This document shows, one piece after another, positions 1 through 64,000 of a stretch of 64,000 nt of DNA. Below the pieces are notes generated by a model, which had not been told where the DNA came from, did not search any database, and worked only from the letters and a program-made list of their open reading frames with translations. The DNA lies in NCBI RefSeq assembly GCF_011045215.1, contig NZ_CP049201.1; one strand, given 5' to 3'. Position 1 is the first letter of the stretch, and the number at the start of each line of letters is the position of its first letter. This DNA is from Escherichia coli. GTDB taxonomy: Bacteria > Pseudomonadota > Gammaproteobacteria > Enterobacterales > Enterobacteriaceae. Position numbers and translations under genes: made by a program.

Positions 1-687
1 CACACAGCGCGCGTAAACGCTGCATAAACGCAGGCGTCGCGGCGTAGAAACCGCCTTCGCCCTGAACCGGCTCAATCACGATGGCGGCGATATCTTCCGG
101 CGCGGCGTCATTTTTGAAGATCCGGTGGATGCTGGCGATAGCGTCATCTTCACTGATGCCGTGCAGCGGGCAAGGATAAAGCGCGCGATAAACGTGCCCT
201 GGCATCAGGCCCATGCCCGCAGAGTACGGATTCACCTTGCCGGTCAGCGCCAGCGTGTAATGCGTGCGCCCGTGATACGCGCCGCTAAAAGCGATGGTGC
301 CGCTACGTTTGGTGGCAGCGCGGGCGATTTTCACCGCGTTTTCCACCGCTTCGGAACCCGTGGTGACCAGCAGCGTTTTCTTGGCAAAATCGCCCGGCAC
401 CTTCTGATTCATAATCTCGCACAGCTCCAGATACGGCTCGTAAGCCAGCACCTGGAAGCAGGTGTGCGACAGTTTTTTCAACTGCGCTTCCACCGCCGCA
501 ACCACTTTCGGATGCAGGTGCCCGGTATTGAGCACCGCAATGCCGCCCGCGAAATCAAGATACTCACGGCCTTCAACGTCCCACACCCGGCAGTTTTCCG
601 CGCGGTCAGCGAAAATCGGGTGAATTTGCCCAACGCCACGGGGAATCGCCTGACTGCGGCGCTGCATTAACTCTTTATTGCTGCTCA
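1..687 (-). CDS. gabT: 4-aminobutyrate aminotransferase GabT, N-terminal ~229 codons; gene runs off the window start
   Basis: Reverse-strand translation from ATG at 685-687 reads MSSNKELMQRRSQAIPRGVGQIHPIFADRAENCRVWDVEGREYLDFAGG..., which I recognise as GabT; sits immediately downstream of gabD as in the csiD-lhgO-gabDT operon. Confidence 0.9.
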
Positions 688-701
688 TTCGCGTTCTCCA
701 G

Positions 702-2150
702 TTAAAGACCGATGCACATATATTTGATTTCTAAGTAATCTTCGATGCCATACTTCGAACCTTCACGACCCAGACCCGAGGCTTTGATGCCGCCGAACGG
801 GGCCACTTCATTGGAAATAATGCCGGTATTGATGCCGACGATGCCGTACTCCAGCGCCTCGCCCACGCGGAAGACGCGACTTAAATCACGGGCGTAGAAA
901 TAGGCGGCAAGGCCAAACTCGGTGTCATTGGCCTGCGCAATCACATCGGCTTCATCTTTAAAACGGAACAGTGGGGCTAGGGGGCCGAAGGTCTCTTCTT
1001 TCGACACTTTGGCGTTGGACGGAACGTCCACCAGAATGGTCGGCTGGAAGAAGTTGCCGCCGCGTTCGTGCGCTTTACCGCCGCAAACCACGCGCGCGCC
1101 TTTCTCCAGCGCATCGGCAATATGCTCTTCCACTTTTGCTACCGCTTTTTCATCGATCAGCGGCCCGATGGTGACGTCTTTATCCAGCCCGTCGCCGATA
1201 TGCAGTTTGCTCACCGCCTGCTGCAATTTTTCGGCAAAGCGGTCATACACGCCGTCCTGCACGTATAAACGGTTGGCGCAGACGCAGGTTTGCCCGGCGT
1301 TGCGGAATTTCGAGGCCAGTGCGCCTTCCACGGCTTTATCGAGATCGGCATCGTCAAAGACGATAAACGGCGCGTTGCCGCCCAGCTCCAGCGACACTTT
1401 TTTGATGTCTTTCGCGCACTGTTCCATTAACTGGCGGCCAATTTCGGTCGAGCCGGTAAACGACAGTTTGCGTACCAGCGGGTTGCTGGTCAGTTCATTA
1501 CCCACCGCGCCCGCCGAACCGGTGACCACGTTAAACACGCCAGCCGGAATGCCCGCGCGGATCGCCAGCTCTGCCAGCGCCAGCGCAGAGAACGGCGTCT
1601 GACTGGCGGGCTTCAGCACCATCGTGCAGCCAGCCGCCAGCGCCGGGCCGGCTTTACGGGTAATCATCGCCGCCGGGAAGTTCCACGGCGTGATAGCCGC
1701 GGTGACGCCAATCGGCTGCTTGATAACAATCAGGCGTTTATCGGCCTGATGACCGGGAATGGTGTCGCCATAAATGCGTTTGCCTTCTTCGGCAAACCAC
1801 TCAATAAAGGAGGCGGCGTAGCTGATTTCACCTTTCGCTTCAGCCAGTGGTTTGCCCTGTTCGAGGGTCATCAGGCGCGCTAAATCGTCCTGATGCTCCA
1901 TCATCAAATTGAACCAGTTGCGCAGAATGTTGGCGCGTTCTTTGGCGGTGAGCGCACGCCAGGCGGGCAGGGCGCGGTTGGCGGCGTCGATAGCGGCGCG
2001 GGTTTCATCAGCGCCCATTTTCGGCACGCTACCCAGCTTGTCGCCGTTCGCCGGATTGGTGACGTCGATGACTTCACCATTGTTGGCGTCCAGCCATTCC
2101 CCGTTAATCAACGCCTGCTGGCGGAATAATTTACTGTCGTTAAGTTTCAT
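702..2150 (-). CDS. gabD: Succinate-semialdehyde dehydrogenase (NADP+) GabD
   Basis: 482-aa ORF with aldehyde dehydrogenase motifs (ELGGNAP, GQTCVCANR); recognised as GabD; operon context. Confidence 0.95.
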   Translation of the reverse strand: MKLNDSKLFRQQALINGEWLDANNGEVIDVTNPANGDKLGSVPKMGADETRAAIDAANRALPAWRALTAKERANILRNWFNLMMEHQDDLARLMTLEQGKPLAEAKGEISYAASFIEWFAEEGKRIYGDTIPGHQADKRLIVIKQPIGVTAAITPWNFPAAMITRKAGPALAAGCTMVLKPASQTPFSALALAELAIRAGIPAGVFNVVTGSAGAVGNELTSNPLVRKLSFTGSTEIGRQLMEQCAKDIKKVSLELGGNAPFIVFDDADLDKAVEGALASKFRNAGQTCVCANRLYVQDGVYDRFAEKLQQAVSKLHIGDGLDKDVTIGPLIDEKAVAKVEEHIADALEKGARVVCGGKAHERGGNFFQPTILVDVPSNAKVSKEETFGPLAPLFRFKDEADVIAQANDTEFGLAAYFYARDLSRVFRVGEALEYGIVGINTGIISNEVAPFGGIKASGLGREGSKYGIEDYLEIKYMCIGL

Positions 2151-2172
2151 TGTTACGTCCTGTTTTCAAAGG

Positions 2173-3441
2173 TTATTGATTAAATACGGCGTGTAAGGCA
2201 TCCACACTACGTGCCGCTCGCAGCGTGCGTCCGGGGTTACTCTGGCTTGCCAACAGCGTTTGTACCTTGCTGACAATATGCGCACCAATAGGAATTGCTG
2301 ATGTCGCTGCCGGGGAGGGCGCATTGCAGGTGTGGATCGTGCGCGGGGTGGTGACAAACAGAAAATCGTCAATCAGCTTGCCGTCCGGCGATACCGCCTG
2401 CGCCCGCACACCGGCGGGCCAGGGCTGGAGATCGCTTAACGAAAGCCGGGGACAATACTTTTGCACCAGCCGCAGATAGCCGCTTTTGCACAGCGAGTTT
2501 TTCATCTCGCCCAGTCCTGAGCGTAGATGGTTTTGCAGCACCCGGCGAATCCCCGACGAGCCTAAAATCTCCAGCGTGTCGCTAAATGAGAAGTCGCGCT
2601 TGCGATAGCCTTCGCGTTTGAACGCCAGCACTGCGTTTGGCCCAACGGTGACGCTACCGTCGATCATGCGGGTGAGATGAACGCCCAAAAACGGCATTGC
2701 CGGATCGGGAATGGGGTAAATCAGATGGTTAACAATCTGGTTATGCTCCGGCGCCAGGCGGAAATACTCGCCGCGGAACGGGCAGATAATAAAGCCCGGT
2801 TCGAGGCCGAGCATTTTCACCAGCCGGTCAGCCATCAGCCCGGAACAGCTAATCAGCGTCGATGCTTCATAGTCGCCGCCCTGACGGGTACGTATCACCA
2901 CGCCGCTTTTATGCTCACTAAGGCCGCTGACTTCGGCGTTATAGATAATCTCGCCGCCTCTGGCCTGGAAAATTTTTGCCATCGCCGCCGTTACTTCGCG
3001 GTAGCTGACAATGCCGCTGGACGGCACAAAAATACCGCCAAGCCCGGTGATATTCGGTTCGCGCTCGCGCAGTTCATCGGCGTTTAACCACTCGCGCTCG
3101 ATACCGTTTGCCGCCGTGCGTTCCCACAACGCGCGCATCCGTTCCATTTCGAGTTCAGAGGTGGCGACCAGCATCTTGCCGCAGTTGTCGTAGCGAATGC
3201 CGTTTTGATCGCAAAAGGCTTTGGTGGCGCGGTTTCCCGCCAGGCAAAACTGCGCCTTCAGACTGCCGGGCGTGTAATAAACCCCGGCATGGATCACGCC
3301 GCTGTTGTGGCCCGTCTGGTGACAGGCCGGGCCGGACTCTTTTTCCAGCAACGCAATGCGGGCGTCCGGGTAGACATCAATCAGTTGCATGGCGGTCGAC
3401 ATGCCGATGATGCCGCCGCCAATAATCACAAAATCATACAT
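2173..3441 (-). CDS. lhgO: L-2-hydroxyglutarate oxidase/dehydrogenase LhgO (YgaF)
   Basis: ORF 2173-3507; likely true start at MYDFVIIGGGIIG (FAD-binding GxGxxG) giving ~422 aa; between csiD and gabD. Confidence 0.9.
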   Translation of the reverse strand: MYDFVIIGGGIIGMSTAMQLIDVYPDARIALLEKESGPACHQTGHNSGVIHAGVYYTPGSLKAQFCLAGNRATKAFCDQNGIRYDNCGKMLVATSELEMERMRALWERTAANGIEREWLNADELREREPNITGLGGIFVPSSGIVSYREVTAAMAKIFQARGGEIIYNAEVSGLSEHKSGVVIRTRQGGDYEASTLISCSGLMADRLVKMLGLEPGFIICPFRGEYFRLAPEHNQIVNHLIYPIPDPAMPFLGVHLTRMIDGSVTVGPNAVLAFKREGYRKRDFSFSDTLEILGSSGIRRVLQNHLRSGLGEMKNSLCKSGYLRLVQKYCPRLSLSDLQPWPAGVRAQAVSPDGKLIDDFLFVTTPRTIHTCNAPSPAATSAIPIGAHIVSKVQTLLASQSNPGRTLRAARSVDALHAVFNQ

Positions 3442-3460
3442 CCGCTCAATTCCTTTGCGC

Positions 3461-4552
<1,092 letters not shown>

Positions 4553-4555
4553 TTA

Positions 4556-4575
4556 TTGTGATCAAAAGCAACAAA
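4556..4575. promoter_or_regulatory. Weak CRP-like half-palindrome (TGTGATCAAAAGCAACA) upstream of csiD
   Basis: TGTGA-N6-CAACA in the csiD upstream region; csiD is known to be cAMP-CRP and sigma-S dependent; match is imperfect. Confidence 0.25.
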
Positions 4576-4775
4576 TTGGTAACATTTAACGTAGGGTATT
4601 AAGGCAAAGTGAGACAGGAAATGAATAACTAAAGCAACAGGTTAGGGGGGGGATTACCATCAGAGAACAGATTATCTGGTCGATAAAAAACGGTAAATGG
4701 CTTCACTGCAAAATGACCGCTAGTAAACTAAATATATTATCTGCCCCGTTTTAGCGGGGCAGATATAACATTAAA

Positions 4776-7028
4776 TTACAAATAGAGATAGTTCAGCGGT
4801 TCTCCTGTTCTCCCTAAAAGAAGAGCGCTACGCCCAGGAATATTGATATTTAGAGTTCCGCCTCTAAGCATAAATGCTTTACCAGGGGGGATACTTTTGC
4901 GTGTATTATTAATAATAATGTTAACGCTATTACTCCCCATGTTTTTATATTTTCCAGGTTGCAATTTGTTAGGCCAGGCACCTTCAACTTCTTCGTTTCC
5001 TTTATTTATTATAACTAGTCCATCATGAGGAGAGTGATTAATGTTCACAGAATCCCCACGACTAAAGGCCAGAACGTTTTTAGTTGCAAATACACCCTCA
5101 AATGCGCTCCATATTCCTGCTTTATCTATATATAATGCGTGGAATTCATTGTAGAGCTGCTGATAGGTAGAGCAACCTTTATTAAGCCACGCCTCACCGC
5201 CGACACGCGTCGACCCATCATAATTTTTAATTTCAGTCGTTGATTTTAATACTTGGCCATCCCAGTAAACTAAAGGCCTGCTGAACGGGAGAGCGGCCAT
5301 ATATGCCATTGCTAATTGTTCATCTTGTTGATGGTTAAATAGAAAATCATTGAAAAGATTGCCATTGTTAGGAAAATCATGGTTAATGTTAATCAATATC
5401 CGTCTTTTTGATGGGATGCTTGAGATTGTGGAACCCGGTTTTGATGCAAGGGTTTGGAGATCGCCACCAAATGAAAAAGCTTTTATCGTCTTCATGAGCA
5501 ATGAAAAATCAATGGCGCTTAAATCATCTCTTTCATAAAGCAGCGATGACATTTGTTCTTCATCCAACTGACAAGTTACCAGATATTCCATGTAATTCAT
5601 GACGGCTTTTTCATGATATTTTGGGTTAAATAAGTTAGTATTGTGTAATCGCTCATTATAATTTTTAAGCGGTGGGGTTATTGATCTTTCTATTTGTTCA
5701 TGTTTTGAGTGTTTTGCTGCATCGTAACGTAAACCTCGTACGCCATATTTTCGCATTTCACGAACGTATTGATTTTGCAGCATAATAACCTGGTCACTTT
5801 TGGGGGTTGTTTTAGGCATTCCATTTAAACGCTTTTCTTTTAATGCATGGAGGTTTTCCCATTCATCCTTAGAAATATTATCTTTACTAGCTTCGAAGTC
5901 TTTTGCAGTGAGATGTATATCTTCTGGATGGATTTGTTTACGTTCTTTTGTTACTGGATCGATAATAAATGGAATCAAAACCTGACCTTGCCAATAGCCA
6001 GGGATACCACCTTCTATATCTTTACTGATCTTCGCTCGTATATCAGCAGAGGGATAATCCAGGTCATTTTTACCACTACCCCCGATTCCCATAAAGTTAA
6101 AAGTATAATCAGGAATGATATCGATACCAAATTTTTTAGCATCTTTAACCAATGCGATAAAATCCTGCAAATCTCCCATTGGATTGTGGATGGTACAAAG
6201 ATCTTCGGGTTGATAAGCGTGAAACCAGTAACCTTTTTCTTCTTCGGGAGTTTCTGGTCCGTCGGCACGGAAAGTTGTCACTGGAGGGATTTGTATATAC
6301 CCATAATGGCAACGTGCAAATTCAGACATATTTTCTCTGATCTGCTGGTAGGTGGCATTAAAAGCATGAAGAATCGCTTCGCCAGGTTTTTTGGGGGTGA
6401 TGATTTCACATTGTGATTTCTGAACAGCAGTAAGAGATTTACGCTCAAGTGTTTGCCGTAGATGTTCTGGATTGATTAGTATTTTAAATGTTTCTTGCTG
6501 TCCGGAAGGTGACGTCACGTTAATATTATATACATCGGCTGCCAGCTCATAGTCAGGAATGTTAATAGCATATGCAACATATTTATCTTTTGGGGAGGGT
6601 TTGTCAGATATAATGTGGGTGAAATGTTCAGCAGGACCATACTGGTGAACCCCCTTATTATATTCTCTTTAATTCATTGTATCTCTTTGATAAATCCATG
6701 TTTTTCCTTCTCCTATCCTGTCTGGCGCTGTAATACTACGCTGTGCAGCTTTATTCAGTTCACGGTAAGTTGTATCTGGAAAAAGGGAAATTTTATAATC
6801 GTTTTTTAACAGATCATTAATGATTTTTTCTGCGTGAAAAGTTGATATAATTTCTCTGTCTTTTAAATCCTGAGGATAAACTCCACAAGCATTAATAATA
6901 TTTGTTACACAGTTTAGATATTCTAATGTATTTAATTTGGAATTTAGATCCCCGTCAGTAATGTTCCATGATAACAATGTGGGGTTGTCGATAGGTAAAT
7001 TTCTTGGTCCTGGTTTTATAGAAAACAT
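4776..7028 (-). pseudogene. ygaQ: ygaQ-like alpha-amylase-family gene split by an in-frame TAA (ORFs 6669-7028 and 4776-6518)
   Basis: The 119-aa and 580-aa ORFs are in the same frame, separated only by TAA at 6669-6671 (minus strand) and 50 sense codons; GLRYDAAKH motif resembles alpha-amylase region II (GFRxDAAKH). Confidence 0.6.
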
Positions 7029-7587
7029 AATAACGTTCCTCTAATGGTAGAGTAATATGATGTATACGTAAACATAAAAATGTTTAATTGTTGTGAAAGT
7101 AATTGCAAACAGATGTCCTATTTTTATCCAATATTTATATGGAAAAGGATAATGCTTAAATCTGTTTTTTTAATTATCGATGTGGTCTGGAGAGGCAACT
7201 GTCAAAAATCGCTCATACGAAACTAATTATTAGCAGAATAAGTTCTATAAAAGAATATATTGCTATATGAAGTTTATTTTTATGGAGTGAAAAGTAACAG
7301 ATATCATAATGATGCGAAAACTCTTCAGTTAATGTAATAAACTTATATTATTAGATACAAAATCATTACAAAGTATCATTGAATCGATGATAACTATAGA
7401 TAGTGTTAATTATTAACATTTGCTTGTTGACTGCGAGTATCGACTTTGCGAATGGAGGCGATGTCGGGTTTTATGTCGCATGTATTGACGCCCCAGGATG
7501 GATGAGAACGCATAAAAATCTGTTATTTACATCATAAGATCATCATGTTTATTGCGTGGTTTATAAGTATTGTTATTGCATACTTAA

Positions 7588-7663
7588 GGCCCTTTAGCTC
7601 AGTGGTTAGAGCAGGCGACTCATAATCGCTTAGTCGCTGGTTCAAGTCCAGCAGGGGCCACCA
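7588..7663 (+). tRNA. ileY: tRNA-Ile (anticodon CAU, lysidine-type; ileY/ileX-like)
   Basis: 76-nt sequence GGCCCTTTAGCTCAGTGGTTAGAGCAGGCGACTCATAATCGC...GGGGCCACCA with CAU in the anticodon loop and encoded CCA end; recognised as the E. coli minor tRNA-Ile. Confidence 0.93.
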
Positions 7664-8414
7664 AATCATCATTCATGTATCAGGAAGAGTTAAGGGTACA
7701 AGGGGTACTCGATGGCGGTCTATATTTCATGACTAACGCCATTTAAAGGAAGAAGTGCGGTGGGTGGTTTCGAATGAGGGCTGGTGTTTTGGTACGTGGC
7801 ACGCCACTGCAATGTATTTATCCATCAGTACTCATTCAAAAGTACCTGGAAAAAATGCCCGCTATGCCAAGCGGGCAAATTGCTTACATGTGGAATTAAG
7901 TAATTAACGATAAAGCCAGAGTATTATCATTTATTATACCCATTCATTTAATCAGGTTAATTACTCAAATCACTGAACTATTCTCTGTTCGCTCACTGAT
8001 GATGAGTGAGTACCACAACCAATGTATGTAGAACAATGCCGTAGAGTAAGGATGAAATGTCTCTGCCACGCCTTAAACATCTACTACTGACCAGAACACC
8101 CGCCGCAGGTAGATGAGTTTTGTGAGCGTTACAGGAGCGTGGCTATGCTCATTAACCAACGCTATTGAGATATAAATTTCTAACACTTGAAAAACGATTT
8201 TCACTAATAAATTATAACGGGTGTTTTTTATCATACAGCGAAATAACTTTTTGTTTATTAAATTTAACATTTTTGTGCTAATTTAATTAAAAAGTCCATG
8301 CGTAGCATGTGAAGCAGTTAATGCCAGCAATTGTCTCAAATGAGCGATTTTTTATAGTGACAAACAATAATAACATTAAAAATAGCCATGTAGACATTAA
8401 CTGAGGAATAGACA

Positions 8415-9764
8415 ATGTTAATTAATAAAAGCAACGGATTTAACGCTAGCGCAGTTTTGGGTAGTGGAAGTTATAATGAAAATAAATCTTCTAAACACAT
8501 GGAGCTACTAGCTCATAGTATTGTAAAATTAATTTGTAAGGAAGCTGCATCAGAGACGTATCGCGGTGCTCTTGAAACTTTACAAAAAATGATGTCTGAA
8601 TGTAAATATAAAGAAGGCAACGCCTTTGTCATTATGGGAGCTGGAGGACAATTAAAACGTATTAAATATGATGTTGATGAAAATAAATTAAAAATATTCA
8701 ACATATACTTTGATAATAATTACGAGGTAGTTACTGATGGTGAGCCTGACGTAGTATTTTTAAGCAAGCAGGAGTGGGAAAATCTTCTCATTAAATTAAA
8801 ACCGGAGATTAAAGAAAATGTGTTTTCTGAAAATAACAAATTATCGAGAGAAAATAATTTTGATCAGTATGTTCAATCCGCTAAAAGAAATGAACAGACC
8901 CTTTTCGATAATATAAGAAAAAGTGATTTTCATGTTGGTTCACTTAAGCCAGGTAGTATGAATAATGTTATTTTAGAAATGCCACCAAATGTCTGTATGG
9001 AATCACGTAATTCATATGAAAACCAAATAGATGAGATTTCATCTTTGTCAGAGTCAAAGGAACACCCCATAGATATTCAAGAAAAAACAGATGCGTTTGT
9101 GAATGAGTTCAGGGGGATATTATTTGATCAAAATGGAAGGTCTTCAGAGTTTCTACTTAATTTTTATGAATGTTGCTATGTGTTTTTACCAAGAGCGCAG
9201 CCTCAGGATAAAATCGAAAGCTATAATTCAGCACTGCAAGCTTTTTCCATCTTTTGTTCATCTACGTTGACACATAATAATATAGGCTTTGATTTCAAAT
9301 TATTTCCAGAAGTCAAGCTGTCTGGAGAACATCTTGAAACGGTATTCAAATACAAAAATGGCGATGATGTCCGGGAGATAGCCAAAATTAACATTACTCT
9401 CCAAAAAGAAGAGGGTGGCTTATATAATCTACGTGGATTGGATTTTAAGGGATGCTTCTTTTCTGGACAGAACTTCAGTAACTATGATATTCAATATGTG
9501 AACTGGGGAACGTCATTGTTTGATGTTGATACTCCGTGTATTTTTAATACGCCTGCTAACCATGAGAGTTATGAAAAATCATTAAAACCTGTAAGCGAAA
9601 ACGGTTTAAATGGAGTCTTATCTGATCGTAATAAAAAAATAAAAATGATCACGGGTGTGGCGCCATTCGATGATATTTTATTTATGGATGATGACTTTGA
9701 TGATAACTCCCCTGAGGATGCTCCCATTGAGAATAGTCCTGTTGTGAATAGTCCCCTTGTATGA
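8415..9764 (+). CDS. Pentapeptide-repeat-containing protein (ypjB/ypjC-region gene; EspX-like effector family possible)
   Basis: 449-aa AT-rich ORF; C-terminal stretch LRGLDFKGCFFSGQNFSNYDIQYVNWGTSLFDVD fits a pentapeptide-repeat pattern; acidic C-terminal tail. Confidence 0.55.
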   Translation: MLINKSNGFNASAVLGSGSYNENKSSKHMELLAHSIVKLICKEAASETYRGALETLQKMMSECKYKEGNAFVIMGAGGQLKRIKYDVDENKLKIFNIYFDNNYEVVTDGEPDVVFLSKQEWENLLIKLKPEIKENVFSENNKLSRENNFDQYVQSAKRNEQTLFDNIRKSDFHVGSLKPGSMNNVILEMPPNVCMESRNSYENQIDEISSLSESKEHPIDIQEKTDAFVNEFRGILFDQNGRSSEFLLNFYECCYVFLPRAQPQDKIESYNSALQAFSIFCSSTLTHNNIGFDFKLFPEVKLSGEHLETVFKYKNGDDVREIAKINITLQKEEGGLYNLRGLDFKGCFFSGQNFSNYDIQYVNWGTSLFDVDTPCIFNTPANHESYEKSLKPVSENGLNGVLSDRNKKIKMITGVAPFDDILFMDDDFDDNSPEDAPIENSPVVNSPLV

Positions 9765-10059
9765 AGTTCTAAAAGTAGTTTTCAATGATAAATAAATGGC
9801 TATTTTTACGAAGAGATAATAACGTAGATTGAAACAATATGTATTATTGATTGAGTAAATGGGATTATTCTTCACACTACATCCATTTTAGTGTCACTAC
9901 CAAAGAAAAAGGGGCTACGTTTTCATGTAACCCCTTGATTTATTTGGTGGGCTAGCAGTGACTGAATTGGTGCTGTAATTGGTTGAAATATTTCATCTAA
10001 TGTCTGGTTCAACTTTCCTTAGCTGCCTGAAAGTTTTTTGATCTTACCCAGCAATAACA

Positions 10060-10390
10060 GCGTTACGGTGCACCACGCCTGACTGAAGAACTGCGTGCTC
10101 AGGGTTACCACTTCAACGTAAAACCGTGGCAGGAGGTCCGGACTGAAAAAACTGCTCAGGACATCATCGGCAGGGAACGCACTGCTAGTCTGTAAACTGA
10201 ACCGACTGGGGCGCAGTATGTGGCATCTTGTCGTGCTGTTGGAGGAGCTGTGCGAACGTGGTATTAACTTTCGTGCTCTGGCCCAATCTATATTTGCCCA
10301 ACAATGGGGGGGCGAATGCTGTAAAAGTAAAACAATCTGCGATCTCAAAGTTATTGTGTGATTTTTATGTGAGCAGAAGATATTCATCAG
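10060..10390 (+). pseudogene. Degenerate serine DNA-invertase fragment (pinH-like) fused to a short unidentified upstream piece
   Basis: Frameshifted translation gives ...[52 protein letters not shown]..., matching the central region of Gin/Pin invertases ([30 protein letters not shown]); lacks the catalytic N-terminus and C-terminal HTH. Confidence 0.45.
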
Positions 10391-10699
10391 AAACGATTAT
10401 GTAAATCATTTTATTTTGCCAACGGCCTCATTGTCGAAAGAAAAGAATACGCCCGTGTTTCCTGAATAGATTGACTTTTTTATCCAACCACACTTCAGCG
10501 CACTGCGTTTAAAAAATGCCTCATTCTTATGCGGAATATCATCATTTCATCATGATGTCTTTGATGAGCGGTGAACACAATACACTTGCGCTGTCTCTTC
10601 AGGATGAATCCCCTGGTCTGGTGCCTGTGGGCTGATGTTGCAGCAAAGCTAAGGTCGCTTAAACGCTACTCAGTATTCACTTTTCAGAGGATGAAATTT

Positions 10700-13600
10700 A
10701 TGAACAGGACCAGTCCCTATTATTTTCGCCGCTCAGTACTTTCCTTATTGATATCTGCCTTAATATATGCCCAGCCTGGAGAGGCTGCTTTCACATCAAT
10801 CGTTACTGGTATCGTAAATGGTGAAACTGTTGATGGTGATCAAATAGTAGATGAACGTGGTACAACTAATGATATTCATATCATTAATCACGGCCGCCAG
10901 ACTGTAATTGGTGGGATGTCTAATGGAAGTATTATTGAAGTTGGTGGACAACAAGATGTAGCAAGCCATAATGATTATCAGGGGCAAGCTAATAATACAA
11001 TCCTTCATGGGGGTGCACAGGTAATTTATAATGGCGGGAATTCTACCGGTACGATAATCGAGAGTGGTCATCAGCAAGTTTATAACGGTGGTACCAGCAA
11101 TGGCACGATAATCGAGAGTGGCAATCAGTACGTTTATAAAGATGGTACCAGCAATGGCACGATAATTAAGAATGGTAATTCAGTCGTCGAAGGAGGGAGG
11201 GCGAACGGGACTGTCATCGATGGTGGTAAACAAACAGTAACAACTCAGGGATATGTTGACGGTACGACGATAAATAAGTCCGGTTATCAGGACATCATGC
11301 AAGGAAGTCAGGCAAAGAATACGACAATAGATGGGGGGCGGCAGTATGTGGACTCGAGTTTTGTAGAAACCACCATCATCAAAAATGGGGGCGATCAAAG
11401 AGCATATAAGAGCCATGCGCTGAACACTACGATAGATGGAGGTCGACAGTATATTGATTCAAGTACTGCACAAATAACCACCATTAAAAATGGAGGAACG
11501 CAACAATTAATTGCCAGCCAGGCTATGATCACCTCGATTGAAGGGGGAATGCAGACGCTGGAAAGTTCGTCAATGGCGTACAATACCACGATCTATTCTG
11601 GCGGGAAGCAAATTGTTGATAACACCAGCACCTCGGATGTTATTGAAGTTTATTCCGGTGGCGTGCTTGATGTTAGTGGTGGTACGGCAACAAATGTTAC
11701 CCAGCACGATGGTGCAATTTTAAAAACAAACACTAACGGTACGACGGTGAGCGGTACGAATAGTGAAGGTGCATTCTCCATCCACAATCACGTGGCAGAC
11801 AATGTGTTGCTGGAAAACGGTGGTCATTTAGACATAAACGCATATGGTTCGGCAAACAAGACGATTATTAAAGATAAAGGAACAATGTCAGTTTTAACCA
11901 ATGCTAAAGCTGATGCGACCCGAATAGATAATGGCGGGGTTATGGATGTTGCCGGAAACGCGACCAATACCATAATTAATGGTGGTACACAGAATATTAA
12001 TAATCATGGTATTGCCACGGGCACTAATATCAACAGTGGAACGCAAAATATCAAGAGCGGCGGGAAAGCTGACACGACAAATATATCCTCCGGGAGCCGG
12101 CAGATTGTTGAGAAAGATGGTACGGCAACTGGCAGCAATATTAGCGCTGGAGGCTCGCTGATTGTCTATACCGGCGGTATTGCACATGGGGTTAACCAGG
12201 AGACGGGCAGTGCTTTAGTTGCCAACACGGGTGCAGGGACTGATATCGAAGGATACAACAAGCTCTCTCACTTCACTATTACCGGAGGGGAGGCTAATTA
12301 TGTTGTGCTGGAAAATACCGGCGAACTGACGGTAGTGGCTAAAACCTCGGCGAAAAATACTACCATTGATGCTGGCGGTAAGCTGATTGTCCAGAAGGAG
12401 GCTAAAACAGATAGCACCAGACTTAATAATGGCGGCGTTCTGGAGGTTCAGGACGGTGGTGAGGCTAAGCATGTTGAGCAACAATCCGGCGGCGCATTAA
12501 TTGCTTCCACGACCTCCGGAACACTTATCGAAGGAACCAACAGTTATGGTGATGCTTTCTACATCAGGAATTCAGAAGCTAAAAATGTAGTGCTGGAAAA
12601 CGCTGGCTCATTAACCGTCGTCACTGGTTCCCGGGCAGTTGACACGATTATTAATGCCAACGGCAAAATGGATGTTTATGGAAAAGATGTTGGCACTGTA
12701 CTCAATAGTGCTGGCACCCAAACAATATATGCCAGTGCCACTTCTGATAAAGCAAATATCAAAGGTGGCAAGCAAACGGTATATGGTTTAGCCACTGAAG
12801 CAAATATCGAAAGTGGTGAACAAATTGTTGATGGTGGGTCAACAGAGAAAACACACATCAATGGTGGCACGCAAACCGTTCAGAATTATGGTAAGGCAAT
12901 CAATACCGATATCGTCTCTGGCCTACAACAAATTATGGCAAACGGGACAGCGGAAGGTTCCATTATTAATGGGGGTTCACAGGTAGTTAATGAGGGCGGT
13001 CTGGCTGAAAACTCGGTGCTTAATGACGGCGGCACACTCGATGTGCGGGAGAAAGGCAGCGCAACGGGGATACAGCAGAGTAGCCAGGGCGCTTTGGTTG
13101 CAACCACCAGGGCGACGCGGGTCACAGGAACACGCGCGGATGGCGTCGCGTTCAGCATCGAGCAGGGTGCGGCGAACAATATCCTGCTGGCAAATGGCTG
13201 CGTGTTAACCGTGGAGTCAGACACCACTTCCGCCAAAACACAGGTCAATACGGGCGGGCAGGAGATCGTCAAAACAAAAGCCACTGCGACAGGCACGACG
13301 CTCACCGGCGGCGAACAAATCGTCGAGGGTGTGGCGAATGAGACAACGATTAACGACGGTGGAATACAAACAGTTTCGGCTAACGGAGAGGCAATAAAAA
13401 CAACGATCAATGAAGGCGGTACGCTGACAGTTAACGATAATGGCAAAGCAACAGATATCGTCCAGAACAGCGGTGCCGCTCTCCAGACGAGCACGGCTAA
13501 CGGTATTGAAATCAGCGGTACTCACCAGTACGGCACTTTTTCCATTTCCGGCAATTTAGCGACCAATGCGTTGCTGGAAAATGGCGGTAATTTATTGGTA

Positions 13601-15433
13601 TTAGCAGGCACCGAAGCTCGCGACTCCACGGTTGGCAAGGGTGGTGCAATGCAAAACCTGGGTCAGGACTCCGCCACAAAGGTTAACTCTGGCGGGCAAT
13701 ATACCCTTGGGCGGTCAAAAGATGAGTTTCAGCCTCTGGCCCGGGCAGAAGATCTCCAGGTCGCTGGCGGGACGGCAATCGTCTACGCAGGTACGCTGGC
13801 GGATGCATCGGTCAGTGGCGCGACAGGAAGCCTGTCGTTAATGACGCCACGGGATAATGTTACGCCAGTTAAACTCGAAGGGGCGGTCCGGATTACCGAT
13901 AGCGCGACATTAACTCTGGGAAATGGCGTCGATACAACGCTTGCCGACCTGACGGCTGCCAGCCGGGGCAGTGTCTGGCTTAACAGCAATAATTCCTGTG
14001 CAGGTACCAGCAACTGCGAATATAGAGTAAACAGTTTGCTACTCAACGACGGTGATGTTTATTTATCAGCACAAACAGCAGCGCCTGCCACAACTAACGG
14101 TATCTACAATACGCTGACAACCAATGAACTTTCCGGTAGCGGTAATTTCTACCTGCATACCAACGTTGCAGGCTCCCGGGGCGATCAACTGGTCGTCAAC
14201 AACAACGCCACTGGTAATTTTAAAATCTTTGTTCAGGATACCGGCGTCAGCCCACAGTCTGACGATGCGATGACGCTGGTGAAAACAGGGGGAGGGGATG
14301 CTTCGTTTACGCTGGGCAATACCGGCGGTTTCGTTGATCTTGGGACCTATGAGTATGTCCTGAAAAGTGACGGCAACAGCAACTGGAACCTGACCAATGA
14401 TGTCAAACCCAACCCGGATCCCAACCCAAATCCGAAGCCAGATCCAAAACCAGACCCAAAACCGGATCCGAAACCAGACCCGACTCCCGATCCAACGCCG
14501 ACACCCGTTCCGGAGAAACGCATCACGCCTTCTACGGCAGCCGTACTCAATATGGCTGCAACATTACCGTTGGTATTTGATGCTGAGCTAAACAGTATTC
14601 GCGAGCGGTTGAACATAATGAAAGCGAGTCCACACAACAATAATGTCTGGGGGGCGACGTATAACACCCGTAATAATGTCACCACCGATGCGGGTGCCGG
14701 GTTTGAGCAGACGCTGACCGGAATGACAGTGGGGATCGACAGCCGTAATGATATTCCTGAAGGAATTGCCACGCTGGGCGCTTTTATGGGTTATTCCCAT
14801 TCACATATCGGTTTTGATCGCGGAGGACATGGCAGTGTGGGCAGTTATTCTCTGGGCGGCTATGCCAGTTGGGAACATGAAAGTGGTTTCTATCTGGACG
14901 GTGTCGTGAAGCTGAACCGTTTTGAAAGTAACGTAGCCGGTAAAATGAGCAGCGGTGGAGCCGCCAATGGCAGTTACCACAGCAACGGGCTGGGCGGTCA
15001 CATTGAAACCGGGATGCGATTTACCGATGGTAACTGGAACCTGACGCCGTATGCATCGTTAACGGGGTTCACCGCTGATAACCCCGAATATCATTTATCC
15101 AATGGCATGAAATCGAAATCAGTCGATACCCGCAGTATATATCGTGAACTGGGGGCAACGCTGAGTTACAACATGCGTCTGGGGAACGGTATGGAAGTTG
15201 AGCCGTGGCTGAAGGCGGCTGTGCGCAAAGAATTTGTCGATGATAACCGGGTGAAGGTGAATAATGACGGTAATTTCGTCAATGATTTGTCGGGCAGACG
15301 TGGAATATACCAGGCAGGTATTAAAGCCTCATTCAGCAGTACGTTAAGCGGGCATCTCGGGGTGGGGTATAGCAACGGTGCCGGTGTGGAATCCCCGTGG
15401 AACGCGGTGGCTGGTGTGAACTGGTCGTTCTGA
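10700..15433 (+). CDS. ypjA: AIDA-I-type adhesin-like autotransporter (ypjA-like)
   Basis: ORF 10571-15433; probable start ATG 10700 (MNRTSPYYFRRSVLSLLISALIYAQPGEA signal peptide); passenger built of ~19-aa imperfect repeats (NGTIIESG.QQVYNGG...), PNPDPNPNPKPDPKPDP linker, C-terminal beta-barrel ending ...AGVNWSF. Confidence 0.85.
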   Translation: MNRTSPYYFRRSVLSLLISALIYAQPGEAAFTSIVTGIVNGETVDGDQIVDERGTTNDIHIINHGRQTVIGGMSNGSIIEVGGQQDVASHNDYQGQANNTILHGGAQVIYNGGNSTGTIIESGHQQVYNGGTSNGTIIESGNQYVYKDGTSNGTIIKNGNSVVEGGRANGTVIDGGKQTVTTQGYVDGTTINKSGYQDIMQGSQAKNTTIDGGRQYVDSSFVETTIIKNGGDQRAYKSHALNTTIDGGRQYIDSSTAQITTIKNGGTQQLIASQAMITSIEGGMQTLESSSMAYNTTIYSGGKQIVDNTSTSDVIEVYSGGVLDVSGGTATNVTQHDGAILKTNTNGTTVSGTNSEGAFSIHNHVADNVLLENGGHLDINAYGSANKTIIKDKGTMSVLTNAKADATRIDNGGVMDVAGNATNTIINGGTQNINNHGIATGTNINSGTQNIKSGGKADTTNISSGSRQIVEKDGTATGSNISAGGSLIVYTGGIAHGVNQETGSALVANTGAGTDIEGYNKLSHFTITGGEANYVVLENTGELTVVAKTSAKNTTIDAGGKLIVQKEAKTDSTRLNNGGVLEVQDGGEAKHVEQQSGGALIASTTSGTLIEGTNSYGDAFYIRNSEAKNVVLENAGSLTVVTGSRAVDTIINANGKMDVYGKDVGTVLNSAGTQTIYASATSDKANIKGGKQTVYGLATEANIESGEQIVDGGSTEKTHINGGTQTVQNYGKAINTDIVSGLQQIMANGTAEGSIINGGSQVVNEGGLAENSVLNDGGTLDVREKGSATGIQQSSQGALVATTRATRVTGTRADGVAFSIEQGAANNILLANGCVLTVESDTTSAKTQVNTGGQEIVKTKATATGTTLTGGEQIVEGVANETTINDGGIQTVSANGEAIKTTINEGGTLTVNDNGKATDIVQNSGAALQTSTANGIEISGTHQYGTFSISGNLATNALLENGGNLLVLAGTEARDSTVGKGGAMQNLGQDSATKVNSGGQYTLGRSKDEFQPLARAEDLQVAGGTAIVYAGTLADASVSGATGSLSLMTPRDNVTPVKLEGAVRITDSATLTLGNGVDTTLADLTAASRGSVWLNSNNSCAGTSNCEYRVNSLLLNDGDVYLSAQTAAPATTNGIYNTLTTNELSGSGNFYLHTNVAGSRGDQLVVNNNATGNFKIFVQDTGVSPQSDDAMTLVKTGGGDASFTLGNTGGFVDLGTYEYVLKSDGNSNWNLTNDVKPNPDPNPNPKPDPKPDPKPDPKPDPTPDPTPTPVPEKRITPSTAAVLNMAATLPLVFDAELNSIRERLNIMKASPHNNNVWGATYNTRNNVTTDAGAGFEQTLTGMTVGIDSRNDIPEGIATLGAFMGYSHSHIGFDRGGHGSVGSYSLGGYASWEHESGFYLDGVVKLNRFESNVAGKMSSGGAANGSYHSNGLGGHIETGMRFTDGNWNLTPYASLTGFTADNPEYHLSNGMKSKSVDTRSIYRELGATLSYNMRLGNGMEVEPWLKAAVRKEFVDDNRVKVNNDGNFVNDLSGRRGIYQAGIKASFSSTLSGHLGVGYSNGAGVESPWNAVAGVNWSF

Positions 15434-15443
15434 CCATCAACGA

Positions 15444-15466
15444 AAAAGCCCACATCTGTGGGCTTT
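15444..15466 (+). terminator. Hairpin after ypjA (AAAAAGCCCACATCTGTGGGCTTT)
   Basis: Perfect stem GCCCACA/TGTGGGC immediately 3' of the ypjA stop codon; weak U-tract. Confidence 0.5.
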
Positions 15467-16111
15467 CATGTTACCAGGAGCCGCGGCTCCTTTGCGTATC
15501 CTTTTATGTCTCCTCACCGTCTGGTCGGTGTCCTGCTGAGACTTCTAACTTCCTGTTTTTGTTGGTGTTGTTTTTACACCTTCCAATCATGATTGGTGCT
15601 GGCGTCCCTGTGCTTTTAATTATAGTGTATTGATATTTAATATTTTTGTTTAAATTAATTTCGTTATGGGTTCCAAAAAGGAACCATAAAGTAGAACCAC
15701 AGAACCTCGCATGGTTCCAACATGCCTAGCGACTTCAAAATAACACGCTCTATGGCAAACTAAATGTAAGTGTGGCTGGATATTTAGCGTCTGATTACTG
15801 AGAGGGTCAATAAAAACTGCTCTATCTCAAATACTGTAGTGGCCCATAAACTTGTCCGCTTGAGTCGATGGTGTACCTCGTCCGTTCAGGCCCGGAGTGG
15901 CTAATTAGCAGAGTATTCATGTCTGCTATGAGCGAGGATCGGACGTAAAACAACTGTAAAAAACTATTTAACTCAGGCAGAAATGTCAAGATTCAGTGAA
16001 AATGTCTAATCACTGGTTCGTTAGAAATGCCCATATGTTGAAAAGGCTGCTGCAAAAAAGTCTCTCGCAGCGGCCTCTTTAATATAACGTCATTGTGTGC
16101 ATCATCTTTAA

Positions 16112-17464
16112 TTATGGGTTTAACTCAAACTGTTCCCCGTTTATTAATTTTCGCAATAAGTCAAGTGCCTCAGATGAGTATTTTCCGACACCACTTTTCC
16201 CAGATTTAATGAAAACATGATAATTGTTGTCTGATGCTTTAATGTTGAAGTCGGTTAGTTTTCTTAATTTTTCGAATTCTTGATTAACATAGTGCCACGA
16301 TCCCATGTCGAGAATCCTTGCCAGATCAGACATTGTATATGGGAAACTAGCATTTAGTGCCTGCCCATTATTGAGTTCAGCGATACCATACATTTTTGCT
16401 AATGCATCATCATGCTCTGCAATATTGCGGAACATCTCAAAATCGTATGGAAGTTCTTGTTTAACAAGGGATTCTGATGCGAATGTGTACGTTCTGGCTA
16501 GAAATGCACGCACAAGTTTTGGATTAACGCTAATTTCCGGTGTATTAGATGATAACGCATCAAAAATCCAACCAAAATTATTTGCGTATATCACCTTGAT
16601 TCGAACGCTTTTATTCTCACCAACACCGATTAGCAATTCCTTTTGATGAGAACCAGTGGCCTCGCAGTCCTTACTGAAGGAGACAAGATAAATATTTGGA
16701 ATCAATGCATTATTGGGAGCGATGATTTCATCTATATCAGAGAGAATTGCCTTTATGTTTTCATCATTGATACTGTACCCAAAGAAAAACAAGGGGTGTT
16801 CAGCAAAATATGTTAGCAACTTAGCACTGATATATTTCTTACGTTTATAGAAATCAACATAATCTTCATTTGTAATAACAATACTTTCAACTTCATGACT
16901 GCTACCATGAATTTTCATGATTTCGCCATAAGATGAATAATTCACTTTAACAACGTTATGACCAACTATTGCCTGATAATTGTCAAATATTTTTTCTAAT
17001 GTGTCGTCATAATTTGTTGTGATTATTGCATGAGGTTTTACTTTCCTTAATTTCTGAACTTCCTCTGTATATTCCATGTTCGAGAAATCAACGGAGTTTG
17101 ATAATTCATTCAGAATGGATGCAATTTCATGCTTAATATAAATATCTTTTGGAGTCGTTCCTTCAAAGTATGTCTCTGGATAGCGATCCTTGCCATCATC
17201 CCAAGCCCATTCAGCATAGAAGTCACAAAAATCGCTAGCAATCAAAGGTTTGTTATCACCCTTTGTTTGGCTGTAGTAACCATAAGGGCGTTTGATCAAG
17301 GGGCATATTTCCGCTAGTTGCTTTAATAGACCTTCCCAGTCAGGCGCTTTTATATATCGTTGTGAAATACCTGCACCCATGAATAAAATGGGTTGGACTT
17401 GTAAGTTTTCAAGGCAAGATTTAACATCTTCGATTATTTCTTCTTGATATTCCGTAAAGTCCAT
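16112..17464 (-). CDS. Stand-alone SIR2-family (ThsA-type SIR2_2-like) protein with unknown C-terminal domain; candidate NAD+-depleting anti-phage effector
   Basis: 450-aa AT-rich ORF; sirtuin-like motifs ILFMGAGIS (GAGxS), ITTNYD, KIHGSSHE (HG) and FFFGYSINDENI line up with ThsA SIR2-domain motifs as I recall them; no partner gene within ~0.7-0.9 kb. Confidence 0.7.
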   Translation of the reverse strand: MDFTEYQEEIIEDVKSCLENLQVQPILFMGAGISQRYIKAPDWEGLLKQLAEICPLIKRPYGYYSQTKGDNKPLIASDFCDFYAEWAWDDGKDRYPETYFEGTTPKDIYIKHEIASILNELSNSVDFSNMEYTEEVQKLRKVKPHAIITTNYDDTLEKIFDNYQAIVGHNVVKVNYSSYGEIMKIHGSSHEVESIVITNEDYVDFYKRKKYISAKLLTYFAEHPLFFFGYSINDENIKAILSDIDEIIAPNNALIPNIYLVSFSKDCEATGSHQKELLIGVGENKSVRIKVIYANNFGWIFDALSSNTPEISVNPKLVRAFLARTYTFASESLVKQELPYDFEMFRNIAEHDDALAKMYGIAELNNGQALNASFPYTMSDLARILDMGSWHYVNQEFEKLRKLTDFNIKASDNNYHVFIKSGKSGVGKYSSEALDLLRKLINGEQFELNP

Positions 17465-18352
17465 ATAGTTACCTCAGGGATAGGTGATTGCTATGTGATG
17501 CACCGCGAAACGGTTCGGGGCTTTGTGACACCCAAACTTTACCCCGGTTTCCCAGCGTTTCCTTTGTATATAATATCATTGAAGTTAATTGCGTTTCTCA
17601 GAAATCTTCTTAGGATGTGATTGCAATAACGGCAACACAGCGCACACATCGCGGCTGATCAGTGAGTATGAAGTGGTTTACTGAATTTGGCCGCCTGAAT
17701 CGAGAGACAAAATGTCCGCTCCTGGCACTAAGCAGAAGTTCCCGAACAACGTAAGCTGGCATATGCCCTCGTTCCTCCGTGGGGACTATCGATCTATTTG
17801 CCGGTTGTGTTTAAGCAATATCGCCAGCGGCGTGAGCTCTCAGTGCATTCAATCAAGCTCACAAATCACACAGTCTTTACTTTTTTTAGATTCCCTAATG
17901 GTTTCGCGTCATAGCCTCAGCCAGATAAACCTGAGCTGCTTTAGGGGTATATGCCTTTCCGAGCATAAAGGATACTGTTTCTATGAAAACTGATCGCGAG
18001 AGCACGATTAGGAGATCAGAACCTGATTTGACATTGATACTGGCTATCAGCGATGGGCAGTTCTCGAATACATCTGACAATCATTTACCTCATTAAGTTT
18101 TATTTCCAGAAGTGCCGTGATCCAGCACGAGTGCTGATAATCAATATCACTTGGGTAATGATTGACAAGTTCACTAAACAACGAGCAGATATTTTAAAAT
18201 TGCCTGCAGCTTCCACATCACCAGGCAGAGGCGTCAGACCCTTAGCACCATACGATTCATAGAGTAATTCCCAATATAGTTGATGCTGAATTTCTTTGTT
18301 CATGTTGAGGCAGTATATTGAAACAATGAGAATGAATCACACATATAAGCTC

Positions 18353-19357
18353 TCACAATCTTCCGCCGTTTTTGACTGTTGCAGATATACTTTTAGCAGG
18401 TTTTAAATGCCTGGAGATTTCTTTCTGTTCTCGACGGATTTTGTATGAATTAATTTCTTCATAATCCTTGTGTTTATTTATTTTTGATAAATCAACCAAG
18501 AGATTATTTCTTATCATCCACTTTACAATTCGCTTGTTGATATCTTTATAGAGAGGGCCGCCTTTATATTTATAGAAGTGAATATCATGAATTTCACTGA
18601 TGAAATCAAGTATGGATAAGATTTCTTTATAATCACCAATGTAACTGTTAATGGTGAAATGGTCTTTATTAAGTTCTATTTTGAATCCATGTTCAGAAAG
18701 GTAATACAAGAAAAAGGCTGAGTCGAGATCACAAAAATCTACATGCAGCGTTCTTCTGTCAAATTTATCAATATGCGAGAGAATGATATCATGTAATTCA
18801 TAATCATATACATTTTCAATAAATCCTTTCCCTGAATGATCAATTTGATTGACATTGCATCCAGCATCTATTGCTACGGATAAAACTTCCGGGGAAAGGG
18901 GCATGAAGAGAATATTCATTCCTTTTTTATCGATGTGATTTATATCACAACCAGCATTAATTAATTCTGTCAATCCTTCAGCATTCCTGTAATGTTCAAA
19001 AATGCATGTGTAGCCATTAGTATCCGTATGCGAGGTGTCTAAACCCAGTTCAATCAGTTTCTTCAGTATTTCTGGATTTTTTTGATGAAAGAGCGCATTT
19101 TGCCCATGTCCGTTGATATGGTGTATATTAATTCCATAACTGAGCAGGCAATCCATGGCTTCCAGGGTTCTGCAGGCAAAAATGGCATTGTTGCCGTTAC
19201 TGTTAACAGCATTGATGTCATAGCCTATTTTTAAAGCTTTCTTTATATCATCAGGTGATCTTGCATTGAAGAATGATTCAGAAATGGCAAGGTCTAATGC
19301 CTTTTCTAATAATCCCTTTTGTAATAAGGATATGACTAATTCCATAAACACCCCCAT
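18353..19357 (-). CDS. Ankyrin-repeat protein (paralog 1)
   Basis: 334-aa ORF with repeated G.DIN..D..G.N.LF blocks (~33-aa periodicity) and a C-terminal region shared with ORF 31629-32573 (..VKWMIRNNL../..IKWFIRNDI..). Confidence 0.7.
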   Translation of the reverse strand: MGVFMELVISLLQKGLLEKALDLAISESFFNARSPDDIKKALKIGYDINAVNSNGNNAIFACRTLEAMDCLLSYGINIHHINGHGQNALFHQKNPEILKKLIELGLDTSHTDTNGYTCIFEHYRNAEGLTELINAGCDINHIDKKGMNILFMPLSPEVLSVAIDAGCNVNQIDHSGKGFIENVYDYELHDIILSHIDKFDRRTLHVDFCDLDSAFFLYYLSEHGFKIELNKDHFTINSYIGDYKEILSILDFISEIHDIHFYKYKGGPLYKDINKRIVKWMIRNNLLVDLSKINKHKDYEEINSYKIRREQKEISRHLKPAKSISATVKNGGRL

Positions 19358-19479
19358 GAAAAAATGTTTAAGTCATTAGATATCAGAAATTCTGTGAAAT
19401 GCAACAGCTGGGGAAAGGTGTTCATGATGTGCGGAATAAAAATTTCCACAAACCACCCGTGGATACATCAGAAACACCT

Positions 19480-19960
<481 letters not shown>

Positions 19961-20102
19961 TTCTCAGTTCAACTTCCTTCTGGCTAGGTTAACTTGCAAG
20001 CAGGAAGTGCTTTTCATCGATTAGTGAATACGGTAGTTTTTTCAAACTAACTGAACTCTATTCGTATGACTTAAATCTTTAAGAAGGCAGGAGATTTGAA
20101 TT

Positions 20103-20957
20103 TTGAAAAACTGGTCACCAGAGCATACTAAAGAAATCAAAGCTTGGCTTGACATAGATAACTATCGCAAGCTCGAAGACATCAGTTTAAATGCCTTGTA
20201 TCACGAACTTTGGGCAAGAGCACTTCTGTACAAGCCTGGGCCTACTGACGAAGAAAAGAAAGGGCTATGGGTGTACATGACTGAAATTTTCAGTGGGAAC
20301 CCCCATCTTTTCAAAGGGAAGCATCTCGATTATCCAACAGTTAACGATACTCTCTACAGTCCTCCACACATTTTTATCACGGATATCACCAGGCTTGCTG
20401 AACTTAGTGTGATGGCTCTTAGTGTGAATCTTTTCACCTGGGAGGAAGGAAACGATGAATATTGTGTTAATGCGCCTCATCACGAAGCTTATGTGTCACA
20501 ACTCTTGTCCCCCTTATGTGAGAAAACGGTGTTGCTTGAAATCGATCTTGGTAGTGGTACTGACGATGAAATAGCCGAATCGATAAAAGCGGCCCTGCCA
20601 CAATGGAGATCGGTAAAAGGAGTGGAAGTTAATGAAACCGGTATCGTTCGTTTCGGCTATGGAACCATTAAAAAAATTATAAATTACAGGTTGGTTGCGA
20701 TGCTGGACATCTTACTTTGGGCAAAAAGGAAAGAACTAAGAATCTCAGATGATCGCCTCTCCCGGCTTCTTTATACTGATGAAGATGAAGAAACAACTAC
20801 CCGTTTAGGGTATCACATTAAAGACTCAGATCGTCCGCTTGCGATGAAAGCTGCAACGATAGACTTCATTAGGCAGTTCAATTTTTTCATGAACCGAAAT
20901 CCCCACCTGAAAAACATGAGAGTTTCAGATGTGATGAAACTCTCTGATTCTAACTGA
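20103..20957 (+). CDS. Hypothetical protein (284 aa), upstream of alpA-like gene
   Basis: Long ORF; position before an AlpA-like gene suggests an integrative-element module; no motif recognised. Confidence 0.55.
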   Translation: MKNWSPEHTKEIKAWLDIDNYRKLEDISLNALYHELWARALLYKPGPTDEEKKGLWVYMTEIFSGNPHLFKGKHLDYPTVNDTLYSPPHIFITDITRLAELSVMALSVNLFTWEEGNDEYCVNAPHHEAYVSQLLSPLCEKTVLLEIDLGSGTDDEIAESIKAALPQWRSVKGVEVNETGIVRFGYGTIKKIINYRLVAMLDILLWAKRKELRISDDRLSRLLYTDEDEETTTRLGYHIKDSDRPLAMKAATIDFIRQFNFFMNRNPHLKNMRVSDVMKLSDSN

Positions 20958-21079
20958 TCTCGAATTCCCGAAGTCTACTACTGCAGGGCAGACCGTAACC
21001 CTGCAGTTAGGAAGCTCGCTCCTTTCTTTTCCCAACTGTTCGTATAGTGATCCCATCACAACGACAAAGGGAAAACAAA

Positions 21080-21286
21080 ATGAACAATCAAAATACCCGC
21101 CTAATTCGCTTGCCAGAAGTTATGAACAGAACCGGCTATGGCAAGGCCTGGATTTATCGTCTAATCAACGAAGGTTTATTTCCACAACCAATAAAAATTG
21201 GTTCGCGTGCAATTGCATTTGTCGAAAGCGAAGTAGATGAATGGATCGCATCTGCAATTGAACGTTCACGTAAAAATGCAGCCTGA
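21080..21286 (+). CDS. alpA: AlpA-family (prophage regulatory / excisionase-like) DNA-binding protein
   Basis: ORF 21047-21286; start ATG 21080 preceded by AAGGGA; sequence LIRLPEVMNRTGYGKAWIYRLINEGLFPQPIKIGSRAIAFVESEVDEWI matches the AlpA/MerR-like HTH pattern. Confidence 0.7.
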   Translation: MNNQNTRLIRLPEVMNRTGYGKAWIYRLINEGLFPQPIKIGSRAIAFVESEVDEWIASAIERSRKNAA

Positions 21287-21490
21287 TTACGGGGCTAATG
21301 ATGAGTGTATTAAATTTGGTGTGTAAAAATAAATGGTGCTATTCAACAATGAGCCGAGGGCCGCCTGATATTTTATAAGTAGTATTAGGTTAGGCTTTGG
21401 TATTAAGAAGTAATAACAATAGTCATTGGTGGAGATTATGATGGCATTTTTACCGTGACATTATAAATTAATAAGTACAGGAGATTTAAA

Positions 21491-21766
21491 ATGAATAATT
21501 CAATCAGAGTACCGGAAGATAAAGATTTTGTATGTGCATTTGTGACTTCACCGGATAGCTTGTATGAGGCTATTGAAACCTATCGTAATTATGTAGATCC
21601 AGTCGAAGAGATAGAGTTTGAGCACGTCCTTCTTTATTTGTTGTGTTCTATACTGGTCGAAGGTGCTACAGATGTTACCATTAATGATGAAGTACGAATG
21701 TGTATTGAGCACCTTGTCAATGAAAAAAATATTATCAGAAAGAATAATGCAGGTAAAAAGGTGTAA
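21491..21766 (+). CDS. Hypothetical small protein (91 aa)
   Basis: ORF in AT-rich island segment; ATG preceded by GGAG; no recognised domain. Confidence 0.4.
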   Translation: MNNSIRVPEDKDFVCAFVTSPDSLYEAIETYRNYVDPVEEIEFEHVLLYLLCSILVEGATDVTINDEVRMCIEHLVNEKNIIRKNNAGKKV

Positions 21767-21939
21767 AGTCTGTAATAAATTATCATGGGTACAGACAGCA
21801 CAAGTCTGTACCTTCTTATTTTAATCCTACTGGTAATGATATATAAAAATTATGTGCTTTTGATAGCGGTCATGTGGTTTTGCTATAGTAAGCATTGCAG
21901 GATAGGAATATCCTAAACTTTCATTCTCTGCCCTTTGTT

Positions 21940-22245
21940 TTATTTAAGATAACTGAAAAATACAGGGTTTAAACGATACTGGTATTTGAACTCAGTAGGT
22001 ATAATAACATTCGTATCAATCAGTTCATCGATGGCCCGATAAAATCGGGCTGGCGTAATATGTATATCTTCCTGCTGTGCGATGGATGTTGCACGGTGAA
22101 AGTTCAGGTAAACAGTGTTTTTATCTGGTGTGTATGAAGCGATTAATGTGAGAAGCCAAAACACATAGTGAGCAGTATTGTTCAGATTGCGTTGTTCATC
22201 TGATAATTTATTCTGGTAAAGGTAAGCAGGGAGTCTTTGCTTCAT
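21940..22245 (-). CDS. Hypothetical small protein (101 aa)
   Basis: ORF immediately downstream of the wHTH gene on the same strand; no recognised domain. Confidence 0.4.
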   Translation of the reverse strand: MKQRLPAYLYQNKLSDEQRNLNNTAHYVFWLLTLIASYTPDKNTVYLNFHRATSIAQQEDIHITPARFYRAIDELIDTNVIIPTEFKYQYRLNPVFFSYLK

Positions 22246-22314
22246 AAAGATATCCTTTGTTTTATTAAGTTTTTCGCTGGTGTGGGGCGTAAAATCACCG
22301 CGCTGTTATGTCTT

Positions 22315-22878
22315 TTAAAAGGGAATGCCGTCAGTTGGATATCTGTTTCTGGATTTTTTTACAGGCTTTGTTTTGCGCCCTGCGCGATAAAAGTTGAATG
22401 AAGTGGCAAAATCTTCAGTCTCAAGTCTGGATTTACTGAATTTATCCATCAGATCTTCATTGAAACGATGAGGAATACCTTTTACGCATAAATTAGAATT
22501 CAGGTAAACCTGACCGTCTTCAGCGTTACGGATCAGTATTTTCCTCTCAAATAATTCTCTGAATGCACGTGAAACATTCGATTTATTCAGTCCTAACTCT
22601 CTGGCAGTACGTGACTGTGAAAAGTCAGGGATAATATTTCCATAATCAATGACTGAGAAAAGATAAAGAACAATTCTGAATGCCGTTGGTGTCAGATCCA
22701 TTCGGGCGAGTGTGGCCGTATTATCTTTAAAGACCATCGAAAAATCGTCACGAAAGGATGTCTTTTTACAGGCACTTGCTTTAACTTTTATTTCTTCCAG
22801 ATCTTCGGGCATAACATCTAATGCTTCTGCAATGATTGCTTTTTGTTCTTTAGTTAACATAACACTTGTGTTTGACAT
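22315..22878 (-). CDS. Winged-HTH protein, replication-initiator-like or regulator
   Basis: 187-aa ORF with probable HTH (TARELGLNKSNVSRAFRELFERKIL); lies next to a direct/inverted-repeat-rich noncoding region (23.3-23.7 kb). Confidence 0.55.
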   Translation of the reverse strand: MSNTSVMLTKEQKAIIAEALDVMPEDLEEIKVKASACKKTSFRDDFSMVFKDNTATLARMDLTPTAFRIVLYLFSVIDYGNIIPDFSQSRTARELGLNKSNVSRAFRELFERKILIRNAEDGQVYLNSNLCVKGIPHRFNEDLMDKFSKSRLETEDFATSFNFYRAGRKTKPVKKSRNRYPTDGIPF

Positions 22879-23341
22879 AATGGCTCCTTTTTTATTATTG
22901 TGATAACAGATATGGCATATTAAATTTGTTTGTCAATATTATTAGTAATAAAAATTTTAAAATATTATATTTATTGCTCTGTGATTATTTTTTTAGTGAA
23001 ATATTAAGGGTTGTCAGAGTTATTACGAAGGGTGCTAAATTTCACCATCACCCGTTATGTCATTAATAATTTTTGGTTCTGAAAGATACAACCAATATTC
23101 TATCTTAACTTGTTGATGTAATTGATTAATTTTCTTTTTGTATTTGCAAGATAAAAGAGTGATAAAGAAACAAGAAACCGAAATTTAGCTTTAGACTGAC
23201 ACAAAATTCCATTGTACACAGTTTGATAAACACTGCTATTGCTGATTTTCCTTCGTAATATTATTCCTTAAGTGAAGCCTGCGCACCTGTATGTTGCGCC
23301 ACTGGGCTTCAGAACATTGCTATAGTGTTTAACTGTCAGTA

Positions 23342-23439
23342 GAAATACGCTTCGCGCAGGAGTTCAGACAGTTGGGTTTAGCTCTCAGCACAAATACGCT
23401 TCGCGCAGAGATTCAGACTGCTGAGTTTAGCGAAAGAGT
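23342..23439. repeat. Two tandem ~49-bp direct repeats (AAATACGCTTCGCGCAG.AG.TTCAGAC.G.TG.GTTTAGC)
   Basis: Read directly: 23342-23390 and 23391-23439 are near-identical; followed by nested inverted repeats (GGCTCACGCCGG at 23475-23486 vs GGCGTGAGCC near 23618-23630). Confidence 0.7.
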
Positions 23440-24151
23440 GGACCCGACTACATGATTTACCCGTTAACTTAATACGGCTCACGCCGGAACCCCTTCGGAA
23501 AAATCCTTTCTGCTTCAGCGAGTGAGTGCTGTGGGCACTCAGCGGCGCTGCAAGAGGGATTAAACGTTGGGTTTTCATCTGACGGGTAAAAATAATCTAC
23601 ATATATCTGTCGTCGGGGGCGTGAGCCGGTGCGTAGCACTCTCTCAGAAAAATTCCTGAAGGGGTTTTATCTGAAATCTGGAAACTACCTGGCTTTTGAA
23701 AAAAGGAAGTGGTAATGCAATCGATCGGACTCAACATTGCAACAGCGTAAGCTGTTTCCAGTATTAAAAGAATAAATAGTTGTCATTTTAAAATAAAATA
23801 TTTTCAATTTTGTATTGATTTAAATTTTAAAGCTGATAGTACTTAATTATAAAAACAAAAAAGGAGAGGGTTATGAGTAATATTTTTGTTTCTTCTCAGG
23901 AAGAAAAGTTTATATTTGTTGTTGATAAATATATAACACAGCATCGCGACAGTGTTAATAACAATATTTTTTACAGAAAACTTTATGTGCTTTTCGCTGG
24001 ATACCATCTGAAGTATTTTTATTCACGGGCGCAATATCGCAATTCGTGTTATTGCGTATTCCGCTCTATTCGATCACGGATTGGCATCGAAGTTCGATCA
24101 GCGATTCGCATCCATTCGATCAACCGGGAACTTAACTTTTTCTACCGCTTT

Positions 24152-24907
24152 TTAACTCGTTTTTTCGCTGCTTTCCACTGTCGGGGGATTTTTCCTCAGG
24201 GACTCTCCCTGAAGGACCACTCTGTGTGAGTTATGTACCAGTCTGTCCAGGATGGCATCTGCTGTTGTTGGGTTCTCCATCAGACCATGCCATTTATCTA
24301 CCGGGAACTGGCTTACCACTATCGTGCTGCTTTGTCCGTAACGATCCTCTGTGATCTCCAGAAGGTCATTACACTGGGCGTTACTTAACTGTTCCAGCCC
24401 CAGATCGTCCAGGATTAGAACCTGTATTTTTTGCAACTGTTTCAGATATTTCAGCCAACTGCCATCAACACGTCCCTGAGCCAACTGTTCCAGTAATCGC
24501 CCGGTTCTACAGTACCGGACGCTGTATTTCTGTCGACATGCCTGTTCGCCCAGCGCATTGGCTATCCAGCTCTTACCGCATCCTGTCGGACCGGTTATCA
24601 GTAGGTTTTTCCTGTGGATTATGTAGTGGCCGTTCAGCAGTTCCCTCATCTGTTCAGCCCGCAGACCTCTTGAGGCCGGATAACGCAGCCCTTCCGGTGT
24701 TGCCTGATATTTCAGGCAGGCATTTTTTCTCAACCGTGCCACACGACTGTTTTCTCTGCTCAGAAGCTCGTCATCAACCAGCAGTGTCAGCCTTTCCTCG
24801 AACGACAGTTCGTCGTAAGTCTGAGGCGTTTCCCGTTGCCGTATCAGGCTCCCGGCCATCGCCGGGAGTTTCAGTTGGGTCAGTTTGTTTAACAGATTAT
24901 CACTCAT
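24152..24907 (-). CDS. istB: IS21-family helper ATPase IstB
   Basis: ORF 24152-25150; likely start MSDNLLNKL (24907); Walker A GPTGCGKS and typical IstB layout; overlaps the end of istA. Confidence 0.85.
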   Translation of the reverse strand: MSDNLLNKLTQLKLPAMAGSLIRQRETPQTYDELSFEERLTLLVDDELLSRENSRVARLRKNACLKYQATPEGLRYPASRGLRAEQMRELLNGHYIIHRKNLLITGPTGCGKSWIANALGEQACRQKYSVRYCRTGRLLEQLAQGRVDGSWLKYLKQLQKIQVLILDDLGLEQLSNAQCNDLLEITEDRYGQSSTIVVSQFPVDKWHGLMENPTTADAILDRLVHNSHRVVLQGESLRKNPPTVESSEKTS

Positions 24908-24923
24908 ACGGTTGTTCCTTCTG

Positions 24924-26489
24924 TCAGTGGTAGTAGCCAGGACCACGCAGGTTTTCATGCTCTGAAGCATATGCCGGATGTTGTTCGCCCTGGCGGGATA
25001 ACGGAAGCTCAACGTTATCCCGATGATGACGCAGCAGATTGTCGATAAAGCGTCTGTCCGGGGCGTTATAGTGCAGGGCAACGTAACAGGCCTTTTCCAG
25101 CCGTTCCGGGCCGTATTTTTTCTGAAGTGCCAGCAGACCCAGGACTGCACGGTAAGCCAGCTCCGGATGGGGTTTGGCTTTCAGCATGGATTCAACCACC
25201 CGGCCTGTGGACGGACCTGTACGGTTTCCCTGCTCGATAAGGCGTTCCGGTGTCCATGTCCCATGCCGCCGGTGGCGTTCTGGCATGTGAAGCGGATTGG
25301 TTGTGTGTTTATATTCATGTGTGCTGCGCGGATGTTGCGCCACACACTGCCCCTTGTGCCAGAGCTGTACCACCGACTGCCCCACCTTCAGTGACAGACG
25401 CTGACCGACCAGTTCGTGTGGAACGGAGTACCAGTGACGGGCATATTCAACGTGGTAGTCAGGGCCAACCTTCACGGCTTTGTATTCCGTGTATTCATAA
25501 GGCTCCAGAGGCAGCGGAGAGAGTGCTGGTGCATCCAGCATGCGGAAGCGTTCTGCGCGGGTTTGATTACCGTATCCCTTCATTGGTCGGTTATTCATGT
25601 CCGTCAGCAACTCCCGAAGGCGTGCATTCAGCGCCCTGAGCGTGTGGAAGGTTTCATTACGGATGCGGGCAAGAAGCCATCGCTCGACGATGAGGACGCC
25701 GTTTTCTGCTTTTGGTTTATCTTTAGGTTTGCGCGGGCGGGCCGGGATAATAACCGTGCCATAGTGCTCAGCCAGCGCCTGATAACTGTCGTTGATGACA
25801 GGCTCATAGCGATCGGCTTTTTTCACTGCGCTTCTGAGGTTATCGGGGATGAGCAGCTTCGGTACGCCGCCCAGGAAGGTCAGGCAACGGCTGTGGGCAT
25901 TTAACCATGACATCATGTCCTGACCTTCGCACGCTTCAACATAGGTATAGTTGGACGCCCCCATTACAGCCACGAAGATTGCCACGCGGCGTATCTCTCC
26001 GGTGTCCGGATTAATAACAGGGACCGTAGGACCACAGAAGTCGATAAAGAGCTTTTCGCCAGCACGATGCTCCTGTCGCATGGAGAGGCGTCGCGTTTTT
26101 TTCCACTTCCGGTAGCAACGGCAGAAGTGTGAGTATCCCATCGCTTTGTCACCCGCCTGTGCCTTGTATTCCATCCACAACAGTTGGCGCGTCACGCCAG
26201 GTTTTCTCATTTCCGTATCGAAGTACAGCATGTCAGGCATAACAAGCTCTGACGCAGAGGTGTCTTTGGGCGGGAAAATGAGTTTCTCCAGCGTGTCATG
26301 GGATATATCAGCAGGTAATGGCCATGACAGAGAAGAGGCTTTGAAGCGGGCAAGAACCTCAAAAACGGTTGAGGCGCTGATGTGTAACGTCAGTCCGATA
26401 CAACGGTTAGTCAGCTTCTTATCGAACTTGAGCTGAAGGATCTTAAAACAAGTTTCCATAGTGCTCCTGGATTTTCTCTTTTTGGACAT
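24924..26489 (-). CDS. istA: IS21-family transposase IstA
   Basis: ORF 24924-26591; likely start MSKKRKS (26489); N-terminal HTH followed by integrase-like catalytic core; paired with istB. Confidence 0.8.
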   Translation of the reverse strand: MSKKRKSRSTMETCFKILQLKFDKKLTNRCIGLTLHISASTVFEVLARFKASSLSWPLPADISHDTLEKLIFPPKDTSASELVMPDMLYFDTEMRKPGVTRQLLWMEYKAQAGDKAMGYSHFCRCYRKWKKTRRLSMRQEHRAGEKLFIDFCGPTVPVINPDTGEIRRVAIFVAVMGASNYTYVEACEGQDMMSWLNAHSRCLTFLGGVPKLLIPDNLRSAVKKADRYEPVINDSYQALAEHYGTVIIPARPRKPKDKPKAENGVLIVERWLLARIRNETFHTLRALNARLRELLTDMNNRPMKGYGNQTRAERFRMLDAPALSPLPLEPYEYTEYKAVKVGPDYHVEYARHWYSVPHELVGQRLSLKVGQSVVQLWHKGQCVAQHPRSTHEYKHTTNPLHMPERHRRHGTWTPERLIEQGNRTGPSTGRVVESMLKAKPHPELAYRAVLGLLALQKKYGPERLEKACYVALHYNAPDRRFIDNLLRHHRDNVELPLSRQGEQHPAYASEHENLRGPGYYH

Positions 26490-26625
26490 TGACGTCTCCA
26501 CTGGTTTAAACACGGCAATGGAGACTGTGGTGAAAAGAGTTAATTCCCGGAGTGACTGGCGAATTCCAATCAATGATCGGAAGTATGCCAAATCGTGATC
26601 GATTGTGATGCCAACATATCCTTAC

Positions 26626-28100
26626 CCATAAATCCGAGTGATGTTATTCTGTTGATAAATTAACCATAATTTAGAGGAACTATGGAAAACTGGGTTATTA
26701 AGGAGCTGGAATCTCTGAATGTTGGTGATATCAGGCTCGAAAAGCGAATAAAGCACGTTCTCAGTGTGCTTAGCCGTTCACCAAAGGAAAGTATTCCCGT
26801 ATCCTGCCGTACCTGGAGTGAGACAAAAGCTGCTTATCGTTGCTTTTCCAGTGATAAAATTTCAGCCGATAAAATCATGGCTCCCCATAAGAAAAATATC
26901 ATCGAAAGGACTAAACAGTTTAAACGGGCTCTGGTTTTACAGGATACGACTGAACTAAATTATTCTGGTCAAAAAAAGAAACAGGGCGTCGGTCCCAGAC
27001 GACATGAAAATGAGCGAGATTTGTTTATTCACCCTCAATTGGTTATAAGTGATTCAGGTATTTGCTTAGGGGTTTATGATGATTATCAATGGTTCAGAAA
27101 AGAACTCAAAACTCAGAAACAAAGTCGTAAAGAAATAACTAATGATTCACTTCACAGGAAACATATCAGTGAGAAAGAAACAGGACGGTGGATAGAAGGA
27201 TATAAAAAAGCAACAGAACTGGCTAGGTCCTGTCCTGATACCCAGATAATTTCTGTTTCAGACCGTGAAGGTGATATTTACGACCTCTTTGAGAGTGCAG
27301 AAAATGAAAGTGGGATAAAGGCTGACTGGCTCGTAAGAATGAAGAGCATTAACCGGGCTATACTGAATTCATCAGGAAAAAGAGACTCATTACTCCTGAA
27401 TGAAAAAATGATGCAGATTTTGCCACAGCAGATAATTGAGTTTACCCTTCCGGAAGGACGAGGACAACCTTCCCGCAAAGTCCAGCAGGAGCTACGCTTA
27501 GCAAGGTTGACGCTACATCCACCCACCGGTCGAAGAGGAAAGTTACGTTGTTCTCCGGTAACGGTAACTGTATTACTTGCAAAGGAAATAAATGCTCCAG
27601 AAAGTGTCCAGCCATTAGTATGGTGGCTAATGAGTAGTGTACCTCCAGAAAAGCTGACGGAACCCGCACAGCTTATTCAATGGTATTTATTACGCTGGCA
27701 GATTGAAGTTTTCTTTAAGGTATTAAAAAGCGGATGTCAGGTTGAGAAATTACAACTTGAGACATTTGAACGCACAAGGAACTGTCTGGCCTTATACCTT
27801 ATAATCTCATGGAGAATACTTTATCTTAGCTCATTGTATAAAATGGTTCCGGAGGAACCCTGTGATTTAATTTTCGAAAAGAAAGAATATGAGTATCTCT
27901 GGATATTGGTAGAGAATACGCCTCCACCTGAAAACATACCGAATATAAGAACGGCGGTTTTAATGCTTGCAAGATTAGGAGGATATCTGGCAAGAAAAAA
28001 TGATTCGCCTCCAGGCCCTAAGACTATATGGTCAGGATTAACACAATTAATGCTGTCAATTAATGCCATAGAAATAGCCCAGAAAACTTGTGGGTAAGGG
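26626..28100 (+). mobile_element. IS4-family insertion sequence nested in the IS21-family left end
   Basis: Single transposase ORF flanked by imperfect terminal inverted repeats (CCTTACCCATAA... / ...TTGTGGGTAAGG); both flanks carry IS21-type repeat motifs; boundaries approximate. Confidence 0.6.
26682..28097 (+). CDS. IS4-family DDE transposase
   Basis: 471-aa ORF containing the IS4 Y-x2-R-x3-E-x6-K signature (YLLRWQIEVFFKVLK). Confidence 0.85.
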   Translation: MENWVIKELESLNVGDIRLEKRIKHVLSVLSRSPKESIPVSCRTWSETKAAYRCFSSDKISADKIMAPHKKNIIERTKQFKRALVLQDTTELNYSGQKKKQGVGPRRHENERDLFIHPQLVISDSGICLGVYDDYQWFRKELKTQKQSRKEITNDSLHRKHISEKETGRWIEGYKKATELARSCPDTQIISVSDREGDIYDLFESAENESGIKADWLVRMKSINRAILNSSGKRDSLLLNEKMMQILPQQIIEFTLPEGRGQPSRKVQQELRLARLTLHPPTGRRGKLRCSPVTVTVLLAKEINAPESVQPLVWWLMSSVPPEKLTEPAQLIQWYLLRWQIEVFFKVLKSGCQVEKLQLETFERTRNCLALYLIISWRILYLSSLYKMVPEEPCDLIFEKKEYEYLWILVENTPPPENIPNIRTAVLMLARLGGYLARKNDSPPGPKTIWSGLTQLMLSINAIEIAQKTCG

Positions 28101-28195
28101 TATGTGATGCCAAACTGTGATCGGAGATGGATGCCAAATCATGATCGATTCGAATGCCAAACTGCGATCGATTCAGATGCCATTTTGCAGTTATC
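28100..28195. repeat. Displaced IS21-family subterminal repeat block (3-4 copies of ATGCCAAA..TGATCGATT)
   Basis: Read directly: GTGATGCCAAACTGTGATCGG, GGATGCCAAATCATGATCGATT, CGAATGCCAAACTGCGATCGATT, CAGATGCCA. Confidence 0.6.
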
Positions 28196-28576
28196 ACGTT
28201 GATAATATCATGCAGATGTTTATGGGTGTCGTTTCTACCCTGAAGGCCCCTCTGCTCAGGCAACTCGCAAACAGTGACACATTACTGCATTGCCTGAATT
28301 CGCTCGTGAATTATATTTCAGGCAATCTGGATGAAGCAGAGCACATTTATGCTGATTTACTGGCACAGTATGAAAAGAAACGCATTGCACGTTCTCTGGC
28401 TTATACACCACCAGGATCCGTGGTCAGGAAAAGGCTGTGAGGCAGCGGATACGTACTGGACAGGGGATGGCAGAGTGACATAAAAGCAGTCGTTTCCCGC
28501 AAGACATTACCGGGCATTAAAAAGGCAGGAGCCACCGGTCTGGTGTCCTGCCTGGCGGGATTGTTTTACTGTGGTC

Positions 28577-28897
28577 TTACTTATCAATGACCTGCCAGCC
28601 ATCATCCGTTTTGATCAGCCTGACAGCCGCTGTGCGTTTTTCGTTATCGACAACAGCTGTTACATTGCATTTATAGCTTTTATCCGATAGTTTTTCGCAG
28701 TCATGCTTTTTGACAGATTTTAATTCCCGCAGTGCGTCTTTCGGGACATCTTTACCTGCTATGGATTTAACGATGGCATTCGTCTGCTCCATGACCTTAT
28801 TCATCGCAGTGTAAATATCCTGCTCAGACGGTTCACCGGTACAGCCACTCAGCAAAAAAATGGACGCAATGAGTGTGGTAAATGCATATGTTTTCAT
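28577..28897 (-). CDS. Small lipoprotein (106 aa)
   Basis: N-terminal signal peptide with lipobox LLSGC (MKTYAFTTLIASIFLLSGCTG). Confidence 0.6.
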   Translation of the reverse strand: MKTYAFTTLIASIFLLSGCTGEPSEQDIYTAMNKVMEQTNAIVKSIAGKDVPKDALRELKSVKKHDCEKLSDKSYKCNVTAVVDNEKRTAAVRLIKTDDGWQVIDK

Positions 28898-28923
28898 AAA
28901 ATAATCCCAGACTGTAGAGTACG

Positions 28924-29322
28924 TTATTGAATAAGGCCGGTTTTCATCTTGCTGTTGTTTTCAGAGATCGTCCACTTACTGACCGTTTCGCCTTTAAATT
29001 CGATTTCCAGCGTTTTGGCCTGCGTCTGTGAACCGCCTGTCAGCAACCCGACCACTGGAATGAATGTGGTGGCATCAAACTGATTGTTATCCATCGAATA
29101 AGTCCATTCTTCATTGCCACTATCAAGTGTAGTTTTGGTTTCGGGCTCACCTAATGCGGTAATGATTTCTGATTTCGTTGTTTTATTTTTTATAATTTTC
29201 GACTGCAGACTTTGTGCTGTTTCTTTTTTTAGATGCTGGTTGCCTGATGTTGAACAACCAGAAATAAGGAAAGCAGAAATAAAAAACACAGAAATCATGA
29301 ATCTGTTCATAAGTTCTCTCAT
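28924..29322 (-). CDS. Small lipoprotein (132 aa)
   Basis: Signal peptide with lipobox LISGC (MISVFFISAFLISGCSTSG); alternative start MNRFMIS possible. Confidence 0.6.
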   Translation of the reverse strand: MRELMNRFMISVFFISAFLISGCSTSGNQHLKKETAQSLQSKIIKNKTTKSEIITALGEPETKTTLDSGNEEWTYSMDNNQFDATTFIPVVGLLTGGSQTQAKTLEIEFKGETVSKWTISENNSKMKTGLIQ

Positions 29323-29359
29323 ATTAATTTTTTATGTTTGCGGTGGTATGAAATTAATA

Positions 29360-29635
29360 TCACCGTATAAAAACAACTCTGTCTGCATATTTCTTTTTAA
29401 TAATGCAGATAAGAATAATGACGCTGGCAAAAAACGTAATGACTGAGACAGGAGTGCTGCCGGTCAATGAAAATACTAACCAGGCGAGAGCTAATGCCAC
29501 GAATTGAAACAGGAATGCCACACTGAGCGGACTCTCACCGTAGGCGACTTTTGCATGGCAGCCTTTGCAAATCCGCACGCCGTGCGGGCTTTGTGTAAAG
29601 CAGAAGGGGCAGCTAATCGTTTTATTATCCATCAT
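29360..29635 (-). CDS. Zinc-ribbon membrane protein (91 aa)
   Basis: N-terminal CPFC...CKGC four-cysteine motif followed by two hydrophobic segments. Confidence 0.5.
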   Translation of the reverse strand: MMDNKTISCPFCFTQSPHGVRICKGCHAKVAYGESPLSVAFLFQFVALALAWLVFSLTGSTPVSVITFFASVIILICIIKKKYADRVVFIR

Positions 29636-29820
29636 GACTCCGTGGCCTGATTTAAGGTGATGTATTTTTGAACATTTTCGATGAATGATCCGCTTTAGTA
29701 AAATTGCTTGTACCGATCGATGGATCTCTGTTGATAGGTTATAACTATCATAACAAGATTATCGATCTATATAAACGATCAATATTTTATTGACTATCAC
29801 TAAAATATGGATTAGTTAAC

Positions 29821-31050
29821 TTATGGTGCAGGATAGGGGTTATTTTTAACTAATTGTTCTTTAATGGGATTTGTTGTCATGGAATGACAGGGTGTCAGAA
29901 GATGCAGGTGCAGGATTTGGTGGAAAGGATGTGCAGTGGCATGTAACAGAGACATGCCCCTGCGCCTGAGAAGTGCCACAATATGGCCGAGCAATACAAA
30001 CCACGAATGCAGACGACGCTGGCGGGGTATCTGACGAGCTGTATTGTGCAGTTTGCTCCTGAGTTGAATGACACCCACTGTTTCCTGTTGTCTTTCCAGA
30101 CGAATTTTTTCTTCAAGCTGAAGGATTTTCTCCAGAATCGTTTCCCGGTTTGCAGCCTGTTCTTCAGGCTCGCATGATGGCACTGGCACTGGCACTGGCA
30201 CTGGCACTGGCACTGGCACTGGCACTGGCACAGTCTGCTGTTGCTCTTTTTTCAGTAAAGCCAGGTGCTCTGGTGTAAAATCAATCTGTGTTTGCAGAGA
30301 AGACCAGCCATACTTTTTTCCAAGCTGAGACGCTTTAAAGGCAATGCCCTGGTACTGAAATGAAAAGCCGTTCATTTTTCCCGTTGAGGCGATATTAGGT
30401 TTACAGTTCACGCCTTCCTTTTCCAGCATAGTGATAAAAGTCAGCAAATCAGGGCGGCCGGTTAACGCATTATCAATCAGGCTCTGCAGAGTGGACCTGG
30501 GGCAGGGAGTTGTCGTTCTTTCAGCCATCATCAGCTCGTTGCGGGAAGGCTTTCTTTTCTCCTGACTATGACTACTGATTGCAGATGTGGTTTGAGTGAG
30601 TTTGTGGACTTTCTCCAGCTCGCTGATAATCCGGGTACTGATAAGATTTTCATTTTTCCCAAGGTACAGCTTCCCACCGACCATGTTAATTCTGTTAGCT
30701 ATTATATGGATATGCTGCCCGTCCGAATCATCGTGCATGATATAGCAGCGAAGATGGGTTTCAGTGAATCCCATCCGGGTCATATAATCGTCAGCGAATG
30801 CCGCCCATTGTCTGACTGACAGTGTTTCTCCCTTTGGCAGGCGAAGCGAATTATGCCAGACAGGTTTGGCGACACCGGGGCGCAGTAGTCTTGTGCCTTC
30901 AAATTCACTGATAAGTTCAGCAGCAGTGCTTCCCGTCATGTTGCCACCGATAATATAAGGCGTGATTTTGTGGTGAGATCCTGACTTAAGGCTATAGAGA
31001 ACAACACCTGCGAACTGTTTACCCCGCTTTATTTTCTGCATACCTTTCAT
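29821..31050 (-). CDS. Mobilization relaxase (MobA/MobL-like) with internal (VP)n linker; C-terminal tail of doubtful authenticity
   Basis: Three-histidine relaxase-type motif HDDSDGQHIHIIANR; start overlaps the mobC-like stop (ATGA at 31047-31050); low-complexity tail after the VP repeat. Confidence 0.65.
   Translation of the reverse strand: MKGMQKIKRGKQFAGVVLYSLKSGSHHKITPYIIGGNMTGSTAAELISEFEGTRLLRPGVAKPVWHNSLRLPKGETLSVRQWAAFADDYMTRMGFTETHLRCYIMHDDSDGQHIHIIANRINMVGGKLYLGKNENLISTRIISELEKVHKLTQTTSAISSHSQEKRKPSRNELMMAERTTTPCPRSTLQSLIDNALTGRPDLLTFITMLEKEGVNCKPNIASTGKMNGFSFQYQGIAFKASQLGKKYGWSSLQTQIDFTPEHLALLKKEQQQTVPVPVPVPVPVPVPVPVPSCEPEEQAANRETILEKILQLEEKIRLERQQETVGVIQLRSKLHNTARQIPRQRRLHSWFVLLGHIVALLRRRGMSLLHATAHPFHQILHLHLLTPCHSMTTNPIKEQLVKNNPYPAP
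30178..30231. repeat. Perfect hexanucleotide tandem repeat (TGGCAC)x9 inside the relaxase gene
   Basis: Read directly; encodes a run of 8-9 Val-Pro dipeptides on the minus strand. Confidence 0.95.
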
Positions 31051-31451
31051 TGAGTTGGCTCCAGAAAGGTTGATGGAATAAGGTGATCCCTGAGAGTTTT
31101 GATTTGTCTGCGCAGGGCGAAGAGTTCTGTACGGGTCAGTTCGCTGTCAGGGCTTTTGCTGTCGAGATGATTCAGCAGGCGGTTTAAATGCTGTGAAAGG
31201 TTGCCGAGTTTAATCCATGCTTCACGATTGATTTCAGGTAATACCGGTGGGAGTTTGTTGAGGGATGCCATTCTTAGCCATTCCCCTTTTTTATAAGGGC
31301 CTCTTTTACTATCGAGAATAGATAATTCTTCTTCGTTTAACCGAACGCTGACGCAGTGAGTTCGAACTTCATTAGGTGAATATTTTGCTGTATGGAATTT
31401 ACCTCTTCTTGAGCGTCTTGATAGATCTTCTTTACTTTCATTTTTATGCAT
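31047..31451 (-). CDS. MobC-like relaxosome accessory protein
   Basis: 134-aa basic protein immediately upstream of and overlapping the relaxase gene; typical mobC-mobA arrangement. Confidence 0.5.
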   Translation of the reverse strand: MHKNESKEDLSRRSRRGKFHTAKYSPNEVRTHCVSVRLNEEELSILDSKRGPYKKGEWLRMASLNKLPPVLPEINREAWIKLGNLSQHLNRLLNHLDSKSPDSELTRTELFALRRQIKTLRDHLIPSTFLEPTQ

Positions 31452-31628
31452 ATCTAACCTTTTTTAAAATGTGTTCATGATCTACAGTTAGCGCATTGGT
31501 AAAATAAGTCAAGGCAGTGTCGAAATTTATAAATAAGATAGGTGGAGCAGATTGCTAATTAGGTAATCTGCTCTGGGTAAAAATAGGGTTCATATTAAAT
31601 TCATTATGACAGTGAGGAGGGGCGGAGG

Positions 31629-32573
31629 TTACAATCTACGTTTTACTGGCATTAAAGAGATTGTTTGTTTCATAATTTCGCTAAGTTTCTTTTTCTCATG
31701 TTCTGCTATATATTTACAAATCTCATCATGTCGAATATGCTGTTCCAGTTGTTTTTTATCCATTTTGATGTCATTGCGGATAAACCATTTAATGGTTTCA
31801 ATGTCCCCGCGTAAATCATAACCTCGCAGTACAATATGGCGAAAATGTGTGTTGCTGATATCTGTCTTCTTCTTTAGTTCACTGAAGAAAGAGCTCATTT
31901 CATTTTCATTGGCACTTAGATAAACCTGGCAGTTATCAGAGATAGTAAAGTTAAGGTTTTTCTTCTGAAGCAAATCCATTATCTGCAGACTTTCGCTGTT
32001 GAGGTAGTTGAAAATTACTGGACTGCTATCCTTCATACTAATATGACGAATGAGCATTTTGGCTTTGAAATCGCCTAATGAATAGCAAATTTCAAAAATA
32101 CCGTGACCCTGGTTATCTCTGTGGTTTATATCGCAACCGGCCTGTACCATCAAATCAAAGATAGAGTGATTTTTTACGTAAAAAAGTATTGTTCTTCCGC
32201 ATTTATCCACATTGTTGACATTAATTCCAGCATTGATCAGGGTTTTGCAACAGGATATATTATCAGCTAACGAGCATAAACAGGTTTGGCCGAGACCATT
32301 TTTATGGTGTATATCTACGCCGGAATCAATCAATTTTTTCAGTATGTGAGGATTTCGCTGGTTAAACAAAACATTGTGACCATAGTTGTCAGCATGGTTA
32401 AAATCTATTCCTGCTTTAACCAGAGTGTCAATCATTCTTGGGTTTTTACAGTAAAACAGTATATTTCTTCCAAACGAATCCAGTGTATTAATATCGGAGC
32501 CTGCATTAATGCAAGCCTGAATGTCTTTTGGAGTTTTACAAGAGAGTAATGTATTTATTGCGTTGTTATTCAT
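31629..32573 (-). CDS. Ankyrin-repeat protein (paralog 2)
   Basis: 314-aa ORF with ankyrin-like repeats (GSDINTLDSFGRNILFY..., GIDFNHADNYGHNVLF...) and the shared C-terminal region; 16 bp downstream of ORF 32589-33029. Confidence 0.7.
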   Translation of the reverse strand: MNNNAINTLLSCKTPKDIQACINAGSDINTLDSFGRNILFYCKNPRMIDTLVKAGIDFNHADNYGHNVLFNQRNPHILKKLIDSGVDIHHKNGLGQTCLCSLADNISCCKTLINAGINVNNVDKCGRTILFYVKNHSIFDLMVQAGCDINHRDNQGHGIFEICYSLGDFKAKMLIRHISMKDSSPVIFNYLNSESLQIMDLLQKKNLNFTISDNCQVYLSANENEMSSFFSELKKKTDISNTHFRHIVLRGYDLRGDIETIKWFIRNDIKMDKKQLEQHIRHDEICKYIAEHEKKKLSEIMKQTISLMPVKRRL

Positions 32574-32588
32574 AATTTTTCTCCTCTG

Positions 32589-33029
32589 TTAAGCGACTAA
32601 TCTGATATAGTTGTCATGGTTGGTTTTATATTCCTTTATTTTTTTAATGTCTTCGTAAATTCGAGCGAGTGAAAACCATGAGATCTCTTTCAACATGTTT
32701 TTGTTGCTTACATACAAAATGTTACCACCGCGAAATGAAAAAGCATTATGGAATGTACTTTCATTCGTCGTTTTGAGAAATCGAATGAAATTTTTTATTG
32801 TCTCTTTTTTGTTCATGTTATAAGAGGTGAATGTATAGATAGAGAATACGGTTAAAATATTTCTCTTCGAGACCATATGTCTTGAGAAATAATCGAAATA
32901 AAATCTTTGCTCCTGAGTGTCACTTTTGCAGAAAAAAGAAAATTGTGGATTATATAATCTATAAAGATCTGCGTTCTTTTTTGTTTTGGCGAGATAGTTA
33001 GTCAGGCTTGGATATTTTGTTTTATTCAT
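32589..33029 (-). CDS. Hypothetical protein (146 aa), probably co-transcribed with ankyrin paralog 2
   Basis: ORF ends 16 bp upstream of the ankyrin gene start on the same strand; no recognised domain. Confidence 0.45.
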   Translation of the reverse strand: MNKTKYPSLTNYLAKTKKNADLYRLYNPQFSFFCKSDTQEQRFYFDYFSRHMVSKRNILTVFSIYTFTSYNMNKKETIKNFIRFLKTTNESTFHNAFSFRGGNILYVSNKNMLKEISWFSLARIYEDIKKIKEYKTNHDNYIRLVA

Positions 33030-33389
33030 TTTAGTTCTCCTTTATTTAATTAACAAAGGAAATATATATTATTAAATAAACAAAATGCAAATATATTTTT
33101 ATATTTATTTAATTAAATAGTTATATTTTTATTATATTTCATATAAGGTGTTGTTTTTCATTGTTATTTTATTTTTATCAAAAAGTGCTGTGTTTTATTT
33201 GATTGATTTGGTTTGAGAGTAGTGATTGATATAGTATGAATTGGCGATGAGGGTGTTTTAAAAAATAAATTTATCAAAGTGCAAAGGTGCAATGTGGGGC
33301 TTTGTATTAAATTAATGATGTTAGCGCCCCTTGGCTATCTAACTAAAGGTTAAAGCCAAGGGGAGAGTGTTCAGGCAGATTCAATTCAT

Positions 33390-34371
33390 AATCTTTTTTT
33401 TGTAATTGCTTTACAGGTAACTGGTTGAAGCGTTGTTCGTAAAACCTTTTGCTCTCTCTGTAATTTGTCCTGGAGGATTTCTTCATAAAAGTAGCGTTCT
33501 TTTAGCGATTCTATATCAACTTTTATATCATTACGTATTAACCATTTAATTAGCAGTCTTCCTGCATAGTGCGTCAGTAGATATGTACTGCTTATGTAAA
33601 ACCAAACATGACTAATGTCTGTCAGCTTCTTTAGTTGTAAAATTAATTTTTTAGCGTCGGCATTTGTTGGTGTTATGATACATTTATCACTTATCTCAAA
33701 TTCATTTTTTGTTTTATAAGCAATGACAACAGCTCAATTGATTTAAATGTAATGTTCTTGAGTACAATTTTTGAACTATTTGTAAGGTGAATATTACGGA
33801 TAAAAAAGCGCATGTAGTTATCATTTTTAGATTCCCAGTGCGTATATTTACCAACTATGCTATTATTTTCTGACTGCCAGTGATCGAATGCTGTCTGTCC
33901 ACTTATATTTTTATGATTAATGTCGCAACCAGCCTCAATTAGTGCATCGTACACATATCCTTCAAATGGAATGAAAAGAAAGGAATTGCCATATCTATCT
34001 TTGGTATGGATATCTAGTCCTGCTTTGATAAGATATTTTACTAACCCTGGTGAAACATCAATATGTTGAATCGCAAGGGTGCCTGACTTATTCCGGTGGT
34101 TAACATTAATACCATTGCTGACAAGAAGTTCCACTGTTTCAACATTTTGAGCATAGAATAATGCATTATTACCGTCATTATCCAAGTGGTGAATGTCAAT
34201 GTCAGCGTCAATCATTGCCTGTATAGCTTCAGGTACATTACAGGTAAAAAGAGCAGTTTGACCTTTACTATTGCACATATTTATATCCATGCCAGCCTTA
34301 AGGCAACGAAGGACACCATTTTTAGACTTTACACGGAATAGGTTATTTTTATTATTTTCTCTTGATATCAT
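33390..34371 (-). pseudogene. Ankyrin-repeat paralog 3, frameshifted at a homopolymer tract
   Basis: 226-aa ORF stops at 33691-33693; the paralog-consistent C-terminal region (...KNEFEISDKCIITPTNADAKK...LLIKWLIRNDIKVD...) continues in another frame; shift maps to the T6 tract at 33705-33710; 3' end approximate. Confidence 0.55.
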
Positions 34372-34890
34372 TGTTTATCTCCTTTTTTGTTGTTTTCAAG
34401 ATATTAATGACACCAGATTTTACGGTATTCAAATTTATTTTTGTTTTATTAGGGGGTATCTGATTTGGTTTGCTTAAGGTTATTCTTAACTTAATGGAAC
34501 ATAGGGACTTTAAGGTTATCCTATGTGATGTGGATTAACCATTTTCACAAGAATATTTATCCATATTGGAGCTAATCTGTATAAAGGAGATAATTAGAGG
34601 CTCAGATATTAATACTATAGAGAGTAATGCTATAGGATATGGAAAAGATCATGTAATATAATGGTGGTTATTAATGTTCATCTTAATTTTGGAAATTAAA
34701 TGAGTAGTGTTTTTTATGAGGTTTTTTGCTGTTGATAATTCTTATTAAAATTTGAAGAGCATCCTTTAAGTTATTCGGCTTGAGGATGCTCATTTAAAAT
34801 TTAAGCAGCGTAGTCTTTTTCAACAGCCAGGAAGGGGTGATGCTGCCAACTTACTGATTTAGTGTATGATGGTGTTTTTGAGGTGCTCCA

Positions 34891-35133
34891 GTGGCTTCTG
34901 TTTATATCAGCTGTCCCTCCTGTTCAGCTACTGACGGGATGGTGCGTAACGGTAAAAGTACTGCCGGACATCAGCGCTATCTCTGCTCTCACTGCCGTAA
35001 AACATGGCAACTGCAGTTCACTTACACCGCTTCTCAACCCGGTACGCACCAGAAAATCATTGATGTGGCCATGAATGGCGTTGGCCTCAACACGATTTTA
35101 CGTCACTTAAAAAACTCAGGCCGCAGTCGGTAA
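34891..35133 (+). CDS. insA: IS1 InsA (deletion variant, 80 aa)
   Basis: [80 protein letters not shown]. Confidence 0.85.
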
Positions 35134-35177
35134 CCTCGCGCATATAGCCGGGCAGTGACATCATCGTCTGCGCGGAA

Positions 35178-35555
35178 ATGGACGAACAGTGGGGCTACGT
35201 CGGGGCTAAATCGCGGCAGCGCTGGCTGTTTTACGCGTATGACAGGCTCTGGAAGACGGTTGTTGCGCACGTATTCGGTGAACGCACTATAGCGACGCTG
35301 GAGCGTCTTATGAGCCTGCTGTCACCCTTTGACGTGGTGATATGGATGACGGATGGCTGGCCGCTGTATGAATCCCGCCTGAAGGGAAAGCTGCATGTAA
35401 TCAGCAAGCGATATACGCAGCGAATTGAGCGGCATAACCTGAATCTGAGGCAGCATCTGGCACGGCTGGGACGGAAGTCGCTGTCGTTCTCAAAATCGGT
35501 GGAGCTGCATGACAAAGTAATCGGGCATTATCTGAACATAAAACACTATCAATAA
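35178..35555 (+). CDS. insB: IS1 InsB segment (expressed as InsAB' by -1 frameshift)
   Basis: [22 protein letters not shown]...[15 protein letters not shown] matches the IS1 InsB C-terminal region. Confidence 0.85.
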
Positions 35556-35600
35556 GTTGGGACCATTACCAAATAGTTTATATGCTAAAAATTTAGGGAA

Positions 35601-38600
35601 TCATTTTCCTAATTCTCCAGCTAAAAGTTCAGCCTGCTTCAAAACAGTCTCTGTGGCGAGCAATGACATATCAGGCGGATAACCATATTTTTTGAGCAGA
35701 CGTTTTACCACCACGCGAATTTTTGCTCTTGCTGCTTCTTTCACTGTCCAGTCAAGACTGACATTGTTGCGGATAGCCTCCGTAAGTACGACTGCCAGTT
35801 CTCGTAGTTTTTCCTTTTCCATTAACTCGCGAGCACTGTCGTTATCTGCAACAGCAGAATAGAAGGCATATTCATAAGCGCTGAGGTTTAACTGGCTGGC
35901 AAGGCTGTCAGATTCCTGGATAGTCTTGGCAAGCTTGATTAGCTCATCAATTACCTCCGCTGCTGTCAGTACCTTGTTCTGGTAGCCATTGATTGCAGAG
36001 GTCAGCATATCAATCAGTTTTTTGCCTTGGGTGATACTTTGATTCGAGCGAACTTTAATCTCGTCAGAAAGCAGTTTTTTAAGCGTTTCCAAAGCAATAT
36101 TTCTGTGTTGGTAATCCTTCATTTCCTGAAGGAATTCTTCAGAAAGAACGGAAATATCTGGCTTTTGTATCCCAGCAGCGTCAAAAATATCAACAACTTT
36201 ATCGGTAACCAGAGCCTGATCGATAGTCTGTTTTACCCGAACTTCCAGACTGTCATTGTGTTCTTCTTCTGATCCGTCTGAGTTTTCAGTAAATTTATTC
36301 AGTCTGGCTTTTACTGCCTGGAAGAATGCTACTTCGGGTGCCGCTTCCATTGCTTTATCGTGCGGTGTCGCCAATGCAAATGCCTGCGACAAGGCTGCAA
36401 CCGCAGCCAGGAAACGCATTTTACCTTTACCGTTATCCAGCCCTAAAATATGGTTTTCTGATTCAAGAATAATTGTCAGGCGTTGTGAAGTAGTTGCGGC
36501 AAAGTAAGCTTTGTAATCGTAGCCATGCATCATGCCTTCCAGGATTTCCAGCTTTTCCTGCATGAGCGTTACAGCTTCTTCCTGAACCTCAGCAGGATCT
36601 CCACGTCCACCTGCATCAGAGTAAAAGGAGAGGGCTTCTTTTAAATCAGAGGCAATGCCCAGATAGTCAACAACCAGACCGCCTATCTTATCTTTATACA
36701 CACGGTTCACACGGGCAATTGCCTGCATGAGGTTGTGGCCTTTCATTGGTTTGTCGATATACAGCGTATGCATGCTGGGAGCGTCGAAGCCGGTTAACCA
36801 CATATCACGCACTATCACCAGTTTCAGCTTGTCGTCGTCATCCTTCATACGATTAGCCAGAACCTGACGTTCTTTTTTTGTGGTGTGGTGTTTAGCGATT
36901 TCTGGTCCGTCAGCAGCAGAAGAGGTCATGACGACTTTAATCACGCCATCATTTAGATTATCGCTGTGCCATTCAGGTTTTAACTCTATGATTTCTTTAT
37001 AAAGTTCAGCAGCAATACGACGGGACATGGTGACAATCATGCCCTTGCCATGATCGGCATTAGATTTTAAGCGCTGTTCAAAGTGCTGAACCATATCCGC
37101 CGCAATAGCTTTAATACGTTTTGAACTGCCAATCAAACCTTCGATTCTGGCCCATTTAGACCGTTCTTTCTGGGTAAGCGTCAGCTCGTCTTCGTTAAAC
37201 TCATCGTCGAAGTCTTCAATTAGCTGGCGACCTTCGTCACTGATGGCAATTTTGGCAAGACGGCTTTCATAGAAGATACGCACGGTTGCACCGTCTTCTA
37301 CGGCCTGTGAGATATCGTAGATATCAACGTAGTTACCAAAAACAGCAGGTGTGTTTACGTCCGTTTTTTCTATGGGGGTTCCGGTAAAGCCAAGATAGGT
37401 AGCATTGGGCAAGGCATCACGCATATATTTGGCAAAGCCGTAAACGGTGCGTTTACCTGTTACGTTGCCTTCGCTGTCTTTCACGTCAACTTCTTTGGCG
37501 CTGAAACCGTATTGTGAACGGTGGGCTTCATCAGCGATAACGACAATATTGGTTCTGTCTGACAACAACTCATAGATATTGCTGCCATCATTAGGCTGGA
37601 ATTTTTGAATAGTGGTAAACACCACACCACCAGAGGCTACGCGCAAATATTCTTTGAGTTCTTCCCGGTTGTCGGCCTGTTTTGGTGTCTGACGAAGTAG
37701 CTAGGTCGCGGAAGAGAACGTACCGAATAGCTGATCATCCAAATCGTTACGGTCAGTAATCACAACAACTGTCGGATTATCCAGCGCCAGCACAATTTTC
37801 CCGGTATAAAACACCATCGAAAGCGATTTACCGGAACCCTGAGTATGCCAGACTACGCCCGCTTTGCGATCTCCGGTTTTTTGCGCATTAACAAGATCTT
37901 TACTGTTACGTCCCTGCTGGCGCAGTGCCACTTCGGCAGAGGGGGAGTCCGCATTCACCGCTGAGGCACGAATAGTGGAAAGAACTGCTGCATTGACCGC
38001 GTAGTACTGGTGATAAGCCGCCATTTTTTTAACAGTACGGATACTGATAATCCCTTTGCTGTCTTCATGTTTGCTGGCCTCAAACACGATAAAGTGGCGG
38101 ATCATATCCAGCAGCGTTACAGGATTAAGCAACCCCTGTAATAAAACTTCAAGCTGTGGTTGGGTACTGGTGGCTTGCGTTTTACCGTTAGCAGTTTTCC
38201 ACGTCATATAACGACTGAAATCGGCAGAAACCGTCCCCGCTTTGGCTTCCAGCCCGTCAGATATCACATTAAAAGCATTGTAGTTAAACAGACCGGGGAT
38301 TTGGTTCTGATAGGTTTTAATCTGATTATAGGCACCTGTTACCGTAGCATTTTCGTCAGCGGCATTTTTAAGTTCGATAACGACTAATGGCAGGCCGTTG
38401 ATGAATAAAATAAGATCAGGTCGGCGGGTATGATTGCCTTCTTTGATGGTGAGCTGATTAATGACCAGAAATTCATTATTAGTGGGATCGTTAAAGTCGA
38501 TCAGGCAGGCCAGCTCTCCTTGTGTATTACCATCCTTACTGACTTCGATATTGATCCCTTCGGTCAACAGGCGATGAAAGGCCAGATTGTTTGCCATTAG

Positions 38601-38840
38601 ATCAGGTGTGCTGATCTGCATCACCTGTTTCAGGGCTTCCTCACACTTCTGTTCACTAAGGTGCGGATTCAGGCGTTGTAGAGCAATACGCACCTTATCT
38701 TCAAGGATAACCTGCTGATAGCTACGTAACGGATTGATTCCACTGGGTTCAATGTCCGGGCCGTAAACATACTCATAGCCCAGCCCTTGCAGGTGCTCAA
38801 TTGCCATTACTTCAATATCGGATTCGGTCATCTTTGCCAT
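35601..38840 (-). pseudogene. hsdR: Type I restriction enzyme R subunit HsdR interrupted by an in-frame amber codon
   Basis: ORFs 37701-38840 (N-terminal, helicase motif I GSGKS) and 35601-37646 (C-terminal) are in the same frame, separated by a single TAG at 37701-37703 (...[33 protein letters not shown]...). Confidence 0.8.
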
Positions 38841-38898
38841 GCGTACTGTCCTTATTGCCGCTTAACCAGAGAGCGGGCTGTACACCCGCATAATTATT

Positions 38899-40050
38899 TT
38901 ATGCTACTGATGCGATTGCTTCTTCTGCATACTGAACCCGTACTTCACCGCTCATCAGTTTGGGAAGTAAGGTATCGCGGAGTTTTTCTAAGCTATCAAT
39001 TTGTTTTGAGTTGTTAATAAGTTTACTTTCAAATGAATCTAATAACTCATTAATTATACGTAGGGAAGCTTCTGTTGGCAGATTAACATTGAACTTCTTA
39101 AGATGATCCAAGTTAACTCGTTGTCTGCCACTTGAACCTTCCATACAGCTTTCTGCATATTCTTTGAAGTCCGGGTTTCGGCACATGATATATGAGATAA
39201 AAGGATGGATTTCTTTTTTAGGACGCATAACTATGAATTCGGTAGAACCCCATCCAGTTTCATTGTCGTCTAAAAAATCAATATAGGCCGCTTTCCCATT
39301 TTCTAAACATGGGGTAATTCTGGCTAGCAAGGTATCTCGTTTAGTAAATTTAGTTCCTGAAGAAAATGGACGTCTGTAATATCCATTTGCACGAAAATTA
39401 ACAGTGCTCAGTCCAGCCATGTCCAAATAAGTAGCGTCTTGGCTTTTAATTAAAGTTCGCTTTGGATTAAAGTCAATTATCTGATCTATACTAACTGATA
39501 CACCAGTGCTATCTAAAATAAACCACTGCCTAAACAGGGTTTCAGCCATAGATTCTAGTGTTTTATTCTGGCAATGAAGCAGGTCTATTTTGTCTTTAAG
39601 AGAGGACAAAATAGAGGCGATGGCTTTTTGTTCAGATTCATCAATTGGTAAGTAAAGAGGAATCAAATTTAGCGATGCTTTATTTAATTTTGGTTGAGCA
39701 GCACCTGTTAAATAAGGAGATAGATCAAGTTGTGAAAAATATTGGATTATCAATGCCGTTAAATGGGGCTTTTTAGCTTTAAGGACATGAGCGTGATTAT
39801 TAACCCAAAATTTTCCAGTAGCTTCAAATGCTATAGGTGTTTTTCTGGAATTTAAGTTTTCTCCATCTTCAGAAATAAGGATGTAGCTGCCATCAAAAAT
39901 ATAATTGTCGATATAATCGACAATTCCTGACGCTCCATAATATGGAAAATTTCCTTTCTTATGGGCTCGTTCCATAGCACTCAAAGGAATTCTTTGTGCG
40001 TTGCAAAAATCTGCTAATTCAGTTATACAAAAATTTCTCCACCTACTCAT
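38899..40050 (-). CDS. hsdS: Type I R-M specificity subunit HsdS
   Basis: 383-aa ORF between hsdR and hsdM, start overlapping the hsdM stop; two-TRD architecture with conserved central and C-terminal helical regions. Confidence 0.75.
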
Positions 40051-41594
40051 AAAACCACCTTCGCCAGATTATCAACGATGGCTCTGTTCAGACGCGCCTC
40101 TTCTTCCAGTTGCGCTTCAAACTCAGCTTTAAGAGCCGTAAAGCGTTCTTTAAAGTCGAAATCGTCTTCTTCATCAGCAAGACCAACATAACGGCCAGGT
40201 GTCAGCACATAATCGAGTTTAGCAACTTCAGCAATGTCTACTGACGCACAGAAACCAGCGACGTCTTCGTAGTCGCCACCTTTGTTACGCCAGTTATGGT
40301 AGGTATCGGCTATGGTTTTAATATCGTAGTCAGACAGGACTTTGGTTCGACGATTAATTAAATGGCCTAAATTCCGGGCATCAATAAACAGAATTTCTTT
40401 ACTGCGATCACGATATTGGCTGCTATTTTCACGATCACGACGCATAAACCATAACGCCGCAGGGATCTGGGTGTTCAGGAACAGTTTTGCAGGTAAATTT
40501 ACGATACAGTCAATCACATTGGCATCTTTTACCAGTGCGGCACGGATATCACCTTCACCAGAACTTTTAGATGTTAAAGCCCCTTTTGCCAGTACAACAC
40601 CAGCCTGACCTTTTGGCGACAGGTGATACAGAAAATGCTGCATCCAGGCAAAGTTAGCATTCCCGGTAGGTGGGATACCGTATTGCCAACGGGCATCGCC
40701 ACGAAGCTGCTCACCGGACCAGTCAGACACGTTAAACGGTGGATTGGCAATGATAAAATCAGATTTTAGATCTTTGTGGGCATCGTTAAGGAATGAGCCT
40801 TCACTGTTCCAGCGGACGTGTTCTGAATTGATACCCCGGATAGCCAGGTTCATTTTTGCCAGACGCCAGGTGGTCTGGTTGGATTCCTGACCGTAAATCG
40901 AAATATCGTCAATATTTCCCTGATGCGCTTCAACAAATTTTTCTGACTGAACGAACATACCACCGGAACCGCAGCAAGGGTCAAAGACTCGGCCTTTATA
41001 GGGTTCCAGCATGTTAACCAGCAGGCTTACGATGGATTTTGGCGTATAGAACTGACCGCCCTGTTTGCCTTCTGCCAGTGCAAATTCACCAAGGAAGTAT
41101 TCGAATACGTGGCCTAATACATCAGCAGAACGCGCTTTGGCATCTCCCAGTGCAATGTTGCCAATCAGATCTATCAGTTCACCCAGCACAGTTGCGTCGA
41201 GGTTCTGGCGAGCGTAGACTTTCGGCAGCACACCTTTTAGCTGTGGGTTACCCGCTTCGATAAGCTCCATAGCATCATCAACCAGCTTACCGATTTCGGG
41301 TAGCTTTGCCTTAGATATTAGATAGTTCCAGCGTGCAAGCTCAGGGACAAAGAAAATGTTGTAAGCGGTGTACTCGTCTCTATCTTCCGGGTCAGCGCCT
41401 GCGAACTCGCCTTCACCAGCCTTCAGCAACTCATAATGAGATTCAAAAGAATCAGAAATATACTTAAGGAAAATCAGGCCCAGCACGACATGCTTGTACT
41501 CGGCTGCATCAATGTTCTTACGTAGCTTGTCAGCCGCTTTCCACAGGATGACCTCTAACGGGTCTGTTTTGATTTCTTTAGGTTTTCTGGCCAT
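40047..41594 (-). CDS. hsdM: Type I R-M N6-adenine DNA methyltransferase HsdM
   Basis: 515-aa ORF with AdoMet-binding motif [10 protein letters not shown] and catalytic NPPF. Confidence 0.9.
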
Positions 41595-41754
41595 TAGCGT
41601 AACTTTGTGAAGGTGGAAGATGGCCCTATTTTGCCTTAAAGTTCCGCTTGTTACGAGCTTATACAGCGATTAATTATTATCTGGTTTTAGTGTGTTCGTG
41701 TAGCTCAGCAAGTGCAATGACTCATGGAGTAAATGCTTTGTAGCGGGATTGTAG

Positions 41755-42070
41755 ATGTCAGGTCATTGCCGTCAATGGAGCCAGTGTCATTGGCATAATT
41801 GCTGCACAGCCGATGCCACGCGCACATTCGCTAGTTCACTGTGGTTCATCGTGTGTACTACACCAGTACGCAGTCCGGGAAGTAACGGCATGGCAGAATC
41901 GTTTGTAAAGACGTTCAAGCGGGATTATGTGTACGTAGATGATCTGCTGGATGCAGTCTAAATGATGGAAACAATGGCAGAATAGATAGAGGATTATAAT
42001 AATCTGCATCCACACAAGGGGTTGAACATGAAATCGCCACGCGAATATCGTGATGCCATATTAGCAGTTA
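41755..42070 (+). pseudogene. IS3-family (IS2-group-like) transposase OrfB C-terminal remnant with internal stops
   Basis: ...NGMAESFVKTFKRDYVYV...IEDYNNLHPHKGLNMKSPREYR... resembles the IS2 InsD C-terminus (NGIAESFVKTIKRDYI...HYNEWHPHSALGYRSPREY). Confidence 0.55.
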
Positions 42071-42515
42071 ATTAGCCGTGTCCGTTTTAGCAGGGACAAC
42101 TCCAGTATTCAAAAAAGCTTTCTTAGTGCATATGCATGAGGTGAATAGATGTACAGGCTATGACAAACCATAGTTGTAATTTTTAATGTTTAAAATTCTC
42201 CGTTACAGTAGGACACTCCTTGTACATTAAATTCCATCTAAGGTTGAATTTTTAATTTAATAAGGTCGCAATCTAAAATGATGTGTATGGGGTTATTTGT
42301 AAGATGATTTTTTATGTTTGATAGTGGTGATTAAGGGAGCGGGTAATGTTTGTCTATTCAAAAATATAGAGATTCAAGGTTGGTAGCAGTTTGGCTTCTT
42401 TTCTAACCGAAGGGCAGAAAAGCAAGGGGAACTCGAAGAAGCAAGCGCAGCGGCTTCGCAGAGTTAGCCCTTGCTTCTCTTATAATTGGCATTATTCATT
42501 CAAGAACAATAGGAT

Positions 42516-42535
42516 CTTCGCTTGTACAAGCGAAG
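42516..42535. repeat. 20-bp perfect palindrome CTTCGCTTGTACAAGCGAAG
   Basis: Read directly; lies in a 1.1-kb AT-rich intergenic region upstream of the ParB-like/recombinase module, near a second inverted repeat (42414-42479). Confidence 0.8.
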
Positions 42536-43189
42536 CTATAATAAAAACAATCAATTAATTATTTTAAAAGTATTAAACAAGAACCTATTGACATTCATAA
42601 AATACAAGTTATTTATAATGTATGCCATAAATAAAAAGTTTTATGTCATATGTATCCTGCACTATGTGCAGTTAATGTACCACTTGTCCCATAGATGGGA
42701 ATATTGGAAAGGTTACTTTGTTTTGAAGTAGCCTTTCGTCCTTCAATATTAACGATTACTTATTGCTATTACCAAGTCCAGTCGAATCGAAGAACATCTT
42801 TTATCTGAAACGACTCCTAATACCCGGTTAAAGCCACAATAACTCTCGCATACGTAGACCAAAGAAAAATTATGATATTAAATATGTGATTTTTTTTAGT
42901 GTTAAGTTGAATAATTAAATACTGGAGAGTTTTCTGTGCACTACCAATTGCTGGTTCATCTGTTCTGCCGCTGATGTTTCTGACGAATCTCCCGGTGACA
43001 CAGAACTGTCCCTCTCTACCAGCCTTTATTCGACTCAATGTCCGGCTGCTGATACGCAGTTATCCCTTCGTATCAATGACTGACACTTAAACGTAATGCT
43101 TTGGTTGCTGGCGTATCTGACAGCTTCTTCGGCGTGAAGGTCGTTGTGTAAGTATACTTCTTGGTTTATTTAGGCTATATAAAACATGA

Positions 43190-44086
43190 CTATGACTTGC
43201 TGTTTTCAGTAAGAGTCTTATCATCCAAAGAATTTATTCTAGAAATTCTTTTTAACTCATTAAGATAATCAACCTCGTTTTCTAAGAACCAATGAAGAAC
43301 TTTAGAATTGCCAAGTAATTTATTAATATATGACTGGATTATAACGAATTTCAACATATCTGAACCATACTCGGTTTGAAGCTTTTTCGTTTCTTCCGAA
43401 GTTGTTGCCATTTCTTGTTCCAGACGAAGTATGGTTTTTTTTATATCCTTTTTATAGGGAGTGTTTTTCCCTTTATTTACTATCATCGATGCCGGTGTTG
43501 CATCCAAGATGCTCATTGCAAATTTTTTACTATAATTATCAAAATTAATCATTGTACCGACTGCTTCAATTTGGCGAATTGGCTTCATTTTCCTCAAAAC
43601 GTCAAATGTAGCCTTAGGTATAGGTTTATCAGAAAGTTTCGCAATTACACTTGGATCTATGCCGTTCATCACATTCGCTTTATCTTTTATGGCATCAACA
43701 GATATGCCCAAAGCAGCACTAAGTTTTTCAATTGATACTTTTGCCAGAGACTTAATTATCATTCTATGTTCTTCAACTACATTTATATGATTCACTTGTT
43801 TGTTAGGAGTGAAAGCATCATCTATGCTCGAAAGTATACATGGAGCTTTTTCTATACCTAAGTCTTTTAAAGCCTCAACCCTTAAATGGCCATCAAGTAT
43901 CTTAGTGACATCTTTATCTTTGTCATAGAATACTATTATTGGTTCAATAATACCTAAGCTTTCGATAGAGGTAACTATTTGATGATATTTATGGCTTCGC
44001 TTTACGTTTTCTAATAATTCCTTAGATGGAATTAACTTATTAGTTTCCAGGTAAATAAAATTATCGCCAAAACGTATCTGAATCAT
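43190..44086 (-). CDS. ParB-N-terminal-domain (ParB/Srx-fold) protein, paralog B
   Basis: 298-aa AT-rich ORF; ILDGHLRVEALKDLG resembles the ParB arginine-patch box (GERRxRA); start overlaps upstream stop (ATGA). Confidence 0.65.
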   Translation of the reverse strand: MIQIRFGDNFIYLETNKLIPSKELLENVKRSHKYHQIVTSIESLGIIEPIIVFYDKDKDVTKILDGHLRVEALKDLGIEKAPCILSSIDDAFTPNKQVNHINVVEEHRMIIKSLAKVSIEKLSAALGISVDAIKDKANVMNGIDPSVIAKLSDKPIPKATFDVLRKMKPIRQIEAVGTMINFDNYSKKFAMSILDATPASMIVNKGKNTPYKKDIKKTILRLEQEMATTSEETKKLQTEYGSDMLKFVIIQSYINKLLGNSKVLHWFLENEVDYLNELKRISRINSLDDKTLTENSKS

Positions 44087-44979
44087 TTTAATACCTCTTT
44101 GTTTACTGGGGTTAATATCTGAGATGGTAGTTCTGAAAGATTCTCTTGTTCAAGTATATGTTGAAAGCTTTTATTCATCATTATGATGTTAAAAATCTCA
44201 TTTACTATTAGTAGGTTGGTTTTTATGAATTTTGAGTTGTTATAAACAGATTTATGTTCAGCGATACTATTTTCATAAAGCTCAATCAACTCCTCTGCAG
44301 TCATCCTTTTTGATGGTTTGTGATAATAAAATCCGGCTGCTTTTGCACCTTTATTCCCAACTGTTCTTTGATTTAGAATGTGTTTTATCTTTATAATGTC
44401 CCGACTTTTTATTAATTTTTTATCATATGCTTCGGTAAGAATATCTTGTGCTTCCTCAGTTTCACATCTTGCAAATTGCACTGCGAGATACAGAGGCAAA
44501 TTACCCCGTTCGACTGCTGAGAGAAGTTTATGCTCTCCCTTATCAAGTAGCATATTAATACTGCTCACCCAGTTCGATGAATATCCAGTAATCTCACTTA
44601 TTTCGGAGTCTGAAAGTCCTCTGATTTTCATGTCTTTAATCACCTGTAATAACTCATTAGAACGTGGTCTTCTCCTTGCAATGTTTTCAACTAAACTCAT
44701 AACGTAAGCATCTTCTTCTGATACATCTCTTATAATTGCTGGAATAATAGTTTCACCTAATGCAACGAGAGCCTCTATTCTCCCTTGACCACAAATTAAA
44801 GCATATTTGAAATCGCCTTCATCAATAGCTCTTACGCTTATAGGCTTGCTTAATCCTCTTTTTTTTATGCTTTCCTTTATTTCTTCATGCACTAACTTAT
44901 TTCTTGTTCGTGGGTTAAGAAATTTTATTTTTGCAATCTCAATTTGAATTATTGGGAATTCATTTTTTTCAGGCAGCAT
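44083..44979 (-). CDS. ParB-N-terminal-domain (ParB/Srx-fold) protein, paralog A
   Basis: 298-aa ORF; LICGQGRIEALVALG ParB-box-like motif; start overlaps the recombinase gene end. Confidence 0.65.
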   Translation of the reverse strand: MLPEKNEFPIIQIEIAKIKFLNPRTRNKLVHEEIKESIKKRGLSKPISVRAIDEGDFKYALICGQGRIEALVALGETIIPAIIRDVSEEDAYVMSLVENIARRRPRSNELLQVIKDMKIRGLSDSEISEITGYSSNWVSSINMLLDKGEHKLLSAVERGNLPLYLAVQFARCETEEAQDILTEAYDKKLIKSRDIIKIKHILNQRTVGNKGAKAAGFYYHKPSKRMTAEELIELYENSIAEHKSVYNNSKFIKTNLLIVNEIFNIIMMNKSFQHILEQENLSELPSQILTPVNKEVLK

Positions 44980-46525
44980 ATAGTTCCCTCACTTTCATGC
45001 GAGTAATAATTTGTAGAAGTTTATCAAGATTATCAAATCTATAGAGATCTAATCGAATGTTGTTTGTTTCCGTCATGCACATTTTATTATATTCGTTTTC
45101 AATCTTTGGTATGATATAAAAATCAAGAGGTGAAATATTTTGTGAATTCATTCGTATAACAATTGTTATGTCTGCTTTCTGTGAGTTATCAAACCGGACT
45201 TTCCATCTAAGTTTACCTGATTTCATATGTATGCATTTAGTAACAAGGACGGAAATTAAAAACTCATCATTGATGTAAAGCATTGGGGCATATTTATACT
45301 CGTCTATATGACAGTTACTTTTTAAAATTTCACCCTTAAAATCCTCAATTATCTCTGAGTGAAATGATCTTAGTGCTTCATTTATTTTGAGATAGCTGTA
45401 ATCATGTTCTGGCTTATAACCAATCAAAGTATATGCTCTTAAAAGACCACCAAATCGGGTTCTATAAACAGAAGATGAAGGGCCTGTATCATCTTCATCA
45501 ATGATAAAGCCTGATAGTTTTCCATTAGATTCTAATTTTTGTTTTAGTTTTTCTAATAGATCTTCATTAGTCAAATGAATGGATCGGAGCTGAATTATTT
45601 CTTGAGCTTTATTGTATTTTTTCTTTGAAATAATAGGTTTATATGCCTTGTCACATCTAACCCATTCATGTTTGGGGTTTTTTACAAGCCTACTTTTTAA
45701 TTTAGATGAGGTTTTGTTATATATGTTGTTTCCAATATATTTTTCATTTGTCAAAATTTGATGTATTTTTGCACGAGTCCATAATGTTCCATTTTCTGCA
45801 GGTATGTTCTGTTCATTTAATCTCTCAGCAATAATGAATTCTGGGACGTTATTATCTATAAAGAGATCATATATTCTATTTACAATTTTTATTTCATTTT
45901 TTGGTCCCGGAATTAATATTACCCTATCTGTTTGAATACTCTTTCTTTTGCGGAAACTCAATATTTCTTTAGCTATGCCATTTTCGTCTACTAAAAGACG
46001 TCTCAGCCCATAACCAGCCATACCGCCTTGATGATAACCAAGCTTTATTAAATTTACTTGCCCTATAAATACCTTTTCAGATAAATTCCTGCTGTGATAT
46101 GCAGCACTAGATCTTTTTATATTCAGTATAACAGAGGACTCTAAAGGGAAATCTTTAGTGGGTATAGGTTCGGAACAATATATAAGATCTACACCATTTC
46201 TCTCAAATAGAAAGGAATAATATGCCGCTTCATCACTATTTTGAAAACGACCAAAACGGCTCACATCATAAAATAATACAGCCTGTATATCTATTTTCTT
46301 TTGTTCTACATCGCTAAGTAACTGCTGCAAAGAATGCCTGCCTACGATACTGACTCCGCTCTTACCTGCATCATCGTAGGTATAAGCGATTTCCATATTG
46401 TTCTTTTCAGCATAATCTTTGATATATTCGGACTGATTATGTAAAGAATATTGCTGATGGTCGGTAGACATCCTCAAGTACTGCGCGACCCTAACTCTAT
46501 GATTTTTGTCATTTTCGCTAGCCAT
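44969..46525 (-). CDS. Large serine recombinase (resolvase catalytic domain plus recombinase domain)
   Basis: 518-aa ORF; N-terminal YLRMSTDHQ (catalytic Ser motif) ... DVSRFGR typical of the serine recombinase fold; length indicates the large-serine-recombinase class. Confidence 0.8.
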   Translation of the reverse strand: MASENDKNHRVRVAQYLRMSTDHQQYSLHNQSEYIKDYAEKNNMEIAYTYDDAGKSGVSIVGRHSLQQLLSDVEQKKIDIQAVLFYDVSRFGRFQNSDEAAYYSFLFERNGVDLIYCSEPIPTKDFPLESSVILNIKRSSAAYHSRNLSEKVFIGQVNLIKLGYHQGGMAGYGLRRLLVDENGIAKEILSFRKRKSIQTDRVILIPGPKNEIKIVNRIYDLFIDNNVPEFIIAERLNEQNIPAENGTLWTRAKIHQILTNEKYIGNNIYNKTSSKLKSRLVKNPKHEWVRCDKAYKPIISKKKYNKAQEIIQLRSIHLTNEDLLEKLKQKLESNGKLSGFIIDEDDTGPSSSVYRTRFGGLLRAYTLIGYKPEHDYSYLKINEALRSFHSEIIEDFKGEILKSNCHIDEYKYAPMLYINDEFLISVLVTKCIHMKSGKLRWKVRFDNSQKADITIVIRMNSQNISPLDFYIIPKIENEYNKMCMTETNNIRLDLYRFDNLDKLLQIITRMKVRELYAA

Positions 46526-46807
46526 GCACGAAACCTCATGGGTGATTCAATACAATGTAGAGGATAAAATTGATCAAATTTTAACCGAATTCAACTGTTT
46601 TATCATTGATTAGAGCGAATTTGGTAGATCTTCGAGGTGTATGATAATCGAGAAGAGATGTGAATTATTTAGCTGATATGACCGACAGCTTTCGTTATGT
46701 GGACTCAATGTCCCCATTTGTAAATGGCTATGCTTAGTCCACATAGGTTAATGGTGTGATTATTAATTCTTTAACTAAATCAAGATAGTTAATCCATCAT
46801 GGGAGAG

Positions 46808-48037
46808 TTATGCGGCAATAACTTTGCATTTTTGAGACGAAACATAGTCACTCCACCATTGCATGAGAACCACCCGTTCAGTGAGATACTCTGCACGATT
46901 GTAGGCTGCAATTATTTCATCTTTCTTCGAGTGGGCAAGGGCGGCTTCTAAGACATCAGTCCTAAACTTGCCAGACTCCTCAGCAGCCGTTCTAGCAATG
47001 GATCGCATACCGTGAGCTACAAGCTCACCTCCGAAACCCATACGGATTATGGCCGCATTAGCTGTTTGTTCATGCATGTGATTGAGTGGAGCTTTGATAC
47101 TGGGGAACACCCACTCTCTATGCCCGCTGATGACTTTCATTAAATCCAAAACTCGCAAAGCTTCTTTGCTCAGTGGAACTTTGTGAGGCTTCTTCATTTT
47201 CATAAACTCCGCCGGGATGTTCCACATGCCAGTTTCAATATCAATATCTGACCATCTTGTGCGAACAGCTTCACCTGGGCGAACCCATGTGAGAAGTTGC
47301 CACTCAATCAGTAGCCTTGTTTCCAAACGGATAGAAGCATTGTTTAGAGCAACCAAGAAGCGAGGGAGTTCGGAAGGGGGTAATGCTGGCATATTCTGTT
47401 TTTTTGGCTTGCTGAACCGTTGCCCCAGGTTGTCTGCCGGGTTGAATTCTATGAGTTCTTCTGTTGCTGCATAGCGGAAAATTTCATTCAGGCGGGATAT
47501 GATGCGGCGAAGTGTTTCAAGGACACCTCGTTTTTCTATGGGTTCTAAATGCTGTTTAAGCATTTTAGGGCGAATCTCCTTAATTGGGGTATCACCCAAT
47601 GTGGAAAAGATATTTCTCTCTAGGCTTCGCCAGATGTCGTTAGCATGATCTTGGGAGATGCCTGACGTTTTGACTTTCTCATCAAGCCACTTCTTGGCTA
47701 CTGCTTGAAATGTATGTTCCGTGGCATCTTTCAGTGCATTGGCTTTTTGGTTGTTATGAACTTGGGGGTCTATACCATTTGTAAGCAACGACAAGTATTC
47801 ATCACGTAAAGCTCGTGCCTTCGCAAGTGTAAGGTGAGGATAGGTTCCTAAGCTCACCTTAGTTCGCTTTTTGGTCACAGGCACTGCATATCTGAAATAC
47901 CAATTTTTCTTCCCTCCCTTCGCCAGGGGAGCGATTCGCAACAGCAAACCATCGCCGTCAAAAAGGTTAACCTCTTTTTCGGCAGGTTTGGTGCTTTTGA
48001 TTTCAGTGTCAGTGAGCTTCTTAGCGATTTTGGCCAT
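46808..48037 (-). CDS. P4-type tyrosine integrase
   Basis: ORF 46808-48118; likely start MAKIAKKLTDTEIK (48037, ~409 aa); C-terminal catalytic-domain residues (...HGMRSIARTAAEE...); located 166 bp from the ssrA 3' end, same orientation. Confidence 0.85.
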   Translation of the reverse strand: MAKIAKKLTDTEIKSTKPAEKEVNLFDGDGLLLRIAPLAKGGKKNWYFRYAVPVTKKRTKVSLGTYPHLTLAKARALRDEYLSLLTNGIDPQVHNNQKANALKDATEHTFQAVAKKWLDEKVKTSGISQDHANDIWRSLERNIFSTLGDTPIKEIRPKMLKQHLEPIEKRGVLETLRRIISRLNEIFRYAATEELIEFNPADNLGQRFSKPKKQNMPALPPSELPRFLVALNNASIRLETRLLIEWQLLTWVRPGEAVRTRWSDIDIETGMWNIPAEFMKMKKPHKVPLSKEALRVLDLMKVISGHREWVFPSIKAPLNHMHEQTANAAIIRMGFGGELVAHGMRSIARTAAEESGKFRTDVLEAALAHSKKDEIIAAYNRAEYLTERVVLMQWWSDYVSSQKCKVIAA

Positions 48038-48203
48038 GTTTGGGACCCTCGATTTTAGGACCCATCTTCGTGGGTCCCATTCAGGGTGCCATAACTCGTA
48101 GTTCTCAGCAATTCTCACTAGACTACAATAGACGTAAAAAAGCCCGCAGAGCTTGTGCTGTGCGGGCTTAGTAGACTTTACTGAACTTCAGTACATCAAT
48201 ATT

Positions 48204-48566
48204 TGGTGGAGCTGGCGGGAGTTGAACCCGCGTCCGAAATTCCTACATCCTCGGTACTACATGCTTAGTCAGTCTTTACATTCGCTTGCCAGCTGCGGAC
48301 GGACACGCCACTAACAAACTAGCCTGATTAAGTTTTAACGCTTCAACCCCAGGCAGGGCTTCCACGCGATCTCTTTTGGGTTTGACCTCTCTTGATCCCC
48401 GTCCTAAGAGCGGAGGCTAGGGAGAGAGGGCTCTAAGCAGGTTATTAAGCTGCTAAAGCGTAGTTTTCGTCGTTTGCGACTATTTTTTGCGGCTTTTTAC
48501 GAGGCCAACCGCCCCTCGGCATGCACCTTGGGTTTCGCAAATCCCGTCGAATCCAGAATCAGCCCC
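48204..48566 (-). ncRNA. ssrA: tmRNA (SsrA)
   Basis: Reverse complement reads GGGGCTGATTCTGGATTCGACGGGATTTGCGAAACCCAAGGTGCATGCCGAGGGGCGGTTGGCCTCGTAAAAAGCCGCAAAAAATAGTCGCAAACGACGAAAACTACGCTTTAGCAGCTTAA...GCTCCACCA, i.e. E. coli tmRNA including the ANDENYALAA tag-encoding segment; 363 nt. Confidence 0.97.
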
Positions 48567-48780
48567 AATGTGTAAAGGTAAGTATACCAGATTTATGAGC
48601 GCCATGACCAGCCTCAATGGCGTTATCGTTAAAGATTTAGCACCCATGTAGCCTGATTTTTATTCGATTAAGCAATGGGATGGCAACATTTGTGTCGGAT
48701 GTGATAGCCAATAAGATGTTCATTCGCGCCGCCGGAGAGGGAGGCGCGGTGAGGAACTGGTCAATAATTGGAGTGCAGGT

Positions 48781-49263
48781 TTAACGGTGGGCGTTTTTCA
48801 TGATACGTGCTTTATCCACCTGCCATTCGCGTTCTTTGATATCTGAACGTTTATCGTGCTGTTTCTTACCTTTGGCGACGCCGATTTTCACTTTGCACCA
48901 GGCATTTTTCCAGTACAGGGAGAGCGCCACTACGGTATAGCCTTCTCGATTGACGCGACCGTACAATGAGTCCAGTTCGCGCTGGTTGAGAAGTAACTTG
49001 CGGGTACGGGTAGGATCGCACACCACATGCGTGGAGGCCACGGCCATTGGCGTGATGTTAGCGCCAAACAGAAATGCCTCTCCGTCACGCAGAAGGACGT
49101 AGCTGTCGCTGATATTGGCTTTTCCTGCGCGCAGGGATTTAACTTCCCAGCCTTGCAGGGCAAGTCCCGCTTCGAACTCTTCTTCGATAAAGTATTCGTG
49201 ACGGGCGCGCTTGTTAAGCGCGATGGTCGCTGAACCAGGTTTATGTGCTTTTTTCTTCGTCAT
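48781..49263 (-). CDS. smpB: SsrA-binding protein SmpB
   Basis: 160-aa [36 protein letters not shown]... recognised as SmpB; directly upstream of ssrA. Confidence 0.95.
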
Positions 49264-49394
49264 AAGCGTCGTGAATCATCGGTAATCTGAAATCGAAAAC
49301 ACCCCATATCAATCCTGCGGGGGACAAGGCTCTATCTTAGCATGAACCCGATGTTACCCAGCGCCGGGATAGCGTTTTTTTTACAGCAGGATAA

Positions 49395-49871
49395 ATGATA
49401 TTATTTGTTGGATTTTTGTTGATGGAAATTGTTATGCCTCAGATTAGCCGGACCGCACTGGTACCCTACAGCGCGGAGCAAATGTATCAGTTAGTGAATG
49501 ACGTTCAGTCTTATCCTCAGTTTTTGCCGGGTTGTACCGGAAGTCGGATTCTGGAGTCCACTCCTGGGCAGATGACTGCGGCGGTAGATGTCTCTAAGGC
49601 TGGGATCAGCAAAACGTTTACTACCCGCAACCAGTTGACCAGTAACCAAAGTATTCTTATGAATCTGGTGGATGGGCCGTTCAAGAAATTGATTGGTGGA
49701 TGGAAGTTTACGCCGCTGAGCCAGGAGGCGTGTCGTATCGAGTTTCATCTCGACTTTGAGTTTACCAATAAGTTGATTGAGCTCGCCTTTGGTCGCGTGT
49801 TTAAAGAGCTGGCGTCTAATATGGTCCAGGCTTTTACGGTTCGTGCGAAAGAGGTTTACAGTGCCAGGTAA
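49395..49871 (+). CDS. ratA: Ribosome-association toxin RatA (SRPBCC family, YfjG)
   Basis: 158-aa ORF; conserved smpB-ratA-ratB neighbourhood. Confidence 0.85.
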
Positions 49872-50151
49872 AATTGCCGTTGAGGTGGCTTATGCGCTAC
49901 CTGAGAAGCAGTACCTGCAGCGCGTGACGCTGCAGGAGGGCGCGACGGTTGAAGAAGCTATTCGCGCCAGTGGCTTGCTGGAATTGCGTACCGATATCGA
50001 TTTAACTAAAAACAAAGTCGGCATTTACAGCCGTCCGACAAAACTAAGCGATAGTGTGCATGATGGCGATCGGGTGGAGATTTATCGCCCTCTCATTGCC
50101 GATCCGAAAGAGCTTCGCAGGCAACGAGCAGAAAAATCAGCGAATAAATAA
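49861..50151 (+). CDS. ratB: RatB (YfjF), probable GTG start overlapping the ratA stop
   Basis: ORF 49777-50151; GTG at 49861 gives ~96 aa ([16 protein letters not shown]...). Confidence 0.75.
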
Positions 50152-50157
50152 CGGACA

Positions 50158-50188
50158 GAAAAAAGGTGCTCATTGAGCACCTTTTTTA
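50158..50188. terminator. Bidirectional rho-independent terminator between ratB and bamE
   Basis: AAAAAGGTGCTCATTGAGCACCTTTTTT: GC stem flanked by A-tract and T-tract. Confidence 0.7.
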
Positions 50189-50212
50189 ACGTCTTTGAGA
50201 GCAACTTTATTA

Positions 50213-50554
50213 TTAGTTACCACTCAGCGCAGGTTTGTTATCAATATTGGTCAACACACCGCTACTGTTAAAGGTTAGCGTCAGCGTTTGCTGCGTTACA
50301 CCTTCATGACCTGGTTGCTGGCGGAAGACATAGAACCAGGTATTCGTACCAAATGGATCGGACATCAGCGGTGTACCCAATGCGTACGCAACTTGTTGTT
50401 GCGTCATGCCAACACGTATTTTGGATACGTCGTTAGCGGTCAGATAGTTCCCCTGGTTGATGTCAGGACGGTAAACCACTCGCTCCAGAGTGGAACAGCC
50501 TGCGGTCAACATCAATAGTACTGCTGCTGCAGCAGTCAGCGTTTTACAGCGCAT
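50213..50554 (-). CDS. bamE: Outer membrane protein assembly factor BamE (SmpA)
   Basis: 113-aa lipoprotein (lipobox LTAGC); recognised BamE sequence. Confidence 0.9.
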
Positions 50555-50702
50555 AGTGATTTGATTCCTTTTCGGGCCCGAGCAGTACGTGGCTCATCTG
50601 TAATATGCCGATGATAATAGACCTTTCATCACTTTAAAACCTTTTGCTTTCCGGTCTTACGGCGTTTTGCTGTTTACTCTGACCGTGAAGCAGGAAAAAA
50701 GT

Positions 50703-52364
50703 TTACGCCGCAAGCAGTTCTTTCGCATTCGCCAGTGTGTTACGTGTGACTTCACTGCCACCAAGCAGGCGCGCCAGTTCTTGTAACCGCGCTTTTTTAT
50801 CCAGAGATTGCATATGCGTTTCTGTCATCGCACCATCGGTTTCTTTGCTGACAAAATAGTGTTGATGACCACATCCCGCGACTTGTGGCAGGTGGGTAAC
50901 ACACATCACCTGAGTTGATTCGCCGAGTTGACGCAGCAGTTTGCCGACAACTGCCGCTGTTGGACCGCTAATCCCTACATCCACTTCATCAAAAATCAGT
51001 GCCGGGGTTTCCATTTTACGCGCCGTGATGACCTGGATTGCCAGTGCGATGCGGGACAATTCACCACCGGATGCGACTTTGGCAATAGGCTGCATTGGCT
51101 GACCTGGGTTGGTGGTTACCCGAAACTCAATACGATCGGCACCGTCAGCGCCCAGGTGATGCTCGTCAAATTTAACATCGATCGTAAACTGCCCATGCGG
51201 CATTGAGAGCGCATGCATACTGTCGGTGATCAGCTGTGCAAGTTCTTCTGCATATTGCTGGCGTTGTTGGTGTAATGCGCGCGCGGTTTCCAGTGCCTGC
51301 TGATGATGTTTCGTTACCGCCAGCGCGAGCGTTTCTTGTGAGTCGGCCTGATCGTCCAGTTGCTGCTGTTCTTCCAGTAGCGACTGGTAATACTGTGGTA
51401 ATGCCTCAGGGCTGACGTGATGTTTACGTGCCAGCGAAATCTGTTTTGAGATGCGTTGTTCAAGTTCAAACAGCCGGTTGGGATCGAGATCCAAACGATC
51501 GCAGTAGTGGCGCAGTTCGTCGCTGGCTTCAGCAATCTGGATGGTAGCTTCTTCCAGCATATCAAGTACGCCGGACAGTTTGCTGTCCATGTCAATCAAT
51601 TCGCTCACCAGTTGTTTAGCCGTGTAAAGCTGACTTTGCAGGTTTGCGTCTTCACCGTCGGCCATTAATGCCAATGCATTCTGGCTGGTGGTCAGCAATT
51701 GACCGCTGTTCGCCAGACGTTTGTACTCTTCGTCGATTTGCTCAAACTCTCCGGGCTGCGGATTAAATTCGTTAAGTTCTTTTAATTGGTATTGCAGCAG
51801 TTCCGCACGGGCGGCGCGTTCCTGACTTAACTGTTGATGATGCGCGAGGTCACGGCAGCTTTGATGCCACAACTGATAACGTGCGGTCATTTCCTGAAGT
51901 AGAGAGGTTTCATTGGCATAGCCATCAACCTGGAATTTTTGGTGCTCGGGTTTGGTGAGTAACTGATGAGCGTGCTGACCATGGATCTGAATCAGCAACT
52001 GACCCAGTTCGCGCAGTTGTGACAGAGGAACAGCTGTACCGTTGATGAAACCACGGGAGCGACCATCGCTGCTGATCACGCGACGAAGCAAACATTCATG
52101 CCCGTCTTCAAGCTGGTTTTCTTCCAGCCAGCGCAGAGCCGCTGGCGTATCTTTCAGAGAAAAACGGGCGCACAGGTCAGCGCGAGCAGCGCCGGTACGC
52201 ACCATGTCGGCTTCAGCGCGACCACCGAGACAAAGACCGAGGGCATCTATTGCAATAGATTTACCCGCGCCGGTCTCGCCAGTTATTACGGTCATGCCGC
52301 TATGAAAATCAATCTCAAGCTCACGAACGATAGCAAAGTTGCTGATGGTCAGTTGTGCCAACAT
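50703..52364 (-). CDS. recN: DNA repair protein RecN
   Basis: 553-aa ORF with SMC-like Walker A (GETGAGKS) and coiled-coil middle region. Confidence 0.95.
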
Positions 52365-52375
52365 AGTCGTTTTCC

Positions 52376-52434
52376 TGTATGAAAAACCATTACTGTTATT
52401 GCGTACAGTATAAACTGGTTTTATATACAGTAAA
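52376..52434. promoter_or_regulatory. LexA (SOS) boxes in the recN promoter
   Basis: CTG-N10-CAG motifs read directly: TACTGTTATTGCGTACAGTA (52393-52412), ACTGGTTTTATATACAGT (52416-52433), weaker CCTGTATGAAAAACCAT (52376-52392); recN is a known LexA target. Confidence 0.7.
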
Positions 52435-52449
52435 GAGGCTGGCGTAAAA

Positions 52450-53328
52450 TTAGAATAATTTTTTTGACCAGCCGAGCTTGGTGCTTAATGTGTTGAAATA
52501 ACTGTAATCTTTCGGATGAATCAGATTCAGATGGTAATCACAGCGACGAATCAGGACATCTTCACCTTCCTGAATCGGCAGTGCTATCTGGCTGTCGCAA
52601 CTGATTTCCAGGTCGTTACGGCGATGCGAAAAACGCAGACGGATCGTGCTGCTGCTGTTTATGACCAGTGGTCGTGCTGACAACGTATGCGGGAACATGG
52701 GCACCAGGGTAATCGCATCCAGAGAGGGGGTCAGAATAGGACCGCCCGCAGAGAGGGAATAGGCGGTGGAGCCTGTTGGCGTCGAAATAATTAGCCCATC
52801 AGATCGCTGAGAAAACGCAAAGATCTCGTCGATATACACTTCGAACTCTATCATATGCGCCACTTTGCCTGGATGAAGTACCACTTCATTTATCGCGGTG
52901 CTGATGCGCTTTTGGCAATCTTGCTGACAGACTTGCGCTTCCAGCAAAAAACGTTTCTCGCTGATGTAGTGACCTTCCAGCACATCGGCTAATTGTTGCT
53001 GGGCGTTATCGGGGTCAAGGTCAGTCAGGAAACCCAGGTTGCCACGGTTGATTCCAATAACTTTAATATCGTAACGGGCGAGCGTGCGCGCCGCGCCCAG
53101 CATATTACCGTCGCCACCAACGACTACCGCGAGATCAGCCAGTTGCCCAATCTCCGCGAGCGTGCCAGTTTTCACATTCTTCAGTTGCAGTTCGTGAGCG
53201 ATTTGTTGCTCAACGATGACCTCGTAACCTTTTGTGCACAGCCAGCGGTAGAGCATTTCATGTGTTGTCAGTGCAGTAGGGTGCCGTGGGTGTCCCACAA
53301 TGCCAATACACTTGAAATGATTATTCAT
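52450..53328 (-). CDS. nadK: NAD kinase NadK
   Basis: 292-aa ORF with GGDG motif ([14 protein letters not shown]). Confidence 0.95.
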
Positions 53329-53374
53329 TTTTCCGAGGTCCTTGTTGCGAAGATTGATGACAATGTGAGTGCTT

Positions 53375-53405
53375 CCCTTGAAACCCTGAAACTGATCCCC
53401 ATAAT
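53375..53405 (+). promoter_or_regulatory. Sigma-32 heat-shock promoter of grpE
   Basis: CCCTTGAAA (-35) and CCCCATAAT (-10) with ~13-bp spacer upstream of grpE. Confidence 0.65.
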
Positions 53406-53417
53406 AAGCGAAGTTAG

Positions 53418-54044
<627 letters not shown>

Positions 54045-54065
54045 TTTCTGTTTTCGTAATAATTC

Positions 54066-54100
54066 ACGGCCCTGCATGCGAATGTCGGGCCGTTTTCGTT
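54066..54100. terminator. Hairpin between convergent grpE and yfjD
   Basis: ACGGCCC-N14-GGGCCGT followed by TTTTCGTT. Confidence 0.5.
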
Positions 54101-55385
54101 ACTCCGCCACACTCTCGCGCAGCGGTTTCACAGGAAAAACTTTTACCTGCTTAATCATATTGTCCTGTACGTCGAGAATATCGATATCGTACTCGCCAAT
54201 ACGCACGCGGGTGCCTGCGACAGGAATCTCTTCCAGTGCCTCAAGAATGACGCCATTAACCGTGCGGGCATCATCTTCCGGTAGATGCCAGTTAAAGGCT
54301 TTGTTGATTTCCCGCACGTTGGCAGTGCCATCAATAATCACCGAACCGTCGTTTTGCGGCGTGACCTCTTCGGCAAGTGTTGGCGACATCGACGTGGTGA
54401 AATCACCAACTATCTCTTCCAGAATATCTTCAACCGTCACCAGCCCCTGAATGTCTCCATACTCGTTGACGACCAGGCCGACTTTCTTTTTGTTGCGCTG
54501 AAACTTAACCAACTGCGTGCTGAGGGGCGTACCTTCCGGGACAAAATAGATCTCGTCCGCGGCGCGCAGCATGGTTTCTTTGGTGAACTCTTTTTTCTCC
54601 GACATCAACCGCCAGGCTTCACGTACTCGCAGCATACTGATGGCGTCGTCCAGCGAATCACGGTAGAGCACGATGCGCCCGTGAGGTGAGTGGGAGAGTT
54701 GGCGCAGAATCGATTTCCAGTCATCGTTGATATCAATACCGATAATTTCACTGCGCGGCACCATGATGTCATCAACGGTCATTTTTTCCAGATCGAGCAC
54801 CGACAGCAGCATATCCTGATTGCGACGGGAAATTTGTGAGCGCGATTCATGCACGATAGTGCGCAACTCTTCTTTGCTCAAAGAGCCGCTGACCACGATA
54901 TCGGTTTTGATGCCCATCATGCGCATTAACATGCGGGTGATAGCGTTCAGCAACCAGACCAGCGGCATCATCAAAATTTGCAGCGGTGCTAACAGAATAC
55001 TACTCGGATAAGCGACTTTTTCCGGGTATAGCGCAGCGATAGTTTTCGGCAACACTTCGGCAAAAACCAGCACCACAAAGGTCAGCACACCAGTCGCAAT
55101 TGCCACGCCCGCATCGCCGTACAAACGCATCCCAACAATAGTGCCGAGCGCGGAGGCAAGAATATTGACCAGGTTATTGCCGATTAACACCAGGCTTATC
55201 AGCCGGTCTGGCTTACGCAGCAATTTTTCGACGCGTTTGGCCGAGCGATTACCCTGTTTCGCCATATGTCGCAGACGATAGCGGTTGAGGGTCATCATTC
55301 CGGTTTCGGACCCGGAGAAATAGGCTGAAATGACCACCATGATGATCAGAATAATGATCAACGTAGTAGTAGAAATGTGTTCCAG
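54099..55385 (-). CDS. yfjD: CNNM/CorC-family inner-membrane protein YfjD (UPF0053); start codon uncertain (CTG at 55385 or TTG at 55361)
   Basis: DUF21 TM domain plus CBS pair plus CorC/HlyC C-terminal domain; AAGGAG lies 7 nt upstream of an in-frame CTG; no in-frame ATG or GTG upstream of the TTG used by the ORF track. Confidence 0.8.
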   Translation of the reverse strand: MEHISTTTLIIILIIMVVISAYFSGSETGMMTLNRYRLRHMAKQGNRSAKRVEKLLRKPDRLISLVLIGNNLVNILASALGTIVGMRLYGDAGVAIATGVLTFVVLVFAEVLPKTIAALYPEKVAYPSSILLAPLQILMMPLVWLLNAITRMLMRMMGIKTDIVVSGSLSKEELRTIVHESRSQISRRNQDMLLSVLDLEKMTVDDIMVPRSEIIGIDINDDWKSILRQLSHSPHGRIVLYRDSLDDAISMLRVREAWRLMSEKKEFTKETMLRAADEIYFVPEGTPLSTQLVKFQRNKKKVGLVVNEYGDIQGLVTVEDILEEIVGDFTTSMSPTLAEEVTPQNDGSVIIDGTANVREINKAFNWHLPEDDARTVNGVILEALEEIPVAGTRVRIGEYDIDILDVQDNMIKQVKVFPVKPLRESVAE

Positions 55386-55405
55386 GGGAAACTCCTTTTC
55401 TGGGT

Positions 55406-56197
55406 TTAGCTGATTAACTGCTGGACAATTCGGCTGCCGAAGTAGGCCAGTGTCAGAATGACTGCACCCGCAACGTTAAACCAGACGACGCGGCGTCCAC
55501 GCCATCCTTCATGATAATGTCCCCACAGCAGCACAATATAGACAAACCACGCCACGATAGAGAGCACAGCCTTGTCGATATTTTCCATGCTAAATAAGTT
55601 GTGCTTGTAGAACAGGCCAGTGCAAAGCGTGAGCGTTAGCAGCACTACGCCAATCTGCGTGATGTGGAACATTTTACGCTCGATACTCATCAATGGCGGC
55701 ATTTCCTGGTTAAACGCCAGCTTCTTGTTCTTCAGTTGGTAATCAATCCACGCCAGTTGCAGCGCGTACAGGGCGGCGATAATTAGCGTGGCATAGGAAA
55801 AGAGCGATAAGCCAATGTGCACCAGCATCCTAGGCGTAGCTTCCAGATGGGTGATGTATTCATTGGGCATGAAGGTTGCCAGCGCCAGGTTGATAAGCGC
55901 AAAGGCATAGACAATGGGTAGCAGCAACCAGCCACGATTGCGAGAAGCCACAATGGTCATTACCGTACAGATCATCAAACTGACCAATGAACCAACGTTC
56001 AGCAGGCTGAGGTTTTGTCCGCTATCACCGTCGGGCAGGATGCGGGCTTCCAGAGCGATTGCGTGGCAGACCAGCGCAATGACCGCAGAAATAATAGCCA
56101 TGCGCCGCCAGCCGCCGTTTTTTTGCAGCAGACCGGGAACAATCAGCGCAAGACTGACGGAGTAGGCGACAAGCGCGAGCAGAGCAAAAACGGGCAT
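55406..56197 (-). CDS. ypjD: Inner-membrane protein YpjD (cytochrome c assembly-like)
   Basis: ORF 55406-56272; likely start MPVFALLALVAYS (56197, ~263 aa); multi-TM. Confidence 0.8.
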   Translation of the reverse strand: MPVFALLALVAYSVSLALIVPGLLQKNGGWRRMAIISAVIALVCHAIALEARILPDGDSGQNLSLLNVGSLVSLMICTVMTIVASRNRGWLLLPIVYAFALINLALATFMPNEYITHLEATPRMLVHIGLSLFSYATLIIAALYALQLAWIDYQLKNKKLAFNQEMPPLMSIERKMFHITQIGVVLLTLTLCTGLFYKHNLFSMENIDKAVLSIVAWFVYIVLLWGHYHEGWRGRRVVWFNVAGAVILTLAYFGSRIVQQLIS

Positions 56198-56363
56198 AGT
56201 AATGTCGACAGTTTGAGCAATAAGAAAGAGAAGCAGTATAGCGTCAGGTGAACGCTGCTCCAACCGTTGCATAACAACAAAGACGCCTTCATGTTATACT
56301 GCGGCAAAATACTGATGATGTGTCGCGATTGCGGCCAACCGTTTCCACCCCAGGCGAGAGACA

Positions 56364-57725
56364 ATGTTTGATAATTTAACCGATCGTTTGTCGCGCACGC
56401 TGCGCAATATCAGTGGCCGTGGACGCCTCACTGAAGACAACGTAAAAGATACGCTGCGCGAAGTGCGCATGGCGCTGCTGGAGGCGGACGTCGCTCTGCC
56501 GGTAGTGCGTGAGTTTATCAATCGCGTAAAAGAGAAAGCGGTTGGTCATGAAGTTAATAAGAGCCTGACGCCGGGGCAGGAGTTCGTCAAAATCGTCCGT
56601 AACGAACTGGTTGCGGCGATGGGCGAAGAGAACCAGACCCTGAACCTGGCTGCGCAACCGCCTGCGGTCGTACTGATGGCGGGCCTGCAAGGTGCCGGTA
56701 AAACAACCAGCGTTGGTAAACTCGGTAAGTTCCTGCGCGAGAAGCACAAGAAGAAAGTGCTGGTGGTTTCTGCCGACGTTTATCGCCCGGCGGCAATCAA
56801 ACAGCTTGAGACGCTGGCAGAGCAGGTGGGCGTTGATTTCTTCCCTTCTGATGTTGGTCAGAAGCCGGTAGATATCGTTAACGCGGCGCTGAAAGAAGCC
56901 AAACTGAAATTCTACGACGTGCTGCTGGTGGATACCGCTGGTCGTCTGCACGTTGACGAAGCGATGATGGACGAGATCAAACAAGTCCATGCGTCGATTA
57001 ACCCGGTTGAAACCCTGTTTGTGGTTGACGCCATGACCGGTCAGGATGCGGCCAATACGGCAAAAGCATTCAATGAAGCGTTACCGCTTACCGGCGTAGT
57101 GTTGACCAAAGTGGACGGCGATGCCCGCGGCGGTGCGGCGCTCTCTATTCGTCACATCACTGGCAAACCGATCAAGTTCCTCGGTGTTGGCGAGAAAACT
57201 GAGGCGCTGGAGCCGTTCCATCCGGACCGCATCGCGTCGCGTATTCTCGGCATGGGCGACGTACTGTCGCTGATCGAAGATATCGAAAGCAAAGTTGACC
57301 GCGCGCAGGCAGAGAAATTAGCCAGCAAGCTGAAAAAAGGTGACGGCTTCGATCTCAACGACTTTCTTGAGCAGCTGCGCCAGATGAAAAATATGGGCGG
57401 CATGGCTAGCCTGATGGGCAAGCTGCCGGGCATGGGGCAGATCCCGGATAACGTCAAGTCACAGATGGACGATAAAGTGCTGGTGCGTATGGAAGCCATC
57501 ATCAACTCGATGACGATGAAAGAGCGCGCTAAGCCAGAAATCATCAAAGGTTCGCGTAAACGCCGTATTGCTGCCGGTTGCGGTATGCAGGTGCAGGACG
57601 TTAACCGTCTTCTGAAACAGTTCGACGACATGCAGCGCATGATGAAGAAAATGAAGAAGGGCGGAATGGCGAAGATGATGAGAAGCCTGAAGGGGATGAT
57701 GCCGCCGGGATTTCCTGGTCGCTAA
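56364..57725 (+). CDS. ffh: Signal recognition particle protein Ffh
   Basis: 453-aa ORF with GTPase motifs (GLQGAGKTT, DTAGR) and Met-rich C-terminal M domain. Confidence 0.95.
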   Translation: MFDNLTDRLSRTLRNISGRGRLTEDNVKDTLREVRMALLEADVALPVVREFINRVKEKAVGHEVNKSLTPGQEFVKIVRNELVAAMGEENQTLNLAAQPPAVVLMAGLQGAGKTTSVGKLGKFLREKHKKKVLVVSADVYRPAAIKQLETLAEQVGVDFFPSDVGQKPVDIVNAALKEAKLKFYDVLLVDTAGRLHVDEAMMDEIKQVHASINPVETLFVVDAMTGQDAANTAKAFNEALPLTGVVLTKVDGDARGGAALSIRHITGKPIKFLGVGEKTEALEPFHPDRIASRILGMGDVLSLIEDIESKVDRAQAEKLASKLKKGDGFDLNDFLEQLRQMKNMGGMASLMGKLPGMGQIPDNVKSQMDDKVLVRMEAIINSMTMKERAKPEIIKGSRKRRIAAGCGMQVQDVNRLLKQFDDMQRMMKKMKKGGMAKMMRSLKGMMPPGFPGR

Positions 57726-57783
57726 ATGACCTTATGCGACAGAGTTATTAACTGCTGATTGCATTTTCTCCAGAAATCAGTAA

Positions 57784-58110
<327 letters not shown>

Positions 58111-58128
58111 TCTGTCACGGTGGTCATG

Positions 58129-58677
58129 ATGAGCAAACAACTCACCGCGCAAGCACCTGTTGATCCCATCGTTTTGGGAAAAATGGGTTCGTCTTACGGT
58201 ATTCGTGGGTGGCTCAGAGTGTTTTCTTCCACCGAAGACGCCGAAAGCATTTTTGACTATCAGCCCTGGTTTATCCAGAAGGCGGGTCAGTGGCAGCAAG
58301 TCCAGCTGGAAAGCTGGAAGCACCACAATCAGGACATGATCATCAAGCTGAAAGGCGTTGACGATCGTGATGCGGCGAACCTGCTGACAAATTGTGAAAT
58401 TGTCGTGGATTCATCGCAGCTGCCTCAGCTTGAAGAGGGTGACTACTACTGGAAAGACCTGATGGGCTGCCAGGTAGTAACCACTGAAGGCTACGATCTC
58501 GGTAAAGTCGTCGATATGATGGAAACCGGATCCAATGACGTTCTCGTCATTAAGGCAAACCTGAAAGATGCGTTTGGTATCAAGGAACGTCTCGTACCGT
58601 TCCTCGATGGGCAGGTTATCAAGAAAGTCGATCTCACTACTCGTTCAATCGAAGTAGATTGGGATCCTGGTTTTTAA
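58129..58677 (+). CDS. rimM: Ribosome maturation factor RimM
   Basis: ORF 58120-58677; start at [10 protein letters not shown] gives 182 aa. Confidence 0.9.
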
Positions 58678-58707
58678 ACCACCGGATAAACGGTAAAAGA
58701 CGGCGCT

Positions 58708-59475
58708 ATGTGGATTGGCATAATTAGCCTGTTTCCTGAAATGTTCCGCGCAATTACCGATTACGGGGTAACTGGCCGGGCAGTTAAAAATGGCCTGCTG
58801 AGCATCCAGAGCTGGAGTCCTCGCGATTTCACGCATGACCGGCACCGTACCGTGGACGATCGTCCTTACGGCGGCGGACCGGGGATGTTAATGATGGTGC
58901 AACCCTTGCGGGACGCCATTCATGCAGCAAAAGCCGCGGCGGGTGAAGGCGCAAAGGTGATTTATCTTTCACCACAGGGACGCAAGCTTGATCAAGCGGG
59001 CGTCAGCGAACTGGCAACGAATCAAAAATTGATTCTGGTGTGCGGTCGCTACGAAGGTATAGATGAGCGCGTGATCCAAACCGAAATTGACGAAGAATGG
59101 TCAATCGGCGATTACGTTCTCAGTGGTGGTGAGTTACCAGCAATGACGCTGATTGACTCCGTTTCCCGGTTTATTCCGGGAGTACTGGGACATGAAGCCT
59201 CGGCAACGGAAGATTCCTTTGCTGAAGGATTGCTGGATTGCCCGCACTATACGCGGCCTGAGGTGTTAGAAGGGATGGAAGTTCCGCCAGTGTTACTGTC
59301 GGGCAACCATGCCGAGATACGTCGCTGGCGTTTGAAACAGTCGCTGGGCCGTACCTGGCTTAGAAGACCTGAACTTCTGGAAAACCTGGCTCTGACTGAA
59401 GAGCAAGCAAGGTTGCTGGCGGAGTTCAAAACGGAACACGCACAACAGCAACATAAACATGATGGGATGGCGTAA
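58708..59475 (+). CDS. trmD: tRNA (guanine37-N1)-methyltransferase TrmD
   Basis: 255-aa [33 protein letters not shown]... recognised as TrmD. Confidence 0.95.
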
Positions 59476-59513
59476 GCCCCCGAGATATCAGTTTACCCAG
59501 GATAAGAGATTAA

Positions 59514-59864
<351 letters not shown>

Positions 59865-59892
59865 GATTTCGCTTAAGCGACATCCTGTTAAG

Positions 59893-59925
59893 AAGGGCTG
59901 GCCAATTGGCTGGCCCTTTTTTTAT
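59893..59925. terminator. Rho-independent terminator after rplS
   Basis: AGGGCTGGCCAATTGGCTGGCCCTTTTTTT: perfect GC-rich hairpin plus T7 tract. Confidence 0.8.
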
Positions 59926-59940
59926 CTGTTTGCTCGTGTT

Positions 59941-60423
59941 TTAAGGGGTAGTAATCACCACTGCGACGCGGCGGTTCTCGGCGCGGCCCTGGGCGGTCTT
60001 GTTACTGGCTATGGGATATTTTTTTCCTAAACCCTGTGTGGTGAGATTGCTGCGCGGAATTTGTCCACCCATAGCCCATGCATCGGCCACGACATTCGCC
60101 CGTTTCAATGATAAGCCTTCGTTGTAACTGTCTTCACCATAGTTATCGGTGTGTCCATCCATACGGGCATGTGTTAGCCCTGTCGAGGCCAATTTGGCTG
60201 CCATGGTTTGGATCTGTTGCTGGCTTTCCGGGAGCAATTTGTAGTCATTTTTTGCGAACAGAATGGCATCTGATAAGCCCAGCGACCAGTCGCCGGCGGA
60301 TTCAGTAAATCCATAAGATTGCATAGCGGCGACTTGCTCAGGAGTAAACTTTCCCTGAGGGGACTGGCAGCCAGTCAGTATTAGTGAGGTGAAAATCAGG
60401 GGTGCTACCAGGTGCTTTATCAT
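59941..60423 (-). CDS. yfiB: OmpA-family lipoprotein YfiB
   Basis: 160-aa ORF with lipobox (LTGCQS) and OmpA-like C-terminal domain; yfiR-yfiN-yfiB operon context. Confidence 0.9.
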   Translation of the reverse strand: MIKHLVAPLIFTSLILTGCQSPQGKFTPEQVAAMQSYGFTESAGDWSLGLSDAILFAKNDYKLLPESQQQIQTMAAKLASTGLTHARMDGHTDNYGEDSYNEGLSLKRANVVADAWAMGGQIPRSNLTTQGLGKKYPIASNKTAQGRAENRRVAVVITTP

Positions 60424-60438
60424 ATCGATATATCCTTG

Positions 60439-61665
60439 TTATCTCACCAGCTTTTCGGCACGCTGGTGTTTGGCCTGATACATATTGTGATCGGCAAGCT
60501 CTTGTAATTTTTCCGCAGAGGCGTGCTCAATGGTCATCGCGTAACCAATGCTTAATGTCATGGTGGTCTGATGGCCATTATGAAGATCAAACGGGAGATT
60601 AAAGATTTGTGTCAGTGCTGAGCATATCTGCTGCACTTCAGATTCCGACTGTACACCATAGAGCACCATCGCGAATTCATCGCCGCCCAGGCGGTATGCT
60701 TTATGTCGCAGCCCGCCAAATTCAGCTAACCGTTTTGCGATTTCAATCAAGACTCTATCGCCCGTCGCATGACCCCAGGTATCATTGATATATTTGAAAT
60801 TATCGCCATCAAGAAATAGTAACGCCGACGTTTTTCGGGCATCGGAATTGTTCATCAACGTATTGATGCCGCTACGAAACGCTGCGCGGTTAGCCAGCCC
60901 GGTTAATGGGTCATGTAGCGCGGTACGCAGAAGCTGCGCATTTTTGGCCTGTAAACGAAGCTGCCACTCTTCCATTTCATCCAGCAGACTGTTGAAGTCG
61001 AGAGCGAAGCGGTGAAACTCAGCGATACGTTCTTCCGAAACTCGTCGGGAAAAATTGCGGTTGGAACGCACATCATGTACGACATCGGTGATATTTTTCA
61101 GTGCTTCCACCAGGCCATTGTGCAAATGGCGGGTGAGGGTAATTGCGATTCCTGATGCCAGCAGAATACAACCGGTCAGTACGGCGAGCGAAAACCAGAT
61201 AAAATGGCTGATTGAACTGTCGCGAGCGGTTAAGCGTACTTCGCCAATGGTTTCGCCATTGTGACGAATCGGCTGAATGATGGGCGCAGGGAAGAGCCAG
61301 TGGCTTATGAAATTGCTGAAAGTATCGCCTGGATCCTTACGGGTGTAATGCCAGGATGCCAGAATATTTTGCTGCTTATCACGTACTTCTGCAGTTGAAA
61401 ATTGCCCTTGCTGGCCCAGCGCTGCCAGTGTTTCAGTTGCTGCAGGGCCATCGGCAAAAACGACAGCTGCTTCCAGACTGTAAGTCATTGTTGCTGCTGT
61501 CAGTGCCAGGTTTTTTTGCGCGTACTGTTTCAGGGTCAGCACCGAGGTCACGGAAAGCAGCAACCAGATCAGCATCATAGTGATAAATATGCTGGTCATA
61601 CTGATGTTGCGTAATGCTCTTTTAAACGTGGGGCGCTTATTAAGAGAATTATCGTTATCCATCAT
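60439..61665 (-). CDS. dgcN: Diguanylate cyclase DgcN (YfiN)
   Basis: 408-aa ORF with N-terminal TM/periplasmic region, HAMP and a GGDEF domain (RLGGDEF). Confidence 0.9.
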
Positions 61666-62173
61666 TTTTCTTCCGTGCGAGCATTAAGACATCCGGGTTG
61701 ACCTTTACACCGCTACGCGATAAGGCATCCAGGTTTACGGCAAATCTGACGTCATTATTGTGGATGATCAGACAAAAGGCGCTACCAATAATGCACTCGG
61801 TATTTTGTTCGGCAATTAATAATAACGCCTTTGACGGATATTGTTCGGTTAATTCCATCTGGAATGTCGGTGACTCGTTGCCAAAATAAAAACCATTGCA
61901 GCCTGAAATCATCGCCTCTTGTTGAGTGTGAATGATGACAGGCAGATAAGGCAAAGATGTCGCGGCATTCTCTTGTAGGGCGGTACTAAAACGTGAAGAT
62001 GAAAAGATACATAACTTTGGTGGCCCTGATAGCGCAGGCCAGCGGGTGTAACTGACAATACCGGAAACCATCATACGCACGTTTTTCGCAACGTCAGAAG
62101 GCTCCAGAGCGAGTATTGGTGCTCCCGTCAGCAGGAGAATCAGCAGTAAGAACAGTCGGTGAGAAAAACGCAT
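61655..62173 (-). CDS. yfiR: Periplasmic DgcN inhibitor YfiR
   Basis: 172-aa secreted protein; start overlaps the dgcN region; conserved operon order. Confidence 0.9.
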
Positions 62174-62322
62174 TCAGGGATCCCCACCATCTTCGCTCGA
62201 AATGCATCGATATTTTTTCAGAATGCTCATTAAAATATCATTTTTTCATGCGACCGTCATCAATGTGAGAAATAAAACACAATGAGCCAAATCTTATGTT
62301 TAATTTATTTGTGGGGTTTTAA

Positions 62323-62688
62323 TTAATTTAATCGTATTGTGCTGGCATTTTCATCAGCCCCTTTTTGCCATACTTCATGCAGTTGGCTGGCATTTTCAAC
62401 ATTGTTGCAGCTGGCAGGAAAGCTTTTACCGGAAAGTCCCCGGGCATAAGTAAAATCGGTCTGGCAAGTTTTCTTTTGTCCTTCGGCATATCCTTTAAGG
62501 TATAGACCGCGATCCGCCTGTGAATCGCTAAATGCATCGTCATCTTTTATGGCGCTGCCCGATATCGCATCTTCCATACCGACATCATACCAGTCGGTGC
62601 TGGTCAAGGTTGGCGCGTGAGTATAAGGATCAATCTGACATCCGCTAACCAGTAAAGCCAACAAGGGGGCGATAAACTTTTTCATCAT
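62323..62688 (-). CDS. yfiL: Lipoprotein YfiL
   Basis: ORF 62323-62706; probable start ATGATG (MMKKFIAPLLALLVSGC) with AAGGAG 7 nt upstream; lipobox LVSGC. Confidence 0.8.
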   Translation of the reverse strand: MMKKFIAPLLALLVSGCQIDPYTHAPTLTSTDWYDVGMEDAISGSAIKDDDAFSDSQADRGLYLKGYAEGQKKTCQTDFTYARGLSGKSFPASCNNVENASQLHEVWQKGADENASTIRLN

Positions 62689-62733
62689 TTCTTTCTCCTT
62701 TTTCAAAGCATAGCGGATTGTTTTTAAAGGAGG

Positions 62734-62802
62734 TGTAAATTTATTTGTACGAAATAAGCATCAAAAGCGCGAGTAAATTGTTTCTGTAAAGAAAAATGTA
62801 CG
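62734..62802. promoter_or_regulatory. TyrR boxes in the aroF-tyrA promoter region
   Basis: TGTAAA-N6-TGTACG at 62734-62751 and 62785-62802 (TyrR consensus TGTAAA-N6-TTTACA); aroF is a classic TyrR-repressed promoter. Confidence 0.65.
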
Positions 62803-62896
62803 AAATATGGATTGAAAACTTTACTTTATGTGTTATCGTTACGTCATCCTCGCTGAGGATCAACTATCGCAAACGAGCATAAACAGGATCGCCATC

Positions 62897-63967
62897 ATGC
62901 AAAAAGACGCGCTGAATAACGTACATATTACCGACGAACAGGTTTTAATGACTCCGGCACAACTGAAGGCCGCTTTTCCATTAAGCCTGCAACAAGAAGC
63001 CCAGATTGCTGACTCGCGTAAAACCATTTCAGATATTATCGCCGGGCGCGATCCTCGTCTGCTGGTAGTATGTGGTCCTTGTTCCATTCATGATCCGGAA
63101 ACTGCTCTGGAATATGCTCGTCGATTTAAAGCCCTTGCCGCAGAGGTCAGCGATAGCCTCTATCTGGTAATGCGCGTCTATTTTGAAAAACCCCGTACCA
63201 CTGTCGGCTGGAAAGGGTTAATTAACGATCCCCATATGGATGGCTCTTTTGATGTAGAAGCCGGGCTGCAGATCGCGCGTAAATTGCTGCTTGAGCTGGT
63301 GAATATGGGACTGCCACTGGCGACGGAAGCGTTAGATCCGAATAGCCCGCAATACCTGGGCGATCTGTTTAGCTGGTCAGCCATTGGTGCTCGTACAACG
63401 GAATCGCAAACTCACCGTGAAATGGCCTCCGGGCTTTCCATGCCGGTTGGTTTTAAAAACGGCACCGATGGCAGTCTGGCAACGGCAATTAACGCTATGC
63501 GCGCCGCCGCCCAGCCGCACCGTTTTGTTGGCATTAACCAGGCAGGGCAGGTTGCGTTGCTACAAACTCAGGGGAATCCGGACGGGCATGTCATCCTGCG
63601 CGGTGGTAAAGCGCCGAACTATAGCCCTGCGGATGTTGCGCAATGTGAAAAAGAGATGGAACAGGCGGGACTGCGCCCGTCTCTGATGGTAGATTGCAGC
63701 CACGGTAATTCCAATAAAGATTATCGCCGTCAGCCTGCGGTGGCAGAATCCGTGGTTGCTCAAATCAAAGATGGCAATCGCTCAATTATTGGTCTGATGA
63801 TCGAAAGTAATATCCACGAGGGCAATCAGTCTTCCGAGCAACCGCGCAGTGAAATGAAATACGGTGTATCCGTAACCGATGCCTGCATTAGCTGGGAAAT
63901 GACTGATGCCTTGCTGCGTGAGATCCATCATGATCTCAAAGGGCAACTGACGGCGCGCGTGGCTTAA
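62897..63967 (+). CDS. aroF: DAHP synthase, Tyr-sensitive (AroF)
   Basis: ORF 62828-63967; start at MQKDALNNVHITDEQVLMTPAQLK gives 356 aa; recognised AroF sequence. Confidence 0.95.
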   Translation: MQKDALNNVHITDEQVLMTPAQLKAAFPLSLQQEAQIADSRKTISDIIAGRDPRLLVVCGPCSIHDPETALEYARRFKALAAEVSDSLYLVMRVYFEKPRTTVGWKGLINDPHMDGSFDVEAGLQIARKLLLELVNMGLPLATEALDPNSPQYLGDLFSWSAIGARTTESQTHREMASGLSMPVGFKNGTDGSLATAINAMRAAAQPHRFVGINQAGQVALLQTQGNPDGHVILRGGKAPNYSPADVAQCEKEMEQAGLRPSLMVDCSHGNSNKDYRRQPAVAESVVAQIKDGNRSIIGLMIESNIHEGNQSSEQPRSEMKYGVSVTDACISWEMTDALLREIHHDLKGQLTARVA

Positions 63968-63977
63968 GAGGTTTATT

Positions 63978-64000
63978 ATGGTTGCTGAATTGACCGCATT
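63978..64000 (+). CDS. tyrA: Chorismate mutase/prephenate dehydrogenase TyrA, first codons only
   Basis: ATG at 63978 followed by MVAELTA...; 10 bp downstream of the aroF stop as in the aroF-tyrA operon. Confidence 0.8.

Follow-up and report, generated by a model that had tools for sequence, protein, structure and literature searches.

An in-frame GTGCCA repeat of variable length at the domain boundary of an island-borne Escherichia coli relaxase

The window analysed here, a stretch of 64,000 nucleotides from the Escherichia coli contig NZ_CP049201.1, carries on its minus strand a relaxase gene that contains, in frame, a perfect hexanucleotide array, and farther along an integrase gene beside ssrA. 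The features are as follows, with the evidence for each, or its setting, in brackets:

29821..31050, minus strand: relaxase gene, 409 amino acids plus stop (open reading frame, Pfam PF03432, RefSeq naming in E. coli loci)
30232..31050, minus strand: conserved N-terminal module, residues 1–273, comprising the HUH relaxase fold (about residues 1–150) and a second folded domain (170–272) (homology, AlphaFold, dN/dS, Foldseek)
30178..30231, minus strand: in-frame variable-number tandem repeat (VNTR), (GTGCCA)9 encoding (Val-Pro)9 (direct read, Tandem Repeats Finder, regex scan, frame reading)
29821..30177, minus strand: C-terminal tail, residues 292–409, subfamily-specific (frame, dN/dS, motif, AlphaFold helices)
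31047..31451, minus strand: upstream gene, which overlaps the start of the relaxase gene by 4 bases (weak Pfam NikA-like match, constant position)
46808–48118: tyrosine integrase open reading frame (adjoining ssrA)
48204–48566: ssrA (beside the integrase open reading frame)

The relaxase assignment is carried by a match of residues 32–151 to the Pfam Relaxase (MobA/VirD2) family PF03432 (E 1.4e-22; 80.8 bits against a gathering cut-off of 24.6), and RefSeq names the gene a relaxase/mobilization nuclease in all of the E. coli loci fetched. Across an alignment of 71 homologues, conservation reaches at least 90% at Y19, H106 and H113 and is complete at H115; from knowledge of the family we take these residues to be the catalytic tyrosine and the metal-binding histidine triad (H..HxH). 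The window's copy has all four residues, with the histidines lying within IMHDDSDGQHIHII, and so the enzyme looks intact. In NCBIfam, matches to MOBP-type and related relaxases stay below threshold (TraI_MobP, NF041893, with 56 bits against 250; MbpB with 51 against 400), and the protein is related to the TraI/MobA(P) equivalog NF041893 without belonging to it. Confidence in the AlphaFold model is high over residues 1–148, and the model's top Foldseek match in the PDB is 2NS6, the relaxase domain of MobA from R1162, at a probability of 0.98 but as a weak match by E value (4.4e-3) and by target-normalised TM score (0.40); no relaxase was found among the matches of a PDB sequence search. The product of the upstream gene is probably a relaxosome accessory protein (NikA/MobC-like): its weak NikA-like match in Pfam reaches 20 bits where the cut-off is 27 (E 7.9e-4), and the gene occupies a constant position in all loci. 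A candidate inverted repeat lies upstream of this accessory gene. The oriT nick-site motif YATCCTGY has 15 matches against 7 expected, none of which falls in the intergenic stretch that lies upstream of that gene.

The relaxase gene is uncommon in the species, being found in about 130–135 of 5,426 complete E. coli genomes (about 2.4%), and it is chromosomal at 136 of the 136 places in E. coli where it was found. A megablast search of 72,556 plasmids returned no near match to the relaxase region, and only one full-length match came from the plasmid collection, a linear Salmonella record of 3.6 kb that bears the label of a plasmid; with no plasmid match by megablast and a chromosomal position throughout E. 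coli, we rejected a plasmid origin. Near-identical relaxases are on record from Enterobacter hormaechei, Klebsiella, Salmonella, Cronobacter and Citrobacter. In the closest genome, 19AR1724, the gene belongs to an island of about 28 kb between the gab/glaH genes and ssrA-smpB, whose cargo includes, besides the relaxase pair and a tyrosine integrase adjoining ssrA, genes for a serine recombinase and a SIR2 protein, two ParB-like genes, three ankyrin-repeat genes and a type I restriction-modification system. Annotated genes for conjugation machinery are absent there: RefSeq lists, for the homologous island in locus L002, no gene for type IV secretion or for a coupling protein from glaH to ssrA. 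Several of the window's own open reading frames are hypothetical. The integrase–ssrA arrangement is common to the window and L002, and the ypjA autotransporter gene is on the opposite side in the window. With an integrase at ssrA and no annotated conjugation machinery, the island has the organisation of a putative integrative mobilizable element.

Direct reading of positions 29900–30500 gives an error-free (TGGCAC)9 at 30178–30231, and Tandem Repeats Finder returns the same interval (period 6, 9.0 copies, 100% matches, score 108). The array is the only one of its kind in the window, as a regex scan of the whole 64 kb found no other perfect hexamer array of at least three units, and a perfect array of 54 bases would essentially never be expected by chance in a random sequence of 64 kb. 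Read on the minus strand it is (GTG CCA)9, which encodes (Val-Pro)9 at residues 274–291 of the relaxase. The preliminary description had claimed a hexanucleotide microsatellite at this interval and a Val-Pro stretch inside a relaxase gene, and both claims are confirmed, the first to the exact base by the direct read and the repeat finder, the second by the minus-strand frame and its PF03432 match.

The array falls where the family's shared homology ends. When 1.84 billion cluster representatives were scanned with HMMER, 1,810 matched at E ≤1e-10, and among the best 150 of these (representatives of 50%-identity clusters, 268–1,062 amino acids long) the match ends at about query residue 252–262; residues 1–260 thus form a conserved module that is joined to different C-terminal parts according to lineage, and in two of the closest representatives the equivalent junction carries (Ala-Pro)n. 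The AlphaFold model (mean pLDDT 83.9) agrees with this division: pLDDT exceeds 90 over most of residues 1–272, the relaxase fold and second domain, and then falls to as low as 46 over residues 273–304, for which no secondary structure is modelled. By homology and by model, then, the repeat lies at the boundary between the conserved relaxase module and a subfamily-specific tail. The low-confidence stretch, together with general knowledge of X-Pro repeats, suggests that the linker is extended. A polyproline II chain rises by 0.31 nm per residue, and a chain of that kind would give a predicted spacer of about 2.5 nm for 4 units, 5.6 nm for the window's 9 units and 11 nm for 18 units.

What follows the repeat had been described as a possibly decayed or artefactual C-terminus, a reading on which the true protein would end at or near the repeat. 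There are grounds for such a reading: the composition of the tail is biased (rich in H, L and R), the family-wide homology stops before the repeat, the last 25 or so residues are modelled as disordered, and the tail's dN/dS (0.26–0.52 by the Nei–Gojobori method, residues 292–409) exceeds that of the N-terminal part (0.10–0.15 over residues 1–160 and 0.10–0.21 over residues 161–273). Every one of the 18 full-length E. coli genes, and likewise a Salmonella homologue, nonetheless keeps the 118-residue tail in frame and free of stops; the Salmonella protein can be aligned through to the extreme C-terminus, and no frameshift is seen in any of these genes. Its dN/dS is well below 1, with dS as high as elsewhere in the gene. 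Relatives of about 50% identity (P0122–P0127) share a tail motif, RW(I/L)xx(I/V)P(F/Y)...(K/R)(K/R)xGxSLL(K/H), and a profile of the tail recovers P0123, which was outside the seed alignment, at E 3e-8. AlphaFold predicts a long helix at residues 305–339 and two more at 343–363 and 368–384 (pLDDT 64–86). The tail is, on this evidence, less constrained than the N-terminal part yet coding and under purifying selection, and we regard decay as very improbable; the claim of a decayed or artefactual C-terminus is not upheld.

A gene overlapping the tail, as mobB does within mobA, was also considered and rejected, as the alternative frames are not conserved as open and dS in the tail is not depressed. 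Specifically, the open stretch in the +1 frame of the tail runs to 93 codons in some alleles and to 55–64 in others, and no start-bounded open reading frame of at least 60 amino acids is listed in the +2 frame.

Repeat number differs widely among genomes. A 354-base query placed across the repeat matched about 130 genomes, from which 21 E. coli loci were fetched and their arrays read directly; unit counts beyond these 21 derive from BLAST span lengths. The directly read loci carry 4–18 perfect units between unchanged flanks, and the spans (324–408 bases in about 125–130 genomes) differ from 354 only by multiples of 6. By allele type, the perfect units read directly are:

KEQQQT-(VP)n-SCE (the window's type): n = 4, 6, 7, 8, 11, 13, 14, 17 and 18, and 9 in the window
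AP-(VP)n (L017-like): n = 4, 7, 8, 9 and 13
Met-Pro arrays (ATGCCA): VP MP VP (MP)10 and VP (MP)14

No complete genome has the exact allele of the window, the best match having 8 units. Span lengths for the L017-like allele, found in 59 genomes, fall into nine length classes between 4 and 13 units (7 units in 17 genomes, 8 in 11, 6 in seven, 9 in six, 11 in six, 12 in four, 13 in four, 10 in three and 4 in one). All 18 full-length E. coli genes that were read, and the Salmonella homologue, are intact and encode 399–427 amino acids; since the unit is six bases, and all 19 full-length genes are in frame at 4–18 units, the repeat does not behave as an on/off switch. Across 120 protein clusters an X-Pro stretch is present in every allele, with a minimum of two units, and the linker keeps proline at every second position with V, M, A, E or L as the partner residue. 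The preliminary description's expectation of whole-unit changes that spare the frame is borne out by both the directly read arrays and the spans. Of the two observations that it had named as speaking against its account, a repeat number that is invariant and a C-terminus that is conserved, the second is what we find and the first is not.

Assemblers are known to make errors in short tandem repeats, and it might be asked whether the differences in copy number are simply mistakes made in a low-complexity tract, the more so as the one difference seen within a clone (below) comes from single assemblies. We consider this highly improbable: each difference is a whole multiple of 6 and all arrays read are clean, unrelated laboratories agree within related-looking sets of strains and differ between them, and arrays of 24–108 bases are far below the length that troubles any type of read, all of which span them easily.

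The Met-Pro arrays bear on another reading, in which the TGGCAC units act at the level of DNA as protein-binding sites and the coding role is secondary. The unit is identical to the −24 hexamer of sigma-54 promoters, whose consensus is TGGCAC-N5-TTGCW. At the spacing required there is no TTGCW, the bases being CTGGC within the array and GCTGT after its last unit. In other strains the ATGCCA (TGGCAT) arrays lose the hexamer and keep X-Pro, and conservation falls on the proline codons. We therefore rejected a sigma-54 promoter, which has no −12 element at the right spacing here and whose hexamer is replaced by TGGCAT in other strains, and hold a DNA-level role of any kind to be the least probable of the readings weighed.

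Several lines of evidence bear on how the array changes. A single study supplied two near-clonal pig isolates, Res13-Lact-PER12-33-A and Res13-Lact-ER02-39, in which the match starts at an identical chromosomal coordinate and one unit is all that separates 2,957 otherwise matching bases; this one-unit difference rests on single assemblies, in one of which an error is possible. Most sets of strains that look related by name or study have a single length (three MRE162 strains, five from CX04–CX21, two Z217 strains, ABW_A32/33, and 19AR/23AR/24AR), so that the locus differs from lineage to lineage and is not hypermutable over the time scale of an outbreak. An interrupted allele, GTA CCT GCA TCT GTG CCA TTA ACA GTG CCA GTG CCA, has only two perfect units; it is the commonest form among the protein clusters, and its length is the same in 15 of 15 genomes, which come from various hosts and countries. 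Variation in pure arrays and stability of the interrupted one is the pattern predicted by slipped-strand mispairing. The variant unit ATGCCA, present in up to 14 copies ((MP)14 in L012 and L020), is able to spread across a whole array, as turnover by slippage would yield. Finally, the Salmonella homologue, at 68.6% amino acid identity and a synonymous divergence above 1, has a pure (GTGCCA)11, which means that across this deep divergence the array has been either continually homogenised or repeatedly regenerated. From this pattern of variation, rather than from any event seen directly, we infer that replication slippage is the mutational process.

Recombination has acted on the gene as well. 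A divergence profile over a 2.9-kb region shows no difference between the window and strain KFu015 over the repeat and on through the accessory gene, and 23–38 differing sites per 100 bases over the last 300 bases of the relaxase gene; for several other alleles the figure rises from 0–6 to 15–22 differences per 100 bases across the repeat. Such abrupt changes show that the N-terminal and C-terminal parts have been shuffled by recombination.

Taken together, these observations are best explained, at a probability that we put at roughly 80%, by an in-frame VNTR in which slippage lengthens and shortens a spacer between the relaxase module and the helical tail, with mostly near-neutral consequences. 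The pure GTGCCA tract would gain or lose whole units by replication slippage, and as the unit is two codons each event would add or remove one X-Pro dipeptide and never break the frame. The product would be an extended spacer of variable length, with proline at every second residue, running from the DNA-processing module to the helical tail; the parts of the protein on either side are under purifying selection, with the linker tolerating a wide range of lengths. That range is found in intact genes, which suggests that length is largely tolerated, and we assume that most of the variation in linker length is probably near-neutral.

It is conceivable, if unlikely, that the array is instead a tuning or contingency locus, where the number of X-Pro units sets the reach of the relaxase module towards a partner of the tail, such as the coupling protein of a helper type IV secretion system, and slippage adjusts the efficiency of mobilization or the choice of helper. 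The breadth of the range (4–18 units), the persistence of pure arrays over deep divergence up to and including the Salmonella homologue, the presence of X-Pro in all 120 protein clusters, where even the shortest stretch keeps 2 units, and the retention of proline at alternate positions while its partner residue changes would all fit such a role. So would the tail: from what is generally known of type IV secretion substrates, its conservation and arginine-rich segments may be compatible with docking to a helper coupling protein or with a translocation signal. Against tuning, the present data hold no link between length and phenotype, the commonest public allele is the short, interrupted and invariant one, the distribution of lengths resembles a broad stepwise-mutation spread with no discrete favoured states, and a unit of six bases makes an expression switch impossible. 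A bolder form of the proposal, in which the Val-Pro/Met-Pro array is a fast-evolving length dial between the oriT-bound module and a docking tail that re-matches the island to helper systems, seems to us more doubtful still.

The near-neutral VNTR that we favour belongs with in-frame coding VNTRs and with proline-rich interdomain spacers such as that of TonB. Among the former, the 6-bp loci used in E. coli multilocus VNTR analysis (MLVA; CVN014, CVN015, CVN016 and CVN017) are likewise short perfect units that vary by whole units, keep the frame and serve for typing. The generic E. coli MLVA scheme comprises ten loci and 20 primers (PMC8143711). With three mismatches allowed, none of these 20 primers matches the window, and we rejected identity with a known generic MLVA locus; unlike those loci, the relaxase array sits in an accessory island that only about 2.4% of complete genomes carry. 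Among the latter, the (Glu-Pro)n(Lys-Pro)n region of TonB, the Ala-Pro linkers of the E2 component of 2-oxo acid dehydrogenases and engineered (XP)n spacers likewise have proline in alternation between two functional parts, and the only non-relaxase match in NCBIfam, a weak one (E 0.067), is of residues 272–299 to the TonB proline-rich region. The relaxase linker differs from these spacers in that its partner residue is hydrophobic (Val/Met) rather than charged, in that it is a pure microsatellite still changing length, and in being known from sequence and model.

MobA of the IncQ plasmids R1162/RSF1010, and MOBP/MOBQ relaxases of small mobilizable plasmids, have in common with the window's protein the N-terminal HUH domain, the N-terminal tyrosine and the histidine triad, as well as a modular design of a relaxase module joined to a different C-terminal part. 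Relaxases of small plasmids share 42–49% identity with residues 1–253 of the protein, and in those plasmids annotated MobC genes lie beneath the tblastn match or beside it. Where IncQ MobA has a primase, however, the window's protein has a helical tail of 118 residues, and unlike MobA and the small-plasmid relaxases its gene is chromosomal, in an island at ssrA, with a microsatellite as the junction. A search covering part of the literature found nothing relevant on a relaxase linker of variable repeat length or on this island.

For strains that carry the ssrA island, the array provides a clean polymorphic typing marker with at least 11 length classes. For annotation and clustering, relaxases differing only in repeat number are best treated as one gene, and the 3′ part is not to be labelled a pseudogene remnant. 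The alleles with 4–18 X-Pro units also amount to a natural series in which the spacer from catalytic module to tail differs in length, and this series could be used to study whether inter-domain distance matters in mobilization. If length does matter, slippage would be a new route by which mobilizable elements adapt to their helpers, and were the array truly a length dial, a contingency mechanism would here be at work on horizontal transfer itself and not, as with other such loci, on surface antigens.

In some strains, including B4103-1 (locus L012) and MB06022 (locus L020), the array linking the N- and C-terminal parts of the relaxase is built of ATGCCA units encoding Met-Pro, reaching up to (MP)14, and across the linker arrays proline is retained while its partner residue changes. 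Whole arrays have thereby been taken over by a unit variant differing at a single base. The relaxase alleles also diverge unevenly: when positions 29720-30370 are aligned with the homologous loci L003-L018, divergence leaps from 0-6 differences per 100 bases to 15-38, and the jumps fall close to the repeat on both sides as well as ~150 bases farther downstream. The relaxase gene is a mosaic, and the jumps indicate that its N-terminal and C-terminal parts have been exchanged by recombination.

Upstream of the NikA-like gene, the intergenic inverted repeat GAGCAGATT-N11-AATCTGCTC (31545-31573) is a candidate part of oriT. This inverted repeat is absent from the divergent alleles of L008, L016 and the Salmonella locus L001; the first two carry another close by, GGTATAC...GTATACC, and the Salmonella locus has no more than an approximate inverted repeat there.

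Downstream of the relaxase lie three small minus-strand ORFs (28577-29635), which keep their position at every locus. Two of them encode putative lipoproteins: the first matches F-type TraV weakly and below threshold (E 0.0014), and the second is the SEN1984 entry below. The third encodes a 91-aa protein whose N-terminus is zinc-ribbon-like. Directly downstream of this relaxase block, still inside the island, an IS21-family pair and an IS4/Tn5-like transposase occupy 24152-28097; in 19AR1724 (the closest genome), the homologous island is annotated with no IS21-family or IS4/Tn5-like genes at the corresponding place.

28924..29322, minus strand: putative lipoprotein, named SEN1984 family lipoprotein by RefSeq in one genome
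24152..25150: IstB-like ORF of the IS21-family pair
24924..26591: IstA-like transposase ORF of the IS21-family pair
26682..28097: IS4/Tn5-like transposase

Further products of the island are a SIR2-family protein and three proteins with ankyrin repeats, and the gene for one of the latter lies immediately upstream of the relaxase pair. E. coli seldom carries ankyrin-repeat genes.

16112-17464, 18353-19357, 31629-32573, 33691-34371: SIR2-family protein and three ankyrin-repeat proteins

Elsewhere in the window, two further coding tandem repeats occur in one ORF, the first imperfect (period 12/24, 74-78% matches) with a unit, GATCCAAAACCA, abundant in proline codons, the second of 2.1 copies of a 54-base unit. 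A tRNA gene lies outside the island in a low-GC stretch, and may be a lysidine-type isoleucine tRNA, such as E. coli K-12 has in this part of its chromosome.

10571..15433: ypjA/EhaD-like autotransporter ORF, with tandem repeats at 14407-14495 and 11051-11166
7588-7663: tRNA-Met, CAT anticodon (ARAGORN call)

Finally, the island carries a type I restriction-modification system whose R subunit gene is split into two ORFs by a TAG codon (37701-37703, minus strand).

35601-38840, minus strand: R subunit gene, as ORFs 37701..38840 and 35601..37646

The homologous island of 19AR1724 has CAG in place of this TAG, and its R subunit gene is single, at 3,240 bases. In the present strain the restriction subunit is probably inactive.

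Follow-up and report, generated by a model that had tools for sequence, protein, structure and literature searches.

YahD and ArpA of Escherichia coli K-12 are ankyrin-repeat proteins encoded by core-genome genes in metabolic neighborhoods (the yah and ace loci). The ankyrin/PRANC (F-box-like) host-range proteins of poxviruses combine N-terminal ankyrin repeats with a small family-specific C-terminal module and are present as several diverged paralogs. Among bacteria, ankyrin effectors of Legionella are substrates of the Dot/Icm system, type IV secretion signals can consist of a positively charged C-terminal tail, and ankyrin-repeat immunity proteins exist in polymorphic toxin systems. The leading region of conjugative plasmids is a known hotspot of counter-defense genes (Samuel et al. 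2024, PMC11541004); that study presents no ankyrin family as an established counter-defense protein, and its tables list one ankyrin family of 10 members (PMC11541004).

Here, we describe three ankyrin-repeat genes (par1, par2, and par3) found in a 64,000-nt stretch of E. coli DNA, referred to below as the window. They are diverged copies of a small, uncharacterized family of enteric bacteria that travels with a mobilizable island at the tmRNA gene.

Anatomy and delimitation of the family

All three genes are located on the minus strand, as originally predicted: par1 at 18353..19357 (334 aa), par2 at 31629..32573 (314 aa), and par3, a pseudogene whose intact counterparts elsewhere code for 328 aa, at 33386..34371. 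Their products share 29 to 30% pairwise identity, and each consists of about five short (~30 residues), degenerate ankyrin repeats, followed by an orphan alpha/beta module of ~150 aa and a basic tail. The start of par1 in RefSeq lies 4 codons downstream of the start of the ORF at 18353-19357. The profile search for ankyrin repeats that the original prediction had suggested was positive, placing par2 in the Pfam clan Ank (Ank_2, E = 4e-8; Ank_4, E = 7e-4), and homologs are annotated with PF12796, PF00023, and PF13637. The shared non-ankyrin C-terminal region, predicted as IKW.IRN., is real and spans ~150 residues; its K-W-x-I-R-N motif is found in all three paralogs in the form (I/V)KW(F/L/M)IRN. 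The extreme C terminus, ...K/R-R-L/I, is kept in every ankyrin class but one, that of the 300-aa proteins, and neither a signal peptide nor a membrane segment is visible in the ankyrin protein sequences.

The C-terminal module matched ~30 of 1.84 billion cluster representatives. In 22 cases the match was at E ≤ 1e-10, whereas among the weakest ones at least two are repeat proteins matched spuriously. Ankyrin repeats are present in every one of the genuine matches, and the ankyrin family with this module is restricted to Enterobacterales. We rejected a fusion of the module to non-ankyrin domains, since the stand-alone matches are fragments or frameshifted copies, and one of them (locus L026) is a pseudogene disrupted by an insertion sequence (IS). 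Profile searches in Pfam, NCBIfam, PHROGs, PADLOC, and PDB gave nothing significant for the module, and no relative of it was found in the AlphaFold database. The sole invariant polar residue is one Lys; the module is therefore devoid of a catalytic constellation. It is conserved no better than the ankyrin repeats, so a model of a variable sensor with a constant docking domain is not clearly supported.

The resemblance to the K-12 proteins is limited to generic repeat similarity. YahD aligns to the repeats of par2 only (24% identity), ArpA has no significant similarity to par2, and both lack the C-terminal module (hhalign probability of 0.1% for ArpA). Given also the context in an island at ssrA, these are not the ordinary ArpA/YahD-type proteins in a core-genome setting that had been named as the alternative. 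A phage origin was rejected too: none of the INPHARED phages encodes the family, the similarity of a single Wolbachia WO phage is limited to the repeats, and the "viral" matches in IMG/VR correspond to the same mobilizable element. In the literature, no paper mentions these ankyrin proteins by accession or describes their family. The limits of this orphan family are well defined and its comparative genomics is clear, while any function assigned to it is putative.

The par3 pseudogene retains an N-terminal ORF at 33691-34371, while the remainder is in another frame with its stop codon at 33386-33388. Alignment with the intact 987-nt copy of strain 19AR1724 bore out the suspected frameshift as a single-base deletion in a homopolymer (~33705..33710, minus strand), which is A6 in the window and A7 in the intact alleles; strain SCU-118 has an intact par3 as well. 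The span proposed for the gene, 33390-34371, was right at 34371 and fell 4 nt short at the other end (33386). The segment is present in 47 complete E. coli genomes, none of which has the A6 allele of the window; this allele may be a genuine frameshift or an error in reading the homopolymer.

An integrative mobilizable element with fixed ankyrin genes

The island is inserted at the tmRNA gene ssrA (48204..48566, minus strand), adjoined by a gene for a P4-type tyrosine integrase (46808..48040, minus strand). It codes for a MOBP-type relaxase (29821..31050, minus strand; TraI_MobP, 3.5e-15) with an in-frame (Pro-Val)n repeat, and for a weakly NikA-like relaxosome accessory protein in a MobC-like position (31047..31451, minus strand). 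No type IV secretion genes were found in the island. An integrase beside ssrA and a relaxase with its accessory gene but no mating-pore genes make this an integrative mobilizable element, in agreement with the predicted mobile-island context and not with a core-genome one. The backbone further comprises a serine recombinase, two ParB proteins, an HTH_36 protein, and a DUF6387 gene (20103..20957, plus strand). A second copy of the ssrA 3' end, as expected for the distal att site, was not found in the window, and the copy of the island present there may therefore be immobile.

Within this backbone, par1 adjoins the DUF6387 gene, which is divergent from it, and par2 is found directly upstream of the relaxosome operon. 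The same arrangement, with a par2-type gene upstream of mobC and the relaxase and a par1-type gene beside DUF6387, was found in Klebsiella, Citrobacter, Kluyvera, Pseudocitrobacter, Phytobacter, Superficieibacter, and Salmonella, and par1-type orthologs at the same position in loci L024, L025, and L029 are 58 to 76% identical. The par2 slot holds either a member of the family or nothing, never other cargo; one element lineage keeps the mobilization genes with no ankyrin gene at the mobC slot. The family has a second context, a minimal islet made of an integrase and two ankyrin genes (412 and 300 aa) that carries no mobilization genes. Enterobacterales with commensal, environmental, and plant-associated lifestyles are the hosts, and copies with 97 to 100% identity are present in Citrobacter youngae and Kluyvera, which indicates recent transfer between genera. 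Kluyvera cryocrescens NBRC 102467 and Citrobacter youngae CCUG 30791 are examples of strains with an intact element.

The genes par3, ORF146 (described below), and par2 are codirectional with the relaxase operon and upstream of it, a position that corresponds to the leading region on plasmids. The search for an origin of transfer (oriT) by conservation of nick sites and inverted repeats left two candidate sites. One is a perfect 9-bp inverted repeat (31545..31573, minus strand) between the par2 stop codon and the NikA-like gene, which may be a terminator or the oriT inverted repeat; its position is kept in relatives and its arm sequences differ. The rival candidate for the oriT, or for a replication origin of the element, is a conserved GC-rich noncoding block upstream of the HTH_36 gene (23327..23552, minus strand), with hairpins and two 49-nt tandem repeats, that matched no Rfam family and no plasmid. 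This block is better conserved than the mobC hairpin and lies on the opposite side of the relaxase operon. Since there are two candidates, and the mobC hairpin is not conserved in sequence and is possibly a plain terminator, the argument for a leading region is weak. The par3 stop codon is closely followed by a perfect 10-bp inverted repeat (33327..33363, minus strand), a terminator-like hairpin. Simple promoter and terminator scans performed no better than on shuffled sequence, and in the search for Frpo/ssi-like single-strand promoters, the regions upstream of the genes, folded as single-stranded DNA, did not exceed the stability of their shuffled controls (z between −1.7 and +0.1).

ORF146, the gene preceding par2

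The proximal gene of the pair, ORF146 (32589..33029, minus strand), codes for a small basic protein (pI 9.85) with a predicted structure of helices and a three-stranded sheet. No significant match to it was obtained with the profiles of Pfam, NCBIfam, PHROGs, PADLOC, and PDB. We consider that it is probably a nucleic-acid-binding protein. The gene is indeed upstream of par2, with a gap of 15 nt between its stop codon and the par2 start codon, instead of the 16 bp first reported, and the gap contains a strong ribosome-binding site (AGGAGA).

The proposal that both genes make up a two-gene unit is correct as far as their arrangement is concerned: the gene order and the junction (stop codon, AGGAGA, ATG) are kept in at least five genera. 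However, the genes are separable. ORF146 is found without an ankyrin gene in loci L002 to L006, and there is no ORF146 with par1, par3, the 412/300-aa islet pair, or the ankyrin gene of L040. Their divergence is also discordant, with identities of 90% versus 49% for the two genes between Salmonella and Klebsiella (69% versus 65% in another example), as are their phylogenies, and we discarded an obligate two-gene system. We place ORF146 in the element backbone, as one of its conserved genes, and do not see in it a partner reserved for the ankyrin gene. Distant homologs of ORF146 and short ankyrin-only proteins also appear on Enterobacteriaceae plasmid records, among orphan methylases, an ArdC-like zincin, and toxin-antitoxin genes.

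Purifying selection, allele replacement, and decay

Intact copies of the ankyrin genes are under purifying selection, with omega values of 0.15 to 0.29 in all classes (0.21 to 0.27 for the par1 type). The islet genes are likewise intact across genera, with an omega of ~0.2. We found no positive selection, gene-wide omega being <0.3; omega approached or exceeded 1 solely in comparisons of near-identical alleles that differ by a few substitutions, and we attach no meaning to those values. Synonymous divergence is saturated in ORF146 and par2, whereas the neighboring mobC and relaxase genes have dS values of 0.4 to 0.7, which indicates replacement of the allele or cassette. Chromosomal copies decay often: a family gene is truncated by an IS in ~230 E. 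coli genomes, and frameshifted or IS-disrupted copies are found in the window, L026, and L040. Such frequent decay fits a function that matters more to the mobile element than to its host.

Possible roles of the ankyrin proteins

The proteins are probably protein binders engaged in conflicts between element and host. Our best explanation, which we hold tentatively, is that the genes are position-fixed accessory genes of the ssrA element and that their products act as nonenzymatic, stoichiometric binders in its service; both the binder role and the beneficiary are what we infer from the anatomy, distribution, and evolution described above. Under this explanation, par2 would be translated from a two-gene transcript behind ORF146, and the ankyrin proteins would bind proteins of the host or of rival elements as inhibitors or adaptors. 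The element would benefit from this, for example in counter-defense or when it establishes itself after transfer. Target specificity would come from the repeat surface, and the elements exchange differing alleles.

The islets are at odds with a role in the service of the element, since intact ankyrin genes under purifying selection in several genera, with no mobilization genes beside them, suggest a benefit for the host. The proteins could be host-protecting cargo that either belongs to an anti-phage system, as its sensors or components, or consists of orphan immunity proteins against ankyrin-bound toxins of competitors, which we regard as possible but unlikely. The island does carry defense genes, namely, a type I restriction-modification system and, next to par1, a SIR2-family gene (16112..17464, minus strand; PADLOC candidate PDC-S25, 4e-77), and the related L002 element has a pair of AAA_15/AAA_21 ATPases that, judging from the domains and the sizes of the genes, may be PARIS-like. 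With several diverged paralogs in each element, the family also resembles an array of immunity genes. However, the linkage between par1 and SIR2 is not obligate, as SIR2 homologs occur alone elsewhere and in other genera the par1-type genes are beside DUF6387 and not SIR2. The ankyrin proteins matched PDC-M72A and MzaA in PADLOC-DB v2 weakly (E = 7e-11 to 1.5e-4) and over generic repeats only, ORF146 had no match in that database, and the partner genes of those systems are absent nearby, so that the genes do not belong to a known anti-phage system of PADLOC-DB v2. Besides, effector domains, membrane segments, and catalytic motifs are absent from the proteins; neither par1, par3, nor the 412/300-aa pair has a conserved partner, and no toxin gene adjoins. 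The slot upstream of mobC, holding this family and not varied defense cargo, and the frequent loss or truncation of the genes in E. coli also speak against protection of the host.

The fixed backbone positions beside the NikA-like/MOBP relaxase operon could instead reflect a role in transfer itself, the proteins being adaptors to the coupling protein or secretion system of a helper plasmid, or substrates translocated through their basic C terminus, with alleles that track the helpers. The conserved terminal residues would agree with this, as would the plasmid records with short ankyrin proteins and ORF146 relatives, which also encode DotA/TraY and type IV pilins. We find this role improbable, as it is drawn by analogy and the similarity to the plasmid ankyrin proteins is at the generic repeat level; moreover, mobilization genes persist in one lineage with the mobC slot free of an ankyrin gene, and the islets show the reverse. 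Effectors directed at eukaryotes, like those of Legionella, Coxiella, or the phages of sponge symbionts, with the basic tail as a nuclear-localization-like signal, are very improbable: ankyrin repeats are typical of such effectors, the tail and subthreshold AnkH and AnkY matches are there, and ankyrin proteins of Enterobacteriaceae megaplasmids have been read in this way in the literature, but the genes have no associated secretion system or signal peptide, their context is a mobilization module, the hosts have the lifestyles listed above, and the Legionella family matches fall far under the cutoff and cover repeats only.

A bolder version of the element-serving explanation, which we consider doubtful, would make the family unrecognized factors of mobilizable elements that neutralize the immunity of the recipient or hijack the machinery of helper plasmids, perhaps even being delivered through the basic tail, with swapped specificity cassettes and with ORF146 regulating the operon as a novel DNA-binding protein. 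As vehicles of gene flow in Enterobacteriaceae, integrative mobilizable elements are abundant and poorly understood. One type of them, which recently moved between E. coli, Citrobacter, and Kluyvera, has this family as a fixed feature. Should the proteins inhibit defenses of the host or functions of the helper, they would add a class of repeat proteins to the counter-defense repertoire and provide natural, evolvable binders against bacterial immune proteins; if they protect the host instead, they would represent a new stand-alone immunity module.

Comparison with known systems

Among bacterial ankyrin proteins, PDC-M72 and MzaA are multigene candidates whose ankyrin part resembles the repeats of the family but whose partner genes are missing here. 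AnkH and AnkY of Legionella have ankyrin repeats in common with it, plus a possible C-terminal export signal. However, the matches to the NCBIfam models reach 40.8 bits (AnkH) and 27.9 bits (AnkY), against a curated cutoff of 600, and are confined to the repeats; the C-terminal parts are not related, the genes have no link to a Dot/Icm system, and we do not assign their products to the Dot/Icm effectors. The poxvirus ankyrin/PRANC proteins have the same architecture and the same genomic habit, with several diverged paralogs per mobile genome. On the other hand, the C-terminal module of our family showed no homology to F-box/PRANC and is no better conserved than the repeats. To our knowledge, the cullin machinery is absent in bacteria.

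The leading-region genes of plasmids (ArdA, ArdC, PsiB, and the anti-CRISPRs) belong to conjugative plasmids, whereas the element described here is integrative and mobilizable, and our family has no relation in sequence or fold to a known counter-defense protein and no single-strand promoter structure. Yet, the two share their location upstream of, and codirectional with, the relaxase operon, and both are small to medium-sized cytoplasmic proteins devoid of enzymatic motifs, with diversified alleles. The likeness extends to plasmids, where related gene pools are found among orphan methylases and ArdC-like genes.

Ankyrin-repeat genes of the ssrA island

We found three minus-strand ORFs coding for ankyrin-repeat proteins within an island whose insertion site is the tmRNA gene ssrA: par1 (18353-19357, 334 aa) and par2 (31629-32573, 314 aa), both taken from the ORF listing, and a broken third copy, par3, delimited by three-frame translation (start at 34371, stop at 33386-33388). 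The proteins are 29-30% identical to each other over their full length, and Pfam matched ankyrin repeats (Ank_2, E = 4e-8 for par2) and no other domain. The region common to the three reaches well past the repeats and contains the motif (I/V)KW(F/L/M)IRN, in agreement with the original prediction of three island paralogs with a conserved non-ankyrin C-terminal region.

Starting from ssrA, the island carries a P4-type integrase, a serine recombinase, and two ParB genes, followed by a type I restriction-modification system with an IS1, and then par3, ORF146 (a small basic protein gene; 32589-33029, minus strand), and par2. Next come a weakly NikA-like relaxosome accessory gene and a MOBP relaxase, small ORFs, and an HTH_36 gene; DUF6387, par1, and a SIR2 protein (PADLOC PDC-S25) form the distal part. 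Beyond it lie a tRNA-Met-like gene (7588-7663), a YpjC/B-family gene (8415-9764), and a YpjA-like, 1620-aa Ag43/AIDA-type autotransporter (10571-15433); since these genes flank the CP4-57 prophage in K-12, the island occupies the CP4-57 site. No second att copy was found in the window.

The stand-alone SIR2-family gene (16112-17464) matches PDC-S25 (E = 4e-77) and phrog_2695; copies sharing about 75% identity are present at other places in E. coli chromosomes, where they have no ankyrin neighbor, and the 170 nt just upstream of it are 82% identical to some 400 E. coli plasmids. The relaxase contains a perfect, in-frame (TGGCAC)n hexanucleotide tandem repeat (30178-30237) coding for (Pro-Val)9, whose length could differ among strains. 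Upstream of the HTH_36 gene there is a GC-rich noncoding block (23327-23552, minus strand) with short hairpins, after which come two 49-nt tandem repeats. Its conservation exceeds that of the adjacent coding genes, and does so even in L002, the most distant lineage (from a related E. coli element at hypF/ygbA). The block matched no Rfam family and no plasmid, and it may serve the element as oriT, replication origin, or regulatory site.

The window's copy of the island is decaying. Its backbone is interrupted by IS21 (istA/istB, 24152-26591), IS4-family (26682-28097), and IS1 (34862-35555) insertions, the first two missing from the island of strain 19AR1724, which is otherwise nearly the same. 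hsdR (35601-38840, minus strand) differs from the intact 19AR1724 gene by a single base, a nonsense change of CAG to TAG at 37701-37703 (codon 380), so that restriction is probably inactive, with hsdM and hsdS intact. In par3, the ankyrin reading runs from 34371 to 33691; a different frame then carries it on to ...KAITKKRL and the stop codon. The frameshift that had been proposed for this copy is real in the sequence: the only length difference from the intact 987-nt gene of 19AR1724 is one A missing from an A7 run. A 61-nt probe spanning the run matched 47 complete E. coli genomes, all with the A7 allele (47/47) and none with the window's A6 (0/47); the frameshift is therefore private to the window sequence and probably either arose very recently or reflects a misread homopolymer.

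An operon-like pair of separable genes

ORF146 ends 15 nt ahead of the par2 ATG (16 bp in the original prediction), and this junction is conserved among relatives, with stop, AGGAGA, and ATG within 15-17 nt. In every relative a hairpin occupies the same place behind the ankyrin stop, but its arms differ in sequence. Judged from the sequence, ORF146 and the ankyrin gene look like a two-gene transcript stopping ahead of the accessory-gene promoter; a strict terminator scan found no terminator, and the promoter scan performed no better than chance. The suggested two-gene unit thus stands as regards junction and gene order, but not as an obligate system. One E. coli lineage with another insertion site has ORF146 directly followed by the accessory gene, without the ankyrin gene, while ankyrin genes occur without ORF146 in minimal islets and at one IMG/VR locus, where a frameshifted 412-class gene lies directly upstream of the accessory gene. 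The arrangement is operon-like, of separable genes. Beside ORF146 in the hypF/ygbA element (L002-L006, 5308-7654), an AAA_15/AAA_21 ATPase (496 aa) and an opposite-strand 281-aa gene resemble a putative PARIS-like defense pair.

A narrow family with an orphan C-terminal module

An enlarged alignment, with 15 relatives, showed ankyrin repeats that are degenerate and about 30 residues long (some five of them in the 290-334-aa forms, and three additional ones in the 412-aa class), followed by a C-terminal module of about 150 residues. The tail ends in K/R-R-L/I in all classes but the 300-aa one. An exhaustive search of 1.84 billion proteins with a profile of the module (alignment A4) matched only about 30 cluster representatives; all genuine matches were family members or their fragments, and the module was never found among them with any other N-terminal domain. 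Its sole invariant polar residue is a lysine, and its sequence gives no hint of catalysis. The family proteins have no evident signal peptide or membrane segment.

A scan for the C-terminal motif in one genome per species (about 100,000 species) gave only 11 loci, all in Enterobacterales, and ORF146 homologs are restricted to Enterobacteriaceae. When the window's proteins were mapped onto all fetched loci, the same backbone appeared in Klebsiella, Citrobacter, Kluyvera, Pseudocitrobacter, Phytobacter, and Superficieibacter, and in backbone-bearing genera the par2-type gene always lay between ORF146 and the accessory gene. Salmonella and Klebsiella keep the order ORF146, 315-aa ankyrin, accessory gene, and relaxase, and a par1-type gene (58-76% identity) adjoins DUF6387 in three genera. 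In Kluyvera cryocrescens and Citrobacter youngae, the par3, ORF146, and par2 copies are 94-100% identical to those of the window, which indicates recent transfer between genera. The second context is the minimal islet of Salmonella, Klebsiella aerogenes, and Superficieibacter, an integrase of the same type (86% identical) followed only by 412-aa and 300-aa family members; Rahnella has this pair without the integrase. AT-rich gaps of 1.1 and 0.7 kb separate the parts of the islets (L012, L015-L017, L030-L031), and another prophage is stacked alongside those of Salmonella and K. aerogenes. Some part of the locus is present in 308 of 5,426 complete E. coli genomes, most of it in only 70 of them; about 230 retain just an IS-truncated par3.

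The "viral" IMG/VR matches are not phages but the same mobilizable element, and the family is absent from INPHARED phages. Plasmid records gave only short ankyrin-only proteins, similar at the repeat level, and distant ORF146 relatives (37-43% identity), with orphan methylases, an ArdC-like zincin, toxin-antitoxin, DotA/TraY, and pilin genes as neighbors. Two Klebsiella records encoding both kinds of protein (NZ_CP083770.1 and NZ_CP083799.1) are linear, about 33 kb long, and typed as non-mobilizable, and they also encode DotA/TraY, type IV pilins, DUF927, ParA, orphan methylases, an ArdC-like zincin, and H-NS; they may be fragments or unusual elements.

Selection and allele exchange

Pairwise Nei-Gojobori omega was 0.15-0.29 across all ankyrin classes, about 0.2 for the relaxase, 0.13-0.19 for the mobC-like accessory gene, 0.05-0.13 for ORF146, and 0.03-0.07 for the integrase; intact ankyrin genes are hence functional and constrained, although the integrase is under stronger constraint. 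For the window compared with its Klebsiella/Citrobacter relatives, dS is 0.4-0.7 in the accessory gene and relaxase, whereas it exceeds 2 (saturation) in ORF146 and par2, so this stretch diverged much earlier and was exchanged by recombination. The ankyrin gene has also been replaced independently of ORF146, since their identities are discordant in other lineages (90% for ORF146 and 49% for the ankyrin between Salmonella and Klebsiella; 69% and 65% between Klebsiella and Superficieibacter).

Possible roles

We tentatively favor a role for the ankyrin proteins as stoichiometric binders serving the element in conflict with its host or with other elements, because four features, taken together, fit it: the repeat proteins are cytoplasmic and have no catalytic motifs, one mobile element holds several diverged paralogs at fixed positions, alleles are exchanged between elements, and intact copies are under purifying selection, with decay frequent once the element is chromosomal. 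The ankyrin genes lie upstream of the relaxase operon and co-directional with it, a position that on plasmids is the leading region, where counter-defense genes concentrate (PMC11541004). Several results weaken the binder role. No oriT was located, and the better-conserved GC-rich block lies beyond the relaxase operon. The upstream regions lack unusual single-strand structure. The islets devoid of mobilization genes, which speak for some host benefit, and the defense cargo of the island also count against it. A host-protective role, as a defense component or orphan immunity protein, seems rather unlikely. Participation in helper interaction or translocation is doubtful, and eukaryote-directed effectors are very improbable. 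So far, there is no sign of an unexpected mechanism, and the comparative genomics is clean.

Comparison with known systems

The proteins belong to the ankyrin-repeat superfamily. They are not ordinary ArpA/YahD-type proteins: YahD is 24% identical over the repeats only, ArpA gave no match, and both lack the C-terminal module. No paper naming these proteins or describing the family was found in the literature; a preprint on Enterobacteriaceae megaplasmids mentions numerous ankyrin-like proteins whose role is unknown. The ankyrin proteins are not part of any PADLOC system, and their scores for the Legionella AnkH and AnkY families fall far short of the cut-offs. In architecture they would come closest to the poxvirus ankyrin/PRANC family, with no homology detected. 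The family is real, narrow, and uncharacterized, and what is new is a mobile-element ankyrin-repeat accessory protein with an orphan C-terminal module.

Follow-up and report, generated by a model that had tools for sequence, protein, structure and literature searches.

Simple-sequence contingency loci comprise phase-variable genes of Haemophilus, Neisseria, Campylobacter, and Helicobacter. Runs of A are also the sites of programmed −1 frameshifting and transcriptional slippage, for which dnaX of E. coli (A AAA AAG) and insAB' of IS1 provide the examples. In enterobacterial mononucleotide-run frameshift pseudogenes, a single base has been lost from an A:T run, close orthologues are intact, and the product is truncated. 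The rate at which E. coli acquires indels depends exponentially on the length of the run (PMC8510543).

The locus described here is an accessory ankyrin-repeat gene (ankyrin paralogue 3, ank3) on a stretch of 64,000 nucleotides of an Escherichia coli chromosome (GCF_011045215.1, contig NZ_CP049201.1), hereafter the window. Its allele is a homopolymer-slippage frameshift of a well-known kind, and its resemblance to a contingency locus is superficial. It shares with the frameshift pseudogenes the single-base loss, the intact close orthologues, and the truncated product, and differs from them in no essential respect; the allele is very young, and RefSeq lists its 226-residue product as an ordinary protein. 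As in contingency loci, ank3 contains an intragenic homopolymer in which a change of one base toggles the frame, and both +1 and −1 alleles recur in nature. Unlike in those loci, the run is only seven As long, which is within chance, the ON state is nearly fixed, variants are as frequent as control runs would lead one to expect, and the run is not conserved in paralogues.

The likeness to dnaX and insAB' is that the A-run is read by tRNA-Lys and that a −1 slip would give exactly the wild-type protein. The differences are that orthologues of ank3 need no frameshift, and that neither a tandem slippery heptamer nor a stimulatory element was identified; because of these differences, any recoding at ank3 would be accidental leakage. 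With bacterial ankyrin-repeat proteins at large (Pfam Ank_2 and Ank_4), ank3 has its ankyrin repeats in common. The frameshift most probably arose recently, in this strain alone, and put out of action a gene that is normally functional.

Reading frame and base call

An earlier note on this DNA placed a frameshift in the third of three ankyrin paralogues, at a T6 tract at 33705–33710, and was correct in doing so. The tract is T6 on the plus strand and A6 on the coding minus strand. The truncated minus-strand ORF (34371–33691) has 226 codons and ends ...SLLIKQKMNLR at a TAA (33691–33693); its product is exactly WP_250848393.1, which comprises five ankyrin repeats, the first beta-alpha unit of the C-terminal domain, and four last residues, MNLR, that are out of frame. 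When shifted by one base, the frame has no stop and reads ...KNEFEISDKCIITPTNADAKK... up to the native TGA at 33386–33388. This 3' part of the gene (33386–33704, minus strand; residues ~224–328) is now out of frame and still open, running ...KNEFEISDKCIITPTNADAKKLILQLKK...IKWLIRNDIKVD...KAITKKRL, and it includes the IKWLIRND motif and the ...KKRL end.

Adding one T to the tract gives a 328-codon frame that ends at 33386, and the protein restored in this way is an exact match to P0021 in public assemblies. The loss of one base thus brings a stop five codons on and removes the last third of the protein. The proposal that an A7 would restore the paralogue-consistent frame holds as well, the T7 orthologues being intact 987-nt CDSs, and the name 'paralog 3' is apt, with paralogues at 18353–19357, 31629–32573, and 33386–34371. 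The tract lies within the ORF, and changes in its length switch the frame: A7 is in frame, and A6 and A8 each meet a stop within one to five codons. Two other runs in the gene (minus strand) served as controls, an A8 run at 33394–33401, six bases ahead of the native stop and in frame in the window, for the scaling of ±1 variants with run length, and an A6 run at 33647–33652 as the second control tract.

T7 is the ancestral state of the tract and T6 the derived one, because carriers have T7 and annotated orthologues have intact 987-nt CDSs. The ankyrin gene is present in 307–308 of 5,426 complete E. coli genomes, and is chromosomal in every case. Among 299 complete E. coli genomes with the gene, 287 have T7 and none has exactly T6 or T8. 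T7 is present in each of the 47 complete genomes that carry the window-type allele (80-nt probe, matching an 81-nt span with one gap and otherwise identical), and a probe for a divergent, ~95% identical allele found exactly T7 in 240 of 252 genomes and exactly T6 or T8 in none. T7 was also read directly in all six fetched loci, and, with T5–T9 allowed, it was found in 10 of 10 metagenome contigs by pattern scan and in Citrobacter youngae, Kluyvera cryocrescens, and Pseudocitrobacter vendiensis (one genome per species). Orthologues at L001, L002, L005, L006, and L039–L044 have a continuous CDS over the site (987 nt, 328 aa), and the 1-bp deletion is the gene's sole indel when it is compared with L001, L002, and L039–L044. 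Comparison of the same locus in related strains, a check that the earlier note had suggested, thus identifies T7 as the norm and T6 as private to one clone.

It must be considered whether the strain is truly T7 and T6 is a homopolymer undercall in sequencing or assembly. Homopolymer indels are a classic error of long reads, and the T6 protein is also carried by some assemblies that are full of indels (L029 and L031, with 10–12 indel columns per 5 kb and fragmented neighbouring genes). The 226-residue product occurs on a 5.41-Mb NCBI contig and on a 35-kb Logan contig of run SRR11014969. This Logan assembly was made independently and agrees with the window at every base of 14,170 nt, T6 included; the two are assemblies of the same reads, to both of which a systematic homopolymer miscall could be common. 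Evidence against such a miscall comes from the rest of the window. Relative to L001, over 12.3 kb, there are only two indels, one at the tract and one that spans a single unit of a 6-bp repeat, and relative to the closest core genome (L018), over 15 kb, there is one, outside homopolymers; these figures led us to reject the idea of an assembly ridden with homopolymer errors. No other homopolymer indel was found in the ~27 kb of the window compared with close relatives, and T5–T8 runs elsewhere in the ankyrin gene have the same lengths as in relatives. The genes around it are full length except hsdR, which is broken by a substitution rather than an indel. Because a second assembly gives T6 and the window is free of other homopolymer indels, a sequencing error is unlikely; the base call is probably real, and an artefact seems quite improbable.

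Age of the lesion and variation at the tract

The lesion is restricted to one clone. The intact form of the same allele (P0021, 328 aa, with R126 and F190) is found on at least 24 contigs with the same island arrangement. Between the sister locus L040 and the window, 10,171 nt contain only three differences, namely at the tract, position 37703, and position 35065. The difference at 37703 turns a CAG codon of the type I restriction gene hsdR (35601–38840, minus strand) into TAG (37701–37703, Q380*), which is private to this strain and splits the gene into ORFs of 379 aa and 681 aa; HsdR has its full 1079 aa in all sister islands. The difference at 35065 is a Met/Val missense change in InsA of IS1. 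Two of the three differences between the window and its sister therefore inactivate genes.

Downstream of the tract, no further disabling change was found in the ankyrin gene, and the frame is still open. Because of this, and because only three differences separate the window from its nearest sisters, ank3 is, judged from its sequence, a young pseudogene and not a decayed one. The earlier note had named a decayed pseudogene as one of two readings: the pseudogene stands and is better supported than the switch, but the decay does not, with a single lesion and an open downstream frame. Two related ideas were rejected. R126 and F190 are not signs of decay after inactivation, as the intact sister allele P0021 has both, and the joint inactivation of hsdR and ank3 is not a general pattern, as clean T6 and T8 carriers elsewhere have an intact 1079-aa HsdR.

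The frequency of length variants was assessed by exact-sequence look-ups of the products that T6 and T8 would give in several allele backgrounds, and likewise of those expected from ±1 changes at the A6 and A8 runs of the gene; contig counts pool NCBI, ENA, and Logan assemblies, so that one isolate may be counted repeatedly. In the commonest allele (L002, at least 1000 intact contigs), two −1 and no +1 variants were found at the A6 run (total 2), seven and nine at the A7 focus tract (total 16), and 23 and seven at the A8 run (total 30). These counts climb with run length, and fit the exponential dependence reported for E. coli (PMC8510543). The L004 allele (999 T7 contigs with a 289-aa, IS2-cut form, from which IS2 has removed the A8 run) has nine T6 and 15 T8 variants at the focus tract. 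The L001 allele (290 intact T7 contigs) has two T6 variants there, with seven −1 and one +1 at the A8 run, and the L005 allele (235 intact T7 contigs) has no T6 or T8, with two −1 and no +1 at the A8 run. Variants at the focus tract occur in both directions and on at least four flanking SNP haplotypes, with clean assemblies among the carriers, and OFF alleles make up ~1–2% of contigs. Genuine recurrent ±1 slippage does occur at the tract, but rarely.

The A8 run at 33394–33401 is itself length-polymorphic. Its A7 form, with a 342-aa product, is found on 23, seven, and two contigs in the different alleles, and its A9 form, with a 330-aa product, on seven and one. These variants alter only the last residues of the ankyrin protein.

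The tract does not stand out from its surroundings. The gene is 34% G+C and encodes 9% lysine, and codon shuffles of the restored gene predict 1.1 runs of seven or longer where two are observed (P = 0.30), so that there is no excess of such tracts over chance. At the homologous position, ank2 has an A5 run and ank1 has none, and homologues P0048 and P0057 (59% and 43% identity) also lack the run, with QKG and KQG, respectively, at the position. ON and OFF lengths are not both common beyond what ordinary runs display, as the absence of exact T6 and T8 from the 299 complete genomes indicates. The gene is also lost by another route: in 28 of 40 carrier genomes, sampled evenly, its last ~50 codons have been replaced through insertion of IS2. 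The IS2-cut product (289 aa, WP_001356251.1, 999 contigs) is represented by L004 and L007, that is, E. coli Ecol_517 and Ec-U11, and the part affected is equivalent to ~33386–33544 of the window.

These results bear on the other reading offered in the earlier note, a slipped-strand on/off switch. On that reading, the A-run would be a contingency tract that frequently toggles the ankyrin gene between ON (A7) and OFF (A6, A8), and the strain would have been caught OFF. A tract inside an ORF, where ±1 toggles the frame, is what a switch requires, T6 and T8 alleles do occur in both directions in several backgrounds and on at least four flanking haplotypes, and the gene lies in a defence-rich island, where switching could benefit costly genes. 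However, the gene is ON in more than 98% of carriers, the frequency of variants tracks run length over the A6, A7, and A8 runs of the same gene, and a run of seven is within chance for a gene of this composition. Neither the paralogues (A5 or no run) nor the 59% and 43% homologues (QKG, KQG) have kept it, and loss by IS2 insertion in 28 of the 40 sampled genomes also counts against a switch. E. coli proficient in mismatch repair is not known to switch A7 runs at the rates of phase variation. Because four tests failed (excess over chance, balance of ON and OFF, excess over control runs, and conservation in homologues), the tract is to be seen as an ordinary mutational weak spot that is not maintained for switching rather than as a contingency locus; frequent switching is very improbable, and the earlier suggestion is unsupported. 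A slower version would make the A7 run and the A8 run close to the stop a toggle that works at low frequency on an evolutionary scale, through which lineages shed and later regain the ankyrin protein as costly defence-island cargo; it takes its basis from recurrent ±1 slippage in both directions across at least seven allele or haplotype backgrounds. This, too, is very doubtful. If it is true, E. coli, which is not known for simple-sequence switches, would show contingency behaviour at the level of populations, and the hsdR nonsense mutation that co-occurs in this strain would reflect selection for lower defence.

A further alternative accepts the frameshift but holds that the gene is still useful, either because the ankyrin-only 226-aa protein is active or because −1 ribosomal or transcriptional slippage supplies a low level of full-length protein. 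The five ankyrin repeats are all kept, and tRNA-Lys slipping by −1 from one AAA to the AAA that overlaps it would give exactly ...KQKNEFE...; IS1, a copy of which adjoins the ankyrin gene, uses an A-run for −1 frameshifting. Traces of full-length protein with the exact wild-type sequence are possible, through such a slip or through RNA polymerase adding an extra A. Nevertheless, all orthologues are in frame with A7, so that nothing has evolved to promote recoding and the site is not a programmed frameshift, and no X XXY YYZ tandem-slippery heptamer is present, since CAA precedes the run. The cut also falls inside a predicted compact domain, on which purifying selection is as strong as on the ankyrin part. 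Continued use of the frameshifted gene is extremely unlikely.

The preferred explanation, a recent loss of function in one strain, can be set out as a sequence of steps. Strand slippage during replication of the A7 run would have removed one A:T pair; the deletion is observed directly, and slippage is inferred, because replication is known to slip at mononucleotide runs. Ribosomes would now read ...KQK, four out-of-frame codons (MNLR), and then TAA, giving a product of 226 instead of 328 residues. This product would keep five ankyrin repeats, but two thirds of the conserved C-terminal alpha/beta domain would be gone, and with them the IKWLIRND motif and the basic residues of the ...KKRL end. 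Conservation and the structural model suggest that it is most likely non-functional, while its complete set of ankyrin repeats means that it might conceivably retain some binding activity. The run is one of the gene's mutational weak spots, and reversion is possible in principle, at ordinary mutation rates only.

The ankyrin family and its island

The three ankyrin paralogues are 29–30% identical, and those other than ank3 are intact: paralogue 2 (314 aa) lies at 31629–32573 and paralogue 1 (a 334-aa ORF) at 18353–19357, both on the minus strand. All three have five ankyrin repeats in the N-terminal part, the motif K-W-x-I-R-N in the C-terminal region, and ...RL at the very end. The repeats pass the Pfam gathering thresholds for Ank_4 (PF13637, 60.5 bits against 22.7) and Ank_2 (PF12796, 49.3 against 27.3). 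An AlphaFold2 model of the restored protein (mean pLDDT 82.8) places the five repeats at residues ~10–170 and a confident compact alpha/beta domain at 180–315. The frameshift cuts this predicted C-terminal domain at residue 223, after its first strand-helix unit, and 106 residues are lost with the lesion, among them the K-W-x-I motif that is invariant in the family. Comparison of 95%-identical alleles gives a dN/dS of ~0.15, with values of 0.11–0.20 for the ankyrin part and 0.15–0.16 for the C-terminal part. Because dN/dS is low in both parts, purifying selection is shown, at the sequence level, to maintain the whole of the intact protein, the part lost here as well.

The C-terminal domain has no relative that could be recognised: neither Pfam nor BFVD gave a match, and HMMER, run over the full set of 1.84 billion cluster representatives, returned only 22 relatives. 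A search of plasmids (PLSDB) gave one weak match (31% identity), so that the family is essentially absent from plasmids, and our literature search found no paper on this ankyrin family or on the ankyrin genes of this island. Family members are located on integrase-bearing islands, next to defence-type genes.

Several observations concern the wider family. A 146-aa ORF without a Pfam match (32589–33029, minus strand) ends 16 nt upstream of paralogue 2 (31629–32573, minus strand), and the same pair, with homologue P0053 as the ank2-type member, is found on a metagenome contig (L049), which suggests that the 146-aa gene and the ank2-type gene form a two-gene unit. All full-length family members end in ...(K/R)(K/R)RL or ...GGRL (33386–33391, 31629–31634, and 18353–18358 in the window; also P0049, P0053, and P0054), and a 141-aa island gene, WP_000065074.1 (L001, 822–1247), likewise ends ...VVRKRL. 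A basic C-terminal tail common to several cargo proteins of a mobilisable element might be a recognition or export signal.

The window is part of an E. coli chromosome, and its right end, with smpB, recN, ffh, and aroF, matches the closest complete genome at 99.4% identity. The ankyrin island is integrated at the tmRNA gene ssrA (48204–48566, minus strand), beside which lies a tyrosine integrase gene (46808–48118). The tmRNA locus is defence-island hotspot #9 of E. coli, at which integrative mobilisable elements reside (PMC10121019). The ankyrin island at this gene is itself integrative and mobilisable, and is rich in defence genes. Besides the tyrosine integrase, its cargo includes a serine recombinase, two ParB/RepB-like genes, the type I restriction-modification genes hsdMSR, a copy of IS1, and a MobA/VirD2-type relaxase with a NikA-like partner. 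A terminator scan gave no hits between ank3 and the next gene.

The island also carries a SIR2-like gene at 16112–17464 (minus strand; Pfam SIR2_2; PADLOC PDC-S25, E = 4e-77) that adjoins ankyrin paralogue 1, and the same pairing is found in E. coli C (L002). In L005 and L006, an anti-phage system, Kiwa (kwaA and a kwaB-like gene, 4463–6039), lies between the ankyrin gene and hsdR, at the place where the window has a degenerate copy of IS1 (34860–35560). The relaxase gene (29821–31050, minus strand) contains a perfect (TGGCAC)x9 repeat at 30178–30231 that encodes a (Pro-Val)n linker; compared with the window, there is one copy fewer in L001, two fewer in L039, and four fewer in L043, in islands that are otherwise near-identical, and the repeat is thus genuinely length-variable, in frame. 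A block at ~24053–28189, made up of an IS21-family element (istA/istB-like, 24152–26591) and a Tn5/IS4-like transposase (26682–28097), interrupts a 141-aa hypothetical gene, which is intact in L001 and L039. Outside the compared island, the left part of the window carries a tRNA-Met gene (7588–7663) and an AIDA/pertactin-type autotransporter adhesin of 1620 aa (10571–15433, plus strand).

Significance for annotation and for the family

By itself, the finding is of little weight, being one more strain-specific frameshift in an accessory gene. For annotation, it means that WP_250848393.1 (226 aa) should be treated not as a protein in its own right but as the 328-aa protein in a truncated allelic form. 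Counting ±1 variants at runs of differing length within one gene also offers a cheap test that separates a generic slippage hotspot from a contingency tract.

A more interesting lead than the frameshift is the small, uncharacterised family to which the gene belongs, whose members combine ankyrin repeats with an orphan alpha/beta domain ending in ...RL. The family is represented by three paralogues per island, is under purifying selection, and is carried by integrative elements at the tmRNA defence hotspot. A role for these proteins in phage defence or in the transfer of the elements that carry them is a candidate idea.

Follow-up and report, generated by a model that had tools for sequence, protein, structure and literature searches.

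A defective IS1 relic in an ssrA-integrated island of Escherichia coli and the IS1-associated loss of its Kiwa genes

IS1 elements of the IS1A/IS1R type have terminal repeats of ~23 bp that start with GGT at both ends, are flanked by target-site duplications of 8-9 bp, and carry insA and insB' frames linked by a programmed -1 frameshift at an A6C motif, which together encode zinc ribbon, helix-turn-helix and DDE_Tnp_IS1 domains. The classical description of adjacent deletions is that of IS1 at gal. In IS-mediated adjacent deletions, one end of the element remains with its original neighbour and the other abuts DNA that was once distant, with no duplication; missing duplications are usually put down either to such deletions or to recombination between IS copies (PMC11708052). 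To bind the IS1 ends, InsA and InsAB' depend on their zinc finger as well as on their helix-turn-helix, and the transposase can work in trans on IS1 copies that are otherwise immobile and on mini-IS1 cassettes (PMC12903888).

An IS1 copy of this kind is present in the window (the whole stretch of E. coli DNA that was analysed, 64 kb in length), within a mobilisable island of ~33 kb (approximately 15443-48203) integrated at ssrA. Its gene order, counted from the end distal to ssrA, is a SIR2-family gene, several genes with ankyrin repeats, a relaxase gene and the IS1, followed by hsdR, hsdS, hsdM, two ParB-like genes, a recombinase gene and an integrase gene. The best account of the locus, which we regard as very probable, is that this IS1 is a relic associated with the loss of the Kiwa anti-phage genes, kwaA and kwaB, from the island, likely by adjacent deletion, and that its ends are usable in trans. 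The features concerned are listed below; coordinates with the prefix L004 are those of 21EVA, which has a Kiwa-bearing form of the island.

34801-34835, minus strand: last 35 bp of kwaB (11 codons and the stop), a stub of the deleted Kiwa system (collinear with L004:8566-8600; PADLOC)
34836-35570, plus strand: IS1 copy with a 33-bp internal deletion, defective here (alignment with K-12 IS1A; RefSeq pseudogene call in 19AR1724)
34836-34858, plus strand: left terminal repeat (IRL), same as in IS1A (alignment and repeat count)
34891-35133, plus strand: insA minus 11 codons, 80 aa, with the zinc ribbon intact and the helix-turn-helix shortened (open reading frame, Pfam, protein comparison)
35077-35084, plus strand: sole remaining copy of GGCGTTGG, the junction of the 33-bp deletion (IS1A alignment)
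35109-35115, plus strand: A6C motif of the programmed -1 frameshift, intact (motif and IS1A alignment)
35145-35147, plus strand: TAG in the insB' (-1) frame, where IS1A and most sister copies have CAG (sequence comparison)
35178-35555, plus strand: remaining insB' open frame with the DDE_Tnp_IS1 domain, separated from the InsA part by the TAG (PF03400, open reading frame)
35548-35570, plus strand: right terminal repeat (IRR), with three substitutions at 35561-35563, positions 8-10 counted from the outer end (alignment)
35571-35600, no strand: 30-bp spacer from IRR to the hsdR stop codon, equivalent to the kwaA-hsdR intergenic DNA of Kiwa-bearing islands from L004:10163 (comparison with 21EVA)
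35601-38840, minus strand: hsdR (type I restriction subunit R) with an amber codon, Q380*, at 37701-37703 (comparison with the intact 1079-aa gene in 19AR1724)
48204-48566: tmRNA gene (ssrA), adjoining the island

A preliminary description of the window had placed an IS1 at 34836-35570, and end-to-end alignment with K-12 IS1A bears this out: the copy is 735 bp long, compared with 768 bp for IS1A, and differs from it by 22 substitutions and a single 33-bp gap (97% identity), with both ends aligned base for base. A single occurrence of the 23-bp left repeat in the 64-kb window, with none expected, shows that the match is not due to chance, and a search with this repeat found no second IS1 copy in the window that might have been a recombination partner. 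The right repeat is of full length and, like the left, starts with GGT, but GGTAATGACT of IS1A has become GGTAATGGTC; the earlier statement that both terminal repeats are intact is correct for the left one, which is identical to that of IS1A, and wrong for the right one. The 735-bp form is not a named isoform; an established isoform with an insA of exactly this length had been given in the preliminary description as evidence that would speak against its reading. The window copy has in common with IS1 of the IS1A/IS1R type the 23-bp ends, the insA and insB' frames with an A6C motif for the -1 slip, the zinc ribbon, helix-turn-helix and DDE_Tnp_IS1 domains, and 97% nucleotide identity; unlike IS1A, it is 735 rather than 768 bp long, its helix-turn-helix is short by 11 residues, its IRR has three changes, its insB' has an amber codon peculiar to its own lineage, and it lacks a duplication. 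The absence of an 8-9 bp target-site duplication from the window copy does not exclude it from the family. The element is an ordinary but broken copy of an already known kind, and what is known about IS1 is unchanged by it.

In IS1A, the 33 bp missing from the window copy lie between two copies of GGCGTTGG (positions 242-249 and 275-282, 33 bp apart), and their loss is the product that would be expected from slippage between these two 8-bp direct repeats. At 80 residues, the resulting InsA is shorter than the usual 91; the missing stretch is CRATARIMGVG, residues 66-76 (or, in an equivalent alignment, GVGCRATARIM, 63-73). This is the in-frame insA deletion given in the preliminary description, and its position between two repeats in the DNA-binding region is likewise upheld by the IS1A alignment and the shortened domain. 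The zinc ribbon of InsA is still found (PF03811, E 1.6e-19); the HTH_Tnp_IS1 domain (PF12759, E 2.2e-16 versus 4.7e-31 in K-12 InsA) scores 59.6 bits, compared with 106.6 in K-12 InsA and a cut-off of 24.9, its score being reduced because 11 residues are absent. The 33-bp loss would take one helix out of the helix-turn-helix of InsA and InsAB', and the shortened domain may well have lost DNA binding. The possibility that the deletion arose recurrently by independent slippage is not supported, since a copy on a Klebsiella plasmid has eight linked SNPs of the relic.

The A6C motif is intact, as had been stated, the insA and insB' frames are both present, and the downstream frame encodes a complete DDE_Tnp_IS1 domain (PF03400, E 2.3e-72). 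The fusion would nevertheless be halted by the TAG, ten codons past the slip site, with which InsAB' would end at residue 85, and no functional product is predicted. Because a later C>T change created this amber codon in insB', the window copy is predicted to be unable to make transposase at all, and the element is a non-autonomous relic of IS1. The same copy in 19AR1724 is annotated by RefSeq as a pseudogene ('IS1 family transposase; programmed frameshift; internal stop'). The amber codon is private to a small clade that includes the window, 19AR1724 and TUM9812, and 23 of the 27 copies of 735 bp that were examined have an open InsAB' frame of 221 aa; the CX21 and EC27 alleles lack the amber codon. 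IS1 'transposase' calls at this locus vary by genome, with an open frame in some and a pseudogene in others. Neither the insB' amber codon nor the IRR substitutions appear in the preliminary description.

Copies of the 735-bp form have been inserted elsewhere: in yaeI with a 9-bp duplication (GGCGGCGAT), between yegI and yegJ with an 8-bp duplication, and, also with an 8-bp duplication, on the Klebsiella pneumoniae IncL/M plasmid whose copy shares the eight linked SNPs with the relic. The variant IRR bounds two transposed copies with 8-9 bp duplications (L026, L018), which indicates that this repeat is functional. Given transposase from other IS1 copies, the ends of the 735-bp form can probably still be used; mobilisation in trans is the simplest reading, because the helix-turn-helix is needed for binding and IS1 transposase works in trans (PMC12903888). 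The relic resembles mini-IS1 and immobile IS1 (PMC12903888) in having usable ends, a defective transposase of its own and sister copies that have moved; it differs from them in that it is hardly shorter than its parent, that nearly the whole protein is still encoded, and that its mobilisation in trans is deduced from genome comparison.

It is unlikely, by contrast, that elements of the 735-bp form are autonomous, as an isoform in which the preceding helix (KIIDMAMNGVG), joined to the recognition helix (LNTILRHLK) through the repeated GVG turn, would rebuild the helix-turn-helix and leave the shortened InsAB' working. Such an isoform would fit the copies at new loci with 8-9 bp duplications, the 221-aa frame that is open in 23 of 27 copies, the balance of 8 synonymous and 5 non-synonymous differences from IS1A, and the HTH_Tnp_IS1 score of 59.6 bits, above the cut-off of 24.9; but one helix is gone, mobilisation in trans by the many full-length IS1 copies of such hosts explains the same facts (PMC12903888), and gene conversion from active copies, of which mosaics have been seen, can keep frames open. 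For the window copy, which has the amber codon, the question is moot. A more speculative and still less probable proposal is that the 735-bp IS1 forms a lineage of its own, the remodelled InsA being either no bar to its spread or the cause of it, with the removal of Kiwa perhaps selected rather than neutral. For the spread, a rebuilt helix-turn-helix or the loss of InsA repression might be the route; as to selection, Kiwa reportedly responds to plasmid conjugation besides phage (PMC11785009).

The 9 bp to the left of the window copy (CCAGGAAGG) and the 9 bp to its right (AAATAGTTT) are unrelated, and no target-site duplication is present because the two flanks come from different places. The 21EVA island has the same ankyrin gene, with kwaB, kwaA and hsdR next in order. 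On the left, the DNA flanking the IS1 is collinear with this island to L004:8600, a point within kwaB and 35 bp from its 3' end; on the right, collinearity is regained at L004:10163, which lies 21 bp upstream of where kwaA starts. The flanks are thus collinear with the ancestral arrangement but parted by a lost segment, and they are found 1,562 bp apart in related E. coli, e.g., 21EVA and E24377A. The segment replaced by IS1 (L004:8601-10162, 1,562 bp) contains the whole of kwaA and all of kwaB except its last 11 codons and stop; PADLOC identifies KwaB (E 8e-165) and KwaA (E 2.5e-95) on it, both full-length in sister islands. The adjacent kwaA and kwaB genes that define Kiwa are present in 21EVA and E24377A, whereas the window has the stub alone and the system is absent. 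Because this 35-bp stub persists, Kiwa was lost rather than gained, and the Kiwa-bearing order is ancestral. Comparison of the islands shows an ancestral form that evidently had hsdM-hsdS-hsdR followed by kwaA-kwaB, from which an IS1-associated event evidently deleted 1,562 bp including kwaA and nearly all of kwaB.

The preliminary description had noted the lack of a 9-bp duplication and had suggested an IS1-mediated deletion or rearrangement beside hsdR. No duplication is recognisable at the corrected boundaries (its left flank had been quoted one base out of register), the distance of 1,562 bp between the flanks in 21EVA supports the suggestion, and the comparison of flanks with related genomes that it had proposed reveals the IS1-associated loss of kwaA and most of kwaB. 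The idea that a duplication has decayed by point mutation, that the boundaries are misplaced, or that the deletion is an assembly artefact is refuted, with next to no probability left to it: both ends match the IS1A ends base for base in the alignment, the Kiwa-bearing island has 1,562 bp between the sequences that match the flanks, and the same 735-bp copy with the same junctions recurs in hundreds of independent assemblies from three genera. The missing duplication at the window copy is a true historical signal and not a boundary error.

With regard to the route of the deletion, IS1 would first have entered the AT-rich kwaA-hsdR spacer at AAATAGTTT, and its left end would then have been transposed, replicatively and within the same molecule, into kwaB, the outcome being an adjacent deletion of the classical IS1 kind. 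Sister genomes have a constant right junction with hsdR and a variable left junction. The left end abuts kwaB in the window, ypjA in TUM9812 (equivalent to joining window position 12126 to 34836, with 12127-34835 lost), DNA just beyond tRNA-Ile in ST540, and rpsT in L021, a single draft genome. Because one end is fixed and the other varies, an adjacent deletion starting from an insertion on the hsdR side is favoured. The locus is like other IS-mediated adjacent deletions (PMC11708052) in that one end keeps its original neighbour, the other abuts once-distant DNA, there is no duplication, and nested deletions with a fixed end occur in sister genomes; the event at this locus is reconstructed from genome comparison. 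Throughout its length, the TUM9812 copy is the one with the amber codon and the 33-bp deletion, and therefore its new left junction must have arisen either with transposase from another IS1 copy, acting in trans, or through crossing-over in the first 68 bp.

Two other routes lead to the same end product. If kwaB and the kwaA-hsdR spacer had each received an IS1 in the same orientation, homologous recombination of the two could have excised Kiwa and left one hybrid copy whose flanks do not match. Such recombination is a recognised source of missing duplications (PMC11708052), IS1 recombination and gene conversion are active at this locus (as seen in the mosaic copies of MIN11, ST540 and L021), and repeated insertion of IS1 there is exemplified by the IS1B that lies within the relic of CX21. 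This route would, however, call for two insertions, independent of each other and no more than 1.6 kb apart, neither of which is seen in any genome listed, and the pattern of fixed and variable ends is better suited to end-mediated deletions, so that recombination between two copies, while a serious competitor, is doubtful. Very unlikely, in our estimation, is a single transposition reaction in which IS1 arrived and the 1,562 bp were removed at the same time, with no duplication of the target at any stage. One-step insertion and deletion without duplication has been reported for other IS families, the available parts of the same review describing no IS1 case (PMC11708052). Consistent with one step, no intermediate with a duplicated IS1 and Kiwa retained was found among the matches listed for complete E. 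coli genomes, with four of the 20 Kiwa-bearing genomes inspected individually; the product is the same as that of the other routes, and sequence alone cannot separate them.

The two flanks joined were searched against 5,426 complete E. coli genomes and matched in 318. The 735-bp IS1 separates the flanks in 268 of these 318; it is present with the same junctions in 268-271 of the 5,426, and Kiwa is kept at the same place in 20, E24377A among them; the commoner form of the island in complete genomes is therefore Kiwa-less, and many of the genomes having this form are from human clinical isolates. Identical junctions were found in Citrobacter sp. R56 (L032) and Kluyvera cryocrescens NBRC 102467 (L033), each with ankyrin genes, the 735-bp IS1 and hsdR; compared with the window, the IS1 is 99.5% identical and the flanks ~97.6%. 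Because the junctions are identical in Citrobacter and Kluyvera, the loss of Kiwa predates the spread of the island between genera. On the preferred reading, the locus would be a clean, datable case of the erosion of a defence island by an insertion sequence, in which one event took Kiwa from beside a type I restriction system and the scar was then carried with the island across E. coli, Citrobacter and Kluyvera.

Other deletions have occurred here too. In 99COLEC (L003, 6137-6628) there is a second, independent loss of Kiwa without any IS: 24 bp stand in place of L004:8218-9804 (kwaB plus the 3' part of kwaA), and 337 bp of the 5' end of kwaA adjoin hsdR. This genome was ruled out as an 'empty site', being a separate IS-free deletion that retains the 5' part of kwaA. 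In EM20-18-50 (L006, 3934-5000), IS903B adjoins hsdR and the IS1 relic is reduced to its last 42 bp, so that a further deletion associated with an IS evidently took place there.

Among the IS1 copies found at this locus, mosaicism is strong, SNPs of the relic type being mixed with SNPs of the IS1A type, and some copies have IS1A-like SNPs yet keep the 33-bp deletion, which blurs the record of past events. MIN11 (L008, 1800-2567) has a 768-bp IS1 with exactly the same junctions, relic-type SNPs at both ends, and IS1A-type SNPs together with the 33 bp in its centre; it looks like a copy in which the deletion was repaired by gene conversion from another IS1. That it is the undeleted ancestor was judged less likely, given its mosaic SNPs and its being the sole such copy among ~50 matches listed with spans. 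The relic of CX21 (L005, 5601-7112), of 735 bp, is interrupted at position 684 by a full-length IS1B-like copy, which has a clean duplication of 9 bp (relic positions 676-684). The relic probably also serves as a substrate for recombination and gene conversion, and it is still a spot at which deletions, nested insertions and gene conversion recur.

Several other features of the island and its surroundings were noted. The hsdR amber codon is due to a single C>T change on the coding strand at Gln380 in a gene otherwise of the same length as that of 19AR1724, and hsdS and hsdM are open; because of this amber codon, restriction has probably been lost too in the window genome, besides Kiwa. At the ssrA-distal end of the island, a 450-aa open reading frame (16112-17464, minus strand), which the annotation of 19AR1724 gives as a SIR2-family NAD-dependent deacylase, could be a further gene with a role in defence. 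A 4.1-kb insertion at 24053-28189, absent from 19AR1724, contains open reading frames of 555 and 332 aa (minus strand) and one of 471 aa; from their translations, we take the first two to be a putative IS21-type pair and the third a putative IS4-type transposase. A 5-bp overlap of alignment blocks at its junction suggests a duplication. Outside the island, ARAGORN predicts tRNA-Met (CAT) at 7588-7663, whereas RefSeq-annotated relatives have tRNA-Ile for the matching gene; it is presumably of the lysidine-modified ileY type. The DNA between this tRNA and the island, which includes a ypjA-like open reading frame of 1620 aa (10571-15433), is 90-95% identical to that of TUM9812 and absent from 19AR1724.

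Follow-up and report, generated by a model that had tools for sequence, protein, structure and literature searches.

The window, a 64,000-nucleotide stretch of Escherichia coli DNA, carries a type I restriction-modification locus whose hsdR is, as judged from its sequence, a pseudogene. A genuine and recent amber mutation at Gln380 appears to end hsdR within the motor, and very probably restriction has been lost while M2S methylation is kept (an r-m+ state). Comparison with relatives places the mutation as a change from CAG to TAG that is very recent and private to one E. coli lineage; on the coding strand it is a C-to-T transition. The operon sits on a mobilisable genomic island integrated beside the tmRNA gene ssrA. 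Coordinates of the features discussed here are given in Table 1.

Table 1. Features of the type I locus and its immediate surroundings, in window coordinates.
Feature	Coordinates	Strand	Description
hsdM	40047..41594	-	515 aa, intact, type I methyltransferase subunit
hsdS	38899..40050	-	383 aa, intact, specificity subunit
hsdR pseudogene	35601..38840	-	1079 codons + TGA, one internal amber
Amber TAG (hsdR codon 380)	37701..37703	-	CTA on the plus strand
Predicted 379-aa hsdR product	37704..38840	-	ATG start
Untranslated hsdR remainder	35601..37700	-	3' of the amber
Degenerate IS1	34836..35570	+	735 bp, canonical length 768
Candidate sigma-70 promoter 5' of hsdM	41748..41775	-	TTGACG, 16-base spacer, TACAAT; weakly indicated

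The open reading frames and their translations place the R, M and S genes next to one another on the minus strand in the order hsdM-hsdS-hsdR. The PADLOC profiles MTase_I, Specificity_I and REase_I all find matches at the locus, and PGAP gives the genes the same names in relatives. The start codon of hsdS overlaps the stop codon of hsdM (ATGA at 40047-40050), and hsdR closes the cluster, with its start 58 bases downstream of hsdS. The candidate promoter upstream of hsdM scores 10/12 in a consensus scan. Scanning the sequence for promoters and terminators returned weak consensus matches only, fewer than in shuffled sequence, and the transcription units of the locus were therefore deduced from gene spacing.

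The first-pass annotation described hsdR as a frame of about 1,080 codons interrupted by a single TAG, and translation yields just this: 1080 codons with one internal stop and a terminal TGA. In the open reading frame listing the gene appears as two entries: 37701-38840, which starts at ATG and encodes 379 aa, and 35601-37646, with a nominal TTG start and 681 aa. Once the amber is repaired, HsdR matches the NCBIfam model TIGR00348 (hsdR) at 593 bits, against a cut-off of 284.55, in one stretch spanning residues 316-742, and the PADLOC profile REase_I PDLC03040 at 1226 bits in a stretch covering 318-1076. Its Pfam domains are HSDR_N (4-209), SWI2_SNF2 (278-549), T1R_D3-like (652-726) and T1RH-like_C (744-1074). 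Nuclease, SF2 motor and C-terminal assembly domain are thus all present in the DNA, in a frame that no longer reads through them as one. The amber lies inside the SWI2_SNF2 domain, between GSGKS at residue 335 (motif I) and DEAH at residue 437 (motif II). The 379-aa product retains the PD-(D/E)xK nuclease (PD at 141, ELK at 156), the Walker A sequence GSGKS and motif Ia, and lacks DEAH and all residues after it. The remainder of hsdR 3' of the amber encodes DEAH, TGTP (486), QAIARVNR (706) and the C-terminal helical domain.

The Logan gene caller reports two frames here, of 379 and 673 aa, the longer begun at GTG 37622, and they might be read as separate functional genes, one nuclease-like and one helicase-like. 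The first-pass annotation had allowed for this should homology fail to continue across the stop. Homology is continuous across it: one Pfam ATPase domain (278-549) and single HMM stretches span the amber, and the two fragments align one after the other to a single PADLOC REase_I profile (3-286 and 372-1024 of 1029). The 673-aa frame has neither a Walker A motif nor a clear ribosome-binding site, and no clear Shine-Dalgarno sequence precedes any of the possible in-frame restarts 3' of the amber (TTG 37646, GTG 37625 and GTG 37622). Every relative examined has a single hsdR gene of 1079 aa, and the split amounts to one SNP in one lineage. We rejected the two-gene reading on the ATPase domain and HMM stretches that cross the amber, and it retains virtually no probability. 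As far as sequence can tell, the two frames are parts of one hsdR.

Comparison with relatives dates the amber. Over the 5,994 bases from 35601 to 41594, the sole difference between the window and the E. coli genome TUM9812 is at plus-strand position 37703, which is A in the window and G in TUM9812. Three complete E. coli genomes match 5,993 of the 5,994 bases and annotate an intact 1079-aa HsdR (WP_033548215.1), and codon 380 was read as CAG (Gln) in two relatives. In an exact-sequence look-up, 377 contigs carry the intact HsdR allele and a single one (Logan SRR11014969_111) the truncated product. Among the 315 complete E. coli genomes that carry the stretch, exact matching of a 61-mer centred on codon 380 found no copy with TAG.

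A change of a single base, missing from all 315 other genomes with the stretch and set in an allele otherwise identical to intact ones, might also be a sequencing or assembly error in a strain that really has an intact hsdR, as the first-pass annotation had conceded. Against this, the separately built Logan assembly of SRR11014969 matches the window without a difference (100% identity) over 18,639 bases, TAG included, with the 379-aa product also called on its contig, although the assembly may derive from the same isolate or the same reads and so backs the base call without representing an independent lineage. The presence of TAG in this assembly of public reads makes a consensus error unlikely, and short-read assemblies seldom contain substitution errors in their consensus. 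Across 34836-42467 the window and TUM9812 differ by three substitutions and no indels, which indicates window sequence of high quality; over these 7.6 kb there is no indel noise, and two substitutions accompany the amber. We regard an error at this base as very unlikely and treat the amber as genuine.

The remaining two genes were described as intact, and we agree: neither has an internal stop, and the product of each is the same as a full-length protein annotated in relatives. The hsdM product is annotated as WP_032343002.1 in TUM9812 and the hsdS product as WP_032343003.1 in relatives, in both cases with identical locus DNA. The exact hsdM sequence occurs on 455 contigs and the exact hsdS sequence on 448. 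In translation, HsdM has the SAM-binding motif DPCCGSGG and the catalytic motif NPPF expected of a gamma-class N6-adenine methyltransferase, and the Logan gene call assigns it the Pfam domains HsdM_N and N6_Mtase. It matches PADLOC MTase_I PDLC03019 at 628.7 bits and NCBIfam TIGR00497 (hsdM) at 179 bits, the latter below the cut-off of 242.75. HsdS, labelled Methylase_S by Pfam in the Logan gene call, is full-length with a two-TRD layout; it matches PADLOC Specificity_I PDLC03154 at 319 bits over residues 1-383, and its halves are matched by separate Specificity_I stretches (for example 2-177 and 186-382). The hsdS of one relative is interrupted by an IS903B insertion.

A premature hsdR stop beside intact hsdM and hsdS is the genotype of an r-m+ hsdR null, and its predicted consequences follow the domain layout. 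Translation would end in the SWI2/SNF2 motor, within its first RecA-like lobe, and the product would have neither DEAH nor motifs III-VI, and no C-terminal domain. In EcoR124I it is the C-terminal domain, absent from the 379-aa product, that docks HsdR onto the methyltransferase. The truncated protein should fail at ATP hydrolysis, DNA translocation and joining M2S, and with these activities gone restriction by the system should be lost. Since hsdR is last in the cluster, hsdM and hsdS should remain expressed, and since both are identical to alleles of many strains, M2S should still assemble and go on methylating its bipartite target. We infer this combination of lost restriction and retained methylation from established type I enzymology, and methyltransferase activity is assumed from identity with widespread alleles.

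Restriction could nonetheless be partly kept behind a real stop, either through amber readthrough (for instance with a glnV/supE-type suppressor) or because a gene elsewhere in the genome supplies an intact HsdR of this family that joins M2S. Because the codon was CAG before the mutation, a suppressor that inserts Gln at amber codons would give back the wild-type protein exactly, and the base after the amber is C, a context (TAG-C) generally held to be a weaker terminator in E. coli. On the other hand, natural isolates rarely carry amber suppressors and basal amber readthrough is well below 1%. The window contains no suppressor tRNA; a tRNA-Met(CAT) gene and the tmRNA gene are all that it has of this kind. 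As to a second HsdR, complementation between subunits is what defines a type I family (PMC3874165). A few E. coli genomes have two places matching the locus, which is the highest number seen, but the median genome has one. Residual restriction by either route seems improbable to us, and loss of restriction with retained methylation stays the preferred reading.

The IS1 element lies downstream of hsdR, separated from its stop codon by 30 bases, with CAGCCAGGAAGG as its left flank and AAATAGTTTATA as its right, and shows no target-site duplication. The first-pass annotation had pointed to this missing duplication directly downstream of hsdR and to IS-mediated rearrangement at the locus, and both hold. 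The remnant has a 33-bp internal deletion, and where relatives carry this element, PGAP marks it as a pseudogene of IS1 that contains an internal stop. When it is compared with two intact IS1 copies of EC2001, the informative sites from 4 to 424 follow copy a and those from 508 to 761 follow copy b; its left flank is that of copy a and its right flank that of copy b. By these sites and flanks the element is a dead chimera of two IS1 copies, which accounts for the missing target-site duplication. As a cause or companion of the hsdR knockout it was rejected: this dead IS1, junctions included, recurs in relatives that have an intact hsdR, and it is thus unrelated to the amber.

In its wider meaning, the hsdR allele amounts to an ordinary pseudogene in a system that is already catalogued, and loss of restriction by point mutation is well known. 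The strain probably methylates with the type I specificity of the island without restricting, and uptake of foreign DNA may be somewhat easier for it; its own DNA would be protected against sister strains with the intact system. There is a slim chance that the amber is instead a selected or conditional state, in which restriction is given up and the mark kept, or in which restriction is tuned low by readthrough or suppression that restores Gln. Under such selection, losing restriction while keeping methylation would ease the uptake of plasmids or phages, and with the Kiwa genes of E. coli E24377A absent as well, both defence functions at this spot in the island would be gone. Taken as an ordinary pseudogene, the allele has small practical consequence and brings no new mechanism and no new question. 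The locus offers a natural example of defence-island decay, in which an hsdR SNP, IS1 recombination removing adjacent DNA and an IS903B insertion in a relative's hsdS are all to be seen.

Type I families are formally a matter of complementation between subunits (PMC3874165), and by sequence we rejected the three that were tried. For family IA the match to the EcoKI M subunit reaches only E = 7e-18, and for family IB the EcoAI R equivalog model scores 28 bits against a cut-off of 550. For family IC, the matches are E = 4.8e-40 to the EcoR124 M subunit and about 106 bits to EcoR124I R. HsdM matches PDB entry 3khk more strongly, at E = 1.6e-142 against the 4.8e-40 for EcoR124 M. EcoR124I (type IC) has the closest HsdR of solved structure, a distant one whose best stretch covers only residues 660-745. 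The layout is shared, with an N-terminal PD-(D/E)xK nuclease, two RecA-like motor lobes and a C-terminal helical domain, the last labelled HindI-like by Pfam in the window HsdR. The gene order of EcoR124I is also hsdM-hsdS-hsdR.

The closest known systems are those of TUM9812, CEA601S and OZ546938 (HsdR WP_033548215.1, HsdS WP_032343003.1, HsdM WP_032343002.1), which share 5,993 of the 5,994 bases with the window and resemble it in gene order, in the dead IS1 downstream and in the position of the island beside ssrA. They differ at codon 380, where they have CAG and a full 1079-aa HsdR whereas the window has TAG. The island of E24377A has ParB, recombinase and ankyrin neighbours as in the window, and its HsdR (WP_001096909.1) is also 1079 aa long, with 12 residues different. 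Between hsdR and the ankyrin gene E24377A carries kwaA-kwaB (Kiwa), an interval occupied in the window by the remnant of IS1. BLAST leaves the stretch of the window hsdS from 39631 to 40033 unaligned to E24377A, which means that this part of the gene exists in different versions in the two strains. A premature hsdR stop with intact hsdM and hsdS is likewise found in Staphylococcus aureus RN4220, in another species and another type I family; that allele came from chemical mutagenesis, whereas the allele of the window was found in a sequenced isolate. RN4220 and the hsdR cloning strains of E. coli K-12 are examples of classical r-m+ hsdR mutants.

Translation of the minus-strand hsdR frame (window 35601-38840) gives 1080 codons that end in TGA and contain exactly one internal stop, the amber at codon 380, as the first-pass annotation had described. 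The frame begins 58 bases beyond the end of hsdS on the same strand and is divided by an ORF finder into the two fragments listed in the table. These fragments match consecutive stretches of one and the same PADLOC profile (3-286 and 372-1024 of 1029). When codon 380 is replaced by Gln, the repaired 1079-residue protein scores 593 bits against the NCBIfam hsdR model TIGR00348 (cut-off 284.55), in one stretch spanning residues 316-742, and 1226 bits against the PADLOC REase_I profile PDLC03040, over residues 318-1076. Two separate genes are ruled out by this continuous homology across the stop and by the single 1079-residue hsdR seen in all relatives examined.

Features of the hsd locus and its surroundings (window coordinates, or residues of the repaired HsdR)
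Feature	Position	Strand	Details
IS21 family transposase and IstB helper	24152-26591	-	within 24052-28190
IS4 family transposase	26682-28097	+	within 24052-28190
IS1, degenerate	34836-35570		735 bp; ends 30 bases before hsdR stop codon
hsdR ORF fragment 2	35601-37646	-	681 aa; nominal TTG start; ORF finder
In-frame restart codons after the stop	TTG 37646; GTG 37625, 37622	-	
Amber codon TAG	37701-37703	-	CTA on plus strand; hsdR codon 380
hsdR ORF fragment 1	37701-38840	-	379 aa; ATG start; ORF finder
hsdS	38899-40050	-	383 aa; no internal stop
hsdM	40047-41594	-	515 aa; no internal stop
tmRNA (ssrA)	48204-48566		
HSDR_N	residues 4-209		Pfam
SWI2_SNF2	residues 278-549		Pfam
T1R_D3-like	residues 652-726		Pfam
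T1RH-like_C	residues 744-1074		Pfam; labelled HindI-like

The stop falls 3' of Walker A (GSGKS, 335) and motif Ia (TDRNDL, 362), and precedes DEAH (437), TGTP (486), QAIARVNR (706) and the entire C-terminal domain. The truncated product retains the PD...ELK nuclease motif (141, 156), with a motor reduced to part of one lobe. No convincing ribosome-binding site was found at any of the three downstream restart codons, and any product initiated there would be without both Walker A and the nuclease. Since no gene of the cluster follows hsdR, its nonsense codon cannot be polar on hsdM or hsdS. Both of these genes are intact, each is identical to alleles on approximately 450 contigs, the hsdM stop codon is overlapped by the hsdS ATG, and HsdM keeps its DPCCGSGG and NPPF motifs. 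The predicted state is r-m+ (restriction lost, modification kept), in line with the earlier proposal; this is a classical state. A supE-type suppressor tRNA would restore native HsdR, the original codon 380 being Gln; within the 64,000 bases of the window the only tRNA-type genes are a tRNA-Met(CAT) and the tmRNA. Another HsdR of this family, encoded elsewhere, could also complement the defect, and a few genomes do have two places matching the locus, but the median is one match per genome.

The 5,994-bp locus is matched in 346 of 5,426 complete E. coli genomes, chromosomally every time, with TUM9812, CEA601S and OZ546938 matching at the single-mismatch level. In a direct comparison, the sole locus difference from TUM9812 is at plus-strand position 37703 (A in the window, G in TUM9812), which on the coding strand changes CAG (Gln) to TAG. 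Codon 380 is also CAG in E24377A. A search with the 61-mer centred on the amber codon found 315 complete E. coli genomes, none with an exact match. Within a collection of 15 billion proteins, the intact HsdR allele occurs on 377 contigs and the 379-residue product on one, from the Logan assembly of public run SRR11014969. That contig is 100% identical to window 30202-48840 across 18,639 bases, TAG included. The window sequence is not noisy, because it differs from TUM9812 across 34836-42467 by three substitutions and no indels. A sequencing error is thus unlikely, the same TAG being present in SRR11014969. We therefore regard the amber as a genuine transition that is both private and very recent, with the caveat that the SRR11014969 reads may derive from the window's own isolate.

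The IS1 beside hsdR is shorter than intact copies (768 bp) because of a 33-bp internal deletion, and in relatives PGAP classes this element as a pseudogene containing an internal stop. Its flanks, CAGCCAGGAAGG and AAATAGTTTATA, differ and contain no target-site duplication, as had been noted. EC2001 has two intact IS1 copies, a and b, in the corresponding part of the island. In an alignment with these, informative sites 4-424 of the window IS1 follow copy a, bar three window-private bases, and sites 508-761 follow copy b at all but one position; the left flank is that of copy a and the right flank that of copy b. The element is therefore what remained after two IS1 copies recombined and the DNA between them was lost, which accounts for the missing duplication. 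In E24377A the same two junctions (L004, its locus, 3409-4969) are separated by 1,561 bp that include the Kiwa defence genes kwaA and kwaB, a second defence system that the window does not have at this spot. The window's chimeric IS1 is also found, at exactly its junctions here, in TUM9812 and 19AR1724, both of which have an intact hsdR. The IS1 event therefore predates the amber and has no connection with it, so the suggested IS-mediated rearrangement was right yet has no bearing on the hsdR knockout. At the TUM9812 locus (L001 5969-7955), the left end of this IS1 abuts a truncated ypjA rather than the ankyrin gene, and the island seems to have lost its left half (relaxase, ankyrin genes), probably through the IS1. 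MIN11 has an intact IS1A adjoining hsdR, and an IS903B between hsdM and a shortened, 349-residue hsdS (L006 4799-6983) marks a further disruption of this locus that arose independently.

The island adjoins ssrA and contains an integrase, a serine recombinase, two ParB-like genes, hsdMSR, ankyrin-repeat genes and a relaxase. Defence cargo at the same island spot varies among relatives: E24377A has Kiwa there, and EC2001 carries HerA together with a DUF4297 protein. Approximately 4 kb (24052-28190) is absent from the island's closest relatives. Upstream of hsdM, at approximately 41806-42075 (L001 14206-14475), PGAP annotates in relatives, between hsdM and the ParB genes, a pseudogene remnant with an integrase core (IS3-like), near which TUM9812 also has two full IS3-family insertions. 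The chromosome right of the island (49000-64000; recN, ffh, aroF) shows as much as 99.4% identity with E. coli genomes, which places the organism in E. coli or very close to it. The left flank (1-24052; gabD, ypjA, an alpha-amylase-like gene, a SIR2 gene) reaches at most 97.4% identity to any complete E. coli genome and is unusually divergent or recombinant. ARAGORN calls tRNA-Met (anticodon CAT) at 7588-7663; the TUM9812 counterpart is annotated tRNA-Ile, which would be consistent with an isoleucine tRNA whose CAT anticodon is lysidine-modified.

Overall, a single SNP has turned hsdR into an ordinary pseudogene within a catalogued type I system; the first-pass observation is confirmed and its interpretation supported, with the r-m+ phenotype as a prediction from sequence. 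One part of hsdS (39631-40033) gives no BLAST alignment with the E24377A or EC2001 alleles, and the remaining locus is 91-97% identical. This suggests a swapped N-terminal target recognition domain and hence a different specificity from theirs. Type I families are defined via complementation, antibody cross-reaction and sequence (PMC3874165). Placement in family IA, IB or IC on sequence alone was rejected given weak matches to EcoKI, EcoAI and EcoR124I: HsdM matches EcoKI M at E = 7e-18 and EcoR124 M at 4.8e-40, compared with 1.6e-142 for PDB 3khk, and HsdR scores 28 bits against the EcoAI R equivalog (cut-off 550) and approximately 106 bits against EcoR124I R.

Follow-up and report, generated by a model that had tools for sequence, protein, structure and literature searches.

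Large serine recombinases of the phage type, among them the SprA, phiC31, Bxb1, A118 and TP901-1 integrases, CcrB and TnpX, carry a zinc-ribbon domain with an embedded coiled-coil, and it is this part that governs the choice of attP × attB and responds to directionality factors. Resolution systems such as Tn3/gamma-delta resolvase-res, Sin, beta recombinase, RK2 parCBA and the TniR of Tn5053 rely on resolvases of about 185 residues. Tn3-type resolvases get their same-molecule selectivity from accessory sites, and for Tn3/gamma-delta, Sin and RK2 ParA both the res sites and the autoregulation of the resolvase are located just upstream of the recombinase gene (the “ParB” of RK2 is an unrelated nuclease). 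To our knowledge, the serine recombinases characterised so far all serve DNA rearrangement for mobile elements. ParB proteins belong to other settings: the clamps Spo0J/ParB, Noc and KorB, in which an N-terminal domain with three nucleotide-pocket boxes is followed by a helix-turn-helix (HTH), and the DndB, DpdB and DUF262 proteins (the latter of GmrSD, BrxU and SspE), which have the ParB/sulfiredoxin superfamily fold and are located in defence islands. What, then, should be made of an operon in which a large serine recombinase is always coupled to two ParB proteins? We describe here such an operon, hereafter the triad, in Escherichia coli; “the window” refers to the whole 64-kb stretch of DNA that was analysed.

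A three-gene operon beside ssrA

The triad consists of a large serine recombinase (LSR) followed by ParB-A and ParB-B (Table 1). The LSR and ParB-A genes overlap by 11 nt (44969-44979), and those of ParB-A and ParB-B by 4 nt (44083-44086), so that the coupled minus-strand set of 518, 298 and 298 residues reported in a first-pass annotation stands exactly as described. The genes are AT-rich, as was also claimed, with a GC content of 30–35% against about 50% in core genes; they do lie between an IS remnant, of the IS3 family, and a P4-type integrase, and HMM searches bear out the domains proposed for all three products. NCBI annotates these products as a “recombinase” and “partition proteins” only. 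The first-pass annotation recognised no known family here, and no counterpart has been found: there is no matching characterised transposon or ICE family, PADLOC model or specific NCBIfam model, a full-text literature search that included the RefSeq protein accessions gave no description of the triad, and the comparative-genomics papers naming both ParB and resolvase deal with other systems.

Table 1. Features of the triad locus; positions are those of the window, or LSR residues where so marked.
Feature	Position	Strand	Remarks
LSR, atypical large serine recombinase, 518 aa	44969-46525	minus	Pfam Resolvase + Recombinase
LSR, catalytic domain	residues 1-160		
LSR, recombinase domain	residues ~170-300		
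LSR, helical region	residues ~301-402		homing-endonuclease-type HTH repeat
LSR, C-terminal domain	residues ~405-518		Hjc/restriction-endonuclease-like, beta-rich
ParB-A, 298 aa	44083-44979	minus	Pfam ParB_N + RepB
ParB-B, 298 aa	43190-44086	minus	Pfam RepB + weak ParB_N
25-bp near-palindrome GGTTAAAATTTG-AT-CAATTTTATCC	46562-46586	minus	38-62 nt upstream of LSR ATG
Inverted repeat TATGTGGACT...AGTCCACATA	46696-46745		in spacer
Left part of gain/loss unit	46526-46841	minus	last 33 nt of integrase gene + 283-nt spacer
Conserved 47-nt 3' cassette tail, end ...TATACTTACACAAC	43143-43189	minus	
Whole present/absent segment, ~4.1 kb	42742-46841	minus	absent from ssrA island of E. coli NCTC9104
P4-type integrase gene	46808-48118		beside triad
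tmRNA (ssrA)	48204-48566		
IS3-family fragment	41755-41961		

An atypical serine recombinase

Pfam finds in the LSR both a Resolvase domain (E = 1.4e-21), with the serine nucleophile and conserved arginines of the resolvase-type catalytic centre, and a Recombinase domain (PF07508, E = 1.2e-21) placed after the long E-helix; 297 residues align to SprA. Since the catalytic Ser and Arg do not vary among homologues, the sequence suggests that the LSR is an active enzyme.

Unlike the phage-type enzymes, the LSR lacks the zinc ribbon and its embedded coiled-coil: a Pfam scan of the full-length protein reports no zinc-ribbon domain, and no coiled-coil is present in the structural models. Their place is held by the helical region with its HTH repeat and by the C-terminal domain, for which a PD-(D/E)XK-like (Hjc/restriction-endonuclease-like) fold is predicted, and in which the canonical D...(D/E)xK motif is not present. 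The two kinds of enzyme also differ in that the LSR of the triad is always coupled to two ParB proteins. A search around it found no att sites or element ends. The suspicion that this was no standard phage or ICE integration cassette is thus supported by the missing zinc-ribbon/coiled-coil domain.

Two dissimilar ParB proteins

ParB-A matches Pfam ParB_N (E = 5e-13) as well as RepB, and scores above the cutoff of TIGR00180. Its profile matches to the structures of Spo0J, Noc and KorB range from 2e-18 to 4e-10, the best being with Spo0J (1vz0, E = 2e-18). It holds an HTH and the three CTP-pocket boxes NPRxR, GxGRxEA and ENxARR, which are invariant in 45 homologues; residue by residue, its NPR, GxxR and ENxxR face the NPRQPR, GERR and ENLQRE of Spo0J. 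As far as can be judged from these motifs, ParB-A looks like a functional, canonical ParB/KorB/Noc-type protein. ParB-B is matched by RepB (E = 3e-24), weakly by ParB_N (E = 2.6e-5), and by the profile of the Noc structure 7ol9 (E = 1.7e-10). It retains the DGHxRxEA box only, without the NPR and ENxxR boxes; D65, G66 and R69 are nevertheless invariant among homologues, and the RepB-type C-terminal part is well conserved.

The arginine-containing boxes singled out by the first-pass annotation, ICGQGRIEAL in ParB-A and LDGHLRVEAL in ParB-B, are both found and kept across homologues, and the matches to solved Spo0J, Noc and KorB structures support a ParB fold for both proteins. Their proposed paralogy is real but ancient: hhalign relates them with a probability of 96.7% (E = 3.4e-10, 16% identity over 252 columns), while BLASTP picks up the N-terminal 63 residues only. 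ParB-A has the same layout as the Spo0J/ParB, Noc and KorB clamps, whereas the triad has neither a ParA nor a KorA partner, its partner enzyme being a recombinase, and holds two dissimilar paralogues, always together, one of them without two of the three boxes. With DndB, DpdB and the DUF262 proteins the two share the superfamily fold and the defence-island location, but no sequence match in PADLOC or NCBIfam; they are of the partition type, with an HTH and a RepB C-terminal region, and not nuclease/NTPase fusions. The “nuclease” label first attached to them is unsupported, as no DndB, DGQHR or GmrSD-type match was obtained.

Conservation and distribution

Together the three genes make up a single operon, which is autonomous and whose members co-evolve. 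The order LSR, ParB-A, ParB-B is held in 79 of 80 loci from other species of alpha-, beta- and gammaproteobacteria, which answers the gene-neighbourhood check proposed at the outset, and the LSR is present at all 75 loci whose contig extends far enough. Overlaps are the rule: the 4-nt overlap is the commonest junction (31 and 45 loci for the two junctions), and the genes overlap or abut at about two-thirds of loci for the first junction and three-quarters for the second. Clustering of neighbours over the 80 loci reveals no further conserved gene around the triad, and dN/dS values of 0.05–0.12, at dS up to 1, indicate strong purifying selection on all three genes.

In E. coli the triad occurs in 659 of 5426 complete genomes (12%, about one in eight), at 661 places that are all chromosomal (median one per genome, maximum two); each of the loci examined with annotation lies at ssrA or in a composite island. 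The workhorse strain BL21 carries the triad naturally, and K-12 is naturally without it. The triad is also found in at least several hundred other species and in 103 plasmid records, 69 of them conjugative, and many rhizobial plasmids carry homologues. A phage origin was rejected, the search of 50,697 phage records having given a single weak match; with sequenced phages essentially free of the triad, nothing points to a phage-versus-phage use.

A mobile cassette and its ends

The operon moves horizontally as a cassette of 3.6–4.1 kb into variable slots of genomic islands and plasmids. When the window is aligned by blastn with the triad-less island of NCTC9104 (L120), matches cover 48600-46842 (84%), 42741-42588 (74%) and 42485-40038 (95%); as read from this alignment, the triad is a discrete indel of about 4.1 kb, bounded by the stop codon of the integrase gene on one side and by its terminator hairpin on the other. 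The right-hand boundary at 43143 is common to two different E. coli contexts and to Enterobacter, and past it the window and strains 100117, D97-1 and L007 carry unrelated sequence. Neither a repeated att-like sequence nor terminal direct or inverted repeats were found at the cassette ends. The 20-bp perfect palindrome noticed in the first-pass annotation does exist (42516-42535), though on the downstream (3') side of the operon, at a distance of about 655 nt, and not before it. It was discarded as a part of the module, since neither BL21, nor the second type of E. coli junction, nor the alignable portion of the triad-less island contains it.

The sequence upstream of the LSR contains another palindrome, the near-palindrome of Table 1, whose 11–12-bp arms surround a central AT and which overlaps a promoter-like -10 hexamer. 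The corresponding -35/-10-like site spans 46606-46578, in a promoter scan that overall yielded no more sites than chance expectation. This near-palindrome is present once in the window. TGATCA-centred palindromes occupy the equivalent position in Citrobacter (L010), Erwinia (L021), Samsonia (L020) and Limnobaculum (L014), the proteins of which are only 45–55% identical. The near-palindrome is a candidate operator and/or recombinase crossover site. An invertible promoter, or phase variation, was also considered and rejected, as no split or inverted matches occur among the 659 genomes.

A proposed clamp-assisted recombination module

We favour, at a probability of about 0.4, the reading of the triad as a module with which mobile elements carry out site-specific recombination, assisted by a ParB clamp. 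ParB-A, with its CTP pocket and HTH, and the degenerate ParB-B would form a CTP-gated DNA clamp, probably a heterodimer, loading at the palindrome that overlaps the operon's own promoter, so that the operon would be autoregulated. Having no zinc-ribbon/coiled-coil with which to choose partner sites, the LSR would, we infer, need its specificity from outside, and may depend on the ParB pair as accessory factors licensing strand exchange at the palindrome. Because a clamp sliding along DNA can get only to sites on its own molecule, “same-molecule” selectivity would follow. The module would act in cis, resolving multimers, cointegrates or tandem arrays of a plasmid, transposon or island, and would thereby stabilise its carrier.

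This reading is consistent with a unit of fixed order under strong purifying selection that has no other conserved gene around it, and with a palindrome, here over a -10-like hexamer, whose position upstream of the LSR gene is kept in such distant homologues. It also agrees with carriers that may form multimers or cointegrates: besides the plasmids, a Piscinibacter triad comes straight after TniA-TniB-TniQ, where the TniR resolvase would otherwise be, and those of the Enterobacterales lie near the integrase of islands that build up in tandem at ssrA. The chromosomal islands of E. coli are, on the other hand, not replicons or transposons of this multimer-forming sort. The likeness to resolution systems may extend to the upstream palindrome over a putative promoter, to putative accessory DNA-binding partners comparable to Hbsu or to accessory res subsites, and to carriage on plasmids, in one case within a Tni context. 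Contrary to those systems, the triad uses an enzyme of the large type, its presumed accessory proteins are dedicated ParB paralogues, and most of its copies are in chromosomal islands.

Several observations weigh against the recombination module. The palindrome has no second copy and could be a plain ParB operator, and the 659 E. coli genomes, where the triad is nearly always single, showed it in no excised or rearranged form. In BL21 the context is a chromosomal remnant of about 5 kb made of integrase plus triad, where a resolvase has no obvious use, and yet the genes are intact. A 30-kb Paraburkholderia plasmid that carries the triad is already equipped with its own ParA, Rep and tyrosine recombinase, while the otherwise homologous island of NCTC9104 dispenses with the triad altogether. 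If the ParB pair does act as accessory or targeting factors, these would be the first ParB clamps of the CTP-switch kind known to serve a site-specific recombinase. They would also offer a new solution to the problem of substrate choice by a serine recombinase that has no coiled-coil, with relevance to recombinase engineering.

Defence-gene surroundings

A further point against recombination comes from the neighbours. The triad lies between hypervariable flanks in which defence genes abound (Type I, II and III restriction-modification, Azaca, Mokosh and DISARM-like systems), with strong PADLOC matches for 12–13 of the 30 first large downstream ORFs; a BrxR-led system, PstI-type and Type I restriction-modification, AbiE, Fic and Abi genes are other neighbours. 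Novel defence systems typically sit among known defence genes, in variable slots of this kind. A close rival to the recombination module, if itself less probable than not, is a new defence or exclusion system, a role that the first-pass annotation also envisaged. Directed against phages or plasmids, the ParB pair would sense and clamp invading DNA and would bring in the LSR, with its nuclease-like C-terminal domain, to break or scramble it in trans. In its most explicit version, which we would still call improbable rather than probable, a heterodimeric ParB CTP clamp would recognise foreign DNA and license cutting or scrambling by the LSR, with a structured RNA (see below) as fourth component in an alphaproteobacterial clade.

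The sporadic distribution in E. coli fits such a role, as does the gain and loss of a discrete cassette in an integrase-adjacent slot that in other strains holds candidate defence systems (a Gabija-like pair, a receiver + ATPase pair, DUF3644 + methyltransferase or Type I restriction-modification). The rest of the small Paraburkholderia plasmid is made of restriction-modification, Abi and toxin-antitoxin genes, and in alphaproteobacteria a divergent wHTH regulator with weak WYL/CasR-type matches lies upstream of the triad. The predicted PD-(D/E)XK-like fold of the LSR C-terminus and the strong purifying selection at chromosomal sites that seem to offer a resolvase no use point the same way. 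However, the canonical catalytic motif is missing from that fold, and no known defence system was recognised: PADLOC-DB v2 gives no system-specific match, none at all for the LSR, and for the ParB proteins only the generic ParB domain of Type II methyltransferase models. We also know of no described defence system with a serine recombinase as effector; a defence role, if true, would make the triad the first one built on such an enzyme. The neighbourhood itself does not discriminate, because backbone genes of mobile elements are also enriched beside defence genes.

A possible selfish element or partition system

Could the cassette be an element in its own right? On this view, which we hold to be unlikely, the triad would be a minimal selfish integrative element of about 3.6–4.1 kb, or the integration/segregation core of a second element as first suggested, with the LSR as integrase or transposase and the ParB proteins aiding target choice or holding the excised circle. 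The sharp ends described above (46841 and 42742 against the triad-less island, 43143 in the second context) would suit it. So would a Rhodobacteraceae block of about 3.55 kb, 89–95% identical between different flanks and ending constantly about 230 nt after ParB-B; its upstream boundary, though, reflects the fast-evolving divergent regulator gene and not an element end. Very short contigs carry the triad in some isolates (L014, 5.7 kb; L077, 6.0 kb), Pinisolibacter holds two copies (L066, L069), and an integrase 3' fragment adjoins the right end in 61 E. coli genomes. Those 61 genomes record one event, however, because all share a single junction. Integrase 3' fragments beside the triad had suggested a cassette that inserts into integrase genes and supplies a replacement 3' end. 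This idea was not supported: besides the single junction, the Cronobacter integrase fragment starts earlier than the idea had assumed, and the identity profile of the window against 100117 is that of a general mosaic. The near-constant single copy in E. coli, placed at ssrA or in a composite island at each locus examined with annotation, the lack of terminal repeats and the single palindrome also speak against a selfish element.

A degenerate or alternative plasmid partition system beside a resolvase, to which the RepB and ParB_N domains, the NCBI names and the rhizobial plasmid homologues might point, is very improbable and largely refuted by gene context, as the first-pass annotation anticipated: none of the 80 loci has an adjacent ParA/RepA or RepC, no operon includes a ParA, none appears among the ORFs of the window, the 30-kb carrier plasmid encodes a ParA and Rep of its own, away from the triad, every one of the 661 E. 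coli places is on the chromosome, and two different ParB paralogues strictly tied to a recombinase are not a partition architecture. As a candidate parS there would be the one palindrome upstream of the operon.

A structured RNA in alphaproteobacteria

Outside the operon proper, a structured RNA of about 135 nt follows ParB-B in an alphaproteobacterial clade, with strong covariation support and no Rfam match. Its covariance model finds no copy in the window or in other Enterobacterales. An RNA element in E. coli was considered separately and rejected, the 3' region folding no better than shuffled sequence (z = -0.40) and matching nothing in Rfam. That the RNA marks an integron attC-like cassette boundary has a low probability. 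Five orphan copies occur in metagenomes, with uninformative neighbours, and at one locus (L029), the sole such case, a Mokosh defence cassette lies between two copies of the RNA.

An operon of a serine recombinase and two ParB paralogues

The triad, a minus-strand operon encoding a large serine recombinase, ParB-A and ParB-B, comes next after the P4-type integrase at the E. coli ssrA locus. Its three open reading frames lie where the first-pass annotation had placed them, with overlaps of 11 nt and 4 nt, and the AT-richness remarked on there is real, the triad region having 30-35% GC vs ~50% in the flanking core genes. Pfam assigns Resolvase and Recombinase domains to the 518-aa protein and ParB_N and RepB to both 298-aa proteins; the names in NCBIfam and PHROGs are only generic, and both agree with the Pfam domains. 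That the two ParB proteins are paralogous was also correct: hhalign joins them over 252 columns at 16% identity (96.7% probability, E 3.4e-10), the BLASTP match being confined to the first 63 residues, and the two are ancient paralogues.

Coordinates of features in the window and at loci elsewhere (L-numbers denote individual loci in other genomes or metagenomes)
Feature	Position	Remark
tRNA-Met	7588-7663	in low-GC stretch (~5000-10000, 33-37% GC), far from triad
hsdM + hsdS	38899-41594 (-)	Type I restriction-modification, downstream of triad, same strand
IS3-family remnant	41755-41961	separates triad from hsdM/hsdS
20-bp palindrome	42516-42535	
High-GC block	42742-43142	~400 nt, bounded by the 47-nt tail of the cassette and the terminator hairpin of the integrase
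73-aa ORF	42817-43038	in the high-GC block
ParB-B	43190-44086 (-)	298 aa
ParB-A	44083-44979 (-)	298 aa
Recombinase	44969-46525 (-)	518 aa
25-bp near-palindrome	46562-46586	GGTTAAAATTTG-AT-CAATTTTATCC, 38-62 nt upstream of recombinase start
P4-type integrase	46808-48118	
IsrM-like match	48136-48213	between tmRNA and integrase
tmRNA	48204-48566	ssrA locus
smpB	48781-49263	ssrA locus
~135-nt RNA-like element	L026:10901-11040; L029:10888-11025 and 17649-17786	alignments A5, A7; model R1
Mokosh type I	L029:11149-17611	MkoA E=0, MkoB E 1e-116
Divergent upstream gene	L004:3083-3490(-); L047:6689-7393(-); L006:2745-3374(-)	+ ~24 further loci

Residues Y16, R18, S20, Q24, D87, R90 and R93 of the recombinase are invariant in 47 homologues, and Pfam finds no zinc-ribbon domain; the protein looks like an active serine recombinase that lacks the specificity domain normally present. 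Residues 300-518, modelled on their own (pLDDT 86), comprise a helical region with a weak match to a homing-endonuclease-associated repeat. The C-terminal, Hjc/restriction-endonuclease-like domain is predicted to be nuclease-like; its conserved residues (P451, D452, R458, D468 and D476) do not form the canonical D...(D/E)xK motif.

Both ParB proteins have profile matches to the Noc, Spo0J and KorB structures. Aligned with Thermus thermophilus Spo0J, ParB-A presents NPRTR opposite NPRQPR, CGQGRIEAL opposite AGERRYRAA and LVENIARR opposite LVENLQRE, and the residues of these three boxes are invariant across the ParB-A family. ParB-B retains the DGHxRxEA box alone (D65, G66 and R69 invariant), the other two nucleotide-pocket boxes being missing. 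The pair has one intact nucleotide pocket, and the two proteins probably form a heterodimer of an active and a degenerate partner.

Distribution and conservation

ParB-B has relatives in more than 1384 protein clusters, and a scan of one genome per species gave at least 479 matches, from which 80 loci were kept. The neighbourhood proposed from the window recurs in these: ParB-A lies directly upstream of ParB-B in 79 of the 80 (the exception, L017, has a lone ParB-B), and the recombinase precedes ParB-A in each of the 75 whose contig is long enough to show it. The hosts are alpha-, beta- and gamma-proteobacteria, together with a few metagenome-assembled genomes of other phyla, and protein identity to E. 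coli is 33-61% at the non-E. coli loci. Most junctions overlap or abut, a 4-nt overlap being the most frequent. Plasmids of Agrobacterium (pAtC58), Sinorhizobium, Aminobacter, Paraburkholderia and Piscinibacter carry the triad too. Comparisons of E. coli alleles with one another, and of E. coli with Cronobacter, give a dN/dS of 0.05-0.12 for each of the three genes, with dS reaching ~1. Because of the overlapping junctions, the recurrence on plasmids and the low dN/dS, the triad is taken to be a single functional unit; it is a conserved unit rather than a local accident. In E. coli itself, the 3.8-kb triad region is found in 659 of 5426 complete genomes, BL21 and E24377A among them, always on the chromosome and at a coverage of at least 80% in 618. 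In seven Salmonella and Cronobacter loci (L100, L104, L105, L113 and L116-L118), ParB-A is truncated or split (205-238 aa) next to an intact recombinase and ParB-B, and the triad decays in some lineages.

A cassette in the ssrA slot

In E. coli NCTC9104 the homologous ssrA island lacks the triad; its integrase is followed, in this order, by the integrase terminator hairpin, AT-rich DNA, an IS remnant and hsdMSR. The window aligns with it over 48600-46842 (84%), jumps to 42741-42588 (74%) and resumes over 42485-40038 (95%); from this jump, 46841-42742 (~4.1 kb) is a discrete indel, with the stop codon of the integrase on one side and its terminator on the other. The restriction-modification block is 95% identical in NCTC9104, with a variable hsdS segment. 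Enterobacter vonholyi, like 61 E. coli genomes, has a second type of right-hand junction: here the end of the cassette is at 43143 (...TATACTTACACAAC), 47 nt past the stop, and abuts a fragment from the 3′ part of another integrase, beyond which lie TIGR04141 and Hxs genes. The high-GC block, which stands out from its AT-rich surroundings, is missing at this junction type and gave no RNA structure signal; 594 E. coli genomes have a match to the 1-kb stretch containing it (42100-43139).

Next to the ssrA integrase is a slot whose content varies from strain to strain, a hotspot. In E. coli strains AH04, W, 8479 and MS 21-1 (L089, L091, L121 and L122) it has other content, and the alternatives include a Gabija-like pair of UvrD-helicase and ATP-dependent nuclease, a response-regulator receiver domain paired with an ATPase (ATP-binding protein), DUF3644 with a DNA methyltransferase, and Type I restriction-modification directly after the integrase. 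The window's integrase is a mosaic relative to that of another locus (L090:6073-7377), blocks of 68-78% identity alternating with blocks of 92-100%, which suggests that integrase alleles of islands at the ssrA site recombine frequently.

Neighbours in other genomes

Clustering of all neighbouring ORFs gave no conserved neighbour beyond the triad, with one alphaproteobacterial exception: at ~27 loci a small, fast-evolving gene lies upstream, transcribed divergently from the recombinase. It carries the motif RWTGASERTVKxW..GP.G.HL and, in some copies, a DeoR/WYL-like wHTH at the C-terminus; the gene belongs to no NCBIfam family and lacks an E. coli counterpart. Downstream of the triad, diversity is extreme, with 204 ORFs forming 173 clusters. 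A role in defence had been among the first suggestions, and defence genes are indeed frequent there: among the first large downstream ORFs of 30 different loci, one from each, 12-13 have strong PADLOC matches, namely to Azaca ZacB and ZacC, a Type III restriction enzyme, Type I methyltransferases, DrmD, PDC-S24, an Argonaute-associated nuclease, a retron-type PRTase, and MzaC-like and SNF2-type proteins. Further contexts are Mokosh, Type I restriction-modification, a BrxR-led methyltransferase and nuclease system, PstI-type restriction-modification at Yersinia ssrA, the order integrase, Fic, triad in Salmonella, and AbiE and Fic on pAtC58. A 30-kb plasmid bears the triad with Abi, HigA and ParE as well as its own Rep, ParA and tyrosine recombinase, and in Piscinibacter TniA-TniB-TniQ precede the triad. 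The triad resides in defence-rich variable regions.

An RNA-like element downstream of ParB-B

About half of the non-enterobacterial loci have a conserved ~135-nt element that starts within a few nt of the ParB-B stop and is followed in Rhodobacteraceae by a terminator hairpin. The element belongs to an alphaproteobacterial clade of triads. RNAalifold predicts several helices, with compensatory changes in 12 of 33 pairs. A metagenome scan by RNA pattern alone returned 80 loci, and a ParB-B homologue ends 0-100 nt before the element in ~66 of the 71 with enough upstream sequence. In an alignment of 67 distinct sequences the proportion of paired cells is 98.4%, and double changes occur in 17 of the 33 pairs (172 cells vs at most 27 in slid controls), values reached by none of 500 shuffles. 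Such strong covariation points to a structured, RNA-like element; nothing in Rfam matches it, and neither the window nor other Enterobacterales contain it. At L029 alone, Mokosh type I directly follows the triad between two copies of the element. Five orphan copies in metagenomes (L154, L155, L186, L197 and L198) have uninformative neighbours.

Possible roles of the triad

The triad forms a single autonomous operon that moves horizontally in the form of a cassette. Its candidate cis site is the 25-bp near-palindrome, which is present once in the window and could be an operator or, equally, the crossover site of a serine recombinase. A -10-like hexamer overlaps it in a promoter scan not enriched over shuffles. 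Triads of Citrobacter, Erwinia, Samsonia and Limnobaculum have TGATCA-centred palindromes at the corresponding position, and ATTGTGG...CCACAA inverted repeats replace them in another subgroup. In its layout the near-palindrome is similar to the 26-28-bp hix sites and res site I. The 20-bp perfect palindrome that the first-pass annotation had set before the operon is real, but sits ~655 nt 3′ of it, without linkage to the triad.

The reading preferred here, with a probability of about 0.4, is cis-acting, ParB-assisted site-specific recombination that would resolve or stabilise the carrier element. It is favoured because of the strong prior for serine recombinases, the position of the site, the occurrence on plasmids and next to Tni genes, and the logic of a clamp, in that a sliding ParB could confer same-molecule selectivity on the recombinase. 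A defence or exclusion system acting in trans is a close, somewhat less probable rival; it better explains the hotspot behaviour and gene neighbourhood, the nuclease-like domain of the recombinase, and the keeping of the triad in tiny chromosomal remnants such as that of BL21, whose entire ssrA island is integrase, triad and IS1. It is improbable that the triad is a self-mobile mini-element, given that E. coli genomes have close to one copy each (661 places in 659 genomes) and that end repeats are lacking, and a partition system is effectively excluded. Classed as a site-specific recombination module, the triad has a substantial chance of being more novel than that. Its individual domains are already known; what is not described in PADLOC, NCBIfam, PHROGs names or the full-text literature searched is that a large serine recombinase of atypical build is obligately associated with two ParB paralogues dedicated to it and, in one clade, with an RNA as well.

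Other features of the window

The IsrM sRNA match is sub-threshold in Rfam (46 bits vs a gathering score of 376) and is probably merely att/island-junction sequence. The tRNA-Met may mark another island boundary.
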